From: Dehalococcoidia bacterium
GTDB lineage: Bacteria > Chloroflexota > Dehalococcoidia > Lucifugimonadales > Australimonadaceae
Length of the DNA: 64,000 nucleotides
Reading direction: 5' to 3'
Assembly (NCBI GenBank): GCA_965242755.1
Contig: OZ251500.1
Coordinates: 2,625,339-2,689,338, forward strand
The notes under the pieces are model-generated. The model was given only the letters and a program-made list of their open reading frames with translations, had not been told where the DNA came from and ran no database searches. The stretch's first letter is position 1. Each line of letters starts with the position of its first letter. The position numbers and the translations under genes are program-made. Positions 1-64,000 of this stretch are shown piece by piece.

Positions 1-740
<740 letters not shown>

Positions 741-818
741 CCGCACGGCGCGAGGCCCATCGGCGCGGAGTCGAGAGAGCATGACTCCGCGCCGGCCGCC
801 GCCGCGCCCGCTCCCGTT

Positions 819-3800
819 ATGTCCGTCGCCGAGACTGCGAACTCCGACGCCGCTTATCTCGCGCGTCCATCCGGCGTCTGGGAGGAGTTGGCGTGGCTGC
901 GGTCGCGCCTCGCCGTCGCGCCCCGTTGGGCCGTCGTCCTCCCGCTCATCCTCGTCGTCGCCCTCGCCTTGCGGCTGAACGGCCTCGACTGGGACAACGG
1001 CAACTTCTACCACCCCGACGAGCGGTCGATCTACCTCCGCGCCGATTGCATGCATCGCGTGCTGACCGAGTCGCCCGGTTGGGATTCGTGCCAGAGCAAC
1101 GAATTCCCTCAAGACGAACCTGGATTCCCCAGCATCGGCGCGTTCTTCGACAAAGACGCGAGCCCGCTCAACCCTCATTGGTTTCCGTTGGGTTCGCTCT
1201 TTATCTACCTGCTAGTAGCCGCGCGTTTCCTGCTTGATCCGTTTATGACGCAAGTGCGGTTGGAAGATTTGGCGACGGCGGGACGGACGATCGCCGCGGT
1301 CGCGGACACCGTCTCCGTCGCGCTGCTCTTCTTCCTCGGTCGGCGGTTGTTCGGGACCGGAGCTGGGCTGCTCGCGGCTGGATTTATGACATTCACCGCC
1401 ATCAGCATCCAAGTGACTCATTTCTATCGGCCTGAATCGATCGTGGCGCTTCTTGCTTTGGCGGCGTTTTGGGGCATGCTCAATGTGTTGGAGCGCGGGC
1501 GATTCCGTGACCACGTCGTTCTTGGGCTGATAATCGGCGTGACGTTCGCCTTCAGGGGCAGCAGCATCCCTATACTCGCGCCGGTTGCGCTGACTTACGT
1601 TGCGCTTGCTTGGAGGCAACGCGAACGAGACGGCCTCGAACCGCTTGCCCCGGTCGTCTTTCGCCCCGCCATGCTCGCCTTCGGCGCGGCGTTCCTCGCG
1701 TTCGCCATCCTCCAGCCGTATGCGCTGTTGGACTATACAAAGTATGCGGGAGATTTAGGTTGGGAGACGATGATCGCCCGCACCGCCGGCCTCGTCCCCT
1801 ACACCCTCCAATACGTCGGCGCGCCGCTCACCGGGCTTTACGAATTGCGGCAGACCATCGTCTGGGGGCTGGGGGCGCCTCTCGGGATCGCGGCGTGGGG
1901 AGGGCTCGCCGTCAGCGCCGTCGCCGCGTTCCGCCGTCCCCGCATCGGCGAGTGGCTGCTGCTGTCGTGGGTCGGCGTCTTTCTCATCAGCGTCGTTCCG
2001 CTCTTTGAAGTGAAGTTCCTGCGATACGTCGCGCCGGCGCTTCCCGTGCTGATCTTGCTCGGCAGCCGCTGGCTTGTGGAAGCGCATCAATTCGCGCAGG
2101 CGCGCCGCCGGGCGCTCGGCTACGCGGCGGGCGCGCTCATCGCCGTCATCCTCGCCGCGACCGCTTTCTACGCGCTCGCCTTCGTCGGCATCTACCGCCA
2201 CGACCACCCCGGCCAGCAGGCGTCCGATTGGATGAACGCGAACGTTCCCGCCGGCGCCGTCGTGCTCACCGACAACCATTGGGACGAAGGATTCCCCAAC
2301 CTCGGCAAGTTCAACGTCGAGCAACTCCCAATGTACGAGCCGGACACGACGGGCAAGGTACGCGACGTCGCGGAGCGGATCGCCAACGCCGACTACATCA
2401 TGGCCTACAGCAACCGAACCTGGGGCAGCATCGCCCGCGTCCCCGACCGCTATCCCTACAGCGCGGCCTACTACCGCGCGCTCTTCTCCGGCGAGTTGGG
2501 CTACGAACTCGCGCAGGGGTTCACGCGCTACCCGACCTTGTTCGGCGTGACGTTCGTCCACGACCCCTTCACGCGAGCGGGCGTCGCGCGCCCCGCCTCG
2601 ATCCCCGGCGTGGAGACGGGGCCCATCGCTCTGGACCTCGGCTACGCCGACGAGAACGTCGTCAACTACGATCGTCCGCTCACGCTCGTCTGGCGGAACG
2701 CGGAGCGGCTGAGCGCGGAGGCGATCAGCGACCTTATGCTTGCGGCGGACGTCGTCCCTCCGCCTGAGCGCGCCCTTATGAGCGACGCCCAACGCGCGGC
2801 GCAGCGGGCGGGCGGAACGTGGACGGACGTCTTCTCGGAATCCGGCCCGAGCACATGGGCGCCATGGCTCGTCTGGCTGATCGCCATAGAGGTTATCTTC
2901 CTCGCCGCTCTGCCCCTCGCGGCCCGATTGATGCGGCGGCTTCCCGATAGGGGCGTCGTTTTGGCCAAGCCGCTCGGGCTGCTGCTCGTCGCGTGGCTGG
3001 TATGGATGGGCGCGAGCGCGGGTTTGTGGACATTCTCTCGATGGAGCGTCGCGCTCGCCGTTCTGCTGGTCGCGGCGGCGTCCGGGGTCGTCTTGCTTCG
3101 CAACCGCTCGCTCATTCCAATGGCGAGGCGCCATTGGCGCGCCATCGCGACCGTCGAGGCGCTCTTCATCGGCGCCTACCTCGCGTTCACGCTGATCCGC
3201 GCCGCGAACCCCGACCTCTGGCATCCGTGGCGCGGCGGCGAGAAGCCGATGGACCTCGCCTACCTCACAGCCGTCGTGAAATCGTCCGTGTTTCCGCCGT
3301 TCGATCCGTGGTACGCGGGCGGATTCATCAACTACTACTACTTCGGATTCGTTCCCATCGCGGCGCTGATCCGCCTCACCGGCATCGCGCCGGAGGTCGC
3401 CTACAACCTCGCCGTGCCCCTGCTCTTCGCGCTCACGTTCGCGGGCGCGTTCAGCGTCGCCTACAACCTCGCGGAGTCCCTCCGACGGCGGAGCAAACTC
3501 GACGCGCCCCCGTGGAGCGCCGCCGGCGCGGGAATCGCCGCCGCCCTTCTTGTCGCCCTGCTCGCCAACCTCGACGGCGCGGCGCAACTGCTGCAAGGCG
3601 CGTGGCGCAGTCTTGGAGGCGAGCATTTCGGACAGTTCGACTTCTGGCGCAGCAGCCGCATCCTGTCGCACCCAGGCGAGTGGGCGAGCGTTACGGAGTT
3701 TCCCTTTTGGACGTTCCTCTTCGGCGACCTCCACGCGCATATGATTTCGCTGCCGTTCCAGATGCTCGCCGTCGGGCTTGCGGTCAATGTCGTTCTGAGC

Positions 3801-5192
3801 GCGCGGAAGTCGCTCCCGTTGGTGCGCCTGCTCCCCGCGCTGGCCGCGCTCGGGTTCGTCGTTGGGGCGTTCGCCGCCGTCAACACGTGGGACGTTCCGG
3901 CTTACGCCTTCCTGAGCCTCGCCGCAATCGCCGTCGCGCTGCTCGTTCGGGGCGGCCCGCCGGAGCCGGTGACGATTGCGAAGGGATTGCTCGCTGCCGC
4001 ATTCTTCTGGGCCGTTCTCTACGCCGCGTGGCTGCCCTTCCATCTGAATTTCGAGGCCGCCTCGTCCGGCGTGACGATGAGTCAGTGGCGGACGGCCCTC
4101 TGGCGCTACGCCGCGATGCACGCGCTGCTCCTCTTCGCCGCCGTCTCGTGGCTCGCGGTCGAGGCGCGGCGCCTCTTCCTCGACGGCGCGGAGAGGCGCG
4201 CGCTAACCGCCGCCGTTGCGCTGCCCGCAATCGCGCTCGCCCTCTTCCTGAGCGTGGACGCGCTCCGGCAATGGACGACGGCGGCCGTCCTCGCGGCGCT
4301 CATCGCGGCGGCGATGGCGGTCGGAGCCGTTCGCCTCGCCCGGCGGAGCGAAGCCGACGCGCCGCCGCATCTGCTGCTGCTCGCCGCTCTCATCGTCGCG
4401 CTCGGCGTCGGCGTCGGCGTTGAGTTCCTGACGCTCGAGAACGACATAGACAGGATGAACACCGTTTTCAAACTCTACCTGAACGCATGGGCGCTCTTCG
4501 GCATCGTCGGAGGCGTCGGGCTGTGGCATCTCTGGGCGACGAAGGCGATTCCTTTCGGAACGCGGAGCGGTAGGGTATGGCTCGGCGCGCTTGCGCTGCT
4601 TGCGCTTGCGAGCGCCGTGTACCCCTTGCTGGGGACGCGCGCGCGGCTTGCCGACCGGTTCGATACAGGCGTCGGCGTCACGTTGGACGGGCGCGCCTAT
4701 CAGCGGTCCGCCGTCTACGGCGACCCCGGCGACCCGGACAGGGGCGCGCCGGGCGCGGAGTACGCGCTGCGGCATGACGCGGAGGCGTTGGATTTCATCC
4801 GCGCCAACATTGACGGGTCGCCCGTGTTCTTGGAGGGCGTCGTTTCCCACGCCTACCGCTGGCAACCCCGCGCGCCCCAATACGCCGGCCTGCCCGTCGT
4901 CGTCGGATGGCAATGGCACCAGATCCAGCAGCGCGGCATCGGCGGCGCGGAGCCGCAGGCCGTCCAGTCCCGCATAGCCGACGTTCGCCTAATGTACGAG
5001 ACGGAAGACACCGCGCTGTTCCTCGATCTGGCGCGAGAATACCGGGTCGAGTACGTCTACCTCGGCCCCACGGAGCGGGTGTACTTCCCCGGCCCCGGCC
5101 TCGACAAGTTCGCCGAAATGACCGGCGCGTCGCTGGATGTTTTCTTTGCAAACGAGGAGGTGACGATCTACCGCATACTGGGCGCGGGGTGA
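819..5192 (+). CDS. Large polytopic membrane protein, DUF2298 / Chlor_Arch_YYY-domain family (GT39/ArnT-like N-terminal region)
   Basis: 1457-aa ORF with many hydrophobic segments. Has the signature FINYYYFGF (YYY motif) and a C-terminal soluble domain. Coding-like GC3 bias. Confidence 0.8.
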   Translation: MSVAETANSDAAYLARPSGVWEELAWLRSRLAVAPRWAVVLPLILVVALALRLNGLDWDNGNFYHPDERSIYLRADCMHRVLTESPGWDSCQSNEFPQDEPGFPSIGAFFDKDASPLNPHWFPLGSLFIYLLVAARFLLDPFMTQVRLEDLATAGRTIAAVADTVSVALLFFLGRRLFGTGAGLLAAGFMTFTAISIQVTHFYRPESIVALLALAAFWGMLNVLERGRFRDHVVLGLIIGVTFAFRGSSIPILAPVALTYVALAWRQRERDGLEPLAPVVFRPAMLAFGAAFLAFAILQPYALLDYTKYAGDLGWETMIARTAGLVPYTLQYVGAPLTGLYELRQTIVWGLGAPLGIAAWGGLAVSAVAAFRRPRIGEWLLLSWVGVFLISVVPLFEVKFLRYVAPALPVLILLGSRWLVEAHQFAQARRRALGYAAGALIAVILAATAFYALAFVGIYRHDHPGQQASDWMNANVPAGAVVLTDNHWDEGFPNLGKFNVEQLPMYEPDTTGKVRDVAERIANADYIMAYSNRTWGSIARVPDRYPYSAAYYRALFSGELGYELAQGFTRYPTLFGVTFVHDPFTRAGVARPASIPGVETGPIALDLGYADENVVNYDRPLTLVWRNAERLSAEAISDLMLAADVVPPPERALMSDAQRAAQRAGGTWTDVFSESGPSTWAPWLVWLIAIEVIFLAALPLAARLMRRLPDRGVVLAKPLGLLLVAWLVWMGASAGLWTFSRWSVALAVLLVAAASGVVLLRNRSLIPMARRHWRAIATVEALFIGAYLAFTLIRAANPDLWHPWRGGEKPMDLAYLTAVVKSSVFPPFDPWYAGGFINYYYFGFVPIAALIRLTGIAPEVAYNLAVPLLFALTFAGAFSVAYNLAESLRRRSKLDAPPWSAAGAGIAAALLVALLANLDGAAQLLQGAWRSLGGEHFGQFDFWRSSRILSHPGEWASVTEFPFWTFLFGDLHAHMISLPFQMLAVGLAVNVVLSARKSLPLVRLLPALAALGFVVGAFAAVNTWDVPAYAFLSLAAIAVALLVRGGPPEPVTIAKGLLAAAFFWAVLYAAWLPFHLNFEAASSGVTMSQWRTALWRYAAMHALLLFAAVSWLAVEARRLFLDGAERRALTAAVALPAIALALFLSVDALRQWTTAAVLAALIAAAMAVGAVRLARRSEADAPPHLLLLAALIVALGVGVGVEFLTLENDIDRMNTVFKLYLNAWALFGIVGGVGLWHLWATKAIPFGTRSGRVWLGALALLALASAVYPLLGTRARLADRFDTGVGVTLDGRAYQRSAVYGDPGDPDRGAPGAEYALRHDAEALDFIRANIDGSPVFLEGVVSHAYRWQPRAPQYAGLPVVVGWQWHQIQQRGIGGAEPQAVQSRIADVRLMYETEDTALFLDLAREYRVEYVYLGPTERVYFPGPGLDKFAEMTGASLDVFFANEEVTIYRILGAG

Positions 5193-5317
5193 GGCGGGGG
5201 AACCAGAAGGGCGGCGGCGTTCGCCGCGGCGGTGGTCGGCGGGCCCCGCTCCCTCCTAACGCAAGCGCTTCGCACTGACTGCGAATCGGGAACTTACCAG
5301 GGCATGAGAAGCCCCGG

Positions 5318-5878
5318 CTACTCGCCGAGGCGGAACGGCGGGTACTCGTCCGTCGCGAGGATGAGCATATACGCCTGCACGCGGAGCGACCAGCGCGCCA
5401 CGCCCACGACGAAGTCGAACATCCCCTGCGGGTATTTCCCGGTGAAGAGTATGGCCAGCCACGCGACGACGGTGACCGCGACACCCAAGGTTCCCAGAAC
5501 CGCGAGTAGGACGTAGTGAGGGAGCGCCAGCAGCCACTTGATCAGCGGCATGAAATTGTTGAGCCGTCCGGGGTATTCCACGTTGAGGTGAACGGCCTGC
5601 TCCTCGTCCGTCGACGGGTACTCGTCGCGCAAGAGCAGCAAGTAGGCGTTGACCCGGGCGTCGAATCGGAGCCACTCGACGTTGAAGTCGAACCACCAGC
5701 GCGGGTACTTGCCCCGGAAGAGGACCATCAGGAGCGTAGGGGCGACGATCAACTGGAGCGCCGTGACCAGCGCGGCGACCACGACGATGATCGGAATCGC
5801 CAGCGCCGGACGGAACAACGCGGTGAGCCTGTTGCGTCCGCCGCCCGGGTAGTCAACGTTCAGCGTAACGGGATGCAT
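5318..5878 (-). CDS. DUF4389 domain membrane protein (internally duplicated)
   Basis: Two repeats of the pattern (G)KYPxxxFDFxxxxxRxxxRVxAYxxLxxDEYPP(F/S) with TM helices between them. This is typical of DUF4389. Confidence 0.7.
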   Translation of the reverse strand: MHPVTLNVDYPGGGRNRLTALFRPALAIPIIVVVAALVTALQLIVAPTLLMVLFRGKYPRWWFDFNVEWLRFDARVNAYLLLLRDEYPSTDEEQAVHLNVEYPGRLNNFMPLIKWLLALPHYVLLAVLGTLGVAVTVVAWLAILFTGKYPQGMFDFVVGVARWSLRVQAYMLILATDEYPPFRLGE

Positions 5879-5988
5879 AGCGCAGCCTCCTGATGCTCGC
5901 CCCGCTCGGCGCGGCGGGAATCATAGCGCCCTTTGTCCGGCGCGATGCGGTCTAGGGGCGCCTGCGCGCGAGGCGCTAGAATCGCCCT

Positions 5989-6606
5989 ATGGGACGCTTC
6001 ACGCTGCTCATCGCCACGAACAACGCGCACAAGGCCGCCGAGTTCCGCAGGCTCCTCGCAGGCGCCGACGCCGACCTCGTCACGCCCGATGAGGCAGGCG
6101 TCGCGCTGGAGGTTCCCGAGACGGGCGCGACGTTCGCGGAGAACGCCCGCATCAAGGCGCGCGCCTTCCGCGACGCGAGCGGCCTCCCGTCGCTCGCCGA
6201 CGACTCCGGCGTCGCCGTGGACGCGCTCGGCGGACGCCCCGGCGTCCGCTCCGCCCGCTACGGCGGCGACGGGCTGGACGACGCGGGCCGCGTCCGCTTG
6301 CTGCTTTCGGAAATGGCCGGCGTCCCCGATAGCGGGCGCGCCTGCCGCTTTCACGCCGTCCTCGCGTTCGCCGCGCCCGATGGAAGCGAGGAAATGGCGG
6401 AGGGCGTCTGCGAAGGGCGCCTCGCGCGGGAGCCGTCCGGCGTCAACGGCTTCGGCTACGACCCCGTCTTCATTCTTCCCGAATTCGGGAGGACGATGGC
6501 TGAACTCGCGCCGCAGGAGAAGGACTCGGTGAGCCATCGGGGACAGGCGGCGCGGCGGATTCTCCCTCTGCTCCGCGCCGGCGACCCCGCGCAGGCCGCG
6601 CGATGA
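5989..6606 (+). CDS. rdgB: Non-canonical purine NTP pyrophosphatase (RdgB/HAM1 family)
   Basis: LLIATNNAHKAAEF..., SLADDSGVAVDALGGRPGVRSARY, GFGYDPVFILPEFGRTMAEL..EKDSVSHRGQA. Stop overlaps the moaA start (ATGA). Confidence 0.9.
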   Translation: MGRFTLLIATNNAHKAAEFRRLLAGADADLVTPDEAGVALEVPETGATFAENARIKARAFRDASGLPSLADDSGVAVDALGGRPGVRSARYGGDGLDDAGRVRLLLSEMAGVPDSGRACRFHAVLAFAAPDGSEEMAEGVCEGRLAREPSGVNGFGYDPVFILPEFGRTMAELAPQEKDSVSHRGQAARRILPLLRAGDPAQAAR

Positions 6607-7643
6607 CGACGCAAGCGCAGGCGCCGCCGACCGCGAAAATCGCCGACGCGCTCGGCAGGCCGATCCGCGACCTGCGGATCTCTGTGACCGACCGCTGCAA
6701 CTTCCGTTGCGGGTACTGCATGCCCGCCGAAGTCTACGGCGAGCGCTACCATTTCCTGCCCCGCGAGGCCATCCTCTCCTACGAGGAGATCGCCCGCCTC
6801 GCGCGCCTGTTCGTTGACTTGGGAGTGACGAAACTCCGCATCACCGGCGGCGAGCCGCTCGTCCGGCAGGATGTCCATCTGCTCGCCGCGCTCCTTGCGG
6901 AAATCCCCGGCGTGGACGACCTCACGCTCACCACCAACGGCCACCTGCTCGCCGACCAGGCCGCCGCGCTCCGCGACGCCGGACTGCGCCGCATCACGAT
7001 CAGCCTCGACTCGCTGGATCCGGACGTGTTCGGCAGGATGAACGGCAAAGGCTACGGCCCCGAGTCGGTTTTGGAGGGCATCGCGGCCGCCGAGCGCGCA
7101 GGGTTCGCCCCTATCAAGATCAACGCCGTCATTGAGCGCGGCGTCAACGATCAGGGCGCGCTCGATCTCGTCCGCAGATTCAAGGGAACCGGCCACGTCC
7201 TGCGATTCATCGAATATATGGACGTGGGGAACGTCAACGGCTGGCGCAGAGACCAGGTCGTGCCGTCCGCCGAACTCGCGGAGCGCGTCAACGCCGTCTT
7301 TCCCATCGAGCCCGTCGCGCCGAACTATAGAGGCGAGGTCGCAGAACGATGGCGGTTCCTTGACGGCGACGGGGAGATCGGCTTCGTGTCGTCTGTGACG
7401 CAGCCCTTCTGCCGCGACTGCAACCGCGCCCGCCTCACGCCGCAGGGCGAGTTCGCGACGTGCCTCTTCGCATCGGGCGGAACCGACCTCAAGGGGCCGA
7501 TGCGCTCCGGCGAGAGCGACGCCGAACTCCGCGACCGCATCGCCGCCGTCTGGCGCGCCCGCACCGACCGCTACTCCGAATTGCGCGCCTCCGCCCGCCC
7601 GGACGGACGGCGCAAGATCGAAATGTTCCAGGTGGGAGGCTAA
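6603..7643 (+). CDS. moaA: GTP 3',8-cyclase (radical SAM, molybdenum cofactor biosynthesis protein A)
   Basis: CNFRCGYCMP radical-SAM cluster motif. C-terminal second-cluster cysteines (FCRDCNRARLTPQG). Full length of 346 aa. Confidence 0.95.
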   Translation: MTTQAQAPPTAKIADALGRPIRDLRISVTDRCNFRCGYCMPAEVYGERYHFLPREAILSYEEIARLARLFVDLGVTKLRITGGEPLVRQDVHLLAALLAEIPGVDDLTLTTNGHLLADQAAALRDAGLRRITISLDSLDPDVFGRMNGKGYGPESVLEGIAAAERAGFAPIKINAVIERGVNDQGALDLVRRFKGTGHVLRFIEYMDVGNVNGWRRDQVVPSAELAERVNAVFPIEPVAPNYRGEVAERWRFLDGDGEIGFVSSVTQPFCRDCNRARLTPQGEFATCLFASGGTDLKGPMRSGESDAELRDRIAAVWRARTDRYSELRASARPDGRRKIEMFQVGG

Positions 7644-7649
7644 CCCCCA

Positions 7650-8795
7650 ATGCCGGCGACCTACGAGATCCACACCGACGGCTCCTGTCTGCTCAATCCC
7701 GGCCCCGGCGGATGGGGCGCGGTCATCGCCGGCGAAGGCGGCGCGACGTCCAAACTCTCCGGCGGCGAACGCTCCACCACGAACAACCGCATGGAGATCG
7801 TCGCCGTGATCGAGGCGCTCGAGTCCATCCCGCAGGGCGCGTCCGCCGTCGTCCACTCCGACAGCGAGTACGTCGTCAAGACGATGACGAAGGGCTGGAA
7901 GCGCAACGCGAACAAGGATCTGTGGGAGCGTCTGGAGCGCGCCGCCGCCGCGCGAAACGTCGAGTTCCGCTGGGTGCGCGGCCACGCCGGGAACAAGGGC
8001 AACGAGATGGCGGATCGCCTCGCCGTCAACGCGATGAAAGACATCGAGCGCGGCAAAATTCCCTCCGGCGGACGCAGCGTCGAAAACGCCCCGCCCCCCC
8101 ATCAAGCCGCGGCCTCTCCTCCCCCCGCGCCGTCCCCGAACAGGCGCGAACCCGACAGCGCTCCGCGCCCCTCGACTCCCGCGAACTCCGCGTCCCATAC
8201 GCGCCTGCGCGAACCCGATAGCGCTCCGCGTCCCGCGCCGGGCCGGACGTCGGCGCCGCCCGCAAACTCCACGCCTCCCTCCGCGCCGTCCGCGAATGCG
8301 GCTTCGGAGGGAGACGGCGCCGCGCTCACGCACATCGACGCGCAGGGCTCCGCGCGAATGGTGGACGTCGGCGGCAAGCCCTATTCGGCGCGGATGGCGA
8401 CGGCGACCGGCGAGATCTCGATGCGGCCTGCAACGCTCGCCCTCATCCTTGACGGCCAAATTCCGAAGGGCGACGTCTTCACCGTCGCCCGCATCGCCGG
8501 GATCAACGCGGCCAAGCGCGCATGGGAGACGATCCCGCTCGCGCACCAGATTCCGCTCTCGTCCGTCTCCGTGGATTTCGACGCCGACGCGCCGCGCGGC
8601 CGCCTGGCGATCACGGCGGAGGCGCGCACGACCGCCCAAACGGGCGTCGAGATGGAGGCGCTGACGGCGGTCTTGGCCGCCGCGCTGACGGTCTACGATA
8701 TGTGCAAAGCCGTTGACCTCGAGATGGTCATCGGCAACGCGCGCCTCATCCGCAAGACAGGCGGAACGCGCGGCGACTACGAGGCGCAAGGGTAG
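7650..8795 (+). CDS. moaC: Fusion protein: N-terminal RNase HI domain, Pro/Ala/Ser-rich linker, C-terminal cyclic pyranopterin monophosphate synthase (MoaC) domain
   Basis: aa 1-~135 match RNase HI (IHTDGSC..NPGPGGWG, TNNRMEI, HSDSEYV, WVRGHAGNKGNEMADRLA). aa ~225-381 match MoaC (LTHID..GSARMVDVGGK, TAQTGVEMEALTAV, VYDMCKA). It is a single uninterrupted ORF. The linker carries a 63-bp direct repeat (REPDSAPRP twice). Confidence 0.8.
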   Translation: MPATYEIHTDGSCLLNPGPGGWGAVIAGEGGATSKLSGGERSTTNNRMEIVAVIEALESIPQGASAVVHSDSEYVVKTMTKGWKRNANKDLWERLERAAAARNVEFRWVRGHAGNKGNEMADRLAVNAMKDIERGKIPSGGRSVENAPPPHQAAASPPPAPSPNRREPDSAPRPSTPANSASHTRLREPDSAPRPAPGRTSAPPANSTPPSAPSANAASEGDGAALTHIDAQGSARMVDVGGKPYSARMATATGEISMRPATLALILDGQIPKGDVFTVARIAGINAAKRAWETIPLAHQIPLSSVSVDFDADAPRGRLAITAEARTTAQTGVEMEALTAVLAAALTVYDMCKAVDLEMVIGNARLIRKTGGTRGDYEAQG

Positions 8796-8818
8796 GCGCG
8801 GGGCGCCCGCCCTCGCGG

Positions 8819-11800
8819 TCAGCGGTCGCTGCGGCGCTCGCTGCGCTCCGTTACGACGAGGGCGCCATGCGCGTCGCGGGCTTCGTCGAACACGACGCGG
8901 CTCTTCTTGCCGCCGTGAATTTGCGGCTCCCGCGCCAGTTTGCGGCGCAGCACGTCCACAGGGCCGTTCTCATCGCACAGCGATTCCGGCAAGCCCAACA
9001 CGTCCACGAGCAGGCGGCGGTCGAGTTCCGCGCGCGCCGGGTCCTCGTCGATCTGATCGAAGGGGAGGAACCGCAGACCGCGCATCGCATCGAACGCGGA
9101 CTTGGCGGCGGCATGCTGCTCGTCCGTGAGCGCGCGCGTATCCAGCGACGGAATGTTGGGAATGCCGGTCACCGTCGTTCGCCCCCGCCCCGATTGCGTC
9201 TTGTTGGCCGTCCACCAGTGCAGCAGCAGGCCGAGCGTCGAGTTGCACCAGAGTGCGAAGGCGTATTCGTGCTCAGGGTTCTCGAAGATGACGGACGGCC
9301 AGGCAACGCCCCCGATGCAGGGGCGCTCCGTCATCGCCGCGATAAGCGATTGCGCGTTGAACTGGAAGTCGAGGTTGTAGTGGGCTCGAGCGGCAGTCGC
9401 CTGGATCCGCTCCGCTTCCTCCGTCGTCCTGGGTTCTCCTTGCGAATCCGGCGGGATAACGAGCGTTCGTTCACTCGTATTGTCGTGATTCCACAAGATG
9501 GGATAGGTGGGGACGGCGCCCGCTTGGAGTTTCCGCACAACGAAAGCGCCGCGCGACGCCGACGTGGGACTCCCAACCAAGCGATGAACCGGCCCCGACC
9601 GCGCGATGTTTCTTAGCGGCGTGATGGGCAACGCCGTCTTGGGCGTGGCGGGACGCCCGATATGGGGAAGGGCGCCGCGCGAGAGATGCCATGCGGCTTG
9701 CGCCAGATCGCCGTCGGCGACGCCAACGAGCGGCCATGGGCCGGTTTGGGGAAGGGGAGCATCGGCGGCGATTCCGTAGAAGTTCGCCGTTCGCGGACGC
9801 GCTCCAATAGTGACGACGGATAGGCCGAGGTCGCCCTCCAACGCGCGCAACTCGCCGGATTCGCGGATGCGGAGAATCTCGCTTGCGAGCAACTCCGCCT
9901 CCGCCGCGGACCTCACCTGGCGGCGCAGCGCAATGAACGTTCCCCGCGGCTCCGCCGCCGGCGTTCCCTTCCGCGCCACCACCAAGCATTCCGCCATGCC
10001 CGTGTCGGCGGAGAAGGATCGGTCGAACGACCCCGCCCCTGAGATGGTCACGACGATGATGTCCGTGTAGCGTTCGCGCCATTGGGAGCGAACGCTCTCC
10101 CACGACCCTCCGCTCATTGCGCTGAGCGGGAGCACGAGGGCTATCGCTCCGTCGGGGCGCGCCTTGCGCTCCGCTAGTTCCACGAAATGCGACGCCAACC
10201 CCGCGTAGTCGTTGGACGGGCTGTCCTCGGTGAGCATCTTCACCGCGTCCGACATCGCCCTCTGATCCTCCGGGCTCGTCTCGAACGCCGCGTAGGCGGG
10301 ATTCGGGACGTTCGCGTGCGCCGCCTCGTGGTTGGTTGGGCGCGTGAACGGAGGATTCATAATCACGAGGTCGAACTTCCCGTGCCCCACCCGCGACACG
10401 AGGTCGCGCACCTCCTCCGGCGCCCGCCCGCCCGACGTGACCGCCGCCGCGTGCCCGAGCAGCCCCGCCTGCACGTCTCCCCGAAGCAAGTCGAGCGAGC
10501 CGACAGTCACCGTCTCTTTCGGCTTGCCGTTCCCATTCCCGCCGTTCCTCCCGTTCCCGTTCCTCTTGCCGTTGCCGTTCGACCGCAGGTAGCGTTCGCC
10601 GTAAGGCATAGTGAGGAGACACTCGCCGTCGAACGGCGTGTCCGGGTGGCTGCCGGCGAGCATCGCGGCGGTGAGGTGCACGTTGATGTTCAGCACGTCC
10701 AGTCCGACGAGGCCGTGCTTCATCATCGGCGCGTGCAGCGCGGCCGGGTCGCCCCCGTGGAGTTCGTGGAGCAGCGAGAGGCGCTGATACGCGGCGGAGA
10801 GGAGCGTCCCCGTCCCGCATGCGAAGTCGCCGACTTGGAGGCTCGCCAGCGTCTCCGCGTCGCCCCAATCGGCGCCGCCTGGGGCGCGGGCAGCGGGGAG
10901 CGCAAGCCCGGCGAGCAGGGCGGCGGCCTCAGGGCGCGTGTAGAAGGTCGCGAGGAACTTGCGGTCGGCGATGAGCCGCTGAAACACGATGCCGGTGAGG
11001 TCGTGCGAGCGCGTCACGCCGCCGACGATCAGCGAGAGCGCGGCGCCCCATAGCGCCGCGAGCGCGCCCGCCGCCGTCGCCGGGGGCATCCGCCGCAGCA
11101 TCTCCTTCGCCGTCCAGAAGATCGGCCAGTAGTTGACCGCGAGGATGCGCTCCCACTCCGCGCAAAGTTCCTCCGGGTCAAACGTCTCGCTCCGAACGCC
11201 CTGCAGCAACGCGGGCATCCGAACGGAGCGCGTAGGCCCGCCCGGCTCGTCCGCCACCTGAAACTCCGCCGCCGCAAGCGCGCTATGGAAAATGAGCGCA
11301 TTCATCAGCACCGTCATCGCCATCCGCCGCGTCTGCCCTGCCGCGTCGTCGTACTGCCCCAGGATCCGCGCTATGTCCGCCCCAAGTTCGCCGCCGTAGC
11401 GATGCCGCCGCGTGAACGCGTCCGCCGCGGCCTCAACGCCTTGCTCAAACGCTTGCGCGAGCGCCTCGACGCGGGGCGCGGGCGCCGCCGCCCGATGCGT
11501 CAGCATCGCCAAGTCCCGCACGCTCCCCCGCACCCAGCCGTCCTCCGGCAGCCGCTCCGGCGGCTCCGCCGCGCGCCGCGTGTAGAGCGCGTACTCCAGC
11601 GCGTCCGTCCGGTCAAGCGCATCCCGCAAGCGCGCCCCGTCGAGATACGTGAGGTCGTCCGGGTAGACGAGCGCAATGGCCGTCTCGATGACGAAATCCC
11701 TGCCGGACACTTTGCGCCCGAGCCGGGCTATCGCGTCGCGCTCGGCGCTCGCGTGGTCGGCGCGCTCGGCCTCGATGACGACGGGCCAGCCGCTCGCGTC

Positions 11801-11941
11801 CTCGACGAGGACGTCGGGGCGGCCGCCGCCGTCGAGGACGCTGCCGGTCTGTTCGGCGCGGGCGCGCCAACTGCGGCGCAGGCGGTCGAGCGCCTCGCCG
11901 AGGGCGGCGTTGAGGGTGGGCTCATGAGTTGGGCCTGGCAT
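8819..11941 (-). CDS. MmeI-like (type IIG/IIL-architecture) candidate: N-terminal PD-(D/E)xK-like nuclease region, gamma-class N6-adenine DNA methyltransferase, C-terminal specificity-like domain
   Basis: 1040 aa. SAM motif I is VGDFACGTGTLL. Motif IV is NPPF (DLVIMNPPFTRP, + strand ~10341-10360). N-terminus has RPDVLVED...VVIEAER, resembling a restriction-nuclease core. C-terminal third resembles TaqI/MmeI-type TRDs. No neighbouring R, S or BREX genes. No obvious SD at the ATG. Confidence 0.65.
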   Translation of the reverse strand: MPGPTHEPTLNAALGEALDRLRRSWRARAEQTGSVLDGGGRPDVLVEDASGWPVVIEAERADHASAERDAIARLGRKVSGRDFVIETAIALVYPDDLTYLDGARLRDALDRTDALEYALYTRRAAEPPERLPEDGWVRGSVRDLAMLTHRAAAPAPRVEALAQAFEQGVEAAADAFTRRHRYGGELGADIARILGQYDDAAGQTRRMAMTVLMNALIFHSALAAAEFQVADEPGGPTRSVRMPALLQGVRSETFDPEELCAEWERILAVNYWPIFWTAKEMLRRMPPATAAGALAALWGAALSLIVGGVTRSHDLTGIVFQRLIADRKFLATFYTRPEAAALLAGLALPAARAPGGADWGDAETLASLQVGDFACGTGTLLSAAYQRLSLLHELHGGDPAALHAPMMKHGLVGLDVLNINVHLTAAMLAGSHPDTPFDGECLLTMPYGERYLRSNGNGKRNGNGRNGGNGNGKPKETVTVGSLDLLRGDVQAGLLGHAAAVTSGGRAPEEVRDLVSRVGHGKFDLVIMNPPFTRPTNHEAAHANVPNPAYAAFETSPEDQRAMSDAVKMLTEDSPSNDYAGLASHFVELAERKARPDGAIALVLPLSAMSGGSWESVRSQWRERYTDIIVVTISGAGSFDRSFSADTGMAECLVVARKGTPAAEPRGTFIALRRQVRSAAEAELLASEILRIRESGELRALEGDLGLSVVTIGARPRTANFYGIAADAPLPQTGPWPLVGVADGDLAQAAWHLSRGALPHIGRPATPKTALPITPLRNIARSGPVHRLVGSPTSASRGAFVVRKLQAGAVPTYPILWNHDNTSERTLVIPPDSQGEPRTTEEAERIQATAARAHYNLDFQFNAQSLIAAMTERPCIGGVAWPSVIFENPEHEYAFALWCNSTLGLLLHWWTANKTQSGRGRTTVTGIPNIPSLDTRALTDEQHAAAKSAFDAMRGLRFLPFDQIDEDPARAELDRRLLVDVLGLPESLCDENGPVDVLRRKLAREPQIHGGKKSRVVFDEARDAHGALVVTERSERRSDR

Positions 11942-12029
11942 AGGGAGAGTCTACACGAGCGCCCCGCCCCGCCCGCTAGGGGCGATTGTCGCGCGGGGGA
12001 AGGGGAGTTGCCCACGCGCGGTGCGCCTC

Positions 12030-12320
12030 CTGAACGCGCCCTCTGCGACATCTGCCTATTGCGCGGCGCCGCATCCGTTCCCTACGATGAACCGCGTCCA
12101 ACCGATGCGCGAGACAAGAGGAAGCCAATGAAGACCACGAGAAGCATGCGAACGGGATCGGCAAGCGCGACGGCCAATGTCTCAAATTGTCTCAAAATGT
12201 CTCATTTTGTCTCATTTCCGTCTCAAAACGTCTCATTAGCGTCTCAAACCGTCGCGCGCCGAACCGCCCGAAATACGGCCAACACCAACAAAAGAGGCCC
12301 CGATGACCCGAAATGAGACA
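12030..12320 (+). promoter_or_regulatory. Conserved leader/operator element, copy 1: promoter-like hexamers + 7 phased GTCTCA repeats + inverted repeat at start codon
   Basis: TTGCGC (12059-12064), 18-nt spacer, TACGAT (12083-12088). GTCTC cores at 12179, 12189, 12199, 12209, 12220, 12230 and 12241. Inverted GAGAC at 12315-12319. An inverted copy with the same layout, differing by point substitutions and one missing repeat unit, lies at 27340-27600. Confidence 0.6.
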
Positions 12321-12374
12321 TCCCCCAGGGCAAATTCAGCAAGCCCGCAACCTGACCGAAAACGAGGCCATACG

Positions 12375-13637
12375 ATGAACCACCCTCCCCTGAACGTGAA
12401 CCGCGAGCGCATGGACGCCGACGTCCGCCGCCTCGCCGAATTCACCGACCCCGCCCTGCCCTACACCCGCCGCGCCTTCTCCCCGGAGTACGCCGCCGCC
12501 CGCGAATGGCTCGCCCAGCGCTTCCGCGACGCCGGCCTCGTCACGCGCGTCGACGCCGCAGGCAACCTCATCGGACGGCTCGGCCCCAGAGACGGCCCCG
12601 TCCTCATGCTCGGATCCCACATCGACACCGTCGAGGCGGGCGGACGCTTCGACGGCGTCGTGGGCGTCGTCGGCGCGCTCGAAATCGCCCGCCGCATCCG
12701 CGAGACCGGCGCCGCGCTCGCGCATCCCCTCGAAATCGTGGACTTCGTCTGCGAAGAGCCCACCATCGTGGATATGAGCCCCCTCGGCAGCCGCGTGATG
12801 GCAGGCGACATCACCGCCGAAATGATCGCCGCCGCATACGCCCCCTCCGGCGAGCCGCTCGGCGAGGCGATAGCCCGACTCGGCGGCGACCCCGCCCGCC
12901 TCCATGAGGCGCGCCGCAAGCCCGGCGAAACGCTCGCCTACATGGAATTGCACATCGAGCAGGGCCCCGTTCTCGAGCGCGCCGGAATGGACGTCGGAAT
13001 CGTCACCGTCATCGCCGCCCCTTGCCGCGCGGTCGTCTCGCTCGTCGGCGTCGCCGACCACGCGGGCGCGACCTCGATGGCCGACCGCCGCGACGCGCTC
13101 GCGGGCGCCGCGGAACTCATCCTCGCCGTCGAGCGCGCCGCGAGCGCCCCAGACGTCGCGCAGGAAAGCGTCGGCACCGTCGGCTTCCTCCGCGTCAGCC
13201 CCAATATGGTCAACGTCATCCCCGGACGCGCCGACCTCACGGTGGAGGCCCGAAGCGCGCAGAGCGAGGCGCTCCTCTGGGTCCGCGAGGAGATTGAGCG
13301 TTCGCTCCATGAAATAGCCGCCCGCCGCGGCCTCGACGCGGCGATTGAATGGCGCCACTTGGAGGAGCCCGTCCCGATCCCCGTCGAAATGCAAGAGATC
13401 ATTGCGGAATCCGCAACCGATTTGCGAATGCGCGCAATGCGCCTCCCAAGCCGCGCATCCCACGACGCCGCCCGCCTCGCCCCCGTCGCTCCCGTCGGAA
13501 TGGTCTTCATCCCCTGCAAAGACGGGCGCAGCCACTGCCCCGAGGAATGGGCGGACGCGGACGACGTCGCCGCCGGAGCGGAGGTCCTGGGCCGCGCCCT
13601 CCTCCGACTCGACGCCCAGCATCGCCCTTCCCGTTAA
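12375..13637 (+). CDS. Zn-dependent M20-family amidase (hydantoinase/carbamoylase-type; allantoate amidohydrolase / N-carbamoyl-L-amino-acid hydrolase-like)
   Basis: LMLGSHIDTVEAGGRFDGVVGV, metal-ligand context DFVCEEP, MELHIEQGPVLE, PSRASHDAA, FIPCKDGRSHCPEE. The start is set at MNHPP. The ORF is open from 12303, whose ATG belongs to the repeated leader element. Confidence 0.85.
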   Translation: MNHPPLNVNRERMDADVRRLAEFTDPALPYTRRAFSPEYAAAREWLAQRFRDAGLVTRVDAAGNLIGRLGPRDGPVLMLGSHIDTVEAGGRFDGVVGVVGALEIARRIRETGAALAHPLEIVDFVCEEPTIVDMSPLGSRVMAGDITAEMIAAAYAPSGEPLGEAIARLGGDPARLHEARRKPGETLAYMELHIEQGPVLERAGMDVGIVTVIAAPCRAVVSLVGVADHAGATSMADRRDALAGAAELILAVERAASAPDVAQESVGTVGFLRVSPNMVNVIPGRADLTVEARSAQSEALLWVREEIERSLHEIAARRGLDAAIEWRHLEEPVPIPVEMQEIIAESATDLRMRAMRLPSRASHDAARLAPVAPVGMVFIPCKDGRSHCPEEWADADDVAAGAEVLGRALLRLDAQHRPSR

Positions 13638-13689
13638 GGAGGCGTCCGAATGCATGCGCGGAGACGGAATTCGGCGGGCGGCGCAACTT

Positions 13690-13833
13690 GGCGCAACAAC
13701 CGCCCGCGAAGCGGGAACTCGGGCGGCGCGAAGCGCCAACCCCCCTCTCCCTCTGGGAGAGGGGCCGGGGGTGAGGGTTGCCCCGCGTAGGCGGGAATCC
13801 AGTCGGCGCAAGCGCCAACCCCCCTCTCCCTCT
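13690..13833. repeat. Cluster of REP-like palindromic modules (CCCTCTCCCTCTGGGAGAGGGG hairpin; CCGCGTAGGCGGGAATCCAGTCGGCGCG module)
   Basis: Perfect short hairpins (ATTCCCGC-GTAG-GCGGGAAT type). The same modules recur at ~15.05-15.41, 20.73-20.86, 22.98-23.02, 27.12-27.30, 35.74, 37.67-37.93, 39.40-39.55, 54.07-54.10, 57.10-57.31 and 62.76-62.96 kb. Confidence 0.85.
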
Positions 13834-15047
13834 GGAGACCTTTGCATAACTGAGCGTTTCGCGCGATTGGGCAGTTCCGCGCCGCTCCGATGGCCATTTC
13901 GCCCCGTCTAGCCCCCCATAGGCCGCCCTCATCCCTCCCTGCTCGCCCCGTTTTCGGGGCTCCGCAGGGCCTCTTACCCCAAACGGACGCACTACCCCCT
14001 ACGCAATCGCGGCGCCCCGCGCCTCGCACAACCCGTCCGCGCGCCGCAAGTTGTACGCCATAACCTTGAACATCGCCTCCGCAACGTTCTTCTCCAGCCC
14101 CACGTACCGCGTCCGCCAGTACCCGTAACTCCGCTTCAGCGTCCCAAACACCCCTTCGACAGGCGCCCGAACCTTCGAAACCAGCGCGTTCCGCCTCCGC
14201 TGCCAATACGGCAACTCCGCCTGGTTCTTATGCGACCGATGCATGATCCGGTCATTGATGCCGCGCGCGCGTAACCGCTTCCGACGCTCCTTCGACTCAT
14301 ACGCCTTGTCCGCGTACACCGCCTTCTCGTCCCCCATGATCAGCGCGTCAGCGACGTCCGTGTCCGCCACGTTCGCAGGCGTCAACTCCACTCCGCGAAC
14401 CAGCCCGGAGACGCCGTCCATCCCGATGTGCAGTTTGTAGCCGAAGCGCGACTTCTTCCCCTTCCGCGTCCACGCGGCGTCAGGGTCCGTCTTGCTCCCC
14501 GCGCCCGCCTCCGACCCGGGGCGACGCGCCTGCGCCTCGATCACCGACGCGTCGATCAGCGTTCCCTTCTTCACCAGCAGCCCCTTCTTCTCCAACTGGC
14601 GGCCCACCTCCTCGAACAGCCGACGCGCGAGCCCCCGCTCCGCGACCGCTTTCCGAAAGCGGCTGATCGTCGAGTGGTCGGGAACCGCGTCCTGGAGCGT
14701 GAGCCCCGCGAACCGGCGGAACGACAGCCGGTCGGTCACCGCCTCCTCTATCGCGACGTCCGAGGCGTCATACCACTGTTGGAGGATGATGATTTTCACC
14801 ATCGTGAGGGGCGGGTAGGCGGGGCGGCCTTCAGTGGATGCGTAGAGGCCGCTGACCTGCTTGGCGACTTTGGGCCAATCGATCATCTCGTCGATGCGGT
14901 CGAGTTGGTCGTTGCGTCCGATGTGGTCGGGGACGAGGACGTCGATGAAGGAGGGTTCGCTGGTCTTGCGATGCATAGCAATCTCCTGGCGTTGGGGTGT
15001 GTTGCGGCCAATTGTGCGCGATGTCGAGGAGTTATGCAAAGGTCTCC
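13834..15047 (-). mobile_element. IS5-family insertion sequence (1214 bp) with 18-bp terminal inverted repeats GGAGACCTTTGCATAACT
   Basis: IRL is at 13834-13851. IRR is at 15030-15047 (reverse complement identical). It has a single DDE transposase ORF. It is inserted in the loop of a CCCTCTCCCTCT/GGGAGAGGG palindrome, with flanking TCT / TCA. Confidence 0.85.
13999..14976 (-). CDS. IS5-family DDE transposase
   Basis: 326 aa from ATG 14976 (MHRKTSEPSFIDVL...). Has an N-terminal DUF4096/HTH-like region (RPAYPPLTMVKIIILQQWY..SD), FGYKLHIGMD, VYADKAYES and the C-terminal VEGVFGTLKRSYG motif. The 5' extension to 15240 in the track is read-through into repeats. Confidence 0.9.
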   Translation of the reverse strand: MHRKTSEPSFIDVLVPDHIGRNDQLDRIDEMIDWPKVAKQVSGLYASTEGRPAYPPLTMVKIIILQQWYDASDVAIEEAVTDRLSFRRFAGLTLQDAVPDHSTISRFRKAVAERGLARRLFEEVGRQLEKKGLLVKKGTLIDASVIEAQARRPGSEAGAGSKTDPDAAWTRKGKKSRFGYKLHIGMDGVSGLVRGVELTPANVADTDVADALIMGDEKAVYADKAYESKERRKRLRARGINDRIMHRSHKNQAELPYWQRRRNALVSKVRAPVEGVFGTLKRSYGYWRTRYVGLEKNVAEAMFKVMAYNLRRADGLCEARGAAIA

Positions 15048-15146
15048 TCAGGGAGAGGGCAGCCGCGAAGCGGCGGGTGAGGGTTGCCTGCCCGCGTAGG
15101 CGAGAATCCATGCGGCGCGCAAGCGCCAATCCCGCCCTCTCCCTCT

Positions 15147-15291
15147 GGAGACCTTTGCATAACCTATCGTCATTCCCACGTAGGCGGGAATCCAGTCGGC
15201 GCGCAAGCGCCGCTCCTCTCCTACGTAAGCGCCGCGTCATTCCCGCGAAAGCGGGAACCTACTGGGGCAGAGGAGTTATGCAAAGGTCTCC
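15147..15291. mobile_element. MITE derived from the adjacent IS5-family element (145 bp, same terminal IRs, TCT target duplication)
   Basis: GGAGACCTTTGCATAAC at 15147 and its reverse complement ending at 15291. The interior consists of REP hairpins only. It is flanked by TCT/TCT inside the same palindrome type that the full IS occupies. Confidence 0.75.
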
Positions 15292-15535
15292 TCTGGGAGA
15301 GGGGCCGGGGGTGAGGGTTGCCCCGCGTAGGCGGGAATCCAGTCGGCGCGAAGCGCCAACCCCCTCTCCTTCTGGGAGAGGGGCCGGGGGTGAGGGTTGC
15401 CTCATTCCGTTAATAAAAATGGCGTAAATTCGTAATGAAAACGCTTGATTCCGCTATTCAAGCGTCGTATACTGACATCGTCGGCGGCTGAGGGCTGCCG
15501 GAGAACGAGCGGAGAGCGGAGAAAGGACAGAGGAG

Positions 15536-15751
15536 ATGCTGCAAACGATCAGAGGAATGTTCGGCGCGTTTGAAGAGGGGCTCGCCCTCGCGCGGATCGC
15601 AGGCCGCCACGAGAACGACCCCGTCGAGATGACCGGCGCGATCCAGGACGCGCTCGCCCAGCGGCGCGCCCCGAAGGCGCTCCCCGTCATCCTCGCCCCG
15701 GCCGTCCAACAGCCCATCGAGACGCTGGAGCCGGAGAAGGCGGCCGCCTAA
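15536..15751 (+). CDS. Hypothetical small protein (71 aa)
   Basis: Good SD (AAAGGACAGAGGAG) upstream of the ATG. Coding-like codon bias. No recognisable family. Confidence 0.4.
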   Translation: MLQTIRGMFGAFEEGLALARIAGRHENDPVEMTGAIQDALAQRRAPKALPVILAPAVQQPIETLEPEKAAA

Positions 15752-15929
15752 CCGCCTCCGAGACTGCCTTGACTGCGTAGGCGGTTCCCGGCCTAACCCC
15801 CTCTCCCGCTTGACGGAGAGGGATGGGGTAAGGGCGGAACAAACGCAACCCCCGCCTGCCCCATCTCCCGCTTGGCGGGAGAGGGATGGGGTGAGGGCAG
15901 AACAAAGAAAAGAAAGGAGGGCGACAGAG

Positions 15930-16082
15930 ATGATTCTCCTCAAGGCATGCGCCCACTGCGGCGGCGACGTTCTGTGCAGGAAGGGCATGGACGGCATCGA
16001 GTGCCGGTGCCTCCTGTGCAGCCGCGCGCTCGACCTGAAAACCGCCGCCGCCCTCATCCAGCAGCGCAAGACCGCTGCCTAG
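15930..16082 (+). CDS. Hypothetical small zinc-ribbon protein (50 aa)
   Basis: ATG at 15930 is preceded by AAAGGAGG. Has CxxC...CxC..C spacing (CAHCGG...ECRCLLC). The upstream part of the track ORF lies in REP repeats. Confidence 0.45.
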   Translation: MILLKACAHCGGDVLCRKGMDGIECRCLLCSRALDLKTAAALIQQRKTAA

Positions 16083-16373
16083 CCCGGCTCCCCCAGGGAG
16101 CCAACGACGAGAGCCGGCGCAAATGCGCCGGCGTTGCGGCGTATGGGCGTTTCTCTCGATGTTGACTTGCCGCGACGCGCCGTATACGCTTGCGGGCGAT
16201 GCGGAAGCGCGTTTGGAAAATCGTCGCGGCGGCGCTGCTCTGCGGGTGCCTTGCGCTCGCGGGGACAATGGCGCTCGCCGTCGCCGGCCTGCTCGACGTC
16301 GGCCCGACGGCGCAGGCGCAAGAGAGCGGCGGGGAGGGGCACCTTGGTGCTCGGCGGCTTTAGGTAGACCGTC

Positions 16374-17617
16374 ATGAAACCTTGCTGTTGGTTGATGCTG
16401 ATCATCGTCGCGATGATCGGAGGGTGCGCGTACTGGGTAGTGACGGCCCTTAATCCTGATTTCCCTACCTGGGGGGACAACCCGCAAGGACACCTGTGGG
16501 AACACCAGCGAATCCGAAAATCTCAGCACCCTGTGCCTCCGCTATGGAGTTCAGATGGAAAACAAATAGTTTTCAACGACGGATTCCGTATGCATACAAT
16601 AACGCTTGGTTCTCTTTCTATGCATTCATTTCGCGATGGGCATCTTCTGTCTCTTGAGTACTCTTCTAGTCTTTCAAACGATGGAATTGTCGTAATGACT
16701 CAATATAATCATCCTTTTGAGCGAAGACAGGTAGAGCGTGATTTCGAAATTGCTTCCGTCAATTTGGACGGTTCCAATAATCGCTTACTGTCAACTCCTT
16801 ACTCAATGGTGACTCCTCAAGATTTCTATTACCCTAATGGTCGCCAAATGGCGAGCATATAGCATATTTAACTTGGGTAGGCTCTCCCCCTCGAACAGCC
16901 TTGCATACGATGGATAGAAACGGTTCTGATGTGCGTGTCCACGCTTCGGAAGTAACACCTTACTACCATCCACCTGTTTGGTCAAACAATAGTGAAAGAA
17001 TTGCTTTCATAGTTAACACATCCCCTAGTAGTCGCCCTCAATTCGTAATTTTCATCGTTGGATTTAACGATTCTTCCACGGTTCGATTGCGAGAAACCGC
17101 GAGCCTACCCGGCTGGGGTCGGGGTGATAAACTCATAGCGTTCGTGACCCATATAGGGGACGTTTCAACCATATTGACTGTTGGAGCCGACGGAACAAAT
17201 CTGCAGGAGGTCGCGTCATTCCCCGATGTCTTGCCTGAATTGGAAGGCTCCGGGATTGACTACCCCATTGGGGGCCGCGATCGCCTCCCGCGCGGGCATG
17301 TCTCTTGGTCGTCCGACGGCTCGGAGATTCGCCTGCATCAAAGCCCGTTCGTCGCCGTCAACGCCGACGGCTCCAATTTGCGTATCATGCGGGGGCGGCC
17401 GGACGCGCTCGCGTCGTGGTCGCCCGACGAGTCTCGGATTGCGGTCTACTTGCCTGGCCGCGAGGTTCGACTCTTCACGATGGACGCTGACGGCTCGAAC
17501 AAGCAATCTCTGGTTCGATGGGATAGCGGTTCTGGGGAGTTGGTCGCCGACCGCCGGCCTTTGGATATAGACGGATTTGACTGGGAGGCGTATCCTTCGG
17601 CGGAGGGGGAACGATGA
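16374..17617 (+). pseudogene. TolB-like WD40/PD40 beta-propeller protein with N-terminal membrane anchor, interrupted by a frameshift near 16835-16845
   Basis: ORF 16374-16862 and ORF 16901-17617 both carry PD40-type repeats (WSSDGKQIVF, SWSSDGSEIRL, SWSPDESRIAVY, FTMDADGSNKQSL). Frame 2 is already open from 16835 and reads WSPNGEHIAYLTWVG...HTMDRNGSDVRV, so one missing base near AAT(T)GG would join the two ORFs. GC drops to ~40-50% here. Confidence 0.7.
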
Positions 17618-17688
17618 ACCTGGCCATCATCTCAATCTTGCGGATCGTGGCGACGGCGCCGCCACACTGCGCCAGACGGTAAATTAGC

Positions 17689-18918
17689 ATGGTTAGCGTC
17701 AAAACCTGCGGGCTCATTGCGGCGCTTTTCCTGCTAGCGGCATGCATCAACACGCCGTCGCCAGCCAATTCGCCCACCAGCGAACCCACGCCTACCCTTT
17801 TGCCTTCCGGTGACTTCCTGCCCACCATTTCGCCTATGCATGAACTTCCTTCATCCTTCAGCGAAGCGACCACGCTTAGCGCCGGCGAATTCCATACCTG
17901 CGCGCTCCGTCCGGGCGGATATCCTGTGTGTTGGGGCTGGGATCTGTACGGGCAATCTTCGCCTGCAGCGCCTCATAAGGCGCAGAGCGTTGCGGCAATT
18001 ACTGCAGGAGGAGCGCATACGTGCATGGTTTTTTCAGATGATTCATTTTTCTGCAACGGCCCTTATTATTATGCTTACGCTTCGCGCCCCGGAAGGTTTG
18101 GGCATTATCGTCAATGGCCCGGAGACCCGCAACCGTTGGAAATCAGCACGCCGCCTAGCAGTCAACGGTTTTTCACGGTGAGCAGCGGCCGCAACCATGC
18201 GTGCGGCATCCCGCTTCCCCCTGGTTCGGATCCATCGGATCCGAAGGTAATCTGTTGGGGCGGGAATTCGCATGGCGAAGCGGCTCCGTACTTCTATATG
18301 GAAGGAATAAAAGCGGTAAGCAGCGGCGGGGATTTCACTTGCGCGCTGCGTTTCTCCGACAGCAAGCCGGTGTGTTGGGGTGAGGCGTACTGGGCGTATA
18401 GCCGAATAGTTGACGGCCATTTTGATCGTTCCTCTGAGCCGCTTCGCTGTCCGCCGAGGAACATCAGGGTTATCAGCCCTTTGTGCGATGAAGCCTTGGA
18501 ACTGACGGGGCCTGGCAGCCCGGAGTATCCTCCCGATGACGAGCATTTCGGGGCTATCAGCAGCGGCGGGTCTCATGTCTGCGCGCTGCGTCTCAAAACC
18601 GATGCTCCGGTCTGTTGGGGATCTAACGCGTGGGGTCAAGCGTCGCCGCCTGAGGACGAGCGATTCGCGGCCATCAGCAGCGGCAGCTTTCATACCTGCG
18701 CGCTGCGATTCGACGGGACTACGGTGTGTTGGGGCGACGACCGCTACGGCCAGGCGTCGCCGCCTGAGGGCGAGCGGTTCGCTGTCATCGACGCCGGTGG
18801 GGGGCATACTTGCGCGCTGCGGTTCGACGGGACTCCTGTTTGCTGGGGGATAGACGGTCACGGCCAAGCGTCGCCGCCTGAGGGCGAGCGTTTCGCGTTG
18901 TCCTTAGGGAGGAGCTGA
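17689..18918 (+). CDS. RCC1-repeat (regulator of chromosome condensation-like beta-propeller) lipoprotein
   Basis: Lipobox LLAAC. At least six repeats of GGxHxCAL(R)...PVCWG(x)xxxGQ(A)SPP. Confidence 0.85.
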   Translation: MVSVKTCGLIAALFLLAACINTPSPANSPTSEPTPTLLPSGDFLPTISPMHELPSSFSEATTLSAGEFHTCALRPGGYPVCWGWDLYGQSSPAAPHKAQSVAAITAGGAHTCMVFSDDSFFCNGPYYYAYASRPGRFGHYRQWPGDPQPLEISTPPSSQRFFTVSSGRNHACGIPLPPGSDPSDPKVICWGGNSHGEAAPYFYMEGIKAVSSGGDFTCALRFSDSKPVCWGEAYWAYSRIVDGHFDRSSEPLRCPPRNIRVISPLCDEALELTGPGSPEYPPDDEHFGAISSGGSHVCALRLKTDAPVCWGSNAWGQASPPEDERFAAISSGSFHTCALRFDGTTVCWGDDRYGQASPPEGERFAVIDAGGGHTCALRFDGTPVCWGIDGHGQASPPEGERFALSLGRS

Positions 18919-20726
18919 TGGTTCACATCATGCGAATGTATGCGTTGGCGGGCTGCATCGCGCTGCTGGGAGCGCTGGCTTGCGGCGGCGGGGAGCAGGC
19001 GCCGCAAGCGTCGGACTTGCCTTGCGCGAGCGAGGATGCGTCCTGCGCTCCGCGGGACGTGAGCGGTGTGGATGTCATTGGCGGGGGCGCATCGCATGGG
19101 GCGGCGTTTGGCCTGCCTCCGGACGCGCCTAGCGTGGAAGGCGTGCTGGAGAAGGGGCCCCGCGAGTCCGGCCAAGCCCCTGTGCATATCGCAATCCGAG
19201 GCATAGCTCAATCCGAGTCTGTCCGATGCGACTGGCACAGCGTCGTCCGGACCTTGGATTACCGCGAGAATGAAATACGCTTCTGGTTGGCCATTGACGA
19301 GGACGAGGCGTTGCCGGCTCCAAGCGAAGTGGAACGACGGCTAATGTCGCATGTGAACGGAATGCGCGCCGACCACCGGCCTGAGTGGACGGCTTGGGCC
19401 TCCGCGCTCGCCAATGGAGGCGTTTCTTCCGAGTACAACAGGCTGAAATGCTATGCTGACTACGCCGTTCAAGGCTATGTTCTCGGCAACGGACCGCGCG
19501 CGCTTACGGTGGCTTATGACAGACACGAGCGAGGCCCCTCCTACGGTCTGTACAGTCGCGCGCATGCGGCCGGGGCTTACCGCGGGGCGGCCAAACTCGG
19601 CGAAGCGGAGCATGCGACTGCGCTGGCGGAGATGGCTTATGAAGCCGCAGCGGAATTGAAGCAGGAGATTGGGTCTCGTCAGAGCGTCGTGTTTCTCACG
19701 CCAATGGGCGCGTTCGGCCCTGTCGCAGTCGAAGCATGGCAAGCAGTTGAGCAGTGGGATTTGCAACGAGCCGATGACGGGACGGTCAATGCCGTTCGCT
19801 ATGGCGCTCGAGAGGGGGATAGTGAGCAAACGCAAACGCTTGTCAACCTGCAAAGGCGCGTTACAACGGCGGCGGGAAGCGACGCTTTCGCGGGGAAGCG
19901 CATCGCCAACGCGAGCGGACTCGCGCAGTACTACCGAGACATCGGCGCCTACGGCGACATCACGCCCGGCGACGGCGAAACGGCGACGTTCACGCCGGCG
20001 CAGCCGCCTCCGAAGTGCGGCTCCGCGGTGGCGGATCACGCGGCGAATCCGGGCCTTGTTCAGGACTGCATGGCGCTGCTCGCGGCGAAGGACGAGTTGC
20101 GCGGAACGGGGGCGCTCAACTGGAGCGAAAGCCGCGCCATCGCCGATTGGGACGGCGTGAAAACGACGGGAACGCCCGCGCGAGTGACGCAGTTGCGAAT
20201 CGTGGACGGACGCCTAACCGGAACGCTCCCGGCGTCGTTGGGCAAACTGCCCGCGCTGACGCGGCTGTTTCTGAACGGGGGCGAGTTGACAGGCGCGATC
20301 CCGCCGGAGTTGGGCGACCTCGCGGCGCTGGAGCAGTTGCGCCTGAACGACAACAAGTTGACGGGGAGCATCCCGGCGGAGTTGGGCGGCCTAGCGAATC
20401 TGCGCGAGTTGTGGATTTCGGACAACGACCTCACCGGGTCAATCCCGTCGGAATTAGGGAGCCTGAGCAAGTTGGAGGTCTTAAGTCTGCTGAACAACGG
20501 CCTCACGGGCTCGATCCCGGCGGAGTTGGGAAGCCTCGGCAAGTTGACGCAATTGAGCCTAAGCAACAACGCGCTCAAGGGAAGCATCCCTGCGGAGTTG
20601 ACGAACTTGCGGAGCCTAGCCTGGCTGCGCTTAGGCGGCAACGCCCTAACAGGCTGCATCCCATCGCCTCTGCGAAGCGTCGCCGACCAAGACATCCACC
20701 GCCTCCGCAACCTCGCGGAGTGCTAG
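18918..20726 (+). CDS. Lipoprotein with unknown N-terminal domain and C-terminal plant-type leucine-rich repeats
   Basis: Signal/lipobox LLGALACGG. The C-terminal ~200 aa has an LRRNT-like cap (DCMALLAAKDEL..ALNWSE...W.GV) plus eight 24-residue repeats LxxLxLxxNxLTGSIPAELGxLxx. Start overlaps the RCC1 stop (TGATG). Confidence 0.85.
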   Translation: MVHIMRMYALAGCIALLGALACGGGEQAPQASDLPCASEDASCAPRDVSGVDVIGGGASHGAAFGLPPDAPSVEGVLEKGPRESGQAPVHIAIRGIAQSESVRCDWHSVVRTLDYRENEIRFWLAIDEDEALPAPSEVERRLMSHVNGMRADHRPEWTAWASALANGGVSSEYNRLKCYADYAVQGYVLGNGPRALTVAYDRHERGPSYGLYSRAHAAGAYRGAAKLGEAEHATALAEMAYEAAAELKQEIGSRQSVVFLTPMGAFGPVAVEAWQAVEQWDLQRADDGTVNAVRYGAREGDSEQTQTLVNLQRRVTTAAGSDAFAGKRIANASGLAQYYRDIGAYGDITPGDGETATFTPAQPPPKCGSAVADHAANPGLVQDCMALLAAKDELRGTGALNWSESRAIADWDGVKTTGTPARVTQLRIVDGRLTGTLPASLGKLPALTRLFLNGGELTGAIPPELGDLAALEQLRLNDNKLTGSIPAELGGLANLRELWISDNDLTGSIPSELGSLSKLEVLSLLNNGLTGSIPAELGSLGKLTQLSLSNNALKGSIPAELTNLRSLAWLRLGGNALTGCIPSPLRSVADQDIHRLRNLAEC

Positions 20727-20874
20727 GGGCGACCGCGCGGGGGCAACCCTCACCCGCCGCTGCGCGGCTGCCCTCTCCCAGAAGGAGAGGGCGGGATTGG
20801 CGCGGCGCCGCCGCATGGATGCCCGCCTACGCGGGTCGGGCGGCGGGTTATGCAAAGGTCTCCTTAGGGAGGAG

Positions 20875-21381
20875 CTAAGCCTCCGACTCCAGTCTGTCGA
20901 GCGCGGCGGAGGCCAGGGCGGACGCGGCGTCCGCCAAGGCGACGGCGGCGTCCGCGATGCTCGCGACATCCGCGAAGGAACTCCGCGCGTTGTCGTAGGC
21001 GTGGTTCACGAGGCTCTCCAGGCTCTCCGTCCTGTCTTCGTCGTCGCCGCGCGTGAAGGGGACGGGAACGAACTCTTCGGAGCCGCGGCTTGCGGCGACG
21101 GCGGCGGCCTTCGCCATCAAGCGGGCGGCGGGCCAAACGAACCCCCGGGAGAGCCCCTCGAACCAAGACGAGTCGGACCCGTCGTACCAGGTCGGAGGGC
21201 GGAACGAGCCGTGCTCGCACTCCTTTTCCACAATCCTGACGGCGTTGACGACGTAAGGCGTGGCCTCCCGAACAGCGAACGACTGCCCCAGTCCGTTGAG
21301 GATCCGCATGTCGATCTTGCCGCGGGCCTCCGCCCACGCCTCCCAAGCCGCGTCGACCAAATAAGCGATTCCGTCCGTCAT
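20875..21381 (-). CDS. Hypothetical protein (168 aa)
   Basis: Uninterrupted ORF with high-GC3 codon bias. No family recognised. Confidence 0.5.
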   Translation of the reverse strand: MTDGIAYLVDAAWEAWAEARGKIDMRILNGLGQSFAVREATPYVVNAVRIVEKECEHGSFRPPTWYDGSDSSWFEGLSRGFVWPAARLMAKAAAVAASRGSEEFVPVPFTRGDDEDRTESLESLVNHAYDNARSSFADVASIADAAVALADAASALASAALDRLESEA

Positions 21382-21531
21382 GCGCCAACTCCTTCCTGCG
21401 CGGGAACTCCGCCCGCCGCGTCACAGGAATGGTAAGCATGGGGCGCGAACCCCCGCAAGGCGCAAATGTCACACTGCCCGCTTAGCCCCCTGCGCCCGGC
21501 AACGCGCGCCCGTCGCCGCCTTCCCCGCCGA

Positions 21532-21906
21532 CTACCCAATCTCCAGCGTGGGGAACGCGCCGCGCTGGAGCGCGGCGGTGGCGAGCAGTTGCTGGAGGAC
21601 AACCTGCGCCTCAGGACGGCGGAGGTCGAGCGACGAGGCGCCGATTGCGCGGTAGAGCACGCCCGTGCCCACCTTCGCGGTCGTCTCCTCGCCGATCTCT
21701 TGCGGAAGGGGCGCGCCCAGCGCGTCGGCCATCGCTTGCGCTTGCATCGCGCCGACGCCGGACGCATGCGTCTTCGTCAGCGCGCGCCCGTTGTGGAGCA
21801 GCGTGTAGCCGTTCTTGTTGCGCCGGATCGTCACCGGCGTCTCGCCGCGCGGACGGTTGATGAGCCGCTCGGCGTAGTCCAGCGCTTTCGTTCGGGAGAG
21901 GGCCAC
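21532..21906 (-). CDS. Hypothetical protein (~124 aa), downstream of SDR
   Basis: C-terminal portion of the 536-aa track ORF. Proposed GTG start at 21906 with GGAG 9 nt upstream, lying 23 nt after the SDR stop. No family recognised. Confidence 0.45.
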   Translation of the reverse strand: MALSRTKALDYAERLINRPRGETPVTIRRNKNGYTLLHNGRALTKTHASGVGAMQAQAMADALGAPLPQEIGEETTAKVGTGVLYRAIGASSLDLRRPEAQVVLQQLLATAALQRGAFPTLEIG

Positions 21907-21929
21907 GAGCGGGCTCCGTCGGCGCGCCG

Positions 21930-22835
21930 CTAGAGCGTTCCGGCGGCGCGGGCGGCCTCGACGTCGGGCGGGTGCCCCCACGTCTCGAATCCGCCGAGCC
22001 CGTTTTGCTCGTTCCACTCCATGCAACTGATCCAGCGCCCGGTGACGCCGCTCGCATCCTGCTGCGCGAGATGGAGCGCGAGAGGGACGACGTTGTCGGC
22101 GCGGACGCGGCGCGGCGTCCAGTTGGCGGGCTCCTGGCCGAGCCGCATTCGGATCTCGTGGCGGACGGCTTCCTGCTCGTCGGAGCCGGTCGTGGCGGTG
22201 TGGCCGGGCATCATCAGGTTCGCGGCGATGTTGTAGGACTTGAGTTCCTGCGCGAGGTAGATCGTCATCGAGCCCATCGCGGCTTTCGCGGGCTGGTACG
22301 CGCCCTCCCGGCTGAGGCCGTAGAAGACGGGCTCGCCCTGTCCGGCGGCGTGCGCGTTGAGCAACATACTCGACGAGGAGTTGATGATGCTGCCGGCGCG
22401 CTTCTCGATCATCGGCTGAACGAACCGCTTGATGACGCGGAGGTTGCCGAACACGTGCGTGCTGAACATCCGCTCCCACTCGCTGACGTCGGTTTCGAGC
22501 ACGGTGACGCTGCCGTGCGCGTCGAGGTAGAGGTCGCGCTGGCGCGTTCCGCCGTTGTTGATGACGACGTCCACCGTTCCGAACCGCGCCATCGTCTTCT
22601 CGTAGACGGCGTCCACGTGCGACTGCAGGGTAACGTCCATCGTCGCGGCGAGCGCGTTGGGGTTGTCCTTGATTTCGGCGAGGAAGTCGTAGTCGTCGTT
22701 GGAGACGCCGGTGGGCGCCCACGAGAGGTCGGTCGCGACGACTTTGGCGCCTGCGTTGAGGAAGGCGCGGACCATCTCGCGGCCCATACCCCGCGCGCCG
22801 CCGGTGATCAGCGCGACTTTGCCTGCCACGGACAT
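21930..22835 (-). CDS. Short-chain dehydrogenase/reductase (SDR) family oxidoreductase
   Basis: TGGARGMG Rossmann motif and NNGG. A catalytic YxxxK-like region (YQPAKAAM). ATG at 22835 with GGGAGG SD. Paralogous to 27696-28610. Confidence 0.9.
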   Translation of the reverse strand: MSVAGKVALITGGARGMGREMVRAFLNAGAKVVATDLSWAPTGVSNDDYDFLAEIKDNPNALAATMDVTLQSHVDAVYEKTMARFGTVDVVINNGGTRQRDLYLDAHGSVTVLETDVSEWERMFSTHVFGNLRVIKRFVQPMIEKRAGSIINSSSSMLLNAHAAGQGEPVFYGLSREGAYQPAKAAMGSMTIYLAQELKSYNIAANLMMPGHTATTGSDEQEAVRHEIRMRLGQEPANWTPRRVRADNVVPLALHLAQQDASGVTGRWISCMEWNEQNGLGGFETWGHPPDVEAARAAGTL

Positions 22836-23059
22836 CGCATTGCCTCCCTGGGTCTCTGTCAGCCGCAATCCTACGCGAATCGCGCGCCGTGCTCAAGGTG
22901 TGGAATGACATGGGCGGCAAACCCTCACCCGCTGCTTCGCGGCGCCCTCTCACGCCATCGAGAGAAGGCGGGATTGGCTCTATCGCGCCTACTGGGTTCC
23001 TGCCTACGCGGGAACCTGCTTGGCTGCGGCGCGCTATAATGCCACCGCAGAGGTGAACT

Positions 23060-23452
23060 ATGGCGAAAGCGCAAGGCTCCGCGACGATGGACGCGTCAAG
23101 CAAGGCGACGCTTGACGTGAGCATGGAGCATCCCGCGCTCACGCCGCTGACGCGGCGGCTCGCCGGCGAGTTGTGGGAAATCGTCCGCGCGAAGGCGGAA
23201 GCGGAAGGGCTGCTGATAGAGGAGGCGTGGCTGCGAGGCTACACGGATGTCGAAGGCGTGGACGAGGCGTATATCGCCGTGCTGTGCGCCGCGCCCTTCG
23301 AGCGCACGCTCGCCTTCCACAGGAGCCTCAGCGACGACCGCAGGCGTTGGTTCGATAGCATGGACGCGGAAAGCCGGGAGGCGGCGATGGATCTCAGGTT
23401 GAGCATCAACCCGGACCAGACGCTGTTCCCGATCTCCCCTGACGACCTGTAG
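23060..23452 (+). CDS. Hypothetical acidic protein, upstream partner of HEPN gene (possible antitoxin-like component)
   Basis: 130-aa ORF ending 6 nt before the HEPN start (operon-like). No clear MNT nucleotidyltransferase motif. The start could also be an internal Met. Confidence 0.5.
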   Translation: MAKAQGSATMDASSKATLDVSMEHPALTPLTRRLAGELWEIVRAKAEAEGLLIEEAWLRGYTDVEGVDEAYIAVLCAAPFERTLAFHRSLSDDRRRWFDSMDAESREAAMDLRLSINPDQTLFPISPDDL

Positions 23453-23458
23453 CCGCCG

Positions 23459-23866
23459 ATGCCGCTCGACCCGGAACGTTTCCTTGTCCAAGCGCGGCGT
23501 CTGGCGCGGACGGCGGAGAACGAGGCGGATCACCGCTCCGCGATCAACCGCGCCTACTACGCCTGCCATCTCGTCGCCCGAGATGCGCTGTTCGGCGTTG
23601 ACGCTGGAGGCGGCAGAAGGCCGTCGCACACAGCGGTCATCAAGTCCATCGCAACGCATCCGGGAGGAGCGGAAGATGCGGACGGCTTGCGGGAATTGAA
23701 GGCGATGCGCGAGGTCGCGGACTACGTCACGGATTCGTCGCATCCCGACGTTCAGCGCGTGTTCGCCGATGGCCGTGTCTCCGATTGGGCGGGCCTCGCC
23801 GCGCGCGCGTTGGCCACCGCGGGCGCGCTCGTTCCGCGTTTGCGGGCGCTGCCGCCTGGTGGATAG
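23459..23866 (+). CDS. HEPN domain protein
   Basis: HRSAINRAYYACHLVARDAL...SHTAVIKS...LKAMREVADY follows the classical HEPN helix pattern (S.AYYA..H.A...L....H......L......R..ADY). Confidence 0.7.
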   Translation: MPLDPERFLVQARRLARTAENEADHRSAINRAYYACHLVARDALFGVDAGGGRRPSHTAVIKSIATHPGGAEDADGLRELKAMREVADYVTDSSHPDVQRVFADGRVSDWAGLAARALATAGALVPRLRALPPGG

Positions 23867-23957
23867 ATGGCGGTTCCACGTTCCATGAGCGTTGGCCGAG
23901 TGCAGCGCAGCAATATGGTATGCTCAACATAGGATTCACTCACAGGAGCGGACGAGA

Positions 23958-24770
23958 ATGCGAATCTACCTCGCCAATGTCGGCGCGAATGTCTCCCTGT
24001 TCAACAAGCGCGGGCTTGCCAGCCCCGTCTTTGAGGACGGGCGTTTCGAGTTCCTGCCCATTCCTGCTGATAACCCGCGGCTGGACGAGTCGCCGAATGC
24101 GATTCACTACTCCGACCTGCGCTCCCACTACGACCCTGCCCAAGCCTTGACTTCCTACATACCTGACCACCTCTGGGGCAAGGCTGTCCACAACTCCCCC
24201 GAGTTCGAGAAATTCACCTATTGCGACGCTTGCGACGACTTCCCTCGCGCCGCGAACCTCAAGGAGGTTCAGCAGGGGGATGTCTTGCTGTTCGTGGCCG
24301 GTCTGAGGCTTTGGATCGACGGCAAGAGGACGAGCGAGTACGACTTGCACCTGATCGGGGGCTTTCGTATAGAGGAGGCGTTGCGCTGCGAGGGCGCGCC
24401 ACCGGATGAGAGAGTGGAGGACAGGTTCGCAGGAAACGCCTACGTGATCAACGGGCAGGAGACTGGGCGCTGGGATCCCGTAGTCGGCAACTGGCTATTC
24501 GCGGGCTCCCAAGACGGGTCGCGCCGCTTCAACAAGGCCGTCCCGCTCAATAGGGAAATCTGCGAGCAGGCGTTCGCGGCCGCTAACGGCGCCCCGTGGC
24601 GATGGGGCCGACAATCGGAGACCGCGACGGTCGCATCGTACACCCGCACCGCGCGCCGCTTCCTAGACACGAGCAACCCCGAAGAGGCGAAGCGCGCCGC
24701 CGTCCTGCGCGATTGGGTGGCGCGGCATACAGGAGAGGCGGATGCGGCGTTGCTTGGCGACGGAGCGTAG
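23958..24770 (+). CDS. Hypothetical protein, possibly Nmad3-like (nucleotide-modification-associated domain 3)
   Basis: ATG at 23958 with AGGAG SD. The N-terminus MRIYLANVGAN...GLASPVFEDGRFEFLPIP and the later GDVLLFVAGL...HLIGGFRIEE resemble my recollection of Nmad3-type proteins. This is not verified by search. Confidence 0.35.
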   Translation: MRIYLANVGANVSLFNKRGLASPVFEDGRFEFLPIPADNPRLDESPNAIHYSDLRSHYDPAQALTSYIPDHLWGKAVHNSPEFEKFTYCDACDDFPRAANLKEVQQGDVLLFVAGLRLWIDGKRTSEYDLHLIGGFRIEEALRCEGAPPDERVEDRFAGNAYVINGQETGRWDPVVGNWLFAGSQDGSRRFNKAVPLNREICEQAFAAANGAPWRWGRQSETATVASYTRTARRFLDTSNPEEAKRAAVLRDWVARHTGEADAALLGDGA

Positions 24771-24779
24771 TCGACGCGG

Positions 24780-25151
24780 CTAGGCCAACTTCTTCTTGAG
24801 GTTATCCCAAGTCCAAACGATCATCTCGCCGGCGCCTTTCATCGGCTGCCACTTCTTCCCCTGAGGCATGAGCTGAAACCGGCGCTTGTTCATGCCCGCG
24901 GCGATCGCTATCTCCTTGAGGACGCCGGGGGCGTTATGCGTGTTCTCTCCCAATATCACGACGAACACTTCGCAGCCCTCGATGGCCTTCCGCGCCTTGG
25001 TCAGCCACTCTTGCTCCGGCTTCCTCTCTTGGAGGGAAACATCGGTCACCGAAAATGGCGAATCTTGCCGTTTCGCTTGCGCGATCAAGTCTTCCTTGAG
25101 GTCGAGGTCGGTTCCGTAGTCGAAACTGACGAACACTTTCGTCTTGGCCAT
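24780..25151 (-). CDS. TIR-like domain protein (DUF1863 / MTH538 / ThsB-like)
   Basis: KVFVSFDYGTDLDL...I..CEVFVVILGENTHNAPGVLKEIAIA matches the DUF1863 TIR-like pattern, including the conserved Glu context. Locally reduced GC. Convergent with 23958-24770 (9-bp gap). Confidence 0.7.
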   Translation of the reverse strand: MAKTKVFVSFDYGTDLDLKEDLIAQAKRQDSPFSVTDVSLQERKPEQEWLTKARKAIEGCEVFVVILGENTHNAPGVLKEIAIAAGMNKRRFQLMPQGKKWQPMKGAGEMIVWTWDNLKKKLA

Positions 25152-25215
25152 CGCCTACCTTCCTCTTGCTATGGGGAGCAAGTACCAGGCGCAAGTCAGC
25201 GGAGACGCCGGCGCG

Positions 25216-27057
25216 CTACACCGCGCACTCGCCCTCTCCGCGCTCCACCTTGTAGAGGATCGTCTTCCCCCAGTCTATGTAGGAGTCGAGGTTCTCCTTG
25301 TTGAGCGCGCCCACCTCGCGGTACTTGGCGGCGATCTCCTCGAACGGCGCCGTGCCGGAGCGGTCGACGAAGTCGTTGAACGTCTCGCCGTCCGTCCGGC
25401 TGGCCTGGTAGTGGGAGAGGACGTCGTCGAGGAAGGCGGGGACGCGCTTGGCGGGCACCTTGCTCTTGACGCGGTGGCCGAACCGCGCCGCGTCCTGGTT
25501 GCCGTAGTTGCCGGCGAGGAACACCTCGTAGGCGGGCGCCTGGTTGCCGTCGCCCTTCATCGCCGCGCCGTGAAAGCCGATGTTGGCGATGTGATGGCGC
25601 GAGCATCCGTTGGGGCAGCCGCTGACCTTGACGTGCAGATTCTTGACGAGCGGGTCGTCCGCGCCGTAGTCGCGGATGCTCTTCCGCAGCGCCTCCGCGA
25701 CGCCCATCGAGGAGGTGATGCCCATCTTGCAGCTGTCCGTGCCGGGGCAGGAGACGACGTCGGTGATGGAGTTGGCGCCGTCCTCGGCGAGGCCGATGGC
25801 CTTGAGCGCCGTCCAAACGTCGTGCAGGCGGCCCTCCGGAACCCAGCGGTAAAGCAGGTTCTGCTCCGTCGTGGCGCGGACGCCGCCCGCGAACTTCCGC
25901 GCGATCTCCGCGAGCGCGGGGAACTGATGCGCGTAGATGTCGCCGAGCGGCAGCGTGACGTAGACAATGCAGTAGCCGTCCTGCCGCTGCGGGCGGACGT
26001 TGGACTCGCGCCACGCGAGGAACTCCGGCTCGTCGAGGGAGGGGTCGGCGGGGACGGGCGCCGGCGGCTGATCGATCATCTCCGGGGGCAACTCCATCCA
26101 GGGGGAGGGATCGAAGTCGGCGCTCGCCCAATCGCCCTCCATCTCCCTCTCGACCTCGGCGCGGAAGGCGTCGATGCCGACGCGGTCGACGTAGAACTTG
26201 ATGCGGGCGCGCATTCGGTTTTTGCGGAGTTCGTCCGTCCGGTGGAACACGCGAATGGCGGCCTCCGCGACCTTCAGGTACTCCGCGACGGGGACGAATT
26301 CGTAGAGCGTCCAGGCGAGGCGCGGCATTATGGACGTGCCGCCGCCGATGCGGATCTCGAAGCCCTTCTCCGGCGGGCTGCCGTCTTCGAGGTCGCGCAG
26401 TTTGGGAATGAACGCAAGGTCGTGGATGTCGGCCACGACCTCGTCGTCGCCGCCGCTGGAGAAGGACGTCTTCCATTTGCGGGGGAGCGCCTGCGTGTAC
26501 TCGTGGCGGAGGAAGTATCGGGCGTAGGCGGCGAGGTAAGGCGCGACGTAGAAGGGCTCCTCCGGCTTCACGCCGGAGAGGGGGTCGCCCGCGACGTTCC
26601 GCACCGTGTTGCCGCACGCCTCGCGGGTGACGAGCCCGGCTTCGCCGAGGATCCGCATCACGTCGGGCGTGTCGGCGAGCGGAACGAAGTGGATCTGCAT
26701 GTTCTCGCGCGTCGTGACGTGCCCCTTCTTGAGGGGGGCGTGCTTGGCGACGACCTCGCCGAAGGCGTCGAGGTGGTCGGCGGTGAGGGCGCCGCCGGGG
26801 ATCTTGATCCGCATCATCTGGACGTCGGGCTGGCGCTGGCCGTACACGCCTCGGACGAGGCGGTACATAATGAACTGCTCTTCGCTGGGCCACTCGCCGT
26901 TGAGGAAGCGGGTGGCTTCCGTCTCGAAGTCGTCGGCTTCCTCCGGGAGGTAGGGGAGGACGCTTTTGGCGTAGTCGTAGGTTTTCTTTTCCGCCGGGGA
27001 TTTGACGCCCCTAATGATGGGGCCTGCGGGCGCGGTGACGGGCGCGGTGGTGGTCAT
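25216..27057 (-). CDS. sir: Ferredoxin-dependent sulfite (or nitrite) reductase hemoprotein, siroheme/[4Fe-4S]
   Basis: SCPGTDSCKMGIT and VSGCPNGCSRHHIANIGF cluster/siroheme-binding motifs. Duplicated NIR_SIR architecture. ATG at 27057 with AGGAG SD. Confidence 0.9.
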   Translation of the reverse strand: MTTTAPVTAPAGPIIRGVKSPAEKKTYDYAKSVLPYLPEEADDFETEATRFLNGEWPSEEQFIMYRLVRGVYGQRQPDVQMMRIKIPGGALTADHLDAFGEVVAKHAPLKKGHVTTRENMQIHFVPLADTPDVMRILGEAGLVTREACGNTVRNVAGDPLSGVKPEEPFYVAPYLAAYARYFLRHEYTQALPRKWKTSFSSGGDDEVVADIHDLAFIPKLRDLEDGSPPEKGFEIRIGGGTSIMPRLAWTLYEFVPVAEYLKVAEAAIRVFHRTDELRKNRMRARIKFYVDRVGIDAFRAEVEREMEGDWASADFDPSPWMELPPEMIDQPPAPVPADPSLDEPEFLAWRESNVRPQRQDGYCIVYVTLPLGDIYAHQFPALAEIARKFAGGVRATTEQNLLYRWVPEGRLHDVWTALKAIGLAEDGANSITDVVSCPGTDSCKMGITSSMGVAEALRKSIRDYGADDPLVKNLHVKVSGCPNGCSRHHIANIGFHGAAMKGDGNQAPAYEVFLAGNYGNQDAARFGHRVKSKVPAKRVPAFLDDVLSHYQASRTDGETFNDFVDRSGTAPFEEIAAKYREVGALNKENLDSYIDWGKTILYKVERGEGECAV

Positions 27058-27119
27058 AGGCTGCTCCTGCGCGGACTCTTGGGATAAGGATACCACAGGC
27101 TGCGGGGGCGGGCGCGCGG

Positions 27120-27300
27120 GTTGCGCCCTGCGCCCCGCCCTGACCGCGAAAGCGGAAGCCTACCGAACGCGAAGCGCCAATACCAGCCTCTCCTTCTGGA
27201 GACCTTGCTTCTGGAGACCTTTGCATAACCTACCGTCATTCCCGCGTAGGCGGGAATCCAGTCGGCGCGACCGCGCCGACTGGAGGCTGCTGCAACGAAG
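27120..27300. repeat. REP-like modules plus solo IS5-type inverted-repeat copy (GGAGACCTTTGCATAAC at 27213)
   Basis: Has the hairpin CATTCCCGCGTAGGCGGGAATCCAGTCGGCGCG and a duplicated CTGGAGACCTT. It lies between leader copy 2 and the sir start. Confidence 0.8.
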
Positions 27301-27339
27301 GGGAGCGCCAGGAGTTGGCGGTCGGTGAGTTCGTCGCCG

Positions 27340-27600
27340 GTGGGCGTCTCATTTTGGGTCATTGGGGCCTCCTTTTTCCGTGTTGGCCTTGTTTCGGGCG
27401 TTTCGGCGCGCGACGGTTTGAGACGCTAATGAGACGTTTTGAGACAGGAATGAGACATTTTGAGACAATTTGAGACATTGGCCTTGCGCTCCTCTCCGTT
27501 CGCGCTTGTCGCCCGCCCTTTGTTGGGGTTTGGGGGCGTGATGGATCCATCGTAGGGGCGGGGTTGGCGGTCGCGCAAGGGGCATGTGTCGCAGTTGCGG
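27340..27600 (-). promoter_or_regulatory. Conserved leader/operator element, copy 2 (inverted relative to copy 1), upstream of sulfite reductase
   Basis: On the minus strand: TTGCGC (27573-27578), 18 nt, TACGAT (27549-27554). Six GAGAC cores on the + strand at 27420, 27431, 27441, 27452, 27462 and 27472. A complementary GTCTC lies at 27346-27350, just after the ATG at 27362. Confidence 0.6.
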
Positions 27601-27695
27601 CATTGGGGCGCCCCCTCACCGTCGGGAGAGGGCAGCCGCGAAGCGGCGCGCGCGGGTGACGCCCAGGCGCCCCGCCCGCCCCGTGAAAGCGCCCA

Positions 27696-28610
27696 CTACC
27701 GGGCGCGCGCCGCGGCGGCGAGTTCGGCGTTCTCCGAGACCGCCGTCCCCTCCGGGTCTTCCCACGCGAGTTGCCCGCCGAGCCCGTGCTCAATGTTCCA
27801 CGTTGGAACGTCGAAGCACTTGCCCGTCACCTCGCTCGCAGCGTCCTGCTTGGCGAGGAAGAGCGCGAGCGGAACCATGTGGTCGGCGCGGAGCGGAAGG
27901 GGCGCGTTGGGGTTGCCCATCCCCAACTCTCGCCGCGCAATGTTCTGCTCGTCGAACCCCGTCGTCCGCGTATGGCCGGGAACCATCACGTTGACCGCGA
28001 CGTTGTCGATCCGGACTTCGTCGGCGAGGTAGAACATCATCGCGAGGAGGGCGGCTTTCGTTGACTGATAGGGCATTTCGCGGCTGTTGGGGCGGAGCGC
28101 GGCGTAGGCGCCCCCATGCGAGTGATGCAGCGCGCCGCTGCTGATGACGGAGACGACGCTGCCGGAGCGCTGCTCGATCATCGGGCGGATAAAGCGGCGC
28201 GTCGCCTTGAGCGCGCCGAACACGTTGACCGCGAACGCGCGCTCCCAGTCTTCGTCGCTCGTCTCCAGCGTCGTCGTCCGCCCTGTCGGAGGGAAGAGGA
28301 TGCGCTGGCGCATCGCCGCGTCGTTGATGAGGACGTCGCAGGTTCCCCACTTTCGCATCGTCGCGGCGTAGGCGGCGTCCAACTCCGCGTCGCTCGTCAC
28401 GTCGGCGGTTGCGACGATGACGTCGTCGGGGCGCGCCCGCAGTTCGTCGAGGAAGGCGGAGTCCGCGTCGCCGGAGAAGCCGGTCGGCTCCCATGAGAGG
28501 TCCATCGCCGTGACCTTCGCGCCCTCCGCGAGGAACGCCTGCGTGAACGCGCGCCCCATGCCGCGGGCCGCCCCGGTGATCGCCGCAACCTTGCCGGACA
28601 GTTCCGCCAT
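27696..28610 (-). CDS. Short-chain dehydrogenase/reductase (SDR) family oxidoreductase (paralog of 21930-22835)
   Basis: TGAARGMG and INDAA. YQSTKAAL catalytic Tyr/Lys. Same unusual C-terminal extension as its paralog. ATG at 28610 with GGAGG SD. Confidence 0.9.
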   Translation of the reverse strand: MAELSGKVAAITGAARGMGRAFTQAFLAEGAKVTAMDLSWEPTGFSGDADSAFLDELRARPDDVIVATADVTSDAELDAAYAATMRKWGTCDVLINDAAMRQRILFPPTGRTTTLETSDEDWERAFAVNVFGALKATRRFIRPMIEQRSGSVVSVISSGALHHSHGGAYAALRPNSREMPYQSTKAALLAMMFYLADEVRIDNVAVNVMVPGHTRTTGFDEQNIARRELGMGNPNAPLPLRADHMVPLALFLAKQDAASEVTGKCFDVPTWNIEHGLGGQLAWEDPEGTAVSENAELAAAARAR

Positions 28611-28723
28611 CGTTCGCCTCCGCGCTCCGGCTCCGCGCCGGATGATGCCCCAATCATACGCCGACCGCAGGCGGGGCGCGCGGCGTTGACGCGCGCCCCT
28701 TTGCGCCTGTATCCTTTCGCGCA

Positions 28724-29506
28724 ATGAACTCCGACTCCTCCCCCAACGTTTGCGAGCATGTTCCCAGTCTGCCGGACGAACGGATCGAGTTCGTCTTTGA
28801 CGCGCGCGCGGGGCTCTTGGACGAGCCTGCTCCCGGCGGGGACGCCCTCATCGCGACCAACCTCCGGCTCGTCCGCGTCGGGGCCGGGCACGGGTCGCGC
28901 GTCTTGACGATGCTTCCGCTGAGCAACATCTCCGCCGTGGAGGCTGTGGACACGGGGCGCGCGTTGGACAAACTCGGGCAGGGGATACTGCTGCTCGCCG
29001 TCGGCCTCGCGCTCGGCGGCGGGAGTTGGGTCGTCTTGGGGGTGCAGGCGCTCTCCGTGCTGCTCGGCGGTTTGCCGATGCTCGCGGGCGTCTACGCGCT
29101 CGCGGGGTGGGCGTTCCCCGACACGGAAGGCCAGTTGCGGATCCATACGTTCGGCCAGGTTTTCGCGCAGCCGTTGCGCTCATCCGCCGCGCGGCGCGAC
29201 GCGCCCGAGGCGGCGGCGCGGCTGTATTCGCTCGCATGGAGCGAGACGCTCGCGGGCGCAAGCAAACTCGTTGAAATCGTGACCGCCGCCGCCCAAGATG
29301 TCGGCCCCGCGCCAACGGACGGCGCCCCCGCGTCAACGGACGGCGAGCCCGCGCCAACGGACGGCGAACCTGCGCCAACTGCCGGCCCCGCGTCAGCGGA
29401 CGGCGCCGGAGGCGGAAGCGCGCCGGAGTCCGATGCCTTGCGCCCCGTCTCAGAGTCCGCCGAGCGCGGCGGCTCGCTCTGGGGCTGGTTTCGCAAAGCC
29501 GACTAA
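28724..29506 (+). CDS. Hypothetical membrane protein with C-terminal 7-residue tandem repeats
   Basis: Two or three central TM helices. The C-terminus has PAPTDGA/PASTDGE/PAPTDGE/PAPTAG/PASADGA encoded by ~21-bp tandem repeats (~29305-29410). No family recognised. Confidence 0.6.
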   Translation: MNSDSSPNVCEHVPSLPDERIEFVFDARAGLLDEPAPGGDALIATNLRLVRVGAGHGSRVLTMLPLSNISAVEAVDTGRALDKLGQGILLLAVGLALGGGSWVVLGVQALSVLLGGLPMLAGVYALAGWAFPDTEGQLRIHTFGQVFAQPLRSSAARRDAPEAAARLYSLAWSETLAGASKLVEIVTAAAQDVGPAPTDGAPASTDGEPAPTDGEPAPTAGPASADGAGGGSAPESDALRPVSESAERGGSLWGWFRKAD

Positions 29507-29540
29507 CCGCCGCCCGCAGGCTTCGCCTCCCCCTCCCCGC

Positions 29541-31022
29541 CTACCCTTCCGGCTTGCGCCAGCGCAGTTCCGGGCGGCGCGCGGCTCGCGCCTCGTCTAG
29601 GCGGGAGACAGGCGCCTCGTAGGGCGCGCCGCGTAAGAACGATTCGTCCGCCGCGGCCTCCGCGTCTATGCGATGGAGCGTCTCGACGAAAGCGTCGAGC
29701 GTCTCCTTCGATTCGGTTTCCGTCGGCTCGATCATCAGCGCTTCGGGGACGACGAGGGGAAAGTACATCGTGGGGGCGTGGAAGCCGTGATCAAGCAGGC
29801 GCTTGGAAACGTCCAGCGCGGTCGCGCCGGGCCGCTTGCGCGCGGAGAAGACGACCTCGTGCATCACGGGGCGGTCGAACGGCAGATCGTAGAGGGGGCG
29901 GAGTTTGGCGAGGAGGTAGTTCGCGTTGAGGACGGCGGCGCCGCTGACGTCCAGCATGCCGTCGGCGCCCAAGAGCGTTATGTAGGAGAGCGCGCGGATG
30001 AGCACGCCGAAGTTGCCTTGCGCGCCGCCGATCCGCCCGATGCTCCGCGCCGGCGTTTCGCTTCCGTAGGCGCCGTCGCCCCGGCGGACGACGACGGGGC
30101 CCGGAAGGAAGGGCGCGAGTTCGTCCGCGACGCAGATCGGGCCGGCGCCGGGACCGCCTCCGCCGTGCGGCGTGCTGAACGTCTTGTGCAGATTCATATG
30201 AACGACGTCGAAGCCCATCTGTCCGAGTTTGGCGCGACCGAGCAGAGCGTTCATATTCGCGCCGTCGGCGTAGACGAGCCCTCCCGCCTCGTGGACGACG
30301 CGGTTCATTTCGAGCGCGTTGCGGTCGAAGAGGCCGAGCGTCGTGGGCTGCGTGAACATCACGCCCGCGAGACCGCCGTCCGCCTCGCCGCGCACCGCGT
30401 CGAGGTCTATGTCGCCGCCCGGATCCGAGGGGACGTGGACGACCTGAAAGCCGGCCATCGCCGCGGACGCGGGATTTGTGCCGTGCGCGGTGTCGGGGAT
30501 GAGCATCTTGCGGCGGCTTCCCTCGCCTCGAGATTCGAGCGCGGCCCGGAGCGTGAGGACGCCCGCGAGTTCGCCCTGCGCTCCAGCGAGCGGGGCGAGG
30601 CTGGCGGCGGGCAGTCCGCTGATCTCCTGCAGGAAGGTTTGGAGGCGGAACAGCGCCTCCAGCGCGCCCTGCGTCTGCCGCTCCGGCTGGGCGGGGTGCG
30701 CGAGCGCGAATCCGGGAAGCGCCGCGATAGCCTCGTTCACCTTCGGGTTGTACTTCATCGTGCAACTGCCGAGCGGGTAGAAGTTGGTGTCCACGGAGAA
30801 GTTCAACTGGCTGAGATGCGTGAAGTAGCGGACGACCTCGCCCTCCGCGACCTCGGGGAGTTCCAGGTCGTCCCGCAGCATCGAGGCGTCGGGCATAGGC
30901 TGCGGCGGAACGTCGGATTCCGGGAGCGCGGCGCCGCCGCGTCCGGGCCGGCTGCGCTCCATCAGCAGCCTGCGGCGGTCGTGCGCTTCCTCGCGCAAGG
31001 GAGGCGCTCCCTCCGGCGTCAT
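29541..31022 (-). CDS. gcvPB: Glycine dehydrogenase (decarboxylating) subunit 2
   Basis: FYPLGSCTMKYNPK and the PLP-Lys context HMNLHKTFSTPHGGGGPG. ATGA overlap with the gcvPA stop. Confidence 0.95.
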   Translation of the reverse strand: MTPEGAPPLREEAHDRRRLLMERSRPGRGGAALPESDVPPQPMPDASMLRDDLELPEVAEGEVVRYFTHLSQLNFSVDTNFYPLGSCTMKYNPKVNEAIAALPGFALAHPAQPERQTQGALEALFRLQTFLQEISGLPAASLAPLAGAQGELAGVLTLRAALESRGEGSRRKMLIPDTAHGTNPASAAMAGFQVVHVPSDPGGDIDLDAVRGEADGGLAGVMFTQPTTLGLFDRNALEMNRVVHEAGGLVYADGANMNALLGRAKLGQMGFDVVHMNLHKTFSTPHGGGGPGAGPICVADELAPFLPGPVVVRRGDGAYGSETPARSIGRIGGAQGNFGVLIRALSYITLLGADGMLDVSGAAVLNANYLLAKLRPLYDLPFDRPVMHEVVFSARKRPGATALDVSKRLLDHGFHAPTMYFPLVVPEALMIEPTETESKETLDAFVETLHRIDAEAAADESFLRGAPYEAPVSRLDEARAARRPELRWRKPEG

Positions 31023-32338
31023 CGGGCGGCCTCCGCGAGCGCGTCCGCGAGGCGGTCTATCTCGGCGCGCGCGTTGGTTTCGGTCACGCAGAGGAGCATG
31101 CCGTTGGGGAAGCGATCGCTCACGTCCAGCCCGCCGATGATCCCGGCGCGCTCCAGCGCGGCGTTGATTTCGGCCGGAGGCGCGGGGCAGGAGACGACGA
31201 ACTCCTGAAAGAACGTTCCGCTCAGCGGAAGGGAGTAGCCGGGAACGGCGGCGATGCGGGACGCGGCGTAATGCGCCTTCTGGTAACAGAGTTCGGCGAC
31301 GCGGCGCAGCCCCCGCTTGCCCATCAGCGCAAGGTAGACGGCGGCCCAGAGGGCGACGAGCGCCGTGCTGGTGCAGATGTTGGAGGTGGCGCGCTCCCTG
31401 CGAATGTGCTGCTCCCTGGGCTGCAGCGTGAGCACGTAGCCCTCGCGCCCCTCCGCGTCGACGGTTCGCCCGGCGATGCGTCCGGGAAGTTGCCGGATGT
31501 GCTCCTGCCGGCAGGTGAAAATGCCCACGTAAGGCCCCCCGAAACTGAGGGGAACGCCCAGCGCCTGCCCCTCGCCCGTCGCGACGTCGGCCCCGAAATC
31601 GCCGGGGGGGCGGAAGAGCGCGAGCGCGGTCGGGTCGCACGACATTACGCAGAGCGCGCCCTGCGCGTGCGCGAGGTCGGCGAACGCTTGGGAGTCCTCG
31701 AAGTAGCCGAAGAAGTTGGGGTATTGCGAAACGAGGCAGGCCGTGTCGGGCAGCAGTCGAGGAGCCGCCGGATCGGTCTCGTAGACATCGATTCCATGCG
31801 GCTGCGCGTAGGCGCGGATCACGGCGAGATAGTTGGGATTGACGGAGTCGAGGATGGCGGCGCGGGCGCGCTTCGTTACGCGGCACGCCATCAGAACGGC
31901 CTCCGCGAGGCTGGTCGCGCCGTCGTACATCCCGGCGTTGGAGACCTCCATGCCGAAAAGTTGCGCCGTGAGCGTTTGGAACTCGAACGTCCCCTGCAGC
32001 GTTCCCTGCGAAACCTCCGGCTGATAGGGCGTGTAGGAGGTGAGGAACTCCCCGCGCGTCACGAGCGGCGCGACGGCGGCGGGGCAGAAATGGCGGTAGA
32101 CGCCCGCGCCGAGGAACAGCGGATGCTCCCCCGCGTGGAAATTCCGCCGCGCGAGCGCCTCCATCTCCGCGCGCAACTCCATCTCCGACATCGGAGAGGG
32201 AAGGTTCAGCGCCGGATGGCGGAGCGCGTCGGGAACGTCGGCGAACAGATCCTCGACGGACGCCGCGCCCACGGCGGCGAGCATCGCGGCGCGGTCGTCG
32301 TCCGTGTTGGGAATGAAGGGAGAGGCGATGGGAGCCAT
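31019..32338 (-). CDS. gcvPA: Glycine dehydrogenase (decarboxylating) subunit 1
   Basis: FLGAGVYRH, TSYTPYQPEVSQGTLQ, REQHIRRERATSNICT. Confidence 0.95.
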   Translation of the reverse strand: MAPIASPFIPNTDDDRAAMLAAVGAASVEDLFADVPDALRHPALNLPSPMSEMELRAEMEALARRNFHAGEHPLFLGAGVYRHFCPAAVAPLVTRGEFLTSYTPYQPEVSQGTLQGTFEFQTLTAQLFGMEVSNAGMYDGATSLAEAVLMACRVTKRARAAILDSVNPNYLAVIRAYAQPHGIDVYETDPAAPRLLPDTACLVSQYPNFFGYFEDSQAFADLAHAQGALCVMSCDPTALALFRPPGDFGADVATGEGQALGVPLSFGGPYVGIFTCRQEHIRQLPGRIAGRTVDAEGREGYVLTLQPREQHIRRERATSNICTSTALVALWAAVYLALMGKRGLRRVAELCYQKAHYAASRIAAVPGYSLPLSGTFFQEFVVSCPAPPAEINAALERAGIIGGLDVSDRFPNGMLLCVTETNARAEIDRLADALAEAAR

Positions 32339-32346
32339 AGGAGAGG

Positions 32347-32727
32347 CTACGCCGTGAGGGCGGCGTAGGCGGGCGCGTCCATGAGCGCGTCGAGTTCGGA
32401 TGCGTCGTCAACCCTGACGCGGATCAGCCAGCCGTTTTCGTAGGGGCTTTCGTTGACGAGTTCGGGGTTGTCCTTCAGGTCGGCGTTCACTGCGGCCACC
32501 TCGCCGGAGACGGGAGAGAAGAGTTCGGAGACGGCCTTGACGGACTCGATCTCGCCCATCTTGGCGAATTGCGCGACGCGCTCGCCGGGGGCGGGCAGTT
32601 CGACGTAGACGACGTCGCCCAACTCATGCTGGGCGAAATCGGTGACGCCGACGAGGACGGCGCCGTCGGGCTCGGCGAGCGCCCATTCGTGCTCTTTGGA
32701 GTAGCGTCGGTCTTCGGGAACGGCCAT
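32347..32727 (-). CDS. gcvH: Glycine cleavage system H protein
   Basis: YSKEHEW, and the lipoyl-lysine motif GEIESVKAVSELFSPVSGEV. Confidence 0.95.
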   Translation of the reverse strand: MAVPEDRRYSKEHEWALAEPDGAVLVGVTDFAQHELGDVVYVELPAPGERVAQFAKMGEIESVKAVSELFSPVSGEVAAVNADLKDNPELVNESPYENGWLIRVRVDDASELDALMDAPAYAALTA

Positions 32728-32856
32728 CGGCGCCCACCTCGCCTCGCGGATTGGGTTGCGGGGAGATTATACGCGCAAACGGCGCGTTGCTGTCCTGAGC
32801 GCGTAGGGAGAATCCAGTCGCACACGGGCGGGGTGGGGCGCGCAGGGGAGGCCGTA

Positions 32857-33346
32857 GGCCATAAAGGCCATAGGCCATAAAGAAGTGCGCGCCGAACGGG
32901 CCCGCGCCCCCGAATATGGCGGAGAAGAAGCCCTGCCCGACGCCGACCGCCGCGAGCGCGCGCAACGGCACGGCCCTCCCCGCCGCGACGGGGAGATGGC
33001 GGTAGGCCACGAGCGCGAGCAGGAACGCGCGAAGCCCCCGCGCCAGCAGGTCGGCGGGGATGTAGGCGAACACGGCGGCGCCGAGCGCGGCGGCGGGCAC
33101 CGCTCCGAGGCTGTACCAACGCGCCGCGCGCCAGTCCACGTAGTCGCGGTTGGCGACGCAACGCGAGAAGGTGTTGAAGAGCATCGCCACGGTGATGATC
33201 GGCACGGCGAGGCGGACGCCGAACGCGAACGCGAGCACGGGAATGGCGATGATCCCCGTGCTCATCCCCGTGACGCCCCCGACGACCGCCGCGAGCAGCG
33301 AGGTCGCCGCGACGGCCGCCGCGAGCGGCGCGCTGATCTCCGGCAT
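32857..33346 (-). pseudogene. TSUP (TauE/SafE) family anion exporter, 3'-truncated
   Basis: The first ~163 aa match the TSUP pattern (GGVTGMSTGIIAIPVL..., GFFSAIFGGAGPFG). Homology ends at ...FFMAYGL, where ATGGCCT slippage repeats and a degenerate REP module (CGACTGGATTCTCCCTACGCG) begin. The remaining ORF overlaps gcvH and is non-homologous. Confidence 0.65.
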
Positions 33347-33356
33347 CGCCCGCGGC

Positions 33357-34457
33357 CTACAGCCGCTCGATGATGAGATCGGTCATATGCTCCGTGGTGG
33401 AGAACTCCGCGCCGGGAGGAGCGAGGTCCGCGGTCCGATGGCCGTCGCTCAGGGCGCGCTCGACGGCGGACTCGAGCGCGGCGGCCTCCTCGGCGAGGCC
33501 GAATGAGTATCTCAGCATAAACGCCGCGCTGAGGATGGAGCCGATGGGGTTCGCCTTGCGCTGCCCCGCGATGTCGGGCGCGCTGCCGTGGCTGGGCTCG
33601 TAGAGGCCGCGAATCTTGCGGGGCTTGCCGCGCGCGTCCGCGCCCGGCAGCCCTGCGAGGCTCGCCGACGGCAGCATGCCGAGCGACGCCGAGAGCACCG
33701 CCGCCTCGTCGGAGATGATGTCCCCGAACATATTCTCCATCACCATCACGTCGAAACTCGCCGGCCGCGTGATCAGCAGCATCGCGCAGGAGTCCACCAA
33801 CTGATGCTCCAACTCGACATCGGGATAGTCGGCGGCGACCTCGTTGGCGACCTCGCGCCAGAGGCGGGACGATTGCAGCACATTGGCCTTGTCGACGGAG
33901 GTGAGTTTGCGCCGGCGCCCGCGCGCGAGTTCGAATCCGACGCGCAGTATCCGCTCGATCTCCTTCTCGGAGTAGAGGAGCGTGTCCACGCCTTTGCGCC
34001 CCGCCTTCGTCGCCCAGCGCTTCTTGGGCGGCGCGTAGTAGAGGCCGCCGGTGAGTTCGCGGAGAATCACCATATCCGCGCCGCGGACGCGCTCGTCCTT
34101 GAGCGGGCTCGCGCCCTCCATGCCGGGGAAGACCTTGACCGGGCGGATGTTGGCGTAGAGGCCGAGCGCCTTGCGGAGCCCGAGTATCGCCGCCTCCGGG
34201 CGGACGGGCGCGTCGTCCCACTTGGGCCCGCCCACCGCGCCGAACAGCACGGCGTTCGCCTGCCGGGCGGCGCGGACGGTCTCGTCGCGCAGGGGCGTCC
34301 CGTAGGCGTCTATCGCGCCGCCGCCAACGACGTCCGTCCGGTAGCGGAACGTATGCCTCCAGCGCGCCGCGACCGCATCGAGCGCGCGTTTCGCGGCCTC
34401 CGTAACCTCGGGCCCGACGCCGTCGCCGGGGAGAACCATGATGTCGAATGTGGGCAT
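33357..34457 (-). CDS. leuB: 3-isopropylmalate dehydrogenase
   Basis: MPTFDIMVLPGDGVGPEV..., RELTGGLYY, NMFGDIISDEAA, SHGSAPDIAG. Confidence 0.95.
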   Translation of the reverse strand: MPTFDIMVLPGDGVGPEVTEAAKRALDAVAARWRHTFRYRTDVVGGGAIDAYGTPLRDETVRAARQANAVLFGAVGGPKWDDAPVRPEAAILGLRKALGLYANIRPVKVFPGMEGASPLKDERVRGADMVILRELTGGLYYAPPKKRWATKAGRKGVDTLLYSEKEIERILRVGFELARGRRRKLTSVDKANVLQSSRLWREVANEVAADYPDVELEHQLVDSCAMLLITRPASFDVMVMENMFGDIISDEAAVLSASLGMLPSASLAGLPGADARGKPRKIRGLYEPSHGSAPDIAGQRKANPIGSILSAAFMLRYSFGLAEEAAALESAVERALSDGHRTADLAPPGAEFSTTEHMTDLIIERL

Positions 34458-34524
34458 TTTGCGTTACCTCGCTCTTGCGAAAGAGCCGCCTCATCGTAAG
34501 GGGCCGGGGCGCGACGGCGCAAGG
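34352..34524. repeat. Direct repeat DR1: native leuB 5' end (first ~35 codons) plus ~65 bp upstream
   Basis: Near-identical to 37499-37665 and 39221-39385 (same orientation). Confidence 0.9.
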
Positions 34525-34534
34525 GCTCATCAGC

Positions 34535-35425
34535 CTAGGTGGGAGAGGGCATCTTTGCCGTCAGGTCCTTAAGGACGGCCTCTGTCTCATCGATGACCTC
34601 TTTTATCAACGCGAAGGCGCCTATACGTCTGTCGTAGTGTTGTATTCCGAATTTCCCATTCCGTTTTCCTTTGATTGCCTCCAACCCATCCGATGGGGAA
34701 TCAGGGCGGGCTGGGTACCGGGTATAAGCCTCATGCGGAAACGTAACGGCACTGAGCACGAACAGCCCTACGAAAGCATCCACTCGTTTGAAGTACCAAC
34801 CCACTTGCCTTCTTGTGATTGAAGCAGTCACGAGCCGTCCGGTGGCACCCGATGAATTATTCCGATGGATGCTGATAATCAACTTAGCGAATTCATAGGT
34901 GCTTTTGTGTTGGAAATTAGGGAGTTTTCTGGTAACCTCATGAGCGAGCATTTCCGCAGAACCGGTAGACGTATCCGCGAATGTGAATTTCTGAGAGCGA
35001 GGGAAACGCTTGATTTCCGCGGCGCGTTTGCCATTCCGCGTTTCGCGGACGGAGAGAAGAGGGCGGACGGCTTCAGGGGGCATGACCGCTAGTCGCGCCC
35101 ATTGCTCCGGGTCGTTGACAAATCTATCTAGCGTATCGTATGAACTTTCACTAATAAGCTGATTAATGGCTGGAGTTATATCGGCTTTCTCTCTCACCTT
35201 TGCGGCAAACCTAAGGAACACCTTCAGCGGCCTGTGGCGGATTCCGAAAACGTCGTCAAACGAGTCCCCCCACTCGAGGAGCAGCGCCTTGCACGCCTTC
35301 TCGACCGACTGCTGGATTGTGTACAGCGCGAAGACGGGGTCACTCGCGGCAAACGCACGCGCAGCCTTCGCGTCGGCCAACGAGCGTTGGAACCACAATC
35401 CCACGTATTCCGGCATGTTGACCAT
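34535..35425 (-). CDS. HEPN-superfamily protein (large, ~296 aa)
   Basis: From MVNMPEYV: WFQRSLADAKAARAF...ALYTIQQSVEKACKALLLEWG...RHRPLKVFL matches the HEPN N-terminal helices, and the C-terminal ...PHEAYTRYP matches the HEPN RYP region. GC is markedly lower (~50%) than the surroundings. The 5' extension in the track is probably non-coding. Confidence 0.5.
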   Translation of the reverse strand: MVNMPEYVGLWFQRSLADAKAARAFAASDPVFALYTIQQSVEKACKALLLEWGDSFDDVFGIRHRPLKVFLRFAAKVREKADITPAINQLISESSYDTLDRFVNDPEQWARLAVMPPEAVRPLLSVRETRNGKRAAEIKRFPRSQKFTFADTSTGSAEMLAHEVTRKLPNFQHKSTYEFAKLIISIHRNNSSGATGRLVTASITRRQVGWYFKRVDAFVGLFVLSAVTFPHEAYTRYPARPDSPSDGLEAIKGKRNGKFGIQHYDRRIGAFALIKEVIDETEAVLKDLTAKMPSPT

Positions 35426-35881
35426 GCTATCAGAACGGCAACCAGCGGAGCGTCGAATCCACCGCTGCGAGGGCCGGGCTAGGGAAGCGCGACTGGCGGA
35501 GCGTTGCGGAGACGGCTCGTATCCGAATGGCTGGCCTCCTTTCGTTTCGGTCGGGTCCCGCCGGGATGAGGGCGCACCCCGCCCCATCCCCATCTGGTCA
35601 TTATCCACCGTAATCCCGCGCCTGCAGGAGCGCAACCCCTGCGGAACCGAATTTTGGGCCAATTTCCGGCGGTTCCGCGCGCGCCGCCACCGAACGCTAC
35701 GAACGAACACGAACGAACGCTACGAATTCTCGCACTTTCCCGCCTACGCGGGAATGACGATGCGCCTCTGCGTCAGGGGGGGCGGAGCGCCCTGCACCCG
35801 TCTTGTGACGCTATCGCGCCGGTGGTTCTTGCGTGGTGGTCTCTGCGTAGGCGGGCATGGGCGCGGCGCGGATTCCATCCA

Positions 35882-37321
35882 CTACCCGCCCCCGGAGATA
35901 GAGAAGTGCGTGCGGCGCGCTTTCGTCTCCTCCCGCAGTTGCTCAAGGGGAATGATGCGCGAGTTCTTGACGCTGTTGCAGTTGCCGCACAGGAGTTGCA
36001 GGTTGGCGTCGATGTCGGGGCCGTCCGCCGACGTGGGATGGACGTGGTCTATGGTGAGCGCGTGGATCGGCATGGGCCATTCGCAGCCGTTGCACTTGCC
36101 GCCCTGCGCGGCGTGGAGCACGGCCCTGATGTTCGCGGAGCGGCGAGCGCCGACGGGCGCCGGCGGCAAATCGGTGCGCTTCGGCGCATCCATGCGCCGC
36201 GTCACGTCGCCGACGAACCCGGAGAACGGGCGTCGCGCGCCATGCAGGTCGCCGGAGGCGATTTGCACTTCCTTGGCGAGGCGCTCGACGACGAGGTCGT
36301 AAGCCTTTTCGGAGAGGTCTACCCCTATCCATTCTCGCCCCAACTTCTCCGCCGCGACGCAGGTGGTGGCGCAGCCGCAGAAGGGATCAAGCACGAGGCC
36401 GCCCTCGTTGGACGACGCCCTAATAATGCGCTCCAGCAGCGCGATCGGCTTCTGCGTCGGGTAGCCGGTGCGCTCTTTTCCGCTCGCTATGCTGATGTCG
36501 GTCATAATGTCGGGGAGAGGCTTGCCCTTGGCCTCGTCCAAGTACACTTTGCGACGGGGAGTCGAGCCGCGGGACGGCCAGTAGATTCGCCCGTCGGCAT
36601 CCAATTCCTCCAAGCGGCGCATCGGGAACTTCCAGACATCCTTGATGCCCCGCCAGGTGTACTCGTAGCCGCCGCCGGTAAGCGTGCGAGCGTGAAGAGG
36701 AGAGGTGGTGAAACTGCCCCTCTCATCCTGATAGCGGTAGTTTTTTCGCACCACATCCTCTCCCAGCGGCTGGTATTGCGTGTTCCAAACCGCGTTGTGA
36801 GGGGCGTAGAAGAGCAACCTATCGCCGACGCGCCCATACTTGCGCGCGTCGTTGTGGGAGCCGTAGCGCTGCCAAACAATTTCATTCCTGAACTGCGATG
36901 CTCCGAACACGGAGTCCATGACGGCTTTCAGGTAATGGACAGCCGTGTCGTCGCAGTGGAGGTAGATGCTGCCCGCGGGTTTCAGGACGCGACGCATTTC
37001 TATGAAACGCACCGCCATATAGGTGAGGTAGCCCTGCATCGCCGGGCCGGAAGCGAAACCGGACGCCCTGATCGCGTAATGGAGCGCCGGGTTGCGCTCC
37101 TCGATCTCGTCAACCCACTCCTCTTTGACATCGTCGAGCGTCCAGGCGTCTTTGAAAGCCGCCCCAGCGGAGATGGACCCGACGGGAGCGCTCCACTGCT
37201 TGCCGGAGTTAAAGGGCGGGTCGAGGTAGACGAGGTCGACGGTCGAGCTGTTCATGCCGCGCAAGACGTCGAGGTTGTCGGCGATGAAGAGGGTGCGGTT
37301 GGCTATCGTATTCTCGGCCAT
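35882..37321 (-). CDS. Beta-class N6A/N4C DNA methyltransferase fused to a C-terminal HNH endonuclease domain
   Basis: Motif IV comes first (VYLDPPFNSG), then TGYPTQKP and motif I VLDPFCGCATT (PF01555-like order). The C-terminus CNGC...IDHVHP....NLQLLCGNCNSVK is an HNH motif. Confidence 0.85.
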   Translation of the reverse strand: MAENTIANRTLFIADNLDVLRGMNSSTVDLVYLDPPFNSGKQWSAPVGSISAGAAFKDAWTLDDVKEEWVDEIEERNPALHYAIRASGFASGPAMQGYLTYMAVRFIEMRRVLKPAGSIYLHCDDTAVHYLKAVMDSVFGASQFRNEIVWQRYGSHNDARKYGRVGDRLLFYAPHNAVWNTQYQPLGEDVVRKNYRYQDERGSFTTSPLHARTLTGGGYEYTWRGIKDVWKFPMRRLEELDADGRIYWPSRGSTPRRKVYLDEAKGKPLPDIMTDISIASGKERTGYPTQKPIALLERIIRASSNEGGLVLDPFCGCATTCVAAEKLGREWIGVDLSEKAYDLVVERLAKEVQIASGDLHGARRPFSGFVGDVTRRMDAPKRTDLPPAPVGARRSANIRAVLHAAQGGKCNGCEWPMPIHALTIDHVHPTSADGPDIDANLQLLCGNCNSVKNSRIIPLEQLREETKARRTHFSISGGG

Positions 37322-37498
37322 GTGGATCTTCTCCGTCAGGTTGCGCGGGCATTGTGCGCCGCCGGGCGGCGCCGCGCAAGGGGCGCGTGTCCGATTGGGG
37401 GATGGATTCGCGTAGGCGAGAGGGCGGGGCCGGCACGCCTACACGGGCAGCTGCGTCGTGTTTGGGGTACCCCTACTCCCGGGCGCGCACGAAATTAC

Positions 37499-37665
37499 GC
37501 CTCCATCGCGCCGCGACCGCATCGAGCGCGCGTTGCGCGGCCTCCGTAACCTCGGGCCCGACGCCGTCGCCGGGCAGAACCATGATGTCGAATGTGGGCA
37601 TTTTGCGTTGCCTCGCTCTTACGAAAGCCGCCTCATCGTAAGGGGCGGGGAGCGACGGCGCAAGG
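37499..37665. repeat. Direct repeat DR2: leuB' 5' fragment copy
   Basis: Encodes MPTFDIMVLPGDGVGPEVTEAAQRALDAVAAR then diverges. Preceded by the shared junction GGGCGCGCACGAAATTAC (37481-37498). Confidence 0.9.
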
Positions 37666-37872
37666 GGCGTATGGCGGCGTTGTCATTCCGCGTAGGCGGC
37701 ACCTAGCCCACCGGGGGCGCTCCATCCTTCGTAATCGTCGCCCGCCTACTGACCGTCATTCCCGCGTAGGCGGGAATCCAGGAACCCGCGTAGGCCGCTG
37801 CGGGCGCTCGACCTTCCAGCGCCTCATCATCGCCCGCGTAGTCAGGCTCCTCTTCCGCGAAGAGGAGCGGCG

Positions 37873-39132
37873 CTATCGCGCCGACTGGATGTCCCGCCTA
37901 CGCGGGCAGGACGGTAGATTACGCAAAGGTCTCGTTGAGGAATGCCCGGAGTATGGCCGGCTGCGGGAGTTCGGCGAGCGGCCTCCGTATGCGCGGTCGT
38001 GGTCGCGCGCCTCTTTGACGATGAGGAGTTCGTGGGAGGCTTTGACGTGGTGGTTCGTTCCGTTCTCGATGCGGTTCTTGCCGATGCGCGTTTCGCCTTG
38101 CCCAAGCGTGTATTGCCATTCGACCTCGATGATCTTGCAGTCGGCGTACCACTCGCGGATCGGTTCGCAGTCGTTGTAGGAGAGGACGAATCCCCCCTCG
38201 TGGCGGCGCAGGAGGTCGCGCAGGAGGTCGTGGCGGAAGTTCGCGTGGTGGATGGGGAAGTTGCGCTGCGGGTAGATGCCGCGGAACATTTTGCTGTCGC
38301 CGTCGAGGTAGTAGGGCGGGTCGCAGTAGAGGAAGTCGCCGGAGTGGGCGGGGATCGTGTCCTCGAATCCGCCCTGCGTCACGGAGAGGGTTGGGCAGGA
38401 GAAGCGCTCCACTTTGGCGACGAGCCGCTCGTAGCGGACTTCGTCCTCGTAGATTTTGGACATCCAGCCGAGGAAGCCTGGCCCGTAGGCGAGGTTGTGG
38501 TTGAACCAGTAGTGGGCGGCGAGTTCGAGGGGGTCGGCGATGGGGCGCGTTCGCGTCCAATGCTCCTTGAGGCGCTGCTTGATCTGCCGGTAGCGCTGCT
38601 GGGTCGGCTCCCATTGCCTGATGCGGTCGGCGAGCGCTTTGGGGGCGCTCAACTGGACTTCCCAGTAGTTGGTCAGGACGTCGAAGACGTCGTAGCCCTG
38701 CACGGGGACGCCGAGTTCTCTGGCGCAGGCGATTTCGACGGAGCCGCCGCCGATGAAGGGGGAGACGACGCGGGAGAGGCGGCTAGGGAGGTTTTCGACG
38801 ACGTGGCCGACGGCGAGGCTTTTGCCTCCGGCGTAGCGGAGGGGGAGGCCGTTGTATCTGCCGTATTTGTAGCGTCCGGCGCTGCGGAGGGAGGCGAGGA
38901 AGGCGTCGCGTGTGCCGCGTCCGTCGAGGGCGGCTTGTCCGCGCAAGGGCTTGTAGGCGGCGCGGGGCTCGGCGAGCGCCAGAGCGTCCCGCACTGCCGG
39001 TGACAGGCGAGACGGCCATTCGCCAGCGTATGCGGGCTCGACGTGGTCGACGACGTCCTCGACGACTTGGTCCTCGTCGCGCAAGGCATCGTTCTCTCGC
39101 AAGCGCACCTTCAAGCGTTCAATATCCACCAT
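37873..39132 (-). CDS. Dam-like (D12 class) N6-adenine DNA methyltransferase, apparently orphan
   Basis: LRYAGGKSLAV...VVSPFIGGGSVE (motif I region) and FLYCDPPYYLDG (DPPY). ATG at 39132. The 3' end reads into a REP/IS-IR repeat, so the exact C-terminus is uncertain. Confidence 0.8.
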   Translation of the reverse strand: MVDIERLKVRLRENDALRDEDQVVEDVVDHVEPAYAGEWPSRLSPAVRDALALAEPRAAYKPLRGQAALDGRGTRDAFLASLRSAGRYKYGRYNGLPLRYAGGKSLAVGHVVENLPSRLSRVVSPFIGGGSVEIACARELGVPVQGYDVFDVLTNYWEVQLSAPKALADRIRQWEPTQQRYRQIKQRLKEHWTRTRPIADPLELAAHYWFNHNLAYGPGFLGWMSKIYEDEVRYERLVAKVERFSCPTLSVTQGGFEDTIPAHSGDFLYCDPPYYLDGDSKMFRGIYPQRNFPIHHANFRHDLLRDLLRRHEGGFVLSYNDCEPIREWYADCKIIEVEWQYTLGQGETRIGKNRIENGTNHHVKASHELLIVKEARDHDRAYGGRSPNSRSRPYSGHSSTRPLRNLPSCPRRRDIQSAR

Positions 39133-39220
39133 GCGCCGTACCTTATATCCAACGCCCGGCCAACGCAACCATGCGCCCAGCCCCGTGCGCGCCTACCCCC
39201 ACGGGCGCGCACGAAATTAC

Positions 39221-39385
39221 GCCTCCAGCGCGCCGCGACCGCATCGAGCGCGCGTTGCGCGGCCTCCGTAACCTCGGCCCCGACGCCGTCGCCGGGCAGA
39301 ACCATGATGTCGAATGTGGGCAATTGCGTTGCCTCGCTCTTGCGAAAGCCGCCTCATCGTAAGGGGCGGGGCGCGACGGCGCAAG
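39221..39385. repeat. Direct repeat DR3: leuB' 5' fragment copy
   Basis: Encodes MPTFDIMVLPGDGVGAEVTEAAQRALDAVAAR. Preceded by the same junction GGGCGCGCACGAAATTAC (39203-39220). Confidence 0.9.
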
Positions 39386-39539
39386 CGGCGGGTGGCGGCG
39401 GTTGGCACCGGTAGGTTCCCGCTTTCGCGGGAATGACGTGGCGGCGGGATGGCTTGGGGACGGGGCGCGGGGCACCCCGTCGTGGCGCTGTCGCGCCGAC
39501 TGGATTCCCGCCTGCGCGGGAATGACGGAGGTTATGCAA

Positions 39540-39945
39540 AGGTCTCGTTGAGGAATGCCCGGAGTATGGTCGGCTGCGGGAGTTCGGCGAGCGGCCTCCG
39601 CAGGCGCGGTCGTGACCGCGCGACTCTTTGGCGATGAGGAGTTCGTGGGAGGCTTTGACGTGGTGGTTGGTTCCGTTCTCGATGCGGTTTTTGCCGATGC
39701 GGGTTTCGCCTTGCCCAAGCGTGTACTGCCATTCGACCTCGATGATCTTGCAGTCGGCGTACCACTCGCGGATCGGTTCGCAGTCGTTGTAGGAGAGGAC
39801 GAATCCCCCCTCGTGGCGGCGCAGGAGGTCGCGCAGGAGGTCGTGGCGGAAGTTGGCGTGGTGGATGGGAAAGTTGCGCTGCGGGTAGATGCCGCGGAAC
39901 ATTTTGCTGTCGCCGTCGAGGTAGTAGGGCGGGTCGCAGTACCAG
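39540..39945 (-). pseudogene. 5'-truncated copy of the Dam-like methyltransferase (C-terminal ~135 aa only)
   Basis: YCDPPYYLDGDSKMFRGIYPQRNFPIHHANFRHDLLRDLLRRHEGGFVLSYNDCEPIREWYADCKIIEVEWQY... is near-identical to 37930-38335. Homology stops abruptly at ~39945. Confidence 0.85.
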
Positions 39946-40622
39946 TAGCACTTGCCAGGTGGGGTTGTAGGCGCTGTCGAGGATCGCTTTCTTGTAGTCG
40001 CCGTCGGGGGCGACGGCGATGGGGATGACGATGTAGCCGAACTTCTTGCCGTCGGCTTTCCGCATCGCGCGGCCGACGGCTTGGACGACGTCGACGACGG
40101 AGCGTCGGGGGAGAGGAAAAGGGCTCCGTCGAGGTCGGGCACGTCGACGCCTTCGGTGAGGCATCGCGCGTTGGAGAGGATGCGGCATTCGCCCTCCGCG
40201 TCGGCATTGATCCACTACAACTTCTCGGCGCGGCGCATCGAGTTCATCGTTCCGTCGACGTGGTCCGACGTGTAGACAAGGGCGTCGTGGATGCCGTTGC
40301 GCTCCTAGTCGTCGGGGGCGTAGAACTTGCACTGGATCGCGGCGAGGCCGGCGCCGCTCCTGAGTTCGGCGACGATGTCGACGCCCGTGTCGGGGCGGCC
40401 GGGGTTGCCCGGCCACTCGCTCCAGAGCCAGACGTTGGAGAATGTCCGCGAGTAGAGCGCGTCCTGCTGGAAGTACCGCTTGACGAGCCGCTCGAAAGCG
40501 GCGCCCTTGGCGGGCTCGCTCGTCGCGTCCTCGCGGATTTCCGCGAGGACATCCCCGAACGTCCGTCGCCGCGGAGGGGCGGCGCACGTATTGTCGGCTT
40601 GCGTCATCATATCGCCGGGCAT
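39946..40622 (-). pseudogene. Remnants of a COG4889/type ISP-like helicase-nuclease (N-terminal Mrr-type nuclease fragment + helicase motif VI fragment)
   Basis: The ORF 40305-40622 N-terminus (FERLVKRYFQQDALYSRTFSNVWLWSEWPG...TGVDIVAEL...AIQCKFY) ends in a stop. A different frame holds VDVVQAVGRAMRKADGKKFGYIVIPIAV...YNPTWQVL (helicase motif VI region). Intact homologues are several kb, but only ~0.68 kb remains. Confidence 0.6.
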
Positions 40623-40813
40623 TGTACGCGATGGGGCGCGCGGGGGCGCAAGGGGCGGGTGTCCGATTTCGGGGGGAGGGGGGCGTGGGCGGGAAGGGGA
40701 ATCTACTGGACGCGGGAGGCAACCAACGCCCCGCGCCGCCTGCGTTTGCCGAATGGCGCGGGAGCGGGTATACTCTCCGTCGCGCCTTCTCGCGTAAGCG
40801 TGCGAATCCGACG

Positions 40814-42172
40814 ATGACAGACTACGACATCGCAGTGATCGGCTCAGGCCCCGGCGGCTACTCCGCCGCCGTTCGCGCCGCCCAACTCGGGCTGCGCGCC
40901 GTTTGCGTCGAGCGCGAAACGCTCGGCGGCGTCTGCCTCAACCTCGGCTGCATTCCCTCCAAAGCCCTCCTGCGGAACGCGGAGGCGCTGCGCGCCGTCA
41001 AAGGCGCCGGCGAGTACGGAGTCCGCGTGACCGGCGTCGAGGCCGACTACCCGGCCGGCGTCGCCCGAAGCCGCGGCGTCGTGGAGCGCTTGCGGAAGGG
41101 CGTCGCCCACCTCTTCCGCCAGCACGGCGTCGCGTATATCGAAGGCGACGCCTACATCGCGGGCGCGAACGAGATCGCCGTGAACGGCGAGCGGATCGGC
41201 TGCGCCTCCCTCATCATCGCAACCGGCGCGCGCCCCGCCGTCCCCGCTCCCTTCAAGGCCGACGGCGAAGTCGTCGAGACCTACCGCGAGGCGGTCCTCG
41301 ACGAGCGCGTCCCCGACCGCGCGGTCATCATCGGCGCGGGGCCGACCGGCGTCGAGTTCGCGTACCTCTACAACGCCTACGGCGCGGACGTGACGCTCGT
41401 CGAGAGCCTTCCGCGCATCCTGCCTAAAGAGGACGCGGAGGTCACGCAGTCGCTCGCCCGCGCGTTGGAGCGGCAGGGCGTTCGCATTCTGACGAGCGCG
41501 ACGGTGGCGGGCATCGACGTTCGGGACGGCGAGGCGAGCGCGGCGATAATTACGTCCGACGGCGAAGTGCGCTTGGACGCCGACCGCGTCCTCATCGCGG
41601 CGGGGATCGTCCCCAACACGGACGGGCTCGGCGCGGAGAACGCGGGAGCGGCGCTCGACCGCGGGTTCGTCCGCGTGGACGAGCGGCTCTGCGCCAACGG
41701 CGAGAGCGTCTACGCGGTGGGGGACGTGAACGGACGGCTTCCGCTCGCGCACGTCGCGCAGGCCGAGGGCGTCCACGCCGCGGAGCGCATCGCAGGGCTT
41801 TCGCCGCAGCCGCTCGACTACCTTGCGATGCCCCGCGCCGCCTACTGCGACCCGCAGACGGCGAGCATCGGCCTCACGGAGGCGGAGGCGCGGACCCGCG
41901 GCGCGGTCAGAGTCGGCAAGTTTCCCTTTATCGCCAACGGCAAAGCGCTCGCCGCGGGCCATAAGGACGGATTCGCTAAAATTGTCGCCGACGCAGAAAC
42001 GGGCGAACTGCTCGGCGCGCACATCGTCGGCCACGAAGCGACCGAGTTGCTGGGCGAAATCAGCATGGCCCGGCTGCTCGACGGAACGGACGTCGAAATC
42101 GGGCGGATGGTCAACGTCCATCCGAGCATGTCCGAAGCGGTGAAGGAAGCCGCGCTCGCCGCGCTGCGCTAG
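40814..42172 (+). CDS. lpdA: Dihydrolipoyl dehydrogenase
   Basis: DIAVIGSGPGGY, redox disulfide GGVCLNLGCIPSK, and the C-terminal dimerisation motif HPSMSEAV. ATG at 40814. Confidence 0.9.
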   Translation: MTDYDIAVIGSGPGGYSAAVRAAQLGLRAVCVERETLGGVCLNLGCIPSKALLRNAEALRAVKGAGEYGVRVTGVEADYPAGVARSRGVVERLRKGVAHLFRQHGVAYIEGDAYIAGANEIAVNGERIGCASLIIATGARPAVPAPFKADGEVVETYREAVLDERVPDRAVIIGAGPTGVEFAYLYNAYGADVTLVESLPRILPKEDAEVTQSLARALERQGVRILTSATVAGIDVRDGEASAAIITSDGEVRLDADRVLIAAGIVPNTDGLGAENAGAALDRGFVRVDERLCANGESVYAVGDVNGRLPLAHVAQAEGVHAAERIAGLSPQPLDYLAMPRAAYCDPQTASIGLTEAEARTRGAVRVGKFPFIANGKALAAGHKDGFAKIVADAETGELLGAHIVGHEATELLGEISMARLLDGTDVEIGRMVNVHPSMSEAVKEAALAALR

Positions 42173-42206
42173 GCGGCGGCGCGCCATCACGGGTTGGAGG
42201 GAACGA

Positions 42207-43988
42207 ATGACCAACGGCAACTTTGACTTCGCGCTTGCGATAGGGGGTTCGGCGGGGCAGGGCATCGCCACCCCGGGCGACACGCTCGCCCGCATCGTCG
42301 CAAGGCGCGGACTCCACCTGTCCACCTACAACGCCTATCAGTCCATCATTCGGGGCGGCCACATTTTCCTCACCGTCCGCATCGCGGAGCAGGAAGTTCG
42401 CAGCCACGGCGACAAACTGGATATGCTGCTCGCCCTCAACCAGGACACGATGGACCGGCACCTGCGCCTCCTCGGCTCCGGCGCGGCGGCGCTCTACAAC
42501 AGCGACGACGTCTCCCCGGGCGACGCCGTCGACGGCGTGCAACTCTGCCCCCTCCCCGTCAAGGAGATCACGGGCCTCCAGCGCGCCGGCCTCAACCAGA
42601 ACACCGTCGCGCTCGGCGCGATGATGCACCTGCTCGGCCTGGACTTCTCCCTCTTGGAGACGAGCATCGCGCAGCAGTTCGCCCGCAAAGGCGAGGACGT
42701 CGTCAACGAAAACGTCCGCGTCGCCCTCGCGGGCTACACCCACGCGCAGGAGAACTTCGTCCCCTATCCCGACCCGATGCCGGAGGGCGGCGAGCCGCTC
42801 GCGGTTTGGTCGGGCAACGAGGCGCTTGCGATGGGCGGCGCCGCGGCCGGCGTGAAATTCTACGCCGCCTACCCGATGAGCCCCTCCACCGGCGTCCTCC
42901 ACTGGTACGCGCAGAACGCCCGCAGCCTCGGCATTATGGTGCGCCAGGTCGAGGACGAGATCGGCGTCGCCAATATGGTCGTCGGCGCGGCCCACGCCGG
43001 CGCCCGCGCGATGTGCGCCACCTCCGGCGGCGGCTTCGCCCTCATGACGGAGGCCATCGGCGCCGCCTCGATGATGGAGATCCCCTGCGTCTTCATCAAC
43101 GTCCAGCGCGCCGGCCCCTCCACCGGCGTGCCGACCAAGACCGAGCAGGGCGACCTCTGGCAGGCGCTCGGCGCGAGCCAGGGCGACTTCGAACGCTTCG
43201 TCGTCAGCCCCACCGACGCGCTCGACGCCTACAACACCGTCCCGGAACTCTTCAACCTCGCCGACAAACTCCAGTGCCCAGGCGTCATCCTCTCCGACCT
43301 CCTCATCTCCGAAGGGCGGTACAGTTTCCACCCGCGCGACGTCGACTTCCATCCCGTCATCGACCGCGGCGCGCTCGTGAGCGAAGAGTCCGCCAACGGC
43401 GAGGAGTACCTGCGCTACAAGGACACGCCTAGCGGCGTTTCCCCCCGCGCGCTCCCGGGCACGCCCGGGCACGTGCACACCGTCGCGACGGACGAGCACG
43501 ACGAAGACTCGGTGCTCCTCTCCGACGAGTTCACTAATCCGCACCGCCGGCGCGCCTCCGTCGAGAAGCGCGCCCGCAAGTTCCAAGACGCCGCGCGGCT
43601 CGTCGCCCCCCCGGAGATCGAAGGCCCCGCCGATGCCGAGGCGACGCTCGTGGGCTGGGGCTCCACGGCGGGCGTCATCGCCGAGGCCATCGAGCAACTC
43701 GCGGCGCGCGGCGTAACCGTCAACCGCCTCGCCGTCAAATGGCTCATCCCCCTGCACGCGGAGGAGATCGAGGCCGCGCTGAACGGGCGGAAGGTCATCA
43801 TCGTCGAGAACAACTACTCCGGCCAGTTCGCCCGCTACCTGCGGAGCGAGACCGGCCTCAGCGCCTACGGCCACGTCCGCAAGTACGACGGCGAGCCGTT
43901 CGCGCCCCACCACATCGCCGACGGCGTCGCCGACCTGCTCACGGGCGAGGGCGGCGTCTACGTCCCCTACCAGGAAGTCATCGTCTAG
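42207..43988 (+). CDS. korA: 2-oxoacid:ferredoxin oxidoreductase, alpha subunit
   Basis: 593 aa with fused gamma/alpha-type domains (GGSAGQGI..., AYPMSPST, EDEIGVANM). Followed directly by the beta subunit. Confidence 0.85.
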   Translation: MTNGNFDFALAIGGSAGQGIATPGDTLARIVARRGLHLSTYNAYQSIIRGGHIFLTVRIAEQEVRSHGDKLDMLLALNQDTMDRHLRLLGSGAAALYNSDDVSPGDAVDGVQLCPLPVKEITGLQRAGLNQNTVALGAMMHLLGLDFSLLETSIAQQFARKGEDVVNENVRVALAGYTHAQENFVPYPDPMPEGGEPLAVWSGNEALAMGGAAAGVKFYAAYPMSPSTGVLHWYAQNARSLGIMVRQVEDEIGVANMVVGAAHAGARAMCATSGGGFALMTEAIGAASMMEIPCVFINVQRAGPSTGVPTKTEQGDLWQALGASQGDFERFVVSPTDALDAYNTVPELFNLADKLQCPGVILSDLLISEGRYSFHPRDVDFHPVIDRGALVSEESANGEEYLRYKDTPSGVSPRALPGTPGHVHTVATDEHDEDSVLLSDEFTNPHRRRASVEKRARKFQDAARLVAPPEIEGPADAEATLVGWGSTAGVIAEAIEQLAARGVTVNRLAVKWLIPLHAEEIEAALNGRKVIIVENNYSGQFARYLRSETGLSAYGHVRKYDGEPFAPHHIADGVADLLTGEGGVYVPYQEVIV

Positions 43989-44004
43989 CCGGAAGGAGCG
44001 CCTA

Positions 44005-44910
44005 ATGACCACCGCCACGACCATCGAACTCACCGCCAAGGACTTCAAGGGCAAGGTCGACCCCGACTGGTGCGCCGGCTGCGGCGACTTCGGCGTGCTC
44101 AACGCCCTGCAGCGCGCCGCGTCCGAACTCGGGCTGCAGCCCCACGAGATCGTCACCGTCAGCGGCATCGGCTGCTCCTCCAACCTGCCCGGCTACATCA
44201 ACACCTACGGCGCGCACACGCTGCACGGGCGCTCCCTCGCGTTCGCCACGGGCGTCAAGATGGCCAACCACGACCTCACCGTCATCGCCGCCGGCGGCGA
44301 CGGCGACGGCTACGGCATCGGCGGCAACCACTTCACCCACACCGCCCGCCGCAACGTCGACCTCACCTACGTCGTGATGAACAACCAGATCTACGGCCTC
44401 ACCACTGGCCAGGTCTCCCCCACCTCCAGAATCGGCCAGAAAACCAAGAGCACCCCGTTCGGCAGCGTCGAGTACCCCATCAACCCCATCACCTCCGCCA
44501 TTATGAACGGCGCCACCTACGTCGCCCGCGCGTACTCCGGCGAGGTCAAGCACCTGACCGAACTCATCAAGGGCGGCATCCGGCACAAAGGCTTCGCCCT
44601 CATCGACGTCTTCAGCCCCTGCGTAACCTTCAACCTCGACAACTCCCACAACTTCTTCAAAGCCCGCATCCGCAAGTTGGAGGACGAAGGCCACGACCCC
44701 GAAGACTGGGCCGCCGCCTGCGACAAGGCGATGGAGTGGGGCGACGAGATCTACATCGGCAAGTTCTTCCACCTCGAGAACGACAAGGATTCCAACGACA
44801 AGGAATCCCTCACCGACCTCGAGCCCGTCCTACGCGACGGACCCATCGCCAAGCGGCAGGGCGGCCTCACCGAAGAGCAGGCCGACCGCATCCTGCAGCG
44901 GATGATGTAG
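44005..44910 (+). CDS. korB: 2-oxoacid:ferredoxin oxidoreductase, beta subunit (TPP-binding)
   Basis: WCAGCGDFGVL, GIGCSS, GDGDGYGIGGNH, MNNQIYGLTTGQ. Confidence 0.9.
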   Translation: MTTATTIELTAKDFKGKVDPDWCAGCGDFGVLNALQRAASELGLQPHEIVTVSGIGCSSNLPGYINTYGAHTLHGRSLAFATGVKMANHDLTVIAAGGDGDGYGIGGNHFTHTARRNVDLTYVVMNNQIYGLTTGQVSPTSRIGQKTKSTPFGSVEYPINPITSAIMNGATYVARAYSGEVKHLTELIKGGIRHKGFALIDVFSPCVTFNLDNSHNFFKARIRKLEDEGHDPEDWAAACDKAMEWGDEIYIGKFFHLENDKDSNDKESLTDLEPVLRDGPIAKRQGGLTEEQADRILQRMM

Positions 44911-44968
44911 CGCCTCCGCGCGGGAGCGCCCCCAAAGCCCCAAAGGGCGCTCCCGCGCGAACTCCGCG

Positions 44969-45982
44969 ATGCCCGTCACGCAGCAGCAGCAAGCCGAAAT
45001 AGACGCGCTCCGCGCCGAGCGCGCCGACACCCGCAGATCGACCGTCCCCGCCCTCGAGGACGTCCTCTATCAGCCCTTCCCCGTCCTCGACCACGGCTTC
45101 GTCCGCGTCGTGGACTATATGGGCGACGACGCGGCCATCGTGCAGGCCGCCCGCGTCTCCTACGGACGCGGAACCAAACGCTCCCGCGACGACCAGGGCC
45201 TCATCAACTACCTGATGCGGAACGCGCACACCTCTCCCTTCGAGATGTGCGAGATCAAACTCCACGTCAAACTCCCGATCTTCGTCGCCCGCCAGTGGAT
45301 CCGCCACCGCACCGCCAGCGTCAACGAATACTCCGCCCGCTACTCCATCCTCGACCGCGAATTCTACGTCCCCCCGGAGGAGCAACTGACGATCCAGTCG
45401 AGCGCGAACGCGCAAGGGCGCGGAGGCTCCGGCGTCGGCGAGCAAATCGGGTTCGGTTTCGAGAATCGCTCCGGCAGACGCTCCGCCGCGAAAGTCCCTA
45501 AGCAGGAGGAACCGCGCCAAAAGGAGAGAGAAGACGAAGCGCGCCGCGCCGCCGCCAAACTCGTCCAGGAAGCCCTAACGGCGGACGCCGACCGCTCCTT
45601 CGACCTCTACGACAGCCTGCATGCTGACGGTCTCGCCCGCGAGACAGCCCGCATCGGCCTCCCCCTCAGCGCCTACACCCAGTGGTACTGGAAGACCGAC
45701 CTCCACAACCTCTTCCACTTCCTCGCCCTCCGCATCGACGAGCACGCCCAATGGGAGATTCGAGAGTACGCGGGCGCCATCCTCCGCCTCGTTGACCTCT
45801 GGGTTCCGCTCGCCGCCAAAGCCTTCCGCAGTTACCGGCTAGGCGGCCTCCGCCTCAGCGAAGAGGGTCTAGAGGCCGTAAGGCGCCTCGTTCGCAACGA
45901 GCGGATAGACCCCGCCGCGCTCGAAATGTCCCCTCGCGAATGGCGCGAACTCCGCGCCGCCCTCCGCCTCGGCGACGAGTAG
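44969..45982 (+). CDS. thyX: FAD-dependent thymidylate synthase ThyX (with a low-complexity insertion)
   Basis: ThyX motif RHRTASVNEYSARY. 337 aa, longer than the typical 220-250 aa, because of a Gly/Arg/Glu-rich insert (~45400-45560). Confidence 0.9.
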   Translation: MPVTQQQQAEIDALRAERADTRRSTVPALEDVLYQPFPVLDHGFVRVVDYMGDDAAIVQAARVSYGRGTKRSRDDQGLINYLMRNAHTSPFEMCEIKLHVKLPIFVARQWIRHRTASVNEYSARYSILDREFYVPPEEQLTIQSSANAQGRGGSGVGEQIGFGFENRSGRRSAAKVPKQEEPRQKEREDEARRAAAKLVQEALTADADRSFDLYDSLHADGLARETARIGLPLSAYTQWYWKTDLHNLFHFLALRIDEHAQWEIREYAGAILRLVDLWVPLAAKAFRSYRLGGLRLSEEGLEAVRRLVRNERIDPAALEMSPREWRELRAALRLGDE

Positions 45983-46059
45983 GGCTGTTCGGTCCCTAGA
46001 TGACGGACAGGCGCGCAAGCGCCGCCCACTCCGTTGGCCCCCCGGCGCATCGTCGTTCC

Positions 46060-46353
46060 CTCGAATGCTGACGTCGAAGTTCGGGCGCCTGTTGAGGGCG
46101 TGTTGGGGACGCTGAAGCGGAGTTACGAGTACTGGCGGACGCGGCGGGCGGACGGGTTGTGCGAGGCGCGCGCAGGGGCGATTGCGTAGGGGATGGACTG
46201 TCCGTTTGGGCGTAGGAGGCCTGCGGAGCCCTGAAAACGGGGCGAGCAGGGAGGGATGAGGGCGGCCTATGGGGGTTAGATGGGGCGAATTGGCCATCGG
46301 AGCGGCGCGGAACTGCCCCAATCGGCCAAACGCCTAGTTACGCAAATGTCTCC
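46060..46353 (+). mobile_element. Remnant of the IS5-family element (transposase 3' end with internal deletion + 150-bp end + terminal IR)
   Basis: Encodes ...VRAPVEGVLGTLKRSYEYWRTR/RADGLCEARAGAIA*, against VRAPVEGVFGTLKRSYGYWRTRYVGLEK...RRADGLCEARGAAIA* in the intact copy. 46195-46353 is the reverse complement of 13834-13998, ending in GGAGACATTTGCGTAAC. Confidence 0.85.
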
Positions 46354-46403
46354 ATCGGGAGAGGCGCGTTCTCGGCGCTGCGCGTCGCCAATCCAAACCG
46401 GCG

Positions 46404-47135
46404 CTACGCCCAATCGTCCCGCTCGTCGGCGAGGGCGTTGCGGAGGACTGCGGGGACGAAGATGCCGGGGCGCGTCTCCAAGTGGTCGCCGTAGGCGTCC
46501 AGCATGGCTTCGAACTCCGCCGCCGATTGCGCCTCGTCGGCTTTGTCGGCGGCTACTCCTGCGATTTGGTTTGCGTGGAACGGCTCGTACCCGGCGGCGA
46601 TGCGCTCCGCGTACACAGCGGCGTAGGTTCGCCCGTAAGGGCTGCAGGCGAACTCGTCGGCGTAGGCGGCCGGAATCTCCTCTAGGGGCGGGTAACTCCC
46701 AAGCCAAGACTCGATCACCGGCTGCACCGACTTGACGTAGGCGACGGCGTAGAGAGCGGCTTGCGCGGGCGGGTAGCCTTGCGCGACGGCGTCGGCGCGG
46801 ACGGCGATGGCTGCGGCGCGCGCAGCCGCGGCGCGCGCGGCTCCTACGGCGGCGAACTGGGCGTGGAGGTTGTCCATCGCCGCCAGCGCGCCGCTCTCGT
46901 CGGACATCTCGGACAGAACGGCGTCCGCGTCCTCCATGCGGAAATCGTAGGATTGCTCTACGGCGGCGAACTCGTCGGCGTAGGCCGCGTTGAACAGGGC
47001 GTCGTCTGCGATGAACTCGCCGATGGCGTCGGCGCGCTTGAACAGATCGCGCGCCTCGGCGCGGGTCATGCCCGTTCGCCGCTCATCGCCGCCGGACTCC
47101 TCGCGACGCAGCCGCTTCGCTCGTTTGCCGCTCAT
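46404..47135 (-). CDS. Hypothetical Ala/Asp/Glu-rich protein (243 aa)
   Basis: Uninterrupted ORF with GC3 bias. No family recognised. Confidence 0.45.
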   Translation of the reverse strand: MSGKRAKRLRREESGGDERRTGMTRAEARDLFKRADAIGEFIADDALFNAAYADEFAAVEQSYDFRMEDADAVLSEMSDESGALAAMDNLHAQFAAVGAARAAAARAAAIAVRADAVAQGYPPAQAALYAVAYVKSVQPVIESWLGSYPPLEEIPAAYADEFACSPYGRTYAAVYAERIAAGYEPFHANQIAGVAADKADEAQSAAEFEAMLDAYGDHLETRPGIFVPAVLRNALADERDDWA

Positions 47136-47146
47136 CCGACGCGCCT

Positions 47147-48238
47147 CTAGATGCCGTAGAACGCTTTGGCGTTCGTCTCGAGGATTTTGCGGGCGGCCTG
47201 CTCGCTGACGCGCCCCTCGCTCGCCCAGCGCTCCACCTCGTCAAGCGCCGCAAGGTTCGCCGACGGGTCGGAGTGGCAGTAGTCCGTCCCCACGATGAGG
47301 TTGTCCTCCATGCCCAGCGTGAGCAGGTGCTCCACCGGGTCCACCGGGTCTATCGTCACGAACAGGCGGTCGGAGCGGAAGAGGTCGCGCTGGAGGTCGA
47401 AGGATTGGGGGCGGTTGTGGAGCGCCTGCGACCTGCTCTGCATGCCGAGCGCGGAGAGGGCGTAGGGCACCCACGCGGCGCCCGCCTCGATGAACCCGAA
47501 CCGCAGGCGCGGGAACTGGGCAGGCAGCCCCTCGGACACGATGGCGATGAACGCCGCCATCACGGGAAAGCCGCGGTCCCACTCGCGTCCGGGCAGCGGG
47601 TGCCCGGTGTGGATGCAGATGGGCATATCGAGGGACTCGGCCTCCTCGTAGACGGGGAAGAATATCTTGTCGGTCACCGGCTTGTCGAGGTCGAAGCCGC
47701 GGCGGAAGACGCCGCAGGCGCCTTGCGCTTTCGCCCAGCGCAACTCCGCGACGGCCTTGTCCGGGTCGAGCATCGGCAGCGTCGCCGTCCACTTGAGGCG
47801 GCCGCCGCTCGCCGCGCAGCGCTCCGCGAGCCAGCGGTTGTAGGCGCCGGTGAGCGCGGCCTCCGCCTCCGGGTCTTTCGAGCCGTAGCGGATGAAGAAG
47901 GTGGGGAAGATGACCTGCGCCTCGACGCCCATCGCGTCCATATCGGCGAGGCGTCCGGGCACGTCGTCGAGTTCGCGGCGTTCGCGCCCGGGGTGATGCT
48001 TCCCGTCGCGGATGACGCGCGGCTGCAGGCGGTTCTCGACCAGCCACCAGCGGCTGCCGAGGGCGCCGGCGACGCGGACGCCCGCCGCCTCGCGCCGTTG
48101 CGCGGTCGCCGACTGAATGGCGGCGTCGGGCAAGACCGTTACCGGGACGTGCCTCGACCCTGCGTCCGCGAGGGCTTGCCACGTGGCCTCGTTCTCGTCC
48201 ACGTGCGTATCGGCGTCGATCACGGGAAACGTCGGCAT
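47147..48238 (-). CDS. Amidohydrolase-2 family metal-dependent hydrolase
   Basis: N-terminal VIDADTHV metal-binding motif, TIM-barrel hydrolase pattern, and GTDYCHSD near the C-terminus. Confidence 0.8.
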   Translation of the reverse strand: MPTFPVIDADTHVDENEATWQALADAGSRHVPVTVLPDAAIQSATAQRREAAGVRVAGALGSRWWLVENRLQPRVIRDGKHHPGRERRELDDVPGRLADMDAMGVEAQVIFPTFFIRYGSKDPEAEAALTGAYNRWLAERCAASGGRLKWTATLPMLDPDKAVAELRWAKAQGACGVFRRGFDLDKPVTDKIFFPVYEEAESLDMPICIHTGHPLPGREWDRGFPVMAAFIAIVSEGLPAQFPRLRFGFIEAGAAWVPYALSALGMQSRSQALHNRPQSFDLQRDLFRSDRLFVTIDPVDPVEHLLTLGMEDNLIVGTDYCHSDPSANLAALDEVERWASEGRVSEQAARKILETNAKAFYGI

Positions 48239-48334
48239 TGCGGCGGCCTCCTTGCTGGTCTGGCGGGGGCAACCTTATCACAACGCAGGGGGCGCAAGGG
48301 CGGGAGATGGGACCCGCGCCGCCTTCCGTCGCTC

Positions 48335-49372
48335 CTACGCGACGGCCAGTTCCTTCTCCATCGACTCGGAGTAGGCGCCTTGCCGCGCGGCGCTGGCGAG
48401 TTTGCAGCGATGCAGGTACGCCTTCTGCGCGGCGGGAACGTTGGCGGCGTCGCCCAGCCACGTGTTGAGCGGCAGCGCCTGCAGCCCGCGCCCGAACGAG
48501 TAGCTGAGTTGCCACGGCGCGTTGACCTCCGCCCCCCGGCGCGCGATCTCGTGCATATTCAGCGTCGCCTCGTCGTCGGGCTGCCCGCCGGAGAGGAAGA
48601 CGATCCCGGGCACGGCGGCGGGAACCGCATGCAGGAAAACGTCCACCGTGCGGACGGCGACCTCCGACGCGGGCGCGCGGTTCGGCGCGGTCGAGCCGGA
48701 CGTGACCATATTCGGCTTGAGGAGCGTCCCCTCGAGCTCGACCCCAAAAAGCGCGAGCGCCGCGTAGACCTCGCGCAGCGTCCGCTCCGTGACGCGCTGG
48801 TCGGTCTCGATGTCGTGCGCGCCGTCTATGAGGACTTCGGGCTCGACGATGGGGACGAGGCCGGCTTCCTGGCTGAGGGAGGCGTAGCGCGCGAGGGCGT
48901 GGGCGTTCGCCGCGACGCACTTGTCGCTGGGGATCCCGTCGCCGATCGTGATGACGGCGCGCCACTTGGCGAATCGCGCGCCGATGCCGTAGTACTCCTC
49001 GAGGCGCGGGCGGAGGCCGTCGAGCCCCTCCGTCACGAGTTCGCCGGGCGAGCCGGCGAGGGGCATCGCGCCCGCGTCCACCTTGATGCCGGGAATGACG
49101 CCCTTGCTCCGCAGCAGGTCGACGAGCGGCGTTCCGTCGGCGCCCTTCTGCCGGATCGTCTCGTCGTAGAGGATGACGCCGCTGACGTAGTTCTCGGCGC
49201 CGTCGGCGCTGAAGAGCATCTCGCGGTAGTTCCGGCGGTTCTCCTCGGTGTTTTCGACGCCGATGGAGTCGAAGCGGCGTTTGATGGTGCCCGAACTTTC
49301 GTCGGCGGCGAGGATGCCTTTCGCGGGGGCGACGAGGGCCTGGGCGGTTTGCGCGAGCGCCGTGATGTCCAT
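48335..49372 (-). CDS. fba: Fructose-bisphosphate aldolase, class I
   Basis: GILAADESSGTIKRRF, the LLKPNMV Schiff-base lysine region, and LSGGQ. ATG at 49372. The rest of the 578-aa track ORF is upstream read-through. Confidence 0.9.
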   Translation of the reverse strand: MDITALAQTAQALVAPAKGILAADESSGTIKRRFDSIGVENTEENRRNYREMLFSADGAENYVSGVILYDETIRQKGADGTPLVDLLRSKGVIPGIKVDAGAMPLAGSPGELVTEGLDGLRPRLEEYYGIGARFAKWRAVITIGDGIPSDKCVAANAHALARYASLSQEAGLVPIVEPEVLIDGAHDIETDQRVTERTLREVYAALALFGVELEGTLLKPNMVTSGSTAPNRAPASEVAVRTVDVFLHAVPAAVPGIVFLSGGQPDDEATLNMHEIARRGAEVNAPWQLSYSFGRGLQALPLNTWLGDAANVPAAQKAYLHRCKLASAARQGAYSESMEKELAVA

Positions 49373-49500
49373 AGCGGGTTTCTCTCCTTGCGTTCCTAGC
49401 GTTGGGTTCGCGCAGCGATGCGCGTTCCGACGGCGCCTATGATACTCGCTCGCGCCGGCCGACGGCTCCCGGCTGCGTCGGCTTCTCCGCCGAGGGCGCG

Positions 49501-49690
49501 TTAGCGGGCGGTCCACGCGAGGTCTATGGCGTAGGCGGAGCCGGTGATGGCGGAGGCGGCGTCGGAGGCGAGGAAGAGGACGAGTTCGGCGACTTCCTCC
49601 GGCTCGATGAGGCGTTTCACGGACGCTTGCGCGAGCACGACCTGCTCGACGACGTCCTCCAACGTGACGCCGGACGCGCGGGCGCCGCAA
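49501..49690 (-). pseudogene. C-terminal fragment of an SDR (3-hydroxybutyrate dehydrogenase-like)
   Basis: Only the last ~60 aa are present (...VKRLIEPEEVAELVLFLASDAASAITGSAYAIDLAWTAR*). There is no Rossmann or catalytic region upstream. Confidence 0.7.
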
Positions 49691-49778
49691 AGCGGCGGGT
49701 GAGGGTCGACGCCGGGTGCGCGGCGGGTTGCCCCCCCCACGCACGGATTCCCACCCCGCGTGATACCCTACTACGCCT

Positions 49779-51020
49779 ATGGCCATCGTTCCCATCGCCA
49801 ACGGGCTGTTCCCCCCCGAGCCCGCGCTCGGGCTGCTGCGGCGCCTCGGCGAGGCGGCGGCGAACGCCGGCGCAAGCCTCTGGCTCGTCGGCGGGCCCGT
49901 CCGCGACGCCTTCATCAGTTGGCCCATCCGCGACCTCGACCTCGCATCCGAAACGCCCGCCGACGACCTGGGCCCGCTGCTCGCGGAGGAACTCGGCGGC
50001 TCCTGCGGCGCCCGCTCCGCGTTCGGCACCGTCAAGATCCGCGCCGACGGCAAGACCGTCGACCTCGCCACGACGCGCGCCGAGCGCTACGCCAAGCCCG
50101 GCGCGCTCCCCTCCGTCACCTGGGCCGGCCTCGAGGCCGACCTCGCGCGGCGCGACTTCAGCATCAACGCTATGGCCGCGTCCCTCCGCCCCGACCGATT
50201 CGCCGAACTACTCGATACGCATAGCGGCGAGGCCGACCTCGCGGCTGGCGTCATCCGCGCGCTGCACCCCAAGTCGTTCGTTGACGACCCCACGCGATGC
50301 TTCCGCGCCGCCCGCTACGCCGCCCGATTCGTCTTCGACGTCGAGCCCGCGACGCGCCGCTGGATGCGGAGCGGCCTGCCCCATCTCCAAGACGTTTCGC
50401 CCGCGCGAATCCGCCGCGAAATCGAGCGCATCCTCGCGGAGCGGCGCGCGCCGAAAGCCCTCGCCGCCGCGATCAAACTCGGCGCGCTTCCCGCGGTGGA
50501 GCCCGCAAGCGCCTCCCCCGCCGTCCGCAAAGCCCTCGAGCGGGCCGACAGCCTCGGCGCAGGCCGACTCGCCGCCCTCGCCGCCCTTGCCTACGCCCTC
50601 CCGGACGATCGCGCCGAAGCCTTCTCCGAACGCATCGGCGCGACCAAGCCGCAGCGAGAGGTCATCCAATGGGCGGTTCGCCTGCGCGAGGCGGAGCCCC
50701 AACTCCGGCGGACGCTGCGCCCCAGCGAAACCGACGCCATCGTAGGCCGCGCCCCCGACGACGCCATCGAGGGCGCCTGCGCCGCCGCGACCAGCCCCGT
50801 CGCGCGCCGCAACCTCATCGCGTACCTCTTCGAGTCCGACCACGACAACCTGTTGGACGGCGACGACCTAATGGCGCTCGGCGTCCCTCCCGGCCCGGCG
50901 GTCGGCGAGATGGCGGAGGCGCTGCGCCGCGCCGTCCTCGACGACGTCGTTCAGACCCCTGATGAGGCCAAGCGATTCGTCAAGGATAGGCTGGTCGCCA
51001 AACGGCGCGGTTTCGTATAG
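49779..51020 (+). CDS. cca: CCA-adding enzyme / poly(A) polymerase-family tRNA nucleotidyltransferase
   Basis: LWLVGGPVRDAF....DLDLA, and RRDFSINAMA, the head-domain motifs. Confidence 0.8.
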   Translation: MAIVPIANGLFPPEPALGLLRRLGEAAANAGASLWLVGGPVRDAFISWPIRDLDLASETPADDLGPLLAEELGGSCGARSAFGTVKIRADGKTVDLATTRAERYAKPGALPSVTWAGLEADLARRDFSINAMAASLRPDRFAELLDTHSGEADLAAGVIRALHPKSFVDDPTRCFRAARYAARFVFDVEPATRRWMRSGLPHLQDVSPARIRREIERILAERRAPKALAAAIKLGALPAVEPASASPAVRKALERADSLGAGRLAALAALAYALPDDRAEAFSERIGATKPQREVIQWAVRLREAEPQLRRTLRPSETDAIVGRAPDDAIEGACAAATSPVARRNLIAYLFESDHDNLLDGDDLMALGVPPGPAVGEMAEALRRAVLDDVVQTPDEAKRFVKDRLVAKRRGFV

Positions 51021-51109
51021 GGCGCCCGCGGGGAGGCGCGAGCCTGGCGTCGCCCGCGCATGCGCGATGGTTTTCGTTATTCCTTACCTACTGCGACGAA
51101 GGCTGCAGG

Positions 51110-53509
51110 TTACGCGCTCCGCGCCCGCTTGCTCTCGCTTGGCCTGCGGTCACGGAAGCGAACGCCCCCGTCGTAGAGGCCGGCGAGGATCGGCGATTGC
51201 TTGCCTGACCAATGGAGCGCGAGGTAGTGCTTTGCCCTGCTGACCGCGACGTAGAGGAGCCGCTGGTTGAAAGGCGTGTCCGAGAACGCATCGTTCACGC
51301 CCAGCACAATGACGGCGTCGTACTCCAGACCGCGGACATCGGGAATCCGCGCCAAGACCGCGCCTCCGGCGTGGCGGCGCTCTTGCCCTATCAAGGCGAT
51401 GTCGGCGACCCCGCGCGACTCGCAGAATTTCTGAAACCGATTCAGGTTGGCGCGGTCGCGCGCCAATATGGCGACGCCGGCGTTCGCTAGGCCGGGCATA
51501 GCGCGGATGCTGGAGAGGTCGTTGACGACAGCCTCATACATGCCTTCGGCGGTCGCGTGTTGGTGGTACTCGGGGCGGTGGCCTTCCCGTTCGTAAGGGA
51601 TTGGCGCGGGAAGAGTCTTCTCGTACAGGCGCAGGACCCGGTTGTTGAACCGAGTGAGGCGTTTGTTGGCGCGGTAGGACAAGCGAGCCTGCTGAACCGT
51701 CGTCTGGTCGCGGCCCAATACGCGGCCGACCTCTCCCCACCGTTGGACGCCCCGGTACGGCGCCAGCCGTTGCGCGGCGTCCCCCATCACCGTGAACCAA
51801 TTGTTGACGGAGGCGACGCTGAGCAATTTGAACTCAATGGGCGATATGTCCTGCGCCTCGTCCACGACGATATGCCGGTATTTCGGCGCGATGGTTCCGT
51901 TCAGGAGATGGTCGAGGTAGGTCAAGGCTCCTTCGTCCGCATCGTCGAATCCGTCGGCCAGCCCGCGCCGCGCCGATTCCCGCAGCGCCGCAGCGTCGTC
52001 ATCGGAGAGTCTGCGCCGGATGGGCCGCGGCAAACTCTCGTCATCGGACAACAAATTGACGTACTCTCGCCGCAAGTCCATAGCGGGCCACGCCTCGTCC
52101 ACCCAGTTGGCGACCTCTTGCCCTATCTCTTCGTTGCGGCGGAGTTCCTCGAACCGGTCTTGTTCTTGCGGCCTGACGCTCGCGCGCCTCTTGCCGCGCG
52201 CTAGCCTCGCGATGCGTTCGATGAACGCTCGACGCATCCTGTTCGGATGAGGCGCGCCGCCGGAGAACGCCGCATCGAGCGCTTCGTTGATTTCATCGCG
52301 GGTTATGACGATTCCGTCTTCGAACCGCTTGCCGCTCCGATTCGCCAATGCGCTCCTGCACCGCGACTCGATGCTCCTGACCCTCGCGCGGACATGCCGT
52401 TCCAGCAACCCCGCCATATCCAAGGACCCCTTGAACGCTTCGGCTCGCTCGCTGAACCGGGTCATCTCTCCGCGCGCCAGCAAGTCATTCCAGCCCCGCG
52501 CCTCGAAGCGGACATTCGTTGAGCGGATCGACCGCATCCAATCGTTTCGCGTGATTTGCGTCACGCCCCGCTCGACGCCGAGCGCGGGCAAGAGGTCGGC
52601 GGCGTACTCCAAGAACGACTTGGACGGGCCAATGAAGAGCGTCGTTTCGGGCGTAGGCCGTTCCCTGTCGGACAAGTCGTTGAACGGGGAGAGCAGGTAG
52701 GCGATCCGGTGCAAGCCGACCTCGCTCTTCCCGCTGCCGGCCGCCCCTTGCACGATCAGCGCACGGTCTTGCGTGTTGGCGATGGCCTCGTACTGGTGAG
52801 GCTCTATCGTCTCAACGATGACGGACAGCGCGTCATCGCCGCCCGTTCCGCTCAGGGCTTCCGTTAGCGCGTCCGTCGGGCGCTCGCCCTCTCGCGCTTC
52901 CGGCAGCGCGCGACGGTAGACGTCGTTCAGCGCAACCAACTGCCGGTCGCGTATCCGCAGGAACCGCTTGAGGTCTATCCGGACGCGCACTTGCCCCGCT
53001 GGGGCGGGATGCTGCGCGTCGTTGGCGTACCAGAGCCGCGCCACCGGAGCCGTCCACGAGTAGACGGAGTGCTCCGTAATTGCGGTGGCGCCGATGTAGA
53101 TGCGCTTGCGCTCGCCGACGTCGCGGGGAGCATCCAACACCAAATAGTCCAACCGCCCGAAGTACGGCTGCTCCAAAGCGGAGGCAAAGCCGGCGTTGAG
53201 CTTCTCGAGTTCCTTGTGGATGGCGTTGGCGGCCAGTTGGTCGGATGCCGTTACGGGCTGGTTCTCCTTCCAGTGACGCAACGTTGCCTGCAAGTGTCGG
53301 AGTACGGCCGCGAGTTTTTCGCTCTCCTCATTGTAGGCGTCATGGGCAAGGGCGTTGCCCGGCGGCGTCTGTTCAGTCTGTTGCTGCACGGCGCACCCTA
53401 CCTTAACAGGCAGCAAGTTCGCCGGAATTATACCGCTGGACCCCGCGCCTGTCAACGGCAGGCGTACTTCGCTTGGCGCTACGCCACTCTTCCTCGCCGC
53501 CGCCGTCAT
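51110..53509 (-). CDS. helD: HelD / helicase IV-like UvrD-family (SF1) helicase
   Basis: N-terminal PYFGRLDY...IYIG motif, Walker A GAAGSGKS, VVDEAQD, and C-terminal LLYVAVSRAKHYL. The start is uncertain (an alternative GTG lies near 53390). Confidence 0.75.
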   Translation of the reverse strand: MTAAARKSGVAPSEVRLPLTGAGSSGIIPANLLPVKVGCAVQQQTEQTPPGNALAHDAYNEESEKLAAVLRHLQATLRHWKENQPVTASDQLAANAIHKELEKLNAGFASALEQPYFGRLDYLVLDAPRDVGERKRIYIGATAITEHSVYSWTAPVARLWYANDAQHPAPAGQVRVRIDLKRFLRIRDRQLVALNDVYRRALPEAREGERPTDALTEALSGTGGDDALSVIVETIEPHQYEAIANTQDRALIVQGAAGSGKSEVGLHRIAYLLSPFNDLSDRERPTPETTLFIGPSKSFLEYAADLLPALGVERGVTQITRNDWMRSIRSTNVRFEARGWNDLLARGEMTRFSERAEAFKGSLDMAGLLERHVRARVRSIESRCRSALANRSGKRFEDGIVITRDEINEALDAAFSGGAPHPNRMRRAFIERIARLARGKRRASVRPQEQDRFEELRRNEEIGQEVANWVDEAWPAMDLRREYVNLLSDDESLPRPIRRRLSDDDAAALRESARRGLADGFDDADEGALTYLDHLLNGTIAPKYRHIVVDEAQDISPIEFKLLSVASVNNWFTVMGDAAQRLAPYRGVQRWGEVGRVLGRDQTTVQQARLSYRANKRLTRFNNRVLRLYEKTLPAPIPYEREGHRPEYHQHATAEGMYEAVVNDLSSIRAMPGLANAGVAILARDRANLNRFQKFCESRGVADIALIGQERRHAGGAVLARIPDVRGLEYDAVIVLGVNDAFSDTPFNQRLLYVAVSRAKHYLALHWSGKQSPILAGLYDGGVRFRDRRPSESKRARSA

Positions 53510-53846
53510 TCCCCCTCCCTCGAGGGCGGGAAGAGCCTACCCCTATCCCTACCCCCCCAACCCCCAACTCCCGCAGCGCCGCTTGCGCGCCCGCGTCGCG
53601 CCGGCTGCGCCCCACGCCCGCCCCCCTCCCCGCCGCTCCTTGCTTCCTGCGCCCGAATGGGCGGCCGGCGGGCGAGAATCCAGTGAAATTGCTCCGTGCT
53701 ATTGCTCCGCGCAGGGATTGACATAGGGTGTGAGCGCGCTTACGATATGATGCGCATCCGCCCCTTGGCAGTACGTCACGCTCACGACAAGCGTCGGTTA
53801 CTTGAGCGAGGCCAACCCCTGGGGCTTTTTCTTTGGGAGTTCGCGT

Positions 53847-54101
53847 ATGCCGAAGGCGGCGATCCTGATAGACGGAGGGTACTTCCTCAAACGACTGCCC
53901 TCGGTTCGCCGCGACGTGGACGCTTCGAACGCGTCGAGCGTAGTGCAGGCAATCCGGCAACTCGTCCGCAGCCACCTGCGTCAACTGAACGAGACATACC
54001 GGGCCCCCAACCCGATGAGCCTGCTCTACCGCTGCTTCTACTACGACGCGATCCCGTACGCGCCTGATCCGGTTCCTGGATTCCCGCCTACGCGGGAATG
54101 A
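53847..54101 (+). pseudogene. NYN-domain (LabA/DUF88-like) protein, 3'-truncated by a REP module
   Basis: MPKAAILIDGGYFLKRL...LYRCFYYDAIPY matches the N-terminal third of NYN proteins. The ORF then runs into GGATTCCCGCCTACGCGGGAATGA (54075-54100) and stops. Confidence 0.5.
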
Positions 54102-54209
54102 CGGATTATGTCGAGCGCGTAGCGTCTTTCGCCCCGCCGGCGCAGGACTCCCTCAGTACCCGCCCATCCCCCACCACCCCTCGCGGTGGTAGCATTCGCG
54201 CCGAGCGCT

Positions 54210-57095
54210 ATGAGCGAAACGCCAACGCCAGCCGACGGCGCGCGCCGCCCGGAGATCGCGACGCAATTCCAATTCGGAGCATCCCTGCTGCGCGTCCATC
54301 CGCTCGACGCTCCGGTCGTCGCGCTTGCGGCGCGCATCGAGGAGCGCGGCGGCGACCGCGCCGTCCTCTCCGCCGTCGGCGCCGTGAAATTCCACGGCGA
54401 CCGCGTTCTCGGCGCGTTTCACGCCGACGACGAGCAGGCCGTCGCGAGGCTGGCCGGTTTTATCGGCGATGCCCCGCTCGCGGCGCATGGGCTCGGCGGC
54501 GCGCTCGCGCAGGCGGGGCTGGACGCCGCGTTCGGCGCAGGGCTATGGGACGCGCGCGAGTTGGCCGCGCTGCTCATTCCCGCAAGCGCCGACGACGCGC
54601 TGCCGCAGTTGACGGCGCGGCTCGGCTTGGAGTGGCCCTCCCCCGGAGACACGGGAGGCGCGGCGTCCACCGGAGGCGCGGCGCCCCCCGGAGGCGCGGC
54701 GCGGACGGCGGACGCCTCCGGCGTGGTCGCCGACGCGCATGCCGTCCGCGCCGTCCATCTTGCGCTCGTGGAGCGGGCGCGGATGCTCCCCGTCGGCGCG
54801 CTCCGCCGCCTGGCCGACCTGCTGCGGCGCGCCCGAAGCCCGCTCGCCGACCTGATCGCCGCGCTCGCCGACGCCCCGACCGCGCTCGGAACGGGGCCCA
54901 TCGGCGCGCTCGACGAGGCGGCGATCGCTAGCCGGCTGGAGCGCCCCAGATCGCTCGGAACGCCGAATCCGCCCAAGCCGTTCGCCCCCGGCGAGGTCGG
55001 CGCGCTCCTCGCGGACGGCGGCCCGTTCGCCCGGCGCTTCCCCCGCTACGAGCCTCGCGCCGAGCAGGCGGCGATGGCGGAAGCCGTCGCCCGCGCCCTC
55101 GACTCCGCAATCGGGGACGACGGCCCGCGCCACCTCCTCGTCGAAGGCGGCACCGGCATCGGCAAGTCCGTCGCCTACCTCCTCCCCGCCGCCTTGCACG
55201 CGCTCCGCAACAACGTCCGCGTCGTCATATCCACCAACACCATCAACCTGCAAGAGCAGTTGATCGCCAAAGACATTCCCGACCTGCTGAACGCGCTGCG
55301 CGCGGAGCCCGGTCTGGACGCGTCCCGCTTTCGCTGCGCGCAACTCAAGGGCAAGGCGAACTACCTGTGCATCCGCCGCTGGGAGGCGCACGCCAACGGC
55401 GACGCGATGTCCCCCGACGAGGCGCGCCTGCTCGCCAAGACGCTCGTCTGGCTCGACGAGACCCGTACCGGCGACCGCGCCGAACTGCGGCTCGAAGCGC
55501 CCGAAGCCGCCTCATGGGAGCGGATGAGCGCGAGCGGCTTCTCCGCCTGCGCCGGTGCGCGGGAGGGCGCCTGCTTCTACCGCCACGCCCGCGAGGAAGC
55601 CGCCGCCGCCCACATCCTCGTCGTCAACCACGCCCTCCTCCTCTCCGACCTGCAAGTCGGCGGCTCCCTCCTGCCCGACTACGACTTCCTCATCGTGGAC
55701 GAGGCGCACAACCTGGAGACGGAGGCCACGCGCCAATTCGGGTTCCGCATCTCGCACGCGACGGTCGAGGACCTCATCGAGCGGCTGGGCGGCGTGATCC
55801 ACGGGTTCGGCCAGGCGGCGCGGGCGGGCGCGATGGAGCAGGCGCGCAAGGAGAGCGCCGCCCTCCGCTGCGACGAGGCGCAAACGCCCCTCTACCGCGT
55901 CCGCGACGATTGGGCGCGCCTCATGGCCGGCCTCGCGGAGTTCGCCGCCTCCCAGCGCGGAGAGTCCGACGACGGCGAACTCCGCATCACCCGCTCCGAG
56001 CGCGCCCAACCCAAATGGTCGGAACTCGACGTCGCATGGGCGGATTTCGAGCGAAGCGTCAACGAGGCCGCCGAGCGGGCCGCCGCCCTCCTCCGCGAAA
56101 TGGAGAGCCTGCCCGCCGGCGCCGCGCCCGCCCTGGAGCAGTTGAAAGGCGAGTTGACGGAGTGGATAACTGATCAGAACGAGGCGCGGGAGAAGGCGCG
56201 GGCGTTCGTATCCCAGCCCGACGACCAGACCGTCTACTGGATCGGACGCGGCGCGAACCTCTCCTTGAACGGCGCCCCGCTCGACGTCGCGCCGCGCCTG
56301 CGCGAGGAACTCTTCGACGCGAAGCAGGCCGTCGTCCTCACGAGCGCCACGCTGACCGTGGGCGGCGGCTTCGCGCACGTCCGCGACCGGCTCGGCGTCG
56401 AAGAGCCGGAGGAGGTCGCGCTCGGCTCGCCGTTCGACTATCGCAACGCCGCGCTCCTCTGCATTCCGACCGACGCGCCGGAGCCGGGCGACCCGCGCTA
56501 CGCCGACGCCGTCGCTCGTATGCTGGACGAGATCGCGCGAATGTCCGGCGGGCGCGCGATGGCGCTCTTCACTTCCCACGCCTCCCTGCGCGCCGCGGCG
56601 GCGAGGCTCCGCAAGACGCTCCCGAAGCGCGGCATCGGCGTGCTCGCGCAGGGCCCGGACGGCGCTCCCCAGCAACTGCTGGCGCGATTCCGGCGCAACC
56701 CGCGCGCCATCCTCCTCGGCACGGCGTCGTTCTGGGAGGGCGTGGACGTCGGCAACGCCGCCCTCAAGACGCTCGTCCTCGCGCGGCTGCCCTTCAACGT
56801 CCCCACCGAGCCGATCTTCGCGGCGCGCTCCGCCCAATACGAGCGGGATGCGTTTATGCAATACGCCGTTCCCCAGGCCGTGCTGCGCTTCCGGCAAGGC
56901 TTCGGGCGCCTCATCCGCGGCAAGGGCGACCGCGGCGTCGTCGTCGCGCTCGACAGCCGCATCGCGACGAAAGCCTATGGGCGCGTCTTCCTCGAATCCA
57001 TCCCGCCCGCGACGACGCTGCGCGCCCCCTTCCACGAACTCGCCCCAGCGATCCGCCGCTGGCACGCGGACGGGGACGAGGCGCCGCTCGGCTAG
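54210..57095 (+). CDS. dinG: DinG/XPD-family ATP-dependent DNA helicase with degenerate N-terminal exonuclease-like domain
   Basis: VEGGTGIGKSVAYLLPA (Walker A), four Cys between motifs I and II (Fe-S), VDEAHNLE, SFWEGVDV, and QGFGRLIR. Confidence 0.85.
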   Translation: MSETPTPADGARRPEIATQFQFGASLLRVHPLDAPVVALAARIEERGGDRAVLSAVGAVKFHGDRVLGAFHADDEQAVARLAGFIGDAPLAAHGLGGALAQAGLDAAFGAGLWDARELAALLIPASADDALPQLTARLGLEWPSPGDTGGAASTGGAAPPGGAARTADASGVVADAHAVRAVHLALVERARMLPVGALRRLADLLRRARSPLADLIAALADAPTALGTGPIGALDEAAIASRLERPRSLGTPNPPKPFAPGEVGALLADGGPFARRFPRYEPRAEQAAMAEAVARALDSAIGDDGPRHLLVEGGTGIGKSVAYLLPAALHALRNNVRVVISTNTINLQEQLIAKDIPDLLNALRAEPGLDASRFRCAQLKGKANYLCIRRWEAHANGDAMSPDEARLLAKTLVWLDETRTGDRAELRLEAPEAASWERMSASGFSACAGAREGACFYRHAREEAAAAHILVVNHALLLSDLQVGGSLLPDYDFLIVDEAHNLETEATRQFGFRISHATVEDLIERLGGVIHGFGQAARAGAMEQARKESAALRCDEAQTPLYRVRDDWARLMAGLAEFAASQRGESDDGELRITRSERAQPKWSELDVAWADFERSVNEAAERAAALLREMESLPAGAAPALEQLKGELTEWITDQNEAREKARAFVSQPDDQTVYWIGRGANLSLNGAPLDVAPRLREELFDAKQAVVLTSATLTVGGGFAHVRDRLGVEEPEEVALGSPFDYRNAALLCIPTDAPEPGDPRYADAVARMLDEIARMSGGRAMALFTSHASLRAAAARLRKTLPKRGIGVLAQGPDGAPQQLLARFRRNPRAILLGTASFWEGVDVGNAALKTLVLARLPFNVPTEPIFAARSAQYERDAFMQYAVPQAVLRFRQGFGRLIRGKGDRGVVVALDSRIATKAYGRVFLESIPPATTLRAPFHELAPAIRRWHADGDEAPLG

Positions 57096-57099
57096 CGGC

Positions 57100-57310
57100 A
57101 TGCCCGGAACGCAGCCGCGCACGCTAACCCGGGGAAACCGCCCTGCCCGCGTAGGCGGGAATCCAGGCGGCGCGAGGCGCCAAGACGGGGCGTTGCGCCC
57201 GTCCCCATGCCATCCCCCAGGCTCCGTCATTCCCTCGAAGCGGGAACCTACTGGAGGCAATCTGCGCCCTCGCCCTTGACCGCGTAAGCGGGAACCTACT
57301 GGGAACGACC
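57100..57310. repeat. REP-like palindromic module cluster
   Basis: CCCGCGTAGGCGGGAATCCAGGCGGCGCG, CATTCCCTCGAAGCGGGAACCTACTGG and CGCGTAAGCGGGAACCTACTGG. Confidence 0.8.
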
Positions 57311-57466
57311 AAGCGGGGACGCGCGGGTTGCCCCCGCCACGCAACTGCGACATCCGCCCCTTGCAGCGTCCCCTTGCCCGCCCCTACGGTGGAACGAGGA
57401 TGCGGCTTGTGCTATCCTAACCACGGAACGCTTGCGTCGGAGCGTAGCGCAAAGGAGGATGCATCG

Positions 57467-57742
57467 ATGAAAACGCCCACGAACCGCCCGGCCGCGCGGA
57501 CGTTTTACAGCGACCTCATCCGCAACCGTCCTTCCTTCCTCACGGGCCTCGCTTCGCTATGGGATTTCGCAGGCGCGCTCAATCGGCCTCGCCGCCCATC
57601 CTTTGACCCCGACGCCGACGCGCGGGCCCTCGCCTCCGACTGGCGGGCAGTGGGAAGCGACCTGTGGGCTGCGATGGGGCAGTTCGAGGAAGAGACGGGC
57701 GTCCGCGTTGCGAAAAAGCCCGGCCCGGAGGGGACGGCGTAG
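57467..57742 (+). CDS. Hypothetical small protein (91 aa)
   Basis: ATG preceded by AAAGGAGG. No family recognised. Immediately upstream of the DUF2335 gene. Confidence 0.5.
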   Translation: MKTPTNRPAARTFYSDLIRNRPSFLTGLASLWDFAGALNRPRRPSFDPDADARALASDWRAVGSDLWAAMGQFEEETGVRVAKKPGPEGTA

Positions 57743-57746
57743 CGTT

Positions 57747-58159
57747 ATGGATGAGGAGAATCGTGACTCTCAGGTTGCTCGCCAAGAGAACCGCCCCGAG
57801 GTTCCGGATGCGGGTCTTACCGTCAGAGTAGACCAGTTCCAAGGTCCGCTTCCCCCGCCTGACTTCTTTGAGCAGTACGAGGCGACGCTTCCGGGCGCAG
57901 CATCCTCCAGATGGCCGAACGCCAAGCCTCTCACCGTCAAGGGGCGGAGACGTTTGCGCTTGCGCGCGAATCGCGGCGGGCGGATATGGGGCTAATACTG
58001 GGCACTGCGGCGGCGGTGGAGGTTCTCGCTCTCGCCCGATACGCATTCTTCTTGGGAGAGCCCGTTATCGGCGGGCTCGTCGGCGTCACGCCGATCGCAA
58101 GCATTGTGGGCGCGTACCTTCACGGCACGCGTGTGAAGAAGCGCACTCAAGAGGAATAG
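57747..58159 (+). pseudogene. DUF2335 (phage-associated membrane protein) with a frameshift near 57900
   Basis: Frame A gives ...PPPDFFEQYEATLPGAAS. Frame B (the 57911 ORF) continues (I)LQMAERQASHRQ..., followed by two TM helices. Together they reproduce the DUF2335 pattern PPP..L..YE...PGAA.RIL.MAE.EQ.HR. Confidence 0.65.
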
Positions 58160-58165
58160 CGGCGC

Positions 58166-59710
58166 CTAACCTCCGGCAAGCGAGGACTGATACGACTGCG
58201 CGACGCGCCGGTCGTACTCCGCTTGCGCCACCGCCGACGCTCGCGCCAAGTTGACGAGCGGGCCGTAGTTCCTCCCCAGCGTCGTGTTGCGGTCGCGCAA
58301 CTCCTGCAGCGTCATCTTGTGCTGCTTCTCCCGGTTGCACGGCTCGCACAATATCGAGCGGTTCGGCAGTTCGTTGGAGCCGCTCGACCAGCGCGACTCG
58401 CGGTGGTCAAGGTGAAAGTAGCGCTCGTCGTTCTGCGGCGGATTGAATCCGCAGCCCCAGCAGTTGTAGCCGAGCGCGTCCAGCAGGAACCGCTTCATGA
58501 TCGGTTCGGGGATTTTCGACGCGGGAACCTTGTAGCGGCGCTCCGGCAGCGGCTTGATGTCCTGAGCGGGAACGGGGTCTTCGTCCGTCCGCTCCGGCAA
58601 ATCGTTGGGCGAGCGCAAGACGACGTCGGCGGCGGCGATGAGCGCGGGGCTTTCGCCTTGCCCTTCGCCGTTCACCGAGTAGCGGAACTTGCCGAACTGG
58701 CGGCGCAGCACGGTGAGCGCGCGCGGGCTGATGTCGCAGGCGATCCACTGCCGCCCGTTGCGCTCGGCGGCGACGGGGACGTAAGCGCAGCCCGCGAAGC
58801 AATCCAGCACGACGTCGCCGGGGTTCGCGCTCGCCTTGACGATGCGCTCCGCGAGGGCGACGGGCTTCTGCGTGGGGTAGCCGGTGCGCTCCTTCGCCTG
58901 CGAATTGAGGTAGGAGATTTCCCACACGTCGCGCATCGCCTTCTCGCGCGTCGTGTCGTCGGTGTAGGTCTACTCGATCTTGCCGGCGGGCGTGAACGTC
59001 GTGCGCCGACGCCCTTTGTGCTGGGATTTCTCGCTGTAGGGCTCGGTGAGCCGGTTGAAATTCGTTTGGGCGGAGTCCTTGGCGTAGAAGTAGATGGTGT
59101 CGTGCATCCTCTGGAAGTGCTTCGTCGCCCCCGTCCACCGCTGGTATGACCAAACCAATTCGTTCCGCAGGTTCGGCGAACCGAATATGGAATCCAGCAT
59201 TATGCGGACATAGGAGTTGACCGCGTAGTCGCAGTGGAAATAGAGGCTGCCCGACGGCTTCAAGATGCGGTGAATCTCGATGAGCCGAATGGACATATAG
59301 GCGAGGTACGCCGCGTGCGCCTCGTCGTGGGCCGACCGGGTCGCCTCTATCGTCTTGGAGAGGGCCGGCCAATCCGAGTTCATCTTGGCGATCCAGTCCT
59401 CGTGGACGTCCTTGTCCCACCGCCAAATGTCGCTGTAGCGGGAGTCCGCCCCGTCGGGCCAAACGACGCCCGCCGCCTCCGCGTCCACGGCGTTGCGGAG
59501 CCCCCAGCCCGCCAGCATCGCGCGCTCGTTGTCCAACTCCGCCTTCGTCAGGGGAGGCTTCAGCGCGCCCTTCCACGTCTCGTTCTTGGCGAACGGCGGG
59601 TCGATGCACACGAGGTCGATGCTCTCGTTGTCGAGCCGGCGCAGCAGCGACAGGTTGTCCGCGATGAAGAGGTTTCTGTTCAGCGGGTGGGGCGCCGCCA
59701 TTGCGCTCAT
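58166..59710 (-). pseudogene. Second beta-class DNA methyltransferase::HNH fusion, interrupted by a single in-frame TAG (58970-58972)
   Basis: ORF 58970-59710 (IDPPFAKNE..., LKPSGSLYFHCD) and ORF 58166-58936 (TGYPTQKP, VLDCFAGCAY, HNH CWGC...LDH...ILCEPCNREK) are in the same frame. They are colinear with the intact homologue at 35882-37321. Confidence 0.75.
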
Positions 59711-59891
59711 GCCGTCTCCTTGCGCCGCGCGGGAGTCGCCGCTCCCTTAGCGCGTAGCGGGAATGGTAGAGCCGTTTGCGGCCGTATGCAACGAGCTGCT
59801 GTCCCCGGTTAGCGGACTGCGCCCCCGCGCCCGCCCCTCGCCCTCCGCAGCAGCGCTCCCGCGCCCTCAACGCGCGCCCCAAGCGCAACGC

Positions 59892-60407
59892 CTAGCGGCG
59901 CGCCCGGAACGCAGCCGCTCGCTCCGCTCGGGCGTCGGCCCGTTCCCAGTAACGCCTGTTCCTGTTGTTCCTCGGAGGCGGAGGAGCGTCGCGGGGCAAC
60001 TCGCGGTTGGCCTTCTTGAGAAGAGCCAGCAGTTCGGCGCCGTCCTTGCGCCGAATCTTGATCTCCTCCATATCGTACCCATCGGCGTAGAAATTGACGC
60101 GCAGGTTGTTCACGCTGTCGAACAACAGCCGGATTCTGTCGTCGCGCATCAGGTTGGCGATATGCCCGATGATGACTCCGGCGTCCGCGTGCGCCGCATA
60201 CGGCCAGTTGCGCGGCGCGGCGACCGTCTTCAAGGCGTGGGCGACCGCCCCCCAGACCTTCTCGGAGGCTTGCAGCCTGTCGCCGTTCTTCACCATCAAG
60301 CCGGAATGCTTGTAGAGAGCGTCCCGATGCTTGCCGTGCGGGGTGGTCGGCTGCTCGACGTCGCCTACCTCAACAACCCTTACGGAGTCTCGCGCTCCTT
60401 CGACCAT
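59892..60407 (-). CDS. PaREP1-like (HEPN-superfamily) protein
   Basis: NGDRLQASEKVWGAVAHALKTVAAPRNWPYAAH......LLFDSVNNLRVNFYADGYDMEEI matches the PaREP1/PaREP8 pattern (AsEK.WgA....K..A...gw...sH......A..LH.NFY). ATG at 60407 with GAGGAGG SD. Confidence 0.6.
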   Translation of the reverse strand: MVEGARDSVRVVEVGDVEQPTTPHGKHRDALYKHSGLMVKNGDRLQASEKVWGAVAHALKTVAAPRNWPYAAHADAGVIIGHIANLMRDDRIRLLFDSVNNLRVNFYADGYDMEEIKIRRKDGAELLALLKKANRELPRDAPPPPRNNRNRRYWERADARAERAAAFRARR

Positions 60408-60509
60408 CCTGCGCCTCCTCATCACCAGAATACCACGAAAGCGGCGATGAATCGGGTAATCTACCGCCCTTAGCCGTTGCGGCCGCGCCCAGAGACAGAC
60501 AAGAGCCCA

Positions 60510-61418
60510 ATGACCACCGCCCTATTCGCCCCCAACGAGCCGCTCGACCTGACGAGTTCGCTCACCTCCGGCCAGTGCTTCCGGTGGCGCGTTGACGACG
60601 CGGGGCGCTGGACGGGCGTGCTCGGCGGCGACGTCGTTCGCATCTCGCCCTCGCCCGGCGGAGCCTTCGCCGTCGAGAGCGCGCCGTCGCCCCCGGACGA
60701 GACGGCTAAGGCGCTCGCCGCCTACTTCCGCATCGGCGACGACCTCGCCGCCGTCCAACGGCGCATCTCTTGGGACGAGCGCGTCCGCGAAGGCGTCGCC
60801 GCCTACCCCGGCATGCGCGTCCTCCGCCAGGAGCTGTGGGAGACGCTCGCCGCCTTCATCCTCTCCTCAACCTCCAACATGCCCCGCATCAGCCGCACGG
60901 TCGAACTGCTCGCCGAAACCTTCGGCGACCGCGTGACGCTGAACGGCGCGTCGCGTTGCGCGTTCCCTCCGCCCGAGCGGCTGGCCGAGGCCGGCGCGTC
61001 GAGGCTCCGCGAACTCGGCTGCGGATTCCGCGCGCCCTACCTGGCGGAGGCCGCCGCCGCCGTCGCATCCGGCGCCCTGCCGCTCGACGCCCTGCGCGGG
61101 GCGCCCTACCCCGACGCGCTCGCCGCTCTCACGTCGCTGCGCGGCGTCGGCGACAAAATCGCCGACTGCGTGATGCTGTTCGCGCTCGACAAGACGGAGG
61201 CGTTCCCCATCGACCGCTGGGCGCTCAGGGTTCTGCGCGATTGGTGCGGGCTGCCCGCCAACGTCAAGTACGCCGAGGCCCGCGAATGGGCGCAGAGCCG
61301 CTTCGGCGCCGACGCCGGCTACGCCAACCAGTATCTCTTCTGGCTCGTCCGCCAATCCACGCGCCCGCTCCGATCCATCGCAACCATTCCCCCGCCCCCG
61401 GAACGCCGCGAGCGTTGA
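60510..61418 (+). CDS. ogg: 8-oxoguanine DNA glycosylase / AP lyase (Ogg1-type, HhH-GPD)
   Basis: TSGQCFRWR N-terminal motif. HhH-GPD LRGVGDKIADCVMLFAL...FPIDRW with catalytic Lys/Asp context as in Ogg1. Confidence 0.85.
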   Translation: MTTALFAPNEPLDLTSSLTSGQCFRWRVDDAGRWTGVLGGDVVRISPSPGGAFAVESAPSPPDETAKALAAYFRIGDDLAAVQRRISWDERVREGVAAYPGMRVLRQELWETLAAFILSSTSNMPRISRTVELLAETFGDRVTLNGASRCAFPPPERLAEAGASRLRELGCGFRAPYLAEAAAAVASGALPLDALRGAPYPDALAALTSLRGVGDKIADCVMLFALDKTEAFPIDRWALRVLRDWCGLPANVKYAEAREWAQSRFGADAGYANQYLFWLVRQSTRPLRSIATIPPPPERRER

Positions 61419-61525
61419 GCGCAAACGCCCCTTTACGCGCCGCGCTCCAATGGTGTAGACTTGCGCCACCGGGCGCGGACGGCAGGCCGCGCGCTCGGAA
61501 TCACGAAAGCAGGCAGGCGCGCGAC

Positions 61526-62098
61526 ATAGCTAAAGAATACCGCGTCAACGAACGCATCCGGACCCCGCAAGTCCGGGTCATAGACGAGCATGGCGAGCAG
61601 TTCGGCGTTATGGCCACCGCCGAGGCGCTGAAACTCGCGCGGGAGCACGATCTCGATCTCGTCGAGGTCGCGCCGAACTCCGACCCGCCCGTCTGCCGCT
61701 TGCTCGACTACGGGAAGTTCCGCTATCTCCAATCCACGAAGGAGCGGGAGATGCGGAAGTCCCACAAGAACGTCGGGCTCCGCGAGGTGCGCTTCCGCCC
61801 GCGGATCGGGCGCCACGACATCGAGGCGAAGGAGCGCCTCGTGCTGAAACTGCTGGACGAGGGCAACAAAGTCAAGGTGTCCGTGATGCACCGCGGGCGC
61901 GAACTCGATCACCGCGAACTCTCGGTGGCTCTCCTCAAGCAGGTGCACGAGGCGGTCAAGGACGACGCGAAACTGGAGCAGGCGCCGAAGCAGGAGGGGC
62001 GGTTCATCAGCATCGTCCTCGCCCCCGACAAATCCGTTCCGACGACGCGCCGCGAGCAGGCGGCGCAGCCGACCGAGGAGAGCGAAACCGATGCCTAA
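61526..62098 (+). CDS. infC: Translation initiation factor IF-3 (probable non-AUG ATA start)
   Basis: (I)AKEYRVNERIRTPQVRVIDEHGEQFGV...PPVCRLLDYGKFRY is colinear with IF-3. There is no in-frame ATG/GTG/TTG between 61490 and the conserved N-terminus, and the only near-cognate codon there is ATA at 61526. Confidence 0.8.
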   Translation: MAKEYRVNERIRTPQVRVIDEHGEQFGVMATAEALKLAREHDLDLVEVAPNSDPPVCRLLDYGKFRYLQSTKEREMRKSHKNVGLREVRFRPRIGRHDIEAKERLVLKLLDEGNKVKVSVMHRGRELDHRELSVALLKQVHEAVKDDAKLEQAPKQEGRFISIVLAPDKSVPTTRREQAAQPTEESETDA

Positions 62099-62294
62099 GA
62101 TGAAAACGCACAAGGGGGCGGCGGCCCGTTACCGCGTCAGCGGCGCGGGCAAACTCCTCCGCATGAAGCGCCACTCCAGCCACCTCCGGCGCAAGAAGCC
62201 CCGCTCCGTCTCCCGAACCTACAGCGACACCGTCGCGGCGGACCCCGGCTCCCGGAAGCGGGTGGCCACGCTCCTCCCCGGACTCAAGACGTAA
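62091..62294 (+). CDS. rpmI: 50S ribosomal protein L35
   Basis: [36 protein letters not shown]. Overlaps the infC stop. Confidence 0.95.
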
Positions 62295-62364
62295 GGCCCG
62301 GACTCAAGACGCAAGGCCCGGCCTCAAAGACGTAAGGCCCGGGCCCGGCCTCAAGACGCAAGGA
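62278..62364 (+). repeat. Four tandem ~20-bp repeats (CCGGMCTCAAGACGYAAGGC) spanning the rpmI stop to the rplT Shine-Dalgarno
   Basis: Units at 62278, 62298, 62318 and 62345. The first contains the rpmI stop codon and the last supplies the AAGGAG of rplT. Confidence 0.85.
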
Positions 62365-62373
62365 GAGATTACG

Positions 62374-62736
62374 ATGGCGCGCGTCAAACGCGGCGTAACC
62401 GCCCACCGGCGGCACAAGAAGACGCTCAAACTCACGAAGGGGCATCGCGGCACCAAGCACGCGCTCTACCGCAGGGCGCACGAGTCGCTGCTCCACGCGC
62501 TCGCCTACGCCTACGCGCACCGGCGCGAGCGCAAGGGCGATATGCGGCGGCTCTGGATCGTCCGCATCGGGGCGGCGGCCCGCGAGCATGGCCTCTCGTA
62601 CTCGCGGCTGATGCACGGCCTCGCGCTCGCGGGCGCGGAGATCGACCGCAAAGCGCTAGCCGACCTCGCCGTCGCCGACCCCGCCGCGTTCGGCGTCCTC
62701 GCGGACAAGGCGCAAGCGCAACTCGCCGCCGCTTAG
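62374..62736 (+). CDS. rplT: 50S ribosomal protein L20
   Basis: [26 protein letters not shown]... Confidence 0.95.
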
Positions 62737-62973
62737 CCGCGGACCGGGGCGCGCCTCAGGCGCGGCAGCCTGGCGGACATCGCCTGCGCCGACTCGCCTA
62801 CGCCGGCGCCGAGCGCCAACCCCGTCCTCTCCTTCCGGGAGAGGGCAGCCGCGAAGCGGCGGGTGAGGGTTGCGGCGGCGCGTAAGCGCCAAGACGGCGC
62901 GGAGCGCCCCCCCATCATCCCCGCGAAAGCGGGAACCTCCCTGCGCCTGAGTTACGCAAACGTCTCTGCTAGA

Positions 62974-63597
62974 ATGGCCGCTATGTTCAGCGCCCCACCA
63001 GCCCCCGCCGCCGCCAAGTTCGGCGAGGTGATCGAGGCGTCCGTCGAACGGCTCACCGGGCAGTGCCACGCGCTCTACGGCGCGCCTCCGCTTGGGGCGC
63101 TCGTCCGCGCGGGCGACGCGATCTTCGCGCTCGTGGACGGCGTCGGCACCGCCGCGCTCGATCCGGGCAGGCGCGTCATCGCCCGCGGCGCCGATTTCGA
63201 CTCGGAGTCGGACGTCTACGCGGAGCATCCCCAGTTGGAGCGCCTGCTGCGGACCGACGTCACGCTCACCGTGGTCGGCCGCCGCGAGGGAGGCCGCGTC
63301 TTCCGCTATCTGCCGCCGTCGCCGCCGCGCATCCACACGTTCCTCTACGCCTGCTCCCCCGACGAGACCGCCGCGTTTATGGAGCCCGCCGATTGGACGG
63401 CCATCCTGCTCTCTGGCGCGCTCCCAACCGCCGACGACGTCATCGCCGCCGCCCTGCGGCAGGCCGCGCCCTGCTTTCCCGATCCGCGCGCGTTTCTGAT
63501 GGGCGCGTGCCGCCTGATCGCCGCGCAACTCCCCGCCGACGCCGCGCGCCTCGCCGCAATTATGCGCCGCCTCCCGCTCGACGAGCCCGCCCTATGA
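62974..63597 (+). CDS. Hypothetical protein translationally coupled to HerA-like ATPase (possible HAS-barrel-like N-terminus)
   Basis: ATG at 62974 lies after a REP cluster. FGEVIEASVERLTGQC...GALVRAG.AIFALVDGV resembles a HAS-barrel. The stop overlaps the next ATG (ATGA at 63594). Confidence 0.5.
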   Translation: MAAMFSAPPAPAAAKFGEVIEASVERLTGQCHALYGAPPLGALVRAGDAIFALVDGVGTAALDPGRRVIARGADFDSESDVYAEHPQLERLLRTDVTLTVVGRREGGRVFRYLPPSPPRIHTFLYACSPDETAAFMEPADWTAILLSGALPTADDVIAAALRQAAPCFPDPRAFLMGACRLIAAQLPADAARLAAIMRRLPLDEPAL

Positions 63598-64000
63598 CCG
63601 ACGGCGCCGCCAACAGCAACGGCGTCGAGCCGGAGCAAGAGGCGCGGGAGCGCGTCGGCGCGGTCGTGGGCGGCTCGCTCTCGCGAGGGCTCGACGTCCG
63701 CCTCGAGGCCGCCCCCGCCGTCGAAAACGTCAAGGTCGGGACATTCGTAACGATGCAAGGGCGGCTCAACCGCTTTTTCGGCATCGTGACGGATCTGCGG
63801 CTCGACAGCAGCGATCCGCGGGCCGGGCTTGCGGTCGCGTCCGGCGGCGCCGCGCTCGCCGAGGCGCTCTCCGGGACGACGGCGTACTCGACGGCGTCGG
63901 TGTCGCCGATGCTCACGACGAGCGCGGAGGGCGAGGCACCGCAGCCGGCGAGGTCCCTGCCGCCGCACTTCGCGCCCGCCCACCGCGCCTCGCCCGGCGA
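63594..64000 (+). CDS. HerA/DUF87-like ATPase, N-terminal (HAS-barrel) part; continues beyond window
   Basis: The ORF is open to the window end (not in the track because no stop is reached). RVGAVVGGSLSRGLDVRL....VKVGTFVTMQG.LNRFFGIVTDL is typical of the HerA N-terminal barrel. Confidence 0.55.
   Translation, partial: MTDGAANSNGVEPEQEARERVGAVVGGSLSRGLDVRLEAAPAVENVKVGTFVTMQGRLNRFFGIVTDLRLDSSDPRAGLAVASGGAALAEALSGTTAYSTASVSPMLTTSAEGEAPQPARSLPPHFAPAHRASPG

Follow-up and report, generated by a model that had tools for sequence, protein, structure and literature searches.

The interval upstream of leuB in the 64-kb window (the whole stretch of DNA analysed) is probably a recombination-driven hotspot for defence genes, in which the repeated start of leuB serves as the homology anchor and no dedicated recombinase is needed. 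Defence genes have most likely been spliced in 5' of leuB by homologous and illegitimate recombination, not by a dedicated integrase. Comparison of sequences indicates that a truncated leuB start, or stub, arose once, by insertion with long target duplication. Since then the stub has been one homology arm for cargo swapping, and the array in the window is a nested recombinant. Its last crossover appears to map within the repeat, on or close to the ATG of leuB.

The repeat is ~175 nt long, consists of a ~68-nt leader and the first 37-40 codons of leuB, and occurs as three direct copies (Table 1). Copies B (37496-37666) and C (39218-39389) are each 94% identical to copy A (BLAST E ~1e-72), which bears out the triplication of the leuB 5' end described in the initial annotation; the 64-kb window has no fourth copy. 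The leader of copy A, a putative leuB promoter, has a -35-like TTGCGC (34517-34522) and a -10-like TACGAT (~34494-34499). A promoter-like consensus, CCCTTGCGC-N17-TAC(G/A)AT, is found 5' of several genes; it scores 8/12, which did not reach the threshold of the scanning tool and gave no call. In stub B the leuB' ORF has 42 codons (37473-37601) with TAG at its end, and in stub C the start codon is mutated from ATG to TTG. The stubs are probably still active promoters, in which case each cargo unit, and leuB itself, would have its own leuB promoter.

An 18-mer, GGGCGCGCACGAAATTAC, adjoins stubs B and C only and not copy A, with exactly two occurrences in the window (37481-37498 and 39203-39220; 0.01 expected by chance). 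The proposed 18-bp junction before both stubs is real as a shared sequence, but the ~10 nt nearest the stub are still diverged leuB; the stub has W-R-R-N-F where relatives have W-K-H-N-F. Past the leader, stubs B and C also have in common ~14 nt and REP-like palindromes, a motif with 17 matches in the window versus 1.1 expected, and a 460-nt MTase 3' end (95.4% identity; 37869-38328 versus 39484-39941). In the coding part, identity is 97.3% between stubs B and C and 93.7% between stub C and its L166 ortholog (L numbers denote loci used for comparison), in repeats so short that SNP-based arguments depend on few sites. That stub C is closer to B than to L166 counts against the recombination account, which then has to invoke either gene conversion or an origin of stub B within the genome.

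Table 1. Features of the leuB-lpdA island and its flanks, in window coordinates.
Feature	Position	Strand	Remarks
leuB, 3-isopropylmalate dehydrogenase, 366 aa, intact	33357..34457	-	Pfam Iso_dh E=7.5e-129
Repeat copy A, joined to intact leuB	34347..34525 (repeat extent 34352-34525)	-	leader -68 to -1 and ~37 codons
Unit 1 cargo gene 2, ~296-aa helical protein, weak HEPN-like N-terminus	34535..35425	-	mechanical ORF to 35710
REP-like palindrome TTCCCGC-N4-GCGGGAA	35737..35764	.	between the two unit 1 genes
Unit 1 cargo gene 1, N6/N4 DNA methyltransferase with C-terminal HNH nuclease (MTase::HNH), 479 aa	35882..37321	-	
Stub B: promoter-like leader, leuB' ORF and shared ~28-nt junction	37470..37666	-	
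Two REP-like palindromes (37754-37781, 37891-37918)	37754..37918	.	stub B leader to MTase 3' end
Unit 2 cargo, in-frame chimeric ORF	37873..39132	-	helicase N-terminus and Dam-like D12 MTase core
Stub C (39213-39389) and junction J (39128-39212)	39128..39389	-	ortholog of the single stub of L166
Two REP-like palindromes (39416-39443, 39505-39532)	39416..39532	.	
Unit 3 truncated Dam-like MTase 3' end, C-terminal ~108 aa	39484..39941	-	95.4% to unit 2 gene
Unit 3, two remnants of one Type IIG restriction-methylase	39922..40622	-	PADLOC PDLC03597
lpdA, dihydrolipoyl dehydrogenase, divergent right-hand island flank	40814..42172	+	Pfam Pyr_redox_2 1.7e-65, Pyr_redox_dim

The cargo all matches PADLOC defence families. 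In unit 1, MTase::HNH matches Pfam N6_N4_Mtase (1.9e-43) and HNH (6.9e-10) and PADLOC MTase_II (3.4e-66); its gene has its own promoter-like site at ~37345-37374, and alleles with 86-94% nt identity occur in L168 and L169. Unit 1 gene 2 lies in low-GC DNA (51-56% in the GC profile) and is rare, with eight homologues found of typical size ~297 aa. It is missing in L168 and L169, where the position holds PDC-M02A/B or nothing. Its initial label, HEPN, rests on a Pfam hit whose 20.4 bits fall short of the cut-off (22), and structure prediction gave no confirmation (AF2 pLDDT 67, no PDB fold match).

The unit 2 chimera joins 51 N-terminal codons of a DEAD/MZB helicase (39132-38980) to an MTase core (38979-37989) that matches Pfam MethyltransfD12 (1.8e-27) and PADLOC MTase_II PDLC03281 (8.7e-116). 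The helicase part matches L173 (window 38979-39398 to L173 5661-5254), the MTase part matches L172 at 95% (window 37989-38979), and the join sits at a microhomology, GACGCTCTGG/GTCGCGCTCG (7/10). In unit 3 the MTase remnant corresponds to PDLC03281 profile positions 203-309 and is also present in L166. What had been taken for a helicase in this unit proved to be two fragments of a single Type IIG restriction-methylase profile, PDLC03597 (E-values 2.6e-24 and 1.3e-15): an N-terminal remnant with Mrr_cat at 40305-40622 (profile positions 4-87) and a second remnant at 39922-40101 (positions 581-637). Pfam Mrr_cat_2 was found on the L166 ortholog. Units 2 and 3 were also considered as unrelated elements, which was rejected; they represent diverged alleles of a single arrangement of MTase, REPs, promoter and leuB start.

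Comparison of the interval in related genomes, a check suggested in the initial annotation, covered 14 leuB loci of related strains and revealed empty sites, single-stub alleles and differing cargo, as expected of the leuB-proximal hotspot proposed there. The site is empty in the more distant relatives L001 and L002, where leuD adjoins leuB; L162-L165 have differing small cassettes between the two genes, and closer strains carry toxin-antitoxin, MTase, GmrSD, helicase, HEC-01 or PDC-M02/M41 genes 5' of leuB. A leuB' stub with an identical truncation point is found in five strains. All stubs end at the same nucleotide and have diagnostic substitutions in common versus the intact copies. One truncation point in all five strains implies that the junction was formed once and inherited, not remade at each insertion. 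The order in L170 is leuD-stub-J-GmrSD-leuB, with the stub in its native leuCD context, and the same stub accompanies GmrSD or helicase cargo in L161, L166 and L173. In L171 and L167 the L173-type helicase survives in forms derived from it by deletion.

The junction sequence in common past the stub extends for ~16, 45 or 82 nt, or into the helicase gene, and homology on the leuB side begins at -2, -6, -14, -41 or -68. Both window flanks, that of lpdA included, are also found in L166 (97-98% identity), where the stub is single and the cargo is not the same. The window from 39128 to 45445 matches L166 8188-1873 at 97.8%, and L166 carries unit 3 and stub C without units 2 and 1. The window leuB is 96.7% identical to that of L166 over the entire gene, the first 150 nt included. 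Since the leuB body is L166-like from nucleotide 1 and the leader type of copy A is absent from L166, the crossover is placed inside the repeat. At its 3' end the unit 2 MTase shows ~95% identity to unit 3, L166 and L172; over the rest of the locus the window is ~2-5% apart from those strains. This marks unit 2 as an imported allele and not a recent in-place copy. Counting against the recombination account, the exact predicted donor, either a full MTase-REP-promoter-leuB or a stub-J28-MTase::HNH, was not recovered among the related loci. In L168 the contig begins 148 nt 5' of MTase::HNH, and the initial ~70 nt gave no alignment to stub B.

These comparisons show an ancestor with the order leuC-leuD-REP-promoter-leuB, in which a single insertion with long target duplication added a defence gene and a new leuB start after ~codon 40. 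The old promoter, together with ~40 codons of the gene start, stayed behind as a stub joined to J, an arrangement that L170 retains. Stub-J and intact leuB have since bracketed a slot whose cargo, varying by strain, has been swapped, lost or nested in older cargo, with at least one illegitimate join at microhomology. The three-copy array probably formed through out-of-register recombination between the resident locus and DNA of diverged alleles that already had promoter-leuB' modules. Such DNA may have been a circle that integrated through one crossover in the ~190-nt repeat (Campbell-type). Alternatively, a linear fragment may have joined homologously at one end and illegitimately at the other (homology-facilitated illegitimate recombination). 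Older units would have been displaced away from leuB. The gene start is restored with each addition, as had been claimed: an intact start is re-supplied and the displaced starts remain as stubs.

ICE and CIME arrays at fda or tRNA genes grow by tandem accretion, and these arrays, like islands at tRNA and protein-gene ends, require a site-specific recombinase, a fixed core and conserved arms. Here too, gene-end direct repeats separate tandem units and restore the target gene end at each insertion, the stubs stop at one fixed nucleotide followed by a shared junction, and the last crossover falls within the repeat. Small non-autonomous elements could have accreted in tandem if a recombinase of the tyrosine or serine type, with its gene at another site, recognised an attB in the 5' region of leuB. 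Every unit would then be cis-mobilisable, with an attP that carries the leuB start; the recombinase search covered 64 kb of the ~3.16 Mb. This is nevertheless distinctly improbable. The initial annotation was right that no integrase or recombinase lies between leuB and lpdA: none was found in the island or among the ~40 window ORFs tested, and in the 14 related loci the Pfam families listed up to 10 kb from leuB include none of this kind. No fixed core or conserved arms were found, J being common to units 1 and 2 over only ~16 nt; the cargo is nested in older remnants; the units, of 1.7 and 3.1 kb, lack mobility genes; and the leuB start or leader is on no viral contig. Site-specific insertion between attL/attR-like repeats thus gives way to one inherited junction with variable cargo ends. 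An in-place tandem segmental duplication, in which unequal sister-chromatid exchange copied an MTase-REP-promoter-leuB' block that later decayed or had its cargo replaced, is unlikely. It would explain the same order of stub, REPs and MTase 3' end in units 2 and 3 and the 97.3% coding identity of stubs B and C, but these units are ~5% apart, the level of alleles from different strains, and L166 has the one without the other. Moreover, the junction of stub B is closer to the L170 one than to the stub C one, unit 1 has only the repeat in common with units 2 and 3, and it follows from the helicase::MTase fusion that unit 2 formed on an allele carrying the helicase.

Nucleases of the cargo, MTase::HNH or an incoming restriction enzyme, might break the chromosome near leuB and be copied in during repair, as in homing or the "RM attack" model for long target duplication. 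The fused HNH domain in unit 1 is in keeping with this, and such insertions have been suggested to go back to double-strand breakage, a property that all types of RM share (Furuta et al., PMC2853133). A 41%-identical MTase::HNH also adjoins leuB in L030, a distant Dehalococcoidia genome, but there the gene is in opposite orientation and no stub is present. Most other-strain cargo (toxin-antitoxin, helicase, HEC-01, PDC-M02/M41) has no such nuclease and no recognisable homing site was found, making this account very unlikely. That the triplication is a mis-expanded repeat, for which only the general assembly risk from repeats speaks, can practically be dismissed: the copies are ~6% apart, each has unique flanks, the array lies in a 3.16 Mb source contig, and a stub with an intact copy is present in four independent assemblies.

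Recombination at the leuB start, the preferred reading, has counterparts in known systems. Restriction-modification genes (types I-IV) insert with long target duplication (Nobusato et al. 2000; Furuta, Abe & Kobayashi 2010, PMC2853133). As at leuB, defence genes are inserted without transposase or integrase, direct repeats of tens to ~420 bp flank the insert and are single-copy without it, gene fusions form at junctions, and the repeats may later allow amplification. The leuB locus differs in that the target is the promoter and 5' coding end of a housekeeping gene, in three copies with different cargo per unit, that the MTases are solitary or fused instead of complete R+M pairs, and that the stub junction is inherited across strains and not made anew. 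In the displacement arrays of Vibrio cholerae T6SS effector-immunity genes and Rhs C-terminal tips, formed by homology-facilitated illegitimate recombination (Kirchberger et al. 2017, PMC5361080), a conserved anchor likewise recombines homologously and the other end illegitimately, imports push older modules along to leave orphaned fragments, and complex arrays spread by homologous recombination with no integrase. Those arrays displace 3' variable toxin ends and keep immunity genes, whereas here the 5' ends of a biosynthetic gene are displaced and anti-phage defence is retained.

The locus also resembles defence hotspots flanked by core genes, with very variable defence cargo between conserved flanks and no mobility genes. 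Such hotspots are known from Pseudomonas and E. coli pan-genomes, and their exchange is presumed to proceed through homologous recombination in the flanks. At leuB, however, a duplicated gene fragment within the hotspot itself forms one of the flanks, and this makes out-of-register recombination and the stacking of units possible.

The initial annotation had described the 5' end of leuB as triplicated, and the three direct repeats were found where it had located them. A segment of ~175 nt, consisting of ~68 nt upstream of the ATG (the leader) and the first 37-40 leuB codons, is joined to the intact gene as copy A and is present twice more as displaced stubs, copies B and C, which are 94% identical to A (BLAST-level matches, E about 1e-72). 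There is no further copy in the 64-kb window. Stub B is a 42-codon ORF with a TAG end. An 18-bp junction had also been reported at both stubs. This 18-mer, GGGCGCGCACGAAATTAC, does occur exactly twice, adjoining stubs B and C (0.01 occurrences expected by chance), but its first ~10 nt are still leuB-derived and not foreign junction sequence; the stub reads W-R-R-N-F where L001 and L002, two leuB loci of related strains, read W-K-H-N-F.

The repeats divide the island between lpdA and leuB into units. All genes of the island share one orientation except lpdA, which is divergent.

Features of the island from lpdA to leuB, in the direction of leuB transcription
Feature	Position in window	Strand	Remarks
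lpdA	40814-42172	divergent from leuB	island flank
Type IIG restriction-methylase remnant 1 (unit 3)	40305-40622	minus	PADLOC PDLC03597, profile positions 4-87
Type IIG restriction-methylase remnant 2 (unit 3)	39922-40101	minus	PADLOC PDLC03597, profile positions 581-637
Dam-like methyltransferase (MTase) 3' end, truncated (unit 3)	39484-39941	minus	from comparison with unit 2 gene
Two REP-like palindromes	39416, 39505		between unit 3 MTase end and stub C leader
Leader and stub C (repeat copy C)	39218-39389	minus	stub
Junction J after stub C	39128-39212	minus	
ORF with Dam-like MTase (unit 2)	37873-39132	minus	
Two REP-like palindromes	including 37759		between unit 2 MTase and stub B leader
Leader and stub B (repeat copy B)	37496-37666	minus	stub, then short junction
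MTase::HNH fusion (unit 1)	35882-37321	minus	
REP-like palindrome	35737		between the two unit 1 genes
Rare helical protein (unit 1)	34535-35425	minus	~296 aa, low-GC gene
Leader and leuB start (repeat copy A)	34352-34525	minus	joined to intact leuB
leuB, intact	33357-34457	minus	366 aa, Pfam Iso_dh E=7.5e-129; final element of island

The unit sizes are 1.7 and 3.1 kb. Units 2 and 3 have in common the stub, the REP-like palindromes and 460 nt of MTase 3' end (95.4% identity). The helicase label once given to unit 3 is replaced, since both pieces upstream of its MTase match one Type IIG restriction-methylase profile and are remnants of a single gene. The HEPN label of the unit 1 helical protein is left unconfirmed: searches of NCBIfam, PADLOC and plasmid sequences gave no match, and the AF2 model (pLDDT 67) has no fold match in the PDB. 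Its family is very small, with 8 homologues among 5.8 billion clusters, including the proteins P0299 and P0305. An RNA gene as insertion target is ruled out, as tRNA and Rfam scans of the island were empty.

Related strains bear on the origin of this arrangement. The nearest public genomes are Chloroflexota/Dehalococcoidia MAGs, and the scanned genome and metagenome contig collections, in which relatives have at most 88% LeuB identity, contained no stubs. Exact look-ups of the LeuB and MTase::HNH proteins of the window gave no hit. Related loci were found through a protein cluster whose LeuB members share at least 92% identity with the LeuB of the window, one of them (P0124) being identical, and 14 related leuB loci from contigs of the cluster members were compared. 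The initial annotation had proposed looking in relatives for empty sites or different cargo; both exist, as do alleles with one stub. In L001 and L002 (87-88% LeuB identity) leuC, leuD and leuB lie next to one another with a 49-nt spacer, and a stub is absent; this is an empty site. leuCD is absent from the window. The order leuC-leuD-cassette-leuB, again with no stub, is found on four long-read contigs (L162-L165), whose leuB is 89% identical in nucleotides; the cassettes are of three types: DUF2442, RHH+PemK, and RHH+DUF4160+DUF2442::MTase. The repeat is single-copy in L001, L002, L162-L165, L174 and L175.

The one-stub state is seen in its native operon position in L170, where the order is leuC-leuD-REP-leader-leuB' stub-J-GmrSD (640 aa)-leuB, the stub being called as a 42-aa gene and the cargo measuring 2.1 kb. 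L161 has this stub-GmrSD-leuB module too, its left flank being different, and L173 has REP-leader-stub-J followed by a DEAD/Helicase_C/MZB helicase (760 aa) and leuB. L166 is collinear with the window on both sides (39128-45445 at 97.8%, 28003-34463 at 96.7%); it has stub C alone, then J and a 553-aa GmrSD-like gene, and units 1 and 2 are absent. L168 and L169 carry alleles of the MTase::HNH gene, then PDC-M02A/B or nothing, then REP-leader-leuB. A stub upstream of the L168 MTase::HNH gene was sought and rejected, as the first ~70 nt of the contig do not align with stub B. Other defence cargo, namely HEC-01, helicase remnants and PDC-M41A, is found in L171, L167 and L174. Altogether the cargo at the leuB position includes GmrSD/HEC-05, HEC-01, PDC-M02A/B, PDC-M41A, a SngC/BrxH-like helicase, MTases and toxin-antitoxin pairs; the cargo proteins tested all match PADLOC defence families except the rare helical protein. 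The left flank of the stub varies by strain (leuD, SBP_bac_3, an ABC transporter or lpdA). The leuB-proximal position is thus a core-gene-flanked defence hotspot, with different systems in the same place across strains.

Related strains have a further variable slot immediately downstream of leuB, flanked by two TauE paralogues. It holds GmrSD in L162 and L165, DUF3800 in L168 and L171, and two unknown genes in L169, and it is empty in L163 and L164. Synteny with L161 ends directly after the TauE gene downstream of leuB (window 32865). Window 5209-11996 corresponds to L161 12148-18914, a segment that adjoins this point in L161 and, in the window, lies 21 kb off with its relative orientation reversed. 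In L030, the leuB contig of a distant Dehalococcoidia strain (60% LeuB identity), a 41%-identical MTase::HNH homologue (8307-9671) lies directly upstream of leuB and divergent from it, with no stub there.

Sixteen repeat copies were aligned, among them five stubs from four strains; the L173 stub was found later and is outside this set. All five stubs end at the same nucleotide and continue into homologous junction sequence, and the stubs have substitutions in common that set them apart from intact copies (GAGGC vs GAGGT at -10, TTCTG vs TTCTC at +27). The breakpoint between leuB and J was therefore formed once and then inherited, so identical junctions in B and C do not speak for site-specific insertion having occurred repeatedly. 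Past the breakpoint, the length of common junction sequence varies: stub C shares ~16 nt with B, ~45 nt with L161/L170, ~82 nt with L166, and with L173 the match runs into the helicase gene. On the leuB side the cargo ends at -2, -6, -14, -41 or -68. The alignment of repeats and junctions that was to define a crossover core thus yields no fixed core, and the arms flanking the repeats are not conserved.

Comparison with L173 and L172 also resolves the unit 2 ORF. Window 38979-39398 matches L173 5661-5254, whereas window 37989-38979 matches the MTase of L172, where it is 94% identical and lies in another context. The ORF is thus an in-frame chimera in which the first 51 helicase codons are followed by an MTase that starts at about its codon 10; MTase homologues measure about 310-380 aa. 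The join, reconstructed from these two loci at GACGCTCTGG / GTCGCGCTCG, has 7/10 microhomology and connects helicase codon 51 to the MTase. It is the one illegitimate microhomology join that can be reconstructed. Derivatives of the L173-type helicase are present in L171 (a 156-aa ORF with an internal deletion) and L167 (a 270-aa partial gene with the same 3' end), and in L166 the GmrSD-like gene stands in place of the helicase downstream of J with the leuB-proximal spacer unchanged. Together with the chimera, these show that cargo was replaced inside older cargo.

The MTase 3' end of unit 2 differs by ~5% from those of unit 3, L166 and L172, and the rest of the locus is about 95-96% identical between the window and L161, L170 and L173 and about 97-98% identical to L166. 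Set against this interstrain identity, the divergence of unit 2 argues for imported alleles and not for recent in-place copies; units 2 and 3 have the appearance of two alleles with the order MTase-REPs-promoter-leuB start that were placed in tandem. The coding part of the stub is 97.3% identical between B and C and 93.7% between C and its L166 orthologue, a comparison of few sites, which suggests that copies in the genome underwent gene conversion or that part of B arose in this genome. The leuB of the window is closest to that of L166 throughout (3 differences in the first 150 nt vs 10 for L168/L169), and a recombination breakpoint inside leuB was rejected because a sliding SNP count shows none. 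Copy A has a leader type that is shared with L168/L169 and the stubs and absent upstream of the intact leuB of L166. An L166-like leuB body with a non-L166 leader places the crossover that brought unit 1 within the repeat, at the ATG or close to it.

These alleles best support a mechanism in three steps. Comparison shows that a single insertion with long target duplication gave rise to stub-J-cargo-leuB, the state kept in L170, and that cargo was afterwards exchanged using stub-J and the intact leuB as homology arms. The units may then have been stacked by recombination out of register, in which the leuB start of one allele paired with a stub or leuB start of a second allele. The incoming DNA would have been either a circle that had formed between two repeats and integrated in Campbell fashion, or a linear fragment joined homologously at one end and illegitimately at the other. 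Furuta et al. 2010 (PMC2853133) described insertion with long target duplication. Their criteria were repeats >30 bp that are single-copy in relatives, inserts <20 kb with no integrase, transposase or prophage genes, and R and M homologues in the insert; they included Type IV systems in a second screen, and noted that such insertions can fuse genes and that the flanking repeats allow amplification. Here the repeats are ~175 nt and single-copy in relatives. By Pfam the units (1.7 and 3.1 kb) and the L170 cargo (2.1 kb) contain just MTase, HNH, weak HEPN or GmrSD; for R and M content, unit 2 has an MTase alone, unit 1 an MTase::HNH fusion with HNH as candidate R part, and relatives have Type IV GmrSD-like genes. 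The locus also resembles displacement arrays. Homology-facilitated illegitimate recombination was proposed for T6SS effector-immunity arrays by Kirchberger et al. 2017 (PMC5361080), and the same idea is cited for Rhs tips. The leuB 5' end is the common anchor, two orphan stubs are left behind, and one microhomology join, that of the unit 2 chimera, marks a non-anchored end.

The interpretation given in the initial annotation is partly supported, but its reading of the repeats as att-like products of site-specific insertion is not. Its statement that no integrase lies between leuB and lpdA stands: neither integrase nor recombinase families turned up in the island, in ~40 window ORFs or within 10 kb of leuB in the 14 related loci. 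The single inherited breakpoint, the variable junctions and the missing fixed core also argue against an integrative element with attL/attR. A phage-borne attP was rejected, as neither the leuB start nor its leader was found on any viral contig. An integron cassette array would need an IntI integrase with attI, and attC sites at the bounds of each cassette; the island has neither integrase nor attC, nor any Rfam or structured repeat family; its unit boundaries are leuB fragments and REP-like palindromes. Whether the promoter-leuB'-J module is a dedicated, integron-like capture site for defence cassettes, integrase-free or served by a recombinase in trans, was also considered and seems improbable. 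Were it so, an incoming cassette would bring or receive a copy of a housekeeping promoter, older cassettes would shift outward, the repeats would let cassettes leave as circles, and this would be a defined defence cassette-capture system in Chloroflexota and no mere by-product of recombination. The locus is a new, well-documented case of a known rearrangement type at a defence hotspot and not a new type of mobile element.

As such it is a well-resolved natural case of defence-island growth without mobility genes, in which empty sites, one-stub intermediates and nested alleles are kept in one population. One illegitimate event duplicates a gene start, and homologous recombination can afterwards swap, stack or remove defence cargo beside a biosynthetic gene, each unit carrying a copy of leuB's likely promoter. 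Insertion with long target duplication is thereby extended to an uncultured Chloroflexota lineage and linked to displacement arrays. For annotation, short leuB-like ORFs and chimeras such as helicase::MTase are best labelled as recombination scars in these genomes.

At -68, where conservation of the repeat begins, lies CCCTTGCGC-N17-TACGAT. On the minus strand the motif CCCTTGCGC-N17/18-TAC(G/A)AT is found at 34517, 37374, 37658, 39379, 40646 and 27573, preceding the three leuB starts, the MTase::HNH gene (as CACAAT), a Type IIG remnant and one more gene. Because a generic sigma-70 scan does not call the proposed leuB promoter (score 8/12), we infer its function from the recurrence of this organism-specific motif, which is probably a local promoter consensus. 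The stubs may likewise drive transcription of the cargo.

Seventeen matches to the REP-like palindrome TTCCCGC-N4-GCGGGAA, often with TGAC after it, are present in the window vs 1.1 expected (e.g. 15240, 27239, 35737, 37759, 39416, 39505 and 54081), with 5 of the 17 in the 6-kb island. The palindrome adjoins the leuB leader in L161, L168-L170 and L173-L175 and concentrates at synteny breaks.

The sole mobility gene among the ~40 window ORFs is the transposase (DDE_Tnp_1 + DUF772) of an IS at 13999-15240. An inverted partial copy of the IS end (46074-46364, 88-92% identical) adjoins the POR/Thy1 genes. A second N6_N4 DNA methyltransferase at 58166-59710 (minus) is split in two adjacent ORFs (profile positions 1-132 and 141-217), probably a pseudogene produced by a frameshift; over 110 nt it matches the MTase::HNH gene at 78% identity. 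Finally, inverted copies of 156 nt (12164-12319 and 27346-27490, 86.5% identical) enclose ~15 kb with the IS, RCC1 and LRR proteins, Nmad3 and a ThsB-like TIR protein. Both contain an array of ~7 GTCTCA hexamers at 10-11-nt spacing, after which come an RBS and the beginning of a short ORF, MT(R/Q)NET. The arrays resemble iterons or operators and may mark the termini of an invertible segment or of an element.

Follow-up and report, generated by a model that had tools for sequence, protein, structure and literature searches.

The DNA analyzed here is a 64,000-nucleotide stretch of a Dehalococcoidia genome (the window) in which a gene for a DNA methyltransferase fused to an HNH nuclease (MTase::HNH) occurs twice, each time beside a gene for a small protein of a HEPN-clan family (table 1). 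Locus 1 is chromosomal, located between leuB and lpdA, and consists of an intact fusion gene (MT1) followed by the gene for its small neighbor (HEPN1). Locus 2 contains the second fusion gene (MT2) and a gene of the PaREP1 family.

Table 1. Features of the two loci, numbered from the first nucleotide of the window.
Feature	Position	Strand	Remarks
leuB' repeat, copy A	34347-34523		Native copy, bounds the cassette; first 111 nt of leuB plus ~66 nt upstream
Locus 1, MT1 and HEPN1 gene pair	34535-37321	minus	
HEPN1	34535-35425	minus	296 aa, HEPN-like N-terminus; downstream of MT1 on the same strand
HEPN1 leader	35426-35682	minus	Conserved; remnant of an earlier MTase::HNH gene, from its 3' end (comparisons with L005, L002, and L004)
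MT1	35882-37321	minus	479 aa, intact; predicted beta-class DNA methyltransferase (PF01555) with C-terminal zinc-ribbon HNH (PF01844)
Upstream region traveling with MT1	37322-37409	minus	DNA homology with L001 and L005
leuB' repeat, copy B	37491-37667		Other bound of the MT1-HEPN1 cassette; 94% identical to copy A
leuB' repeat, copy C	39213-39389		Bounds the next island unit (D12 MTase); 81% identical to copy A over 137 nt
30-nt direct repeat, left copy	57089-57118		Overlaps the stop codon of a DinG-like helicase gene
MT2	58166-59710	minus	Second MTase::HNH, inactivated by Q247*; 31% identical to MT1
Upstream 176 nt moving with MT2	59711-59886	minus	Limit of homology to the intact ortholog L097
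30-nt direct repeat, right copy	59889-59918		Overlaps the PaREP1 stop codon
PaREP1-family (HEPN-clan) gene	59892-60425	minus	PF05942; resident neighbor, outside the MT2 unit

Assignment of MT1 to the beta class was based on a PF01555 score above the gathering cut-off and a motif IV, (D/S)PP(Y/F), N-terminal to the AdoMet motif FxGxG, and assignment of the nuclease domain on a PF01844 score above the cut-off and the zinc-ribbon catalytic residues CxxC...(D)H...N...CxxC(N/H). MT1 matches PF01555 (N6_N4_Mtase) over residues 28-345 (E = 1.9e-43, 149.4 bits, cut-off 26.7) and PF01844 (HNH) over residues 410-455 (E = 6.9e-10, 39.4 bits, cut-off 21.4). An alignment revealed that DPPF (34-37) and FCGCAT (314-319) are invariant in six homologs, in which FxGxG is kept too, and that the HNH residues C410, C413, H426, N440, C445, C448, and N449 (CxxC..H..N..CxxCN) are equally invariant. 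MT1 is accordingly predicted to be a beta-class N6A/N4C DNA methyltransferase fused to an HNH (beta-beta-alpha-Me) nuclease. The nearest solved structures are CcrM, DpnA, MboIIA, RsrI, and one N4C MTase, and PADLOC recognized the MTase part only, as MTase_II or MTase_III, and nothing else at the gene. The DNA upstream of MT1 is shared with two other loci (L001 and L005) from ~37407-37409 onward in differing chromosomal contexts and holds a promoter-like TTGCGC...ACAAT element and a Shine-Dalgarno-like ACGGAG site. The nearest relative of MT1 (86% identity) is solitary.

Fusions of this type are abundant: at least 8000 scored candidates were all significant, and both domains are present in 112 of the 120 best. 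A literature search found no paper on, or experimental description of, an MTase-HNH fusion. The immediate neighbors of 80 metagenomic MTase relatives are assorted housekeeping genes and neither HEPN1 nor PaREP1 family members occur within 5 kb of any of them (0/80). Tandem MTase::HNH genes were identified in one locus (L098) and an MTase::HNH fragment in another (L099). As judged from their sequences and surroundings, MTase::HNH genes are usually solitary and behave as mobile genes. A phage packaging-associated HNH, that is, a small HNH gene beside a terminase gene or cos in a phage genome, had been named as an alternative and was rejected, as locus 1 is chromosomal and the HNH is nearly always missing from the relatives in phages and IMG/VR: phage homologs match the MTase part only, with one of 1097 phage records reaching at least 80% coverage, and the HNH is reached by only 3 of the 80 best IMG/VR loci.

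The HEPN1 open reading frame has a GC content of 0.539 (0.674 for the window). The protein itself scores 20.4-20.8 bits against PF05168, below the Pfam cut-off of 22, and its N-terminal ~65 residues align with the first half of the HEPN profile while the remainder is family-specific. Within the HEPN1 family, PF05168 is matched by 33 out of 40 members, and six of ten members scanned singly exceed the cut-off (23.7-36.2 bits); the match spans profile positions 1-61 of 117 in nearly all members and reaches positions 78-84 in two. A search of the PDB with the family profile retrieved solved HEPN proteins (1wol, E = 8.7e-9; 1ufb, E = 2.6e-5), whereas a profile of the C-terminal half matched no HEPN structure and nothing else in the PDB. 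Because of the family-level PF05168 and PDB matches, HEPN1 was accepted as a putative member of the HEPN superfamily of the PF05168 type (HEPN-T clade) despite its own sub-threshold score. An earlier structure model built from nine sequences was too poor (pLDDT 67.5); the AF2 model (pLDDT 86, pTM 0.86) is mostly helical with two short strands, the expected HEPN fold being four helices in an up-down arrangement. A Foldseek search with the latter returned no significant match in the PDB (nothing below E = 0.5; the best HEPN, sacsin 3o10, has E = 3.2 and a TM score of 0.33-0.36 on the target) and none in BFVD. The preliminary description of locus 1, made from the sequence alone, therefore agrees with these results on the 479-aa methyltransferase with its DPPF, TGYPTQKP, and DPFCGCATT motifs and C-terminal HNH, all of which are present, and on a low-GC protein of ~296 aa on the same strand; its HEPN call holds at the level of family profiles and for the N-terminal half.

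The canonical Rx4-6H motif is absent from the 40-member alignment of the HEPN1 family, with no histidine 5-7 residues after R236. The family consensus is instead PHExxxRYPAxPDxP, in which H231 lies five residues ahead of R236 and D242 occupies the place where the histidine is expected (H231-x4-R236 and R236-x5-D242). HEPN variants with an aspartate replacing the motif histidine have been described (PMC3710099). In the same alignment E42, K46, H64, H231, R236, Y237, and Y264 are invariant and, together with H263, form a set of invariant or near-invariant residues in a family with identities down to about 21%, which possibly represents an active site. About 150 residues separate the N-terminal HEPN block from the C-terminal conserved block. 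Pfam, NCBIfam, and PADLOC searches revealed no ATPase domain. The family (~200 representative clusters) is missing from PADLOC and NCBIfam and half-recognized by Pfam, and only nine close homologs of HEPN1 were found among 5.8 billion protein sequences. Distant relatives have as neighbors a DUF2813/SMC-like ATPase and UvrD helicase, GmrSD-HNH, a ResIII helicase, Type ISP/Eco57I pieces, and NERD; the small ORFs beside them match no Pfam family. A dN/dS of 0.39-0.46, calculated without the L004 comparisons, indicates that HEPN1 is still under selection.

HEPN1 is located directly downstream of an MTase::HNH gene in all four visible loci, which occupy four chromosomal sites and represent three MTase lineages (≤44% identical), all four coming from one narrow lineage (Dehalococcoidia/Chloroflexota MAGs). 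Besides the window these are L002, at a purQ/purL site, L004, at a hydantoinase site, and L005, at a cupin site. The three MTases of these loci have identities of 76, 44, and 40% to MT1 and of 37-43% among themselves. The HEPN1 proteins of the window, L002, and L005 share 76-78% identity, and between the window and L002 the HEPN module DNA is ~87% identical while the MTases can be aligned only in patches. A role of HEPN1 as the cognate restriction enzyme of MT1 was rejected on two grounds: HEPN1 is conserved to this degree even as its partner MTase changes, target-recognition region included, and the homology of HEPN1 is to HEPN proteins.

Comparison of these loci also traces the history of the pair. 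The leader of HEPN1, conserved in L005 and L002, ends in ...LRWLPF-TGA 5 nt ahead of the HEPN1 ATG. When translated, the leader aligns with the C-terminal end of the L004 MTase::HNH (E = 1e-7, identity at 14/31 positions), and LPF-stop closes both sequences. In L004, the most divergent relative, the spacer between MTase::HNH and HEPN1 is 12 nt. The L004-type MTase C-terminus preserved in the leader and the short L004 spacer together indicate that the pair derives from an operon in which the two genes almost abutted. In the lineage of the window, the sequence comparison indicates, a different mobile MTase::HNH gene took over the position of the original one, and the leader is the surviving 3' end of the replaced gene. 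HEPN1 has its own conserved promoter-like element. Since the MTase was replaced in place, the adjacency of MT1 and HEPN1 may be inherited rather than re-selected.

The two genes precede leuB and are bracketed by direct repeats (~177 bp) of its 5' end, within an island of other methylase genes and gene wrecks, and the ~3.0-kb insert between the repeats contains no integrase or transposase. Overall, the MTase::HNH gene of locus 1 and the HEPN1 gene downstream of it make up a conserved, mobile cassette of two genes. The related cassette at the purL site (L002) carries the leuB upstream region and the first 18 nt of leuB, which points to recombination through a carried flank rather than simple duplication. 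An element of the form CCCTTGCGCC-N-TACGAT, considered as a common promoter of the window, was rejected because it is present only at the leuB' copies, and a scan of the island with consensus promoter and terminator models and Rfam yielded nothing useful.

MT2 is homologous to MT1 as first noted (E = 1e-67), with a full-length identity of 31% in place of the rough half estimated by eye, and its frame is broken by an in-frame TAG at 58970-58972, where intact orthologs have CAG. Its HNH domain scores 19.0 bits against PF01844, below the 21.4 cut-off, with the catalytic residues present. Two intact orthologs (89-92% amino acid identity) occupy another chromosomal site, where each adjoins a Radical SAM gene and neither has a PaREP1 neighbor, and their DNA is 88-89% identical to that of MT2 (by blastn, window 59886-58165 corresponds to L097 4828-6546 at 88%). 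The shared DNA stops at 59886, short of the PaREP1 stop codon at 59892-59894. The 2.8-kb segment with MT2 is flanked by the 30-nt direct repeats (27/30 identical). The neighbor was correctly called PaREP1-like: its PF05942 score of 35.1 bits (cut-off 24.4) places it, at the level of the Pfam profile, in the PaREP1 family of the HEPN clan, and the family profile matches the PaREP1 structure 2q00/2jpu (E = 6.7e-4). It lacks the conserved family histidine, with R at residue 109 where the family has a near-invariant H (LHxNFY), which is present in its 95%-identical cluster representative (P0130). The PaREP1 family has been described as retaining the H while the R is not conserved (PMC3710099). The closest PaREP1 ortholog (L006, 84%) keeps the OGG neighbor, and no MTase::HNH occurs within 5 kb of the orthologs and paralogs in L006-L009. 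HEPN1 and the PaREP1 protein are not detectably related, and their treatment as mutual homologs was dropped. Locus 2 is therefore not a second instance of the pair at locus 1; here an MTase::HNH gene of a kind that moves separately and is normally solitary landed beside a resident PaREP1-OGG gene pair, the copy being inactivated by a nonsense mutation and PaREP1 being a chance neighbor, and the earlier claim of two independent co-occurrences of one module is withdrawn.

The reading preferred here, to which about even confidence is given, is that locus 1 is a mobile MTase::HNH-HEPN1 cassette with a putative joint function and that locus 2 is a separate insertion. The MT1-HEPN1 cassette is probably a small defense module and, by analogy, may be a variant of the known linkage of HEPN and restriction-modification (R-M) genes. 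The MTase domain of MT1 would mark host DNA and the fused HNH would cut unmarked DNA, resulting in restriction of invaders or in spread of the MTase::HNH gene itself. HEPN1 would provide a second effector, in all likelihood a toxin of the nuclease type, working jointly with MTase::HNH or restrained by it, a logic modeled on the proposed working of R-M-linked HEPN proteins such as PrrC. The RNase activity and abortive-infection role suggested in the preliminary description are likewise conjectural, HEPN1 lacking Rx4-6H. The suggestion of a functional module is retained for locus 1, given the HEPN1 linkage (4/4), the 12-nt spacer, and the distant relatives among defense genes, and abandoned for locus 2. 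Two sets of observations speak against the preferred reading: HEPN1 lacks Rx4-6H, matches half of the HEPN profile only, and has no significant fold match; and MTase::HNH genes are normally partnerless, the four linked loci coming from a narrow lineage.

Possible, if rather doubtful, is that the MTase::HNH gene mobilizes itself, with an HNH resembling a homing nuclease and a methylase that protects the carrier, and that HEPN1 is not a working partner of MT1. Its adjacency would be due only to the in-place replacement of resident MTase::HNH genes by newcomers, and HEPN1 alone would be a stand-alone toxin or defense gene, or decaying. The solitary MTase::HNH genes among housekeeping genes, their tandem copies and fragments, and the leader as the relic of a displaced gene are consistent with this, as are the tight MT2 unit (176 nt upstream plus ORF) at a different site, the MT1 unit (about 110 nt upstream plus ORF) without HEPN1 in L001, and a promoter-like element that belongs to HEPN1 itself. 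However, since the replacement HEPN1 has remained intact in three lineages, with a dN/dS of about 0.4 that points to purifying selection, an MTase::HNH gene lies upstream of it in all four loci, the ancestral spacing suggests former co-expression of both genes, and neither a homing target site nor an empty allele was identified. An unlikely further reading treats MTase::HNH genes as a large class of self-mobilizing "homing methylases" that invade chromosomes and displace one another in place, and the HEPN1 family as a new type of HEPN-derived effector, half a HEPN domain with a novel His/Arg/Tyr-rich module, that monitors its partner and kills or arrests the cell upon loss or inhibition of that partner; in that case the two genes would form a minimal cassette for addiction and abortive infection.

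Distinctly unlikely is a non-catalytic HEPN1, that is, an adaptor or regulator derived from HEPN, such as a subunit that binds nucleotides or nucleic acids and tunes the HNH or MTase, with no toxin or RNase activity. The missing Rx4-6H motif and the long stretch between the two conserved blocks favor such a role, and PF05168-type HEPN proteins include non-catalytic members and HEPN-T versions with altered motifs (PMC3710099); the eight conserved polar residues nevertheless resemble an active site, and distant relatives adjoin unrelated defense genes and not always MTase::HNH. Very improbable, and largely refuted, is a general recurrent system of MTase::HNH plus a HEPN-superfamily protein in variable gene order with both loci as instances. 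Both small proteins belong to HEPN-clan families, a DNA methylase of some kind is located within 5 kb at several PaREP1 loci, and in L099 a PaREP1 gene precedes an MT1-type MTase::HNH by 2.9 kb, the intervening DNA carrying a ThsB-like TIR gene, but these points are set against the nonsense mutation in MT2, its intact orthologs without PaREP1, the end of the MT2-unit homology short of PaREP1, the PaREP1 genes of L006-L009 without MTase::HNH, the 80 metagenomic loci without either family, and the lack of detectable relationship between the two proteins.

If the mechanism proposed under the preferred reading is true, locus 1 would be a very compact defense or addiction cassette composed of one modifying-and-cutting chain and one HEPN-derived effector. 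Furthermore, two look-alike adjacencies within one window do not amount to two instances of one system: look-alike neighbors arise by insertion accidents because these genomes are rich in methylases.

The closest comparison is with R-M-linked HEPN proteins. The HEPN-T (PF05168-type) clade clusters genomically with R-M operons (Anantharaman et al. 2013, PMC3710099), the same study lists nucleases and helicases, and not methylases, as fusion partners of HEPN domains, and the paradigm of the linkage is the anticodon nuclease PrrC inside the EcoprrI type I R-M locus (PMC3710099). Locus 1 likewise encodes a HEPN-superfamily protein beside DNA modification and cleavage functions, and HEPN1 may follow the same second-line effector logic. 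PrrC and RloC are defined by an N-terminal ABC-type ATPase and a C-terminal Rx4-6H HEPN inside a type I hsd locus, whereas at locus 1 the ATPase domain, the Rx4-6H motif, and nearby hsd genes are all absent. Furthermore, the partner of HEPN1 is a single MTase::HNH polypeptide with both activities predicted in one chain, and the HEPN profile is detectable in the N-terminal half of HEPN1 only.

Known single-chain R-M enzymes of Type IIC/IIG, such as Eco57I, MmeI, and BcgI, pair a gamma-class MTase with a PD-(D/E)XK nuclease at the N-terminus; the hallmark of such a system is sequence-specific cutting of unmodified DNA, prevented by the enzyme's own methylation. MT1 resembles them in having a methyltransferase and a nuclease domain in one polypeptide, such that one gene could modify and cut, but differs, compared by domain content alone, in its beta-class (PF01555) MTase and C-terminal zinc-ribbon HNH. 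R-M insertions with long target duplication have been defined as inserts of <20 kb without mobility genes between direct repeats of >30 bp (Furuta, Abe & Kobayashi 2010, PMC2853133). The locus 1 cassette has these features (177-bp repeats, 94% identical) and resembles such insertions as a small modification and nuclease insert, free of integrase and transposase, between long direct repeats of the target (PMC2853133), with repeat units tandemly amplified in the island. Unlike in these insertions, the leuB' repeats are a candidate target duplication, and the same leuB flank accompanies the cassette at the purL site of L002.

HEPN-MNT toxin-antitoxin systems share with locus 1 a possibly toxic HEPN-family protein and a mobile, low-GC, two-gene organization, but HEPN1 is more than twice the minimal HEPN size, lacks Rx4-6H, and has no adjacent MNT gene; next to it are MTase::HNH on one side and a host gene, such as leuB or purL, on the other. 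Free-standing HNH homing endonuclease genes are compact units that are nearly identical at different sites. Although the HNH of the MTase::HNH genes is fused to a full DNA methyltransferase and the gene is chromosomal rather than phage-borne, these genes resemble homing genes as compact units (short upstream region plus ORF) that are nearly identical at different sites, in their tandem copies and fragments, and in the replacement of a resident homolog.

The gene MT1, the MTase::HNH fusion of locus 1, matches the PF01555 DNA methylase family over a full domain (E = 1.9e-43) and ends in an HNH domain of family PF01844 (E = 6.9e-10); it is classified as beta-class because motif IV (DPPF) comes first and the AdoMet motif (DPFCGCATT) last. 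The HNH domain carries two CxxC pairs, a catalytic histidine (H426) and Asn residues that are invariant across six homologues; judged from its sequence, MT1 has intact catalytic motifs. For the HEPN-like neighbor HEPN1 the mechanical ORF extends to a GTG at 35710, and the start was set at the downstream ATG because GATAGCATGGTCAAC is kept in relatives. The two domain matches and the GC content of HEPN1 (0.539 in a window of 0.674) confirm the preliminary description of a 479-aa MTase::HNH followed on the same strand by a low-GC protein of about 296 aa.

Coordinates of the features discussed (window positions unless another contig is named)
Feature	Position	Strand	Remarks
Lowest-GC stretch	16001-19000		GC 0.55-0.61
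leuB	33357-34457	-	
leuB' repeat, native copy	34347-34523		
HEPN1	34535-35425	-	296 aa; ATG at 35425; downstream of MT1
HEPN1 leader	35426-35682	-	L005: 2706-2963; L002: about 5760-6000
MT1	35882-37321	-	479 aa
leuB' repeat, second copy	37491-37667		94% identical to native copy
D12-class (Dam-like) adenine methylase	37873-39168	-	intact, 431 aa
leuB' repeat, third copy	39213-39389		81% identical to native copy
Partial copy of D12 methylase	39529-39828		
Nuclease/helicase gene remains	39830-40600	-	riddled with stops and frameshifts; lpdA follows
Segment between 30-nt repeats	57119-59888		2.8 kb
DUF2335-like ORFs	57747-58159	+	
MT2	58166-59710	-	
In-frame TAG of MT2	58970-58972		
PaREP1 gene	59892-60425	-	next gene upstream of MT2
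PaREP1 codon 109	60099-60101	-	
REP-like palindrome	15172, 15239, 27238, 35736, 37758, 39415, 39504, 54080, 57143, 62917		
leuB upstream region and first six leuB codons	L002 6898-6981		just after HEPN gene, directly before purL
Insert beside MT2 orthologue	L097 6629-10417		4 kb
Tandem MTase::HNH genes	L098 4001-7866		510 and 608 aa
MTase::HNH fragment	L099 7276-7536		75 aa

Viewed from HEPN1, the pair is conserved. An MTase::HNH gene lies directly upstream of the HEPN1 homologue in all homologues with genomic context (3/3), each at a different chromosomal site: between purQ and purL (contig L002), after hydantoinase genes (L004, identical to L010, a Dehalococcoidia MAG chromosome) and ahead of a cupin gene (L005). 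The partner MTases share 76%, 44%, and 40% identity with MT1 and 37-43% among themselves; HEPN1 shows 76-78% identity among the window, L002, and L005 and a dN/dS of 0.39-0.46, a value of moderate purifying selection. At the DNA level, the HEPN modules of the window and L002 are 86.9% identical and the MTase genes can be aligned in patches only, and a mid-MTase segment (36479-36804, the presumed target-recognition region) fails to align between the window and L005. The alignments are evidence that the MTase::HNH-HEPN1 link outlasted changes of the partner MTase.

A leader of ~260 nt 5' of the HEPN1 start codon is common to the window, L005, and L002. Translated in one frame it ends in ...(D/V)STLR(W/R)LPF followed by TGA TAG, with the TGA standing 5 nt ahead of the HEPN1 ATG. 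At the corresponding place the L004 MTase::HNH terminates in ...RRELRNNPHTHGFGPDAQSVLRRLPF-TGA TAG, and the HEPN gene of that contig starts with a GTG 12 nt past the MTase::HNH stop. In a single comparison, the L002 leader aligned end-to-end with the L004 C-terminus (14/31 identical, E = 1e-7). Read most simply, these sequences descend from a tight MTase::HNH-HEPN1 operon of the kind still present in L004, of which the MTase::HNH was largely displaced by other MTase::HNH genes in the window lineage; its 3' end remained as the leader. The alignments thus show a conserved linkage between two genes that were formerly closely spaced. Within the leader, ~28-55 codons stay open up to a point 5 nt ahead of the HEPN1 start; this frame has an ATG after an AAGGAGG-like site in L005 and L002 (the window has ATT in place of this ATG) and might be a regulatory upstream ORF.

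For HEPN1 alone, the PF05168 score is 20.4 bits, short of the cut-off of 22, and the match covers the first half of the profile only. Nine close homologues were found among 5.8 billion proteins searched, and a profile search of 1.8 billion representatives added 197 more distant relatives of 280-370 aa that align in two blocks (residues ~5-100 and ~205-290). A PF05168 match is present in 33 out of 40 wider family members, 6 of 10 members scanned singly exceed the cut-off (23.7-36.2 bits), and the match nearly always spans profile positions 1-61 of 117. The family profile also matches the solved HEPN proteins 1wol (E = 8.7e-9), 1ufb (E = 2.6e-5) and, weakly, 1o3u. The PF05168 matches within the family, together with those to 1wol and 1ufb, indicate that the N-terminal ~65 residues of HEPN1 are HEPN-like. 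The C-terminal block, searched with its own profile, matches no HEPN structure, so that the HEPN call of the preliminary description holds at the family level for the N-terminal part and the remainder is not tied to HEPN. The AlphaFold model is confident (pLDDT 86, pTM 0.86), but a Foldseek search against PDB and BFVD gave no significant match to HEPN or any other fold (best HEPN: the sacsin HEPN domain, E = 3.2). Nine residues are invariant in the family (Q39, E42, K46, H64, H231, R236, Y237, Y264, and G269; consensus QQSxEKxxKAL ... GH ... PHExxxRYPAxPDxP ... GxQHY). The canonical Rx4-6H motif is not present in the family alignment; Anantharaman et al. (PMC3710099) list HEPN-T variants in which a conserved D takes the place of H, and R236-x5-D242 recalls these as a resemblance only. 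The family has no match in IMG/VR. A defence role of the family is supported because the more distant relatives adjoin defence-type genes, namely GmrSD-HNH, a ResIII helicase, Type ISP/Eco57I pieces, a NERD nuclease, and a DUF2813/SMC-like ATPase with a UvrD helicase, a combination that we take to resemble Gabija.

At locus 2, MT2 was correctly described as a homologue of MT1 (E = 1e-67), but the identity is 31% over the whole length and not roughly half. The PaREP1-like HEPN-superfamily call for the adjacent gene was upheld (PF05942-type score 35.1 bits, cut-off 24.4). The MT2 frame is split by a stop codon into ORFs of 246 and 256 aa, and the N-terminal fragment clusters at at least 90% identity with many intact 514-aa proteins; relative to the orthologues in L096 and L097, which have CAG (Gln), the stop is a single CAG to TAG change (Q247*). 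A similar split (224 + 256 aa) occurs in another contig of the same protein cluster, so that the stop may represent a true allele and not an error of sequencing. Both orthologues (89-92% amino acid identity) lie beside a Radical SAM gene at a site unlike that of the window (upstream an R3H/AAA gene in L096 and mutS-yacP in L097), and neither has a PaREP1 neighbor. The DNA homology to L097 (window 59886-58165, 88%) covers 176 nt upstream of the MT2 start codon and the gene as far as its stop codon; on the upstream side it does not quite reach the PaREP1 stop codon (59892-59894). Furthermore, MT2 lies in a segment between 30-nt direct repeats (27/30 identical). The two repeats overlap the stop codons of a DinG-like helicase gene and the PaREP1 gene, which are convergent; an insertion between two resident genes would give this arrangement. 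The divergent OGG neighbor of the window copy is also present beside the closest PaREP1 orthologue (84%, L006), but an MTase::HNH is not; none was found beside three 61% paralogues, and PaREP1 as a partner of MT2 is therefore not borne out. No relatedness of HEPN1 and the PaREP1 protein was detectable by comparison. As far as these sequences tell, locus 2 is an insertion accident with a dead gene: with MT2 interrupted, its orthologues lacking PaREP1 and the homology ending before that gene, the two adjacencies do not form one recurrent module.

The inserted segment also holds two overlapping ORFs in different frames (PF10097, 19.5 bits, below cut-off) that look like a frameshifted DUF2335 membrane-protein gene. 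The PaREP1 gene of the window encodes Arg at codon 109 for a near-invariant family His (LHxNFY); a 95%-identical cluster representative has His. In L097, an insert missing from L096 lies next to the intact MT2 orthologue and encodes an unassigned 357-aa protein, an ATPase of the HerA/DUF87 kind and a protein of 359 aa that faintly matches a methylase; possibly this insert is a further defence-type module.

The MTase, for its part, has no general HEPN partner. MTase::HNH fusions are very common (8000/8000 scored candidates significant), with PF01555 and PF01844 in 112 of the best 120 candidates and a T5orf172 domain in place of HNH in two. The HNH part is present in 32 out of 80 metagenomic relatives, and the expected enrichment for HEPN neighbors failed to appear, as none of the 80 has a HEPN1-family or PaREP1-family member within 5 kb. 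The 39 immediate neighbors of 29 such genes are of mixed kinds (acetate kinase, glutamate dehydrogenase, FtsH-type protease, transposases); Radical SAM alone recurs (three times), and the matches listed (25 of 49 matched neighbor families) include no HEPN family. Several PaREP1 loci have some methylase within 5 kb, as individual loci rather than genome-wide counts. The 66% MT1 relative in L099 follows a ThsB-like TIR gene and has a PaREP1 gene 2.9 kb upstream, the only observation that favors a shared module. A typical phage packaging-associated HNH was rejected: phage homologues match the MTase part nearly exclusively, with 1 out of 1097 records covering at least 80% of the query and the HNH reached in 3 of the best 80 IMG/VR loci.

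The locus-1 cassette is mobile, as seen in its flanking sequences. Three direct copies of a unit made of the leuB 5' end (111 nt) and ~66 nt of upstream sequence (the leuB' repeats) follow leuB in the window and divide the leuB-lpdA spacer into insertion units; the MT1-HEPN1 cassette occupies exactly the interval between the first two copies. Behind the HEPN module, L002 has this leuB upstream sequence again, with 18 nt from the start of the leuB ORF (ATGCCCACATTCGACATC), ahead of purL, indicating that the cassette moved along with a piece of the leuB flank; a host promoter fragment seems to travel with it. The D12 methylase, between the second and third copies, stands without a nuclease partner. 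Its 3' 300 nt recur at 96% identity in the next repeat unit, after the third copy; the unit was therefore duplicated in tandem and then truncated. Fused to this truncated methylase are pieces that resemble the debris of a restriction gene of nuclease-helicase(-methylase) type: an Mrr-like PD-(D/E)XK N-terminus (...GVDIVAELRSGAGLAAIQCKFY...), a segment like helicase motif VI and a C-terminal portion (GKKFGYIVIPIAV...). A REP-like palindrome (ATTCCCGC-N4-GCGGGAAT; 10 matches in the window, 0.03 expected by chance) clusters at the edges of inserted units and is also abundant in L001 and L005. A repeat protein at ~17.7-18.9 kb, in the lowest-GC stretch, is homologous to an RCC1-like repeat lipoprotein adjoining the cassette in L002.

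In the main rival explanation of locus 1, MTase::HNH genes are selfish elements resembling homing genes, and HEPN1 was merely left behind. The closest MT1 relative (86%, L001) occurs alone, flanked by smpB and ABC-transporter genes, and a 72% relative stands in tandem with a second MTase::HNH (L098); this tandem and the fragment a few kb from the intact copy in L099 suggest insertion hot spots and turnover of these genes. With MTase::HNH replacement in place, the present adjacency of MT1 and HEPN1 could be inherited rather than re-selected. The relic leader argues for an original functional coupling of the two genes. In the inferred mechanism MT1 would methylate a specific motif, its HNH domain would cut unmethylated DNA, and HEPN1, by analogy with R-M-linked HEPN proteins, would act as a second effector coupled to MT1. 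The preliminary observation and its interpretation are retained in part; the reading as a module is supported for the pair at locus 1 and not for locus 2.

The arrangement of the leuB' repeats matches the "insertion with long target duplication" described for R-M genes (PMC2853133) and would then reflect amplification through the repeats. The locus-1 pair itself is a variant of the known HEPN/R-M association that is, as far as seen, limited to Dehalococcoidia-type genomes.
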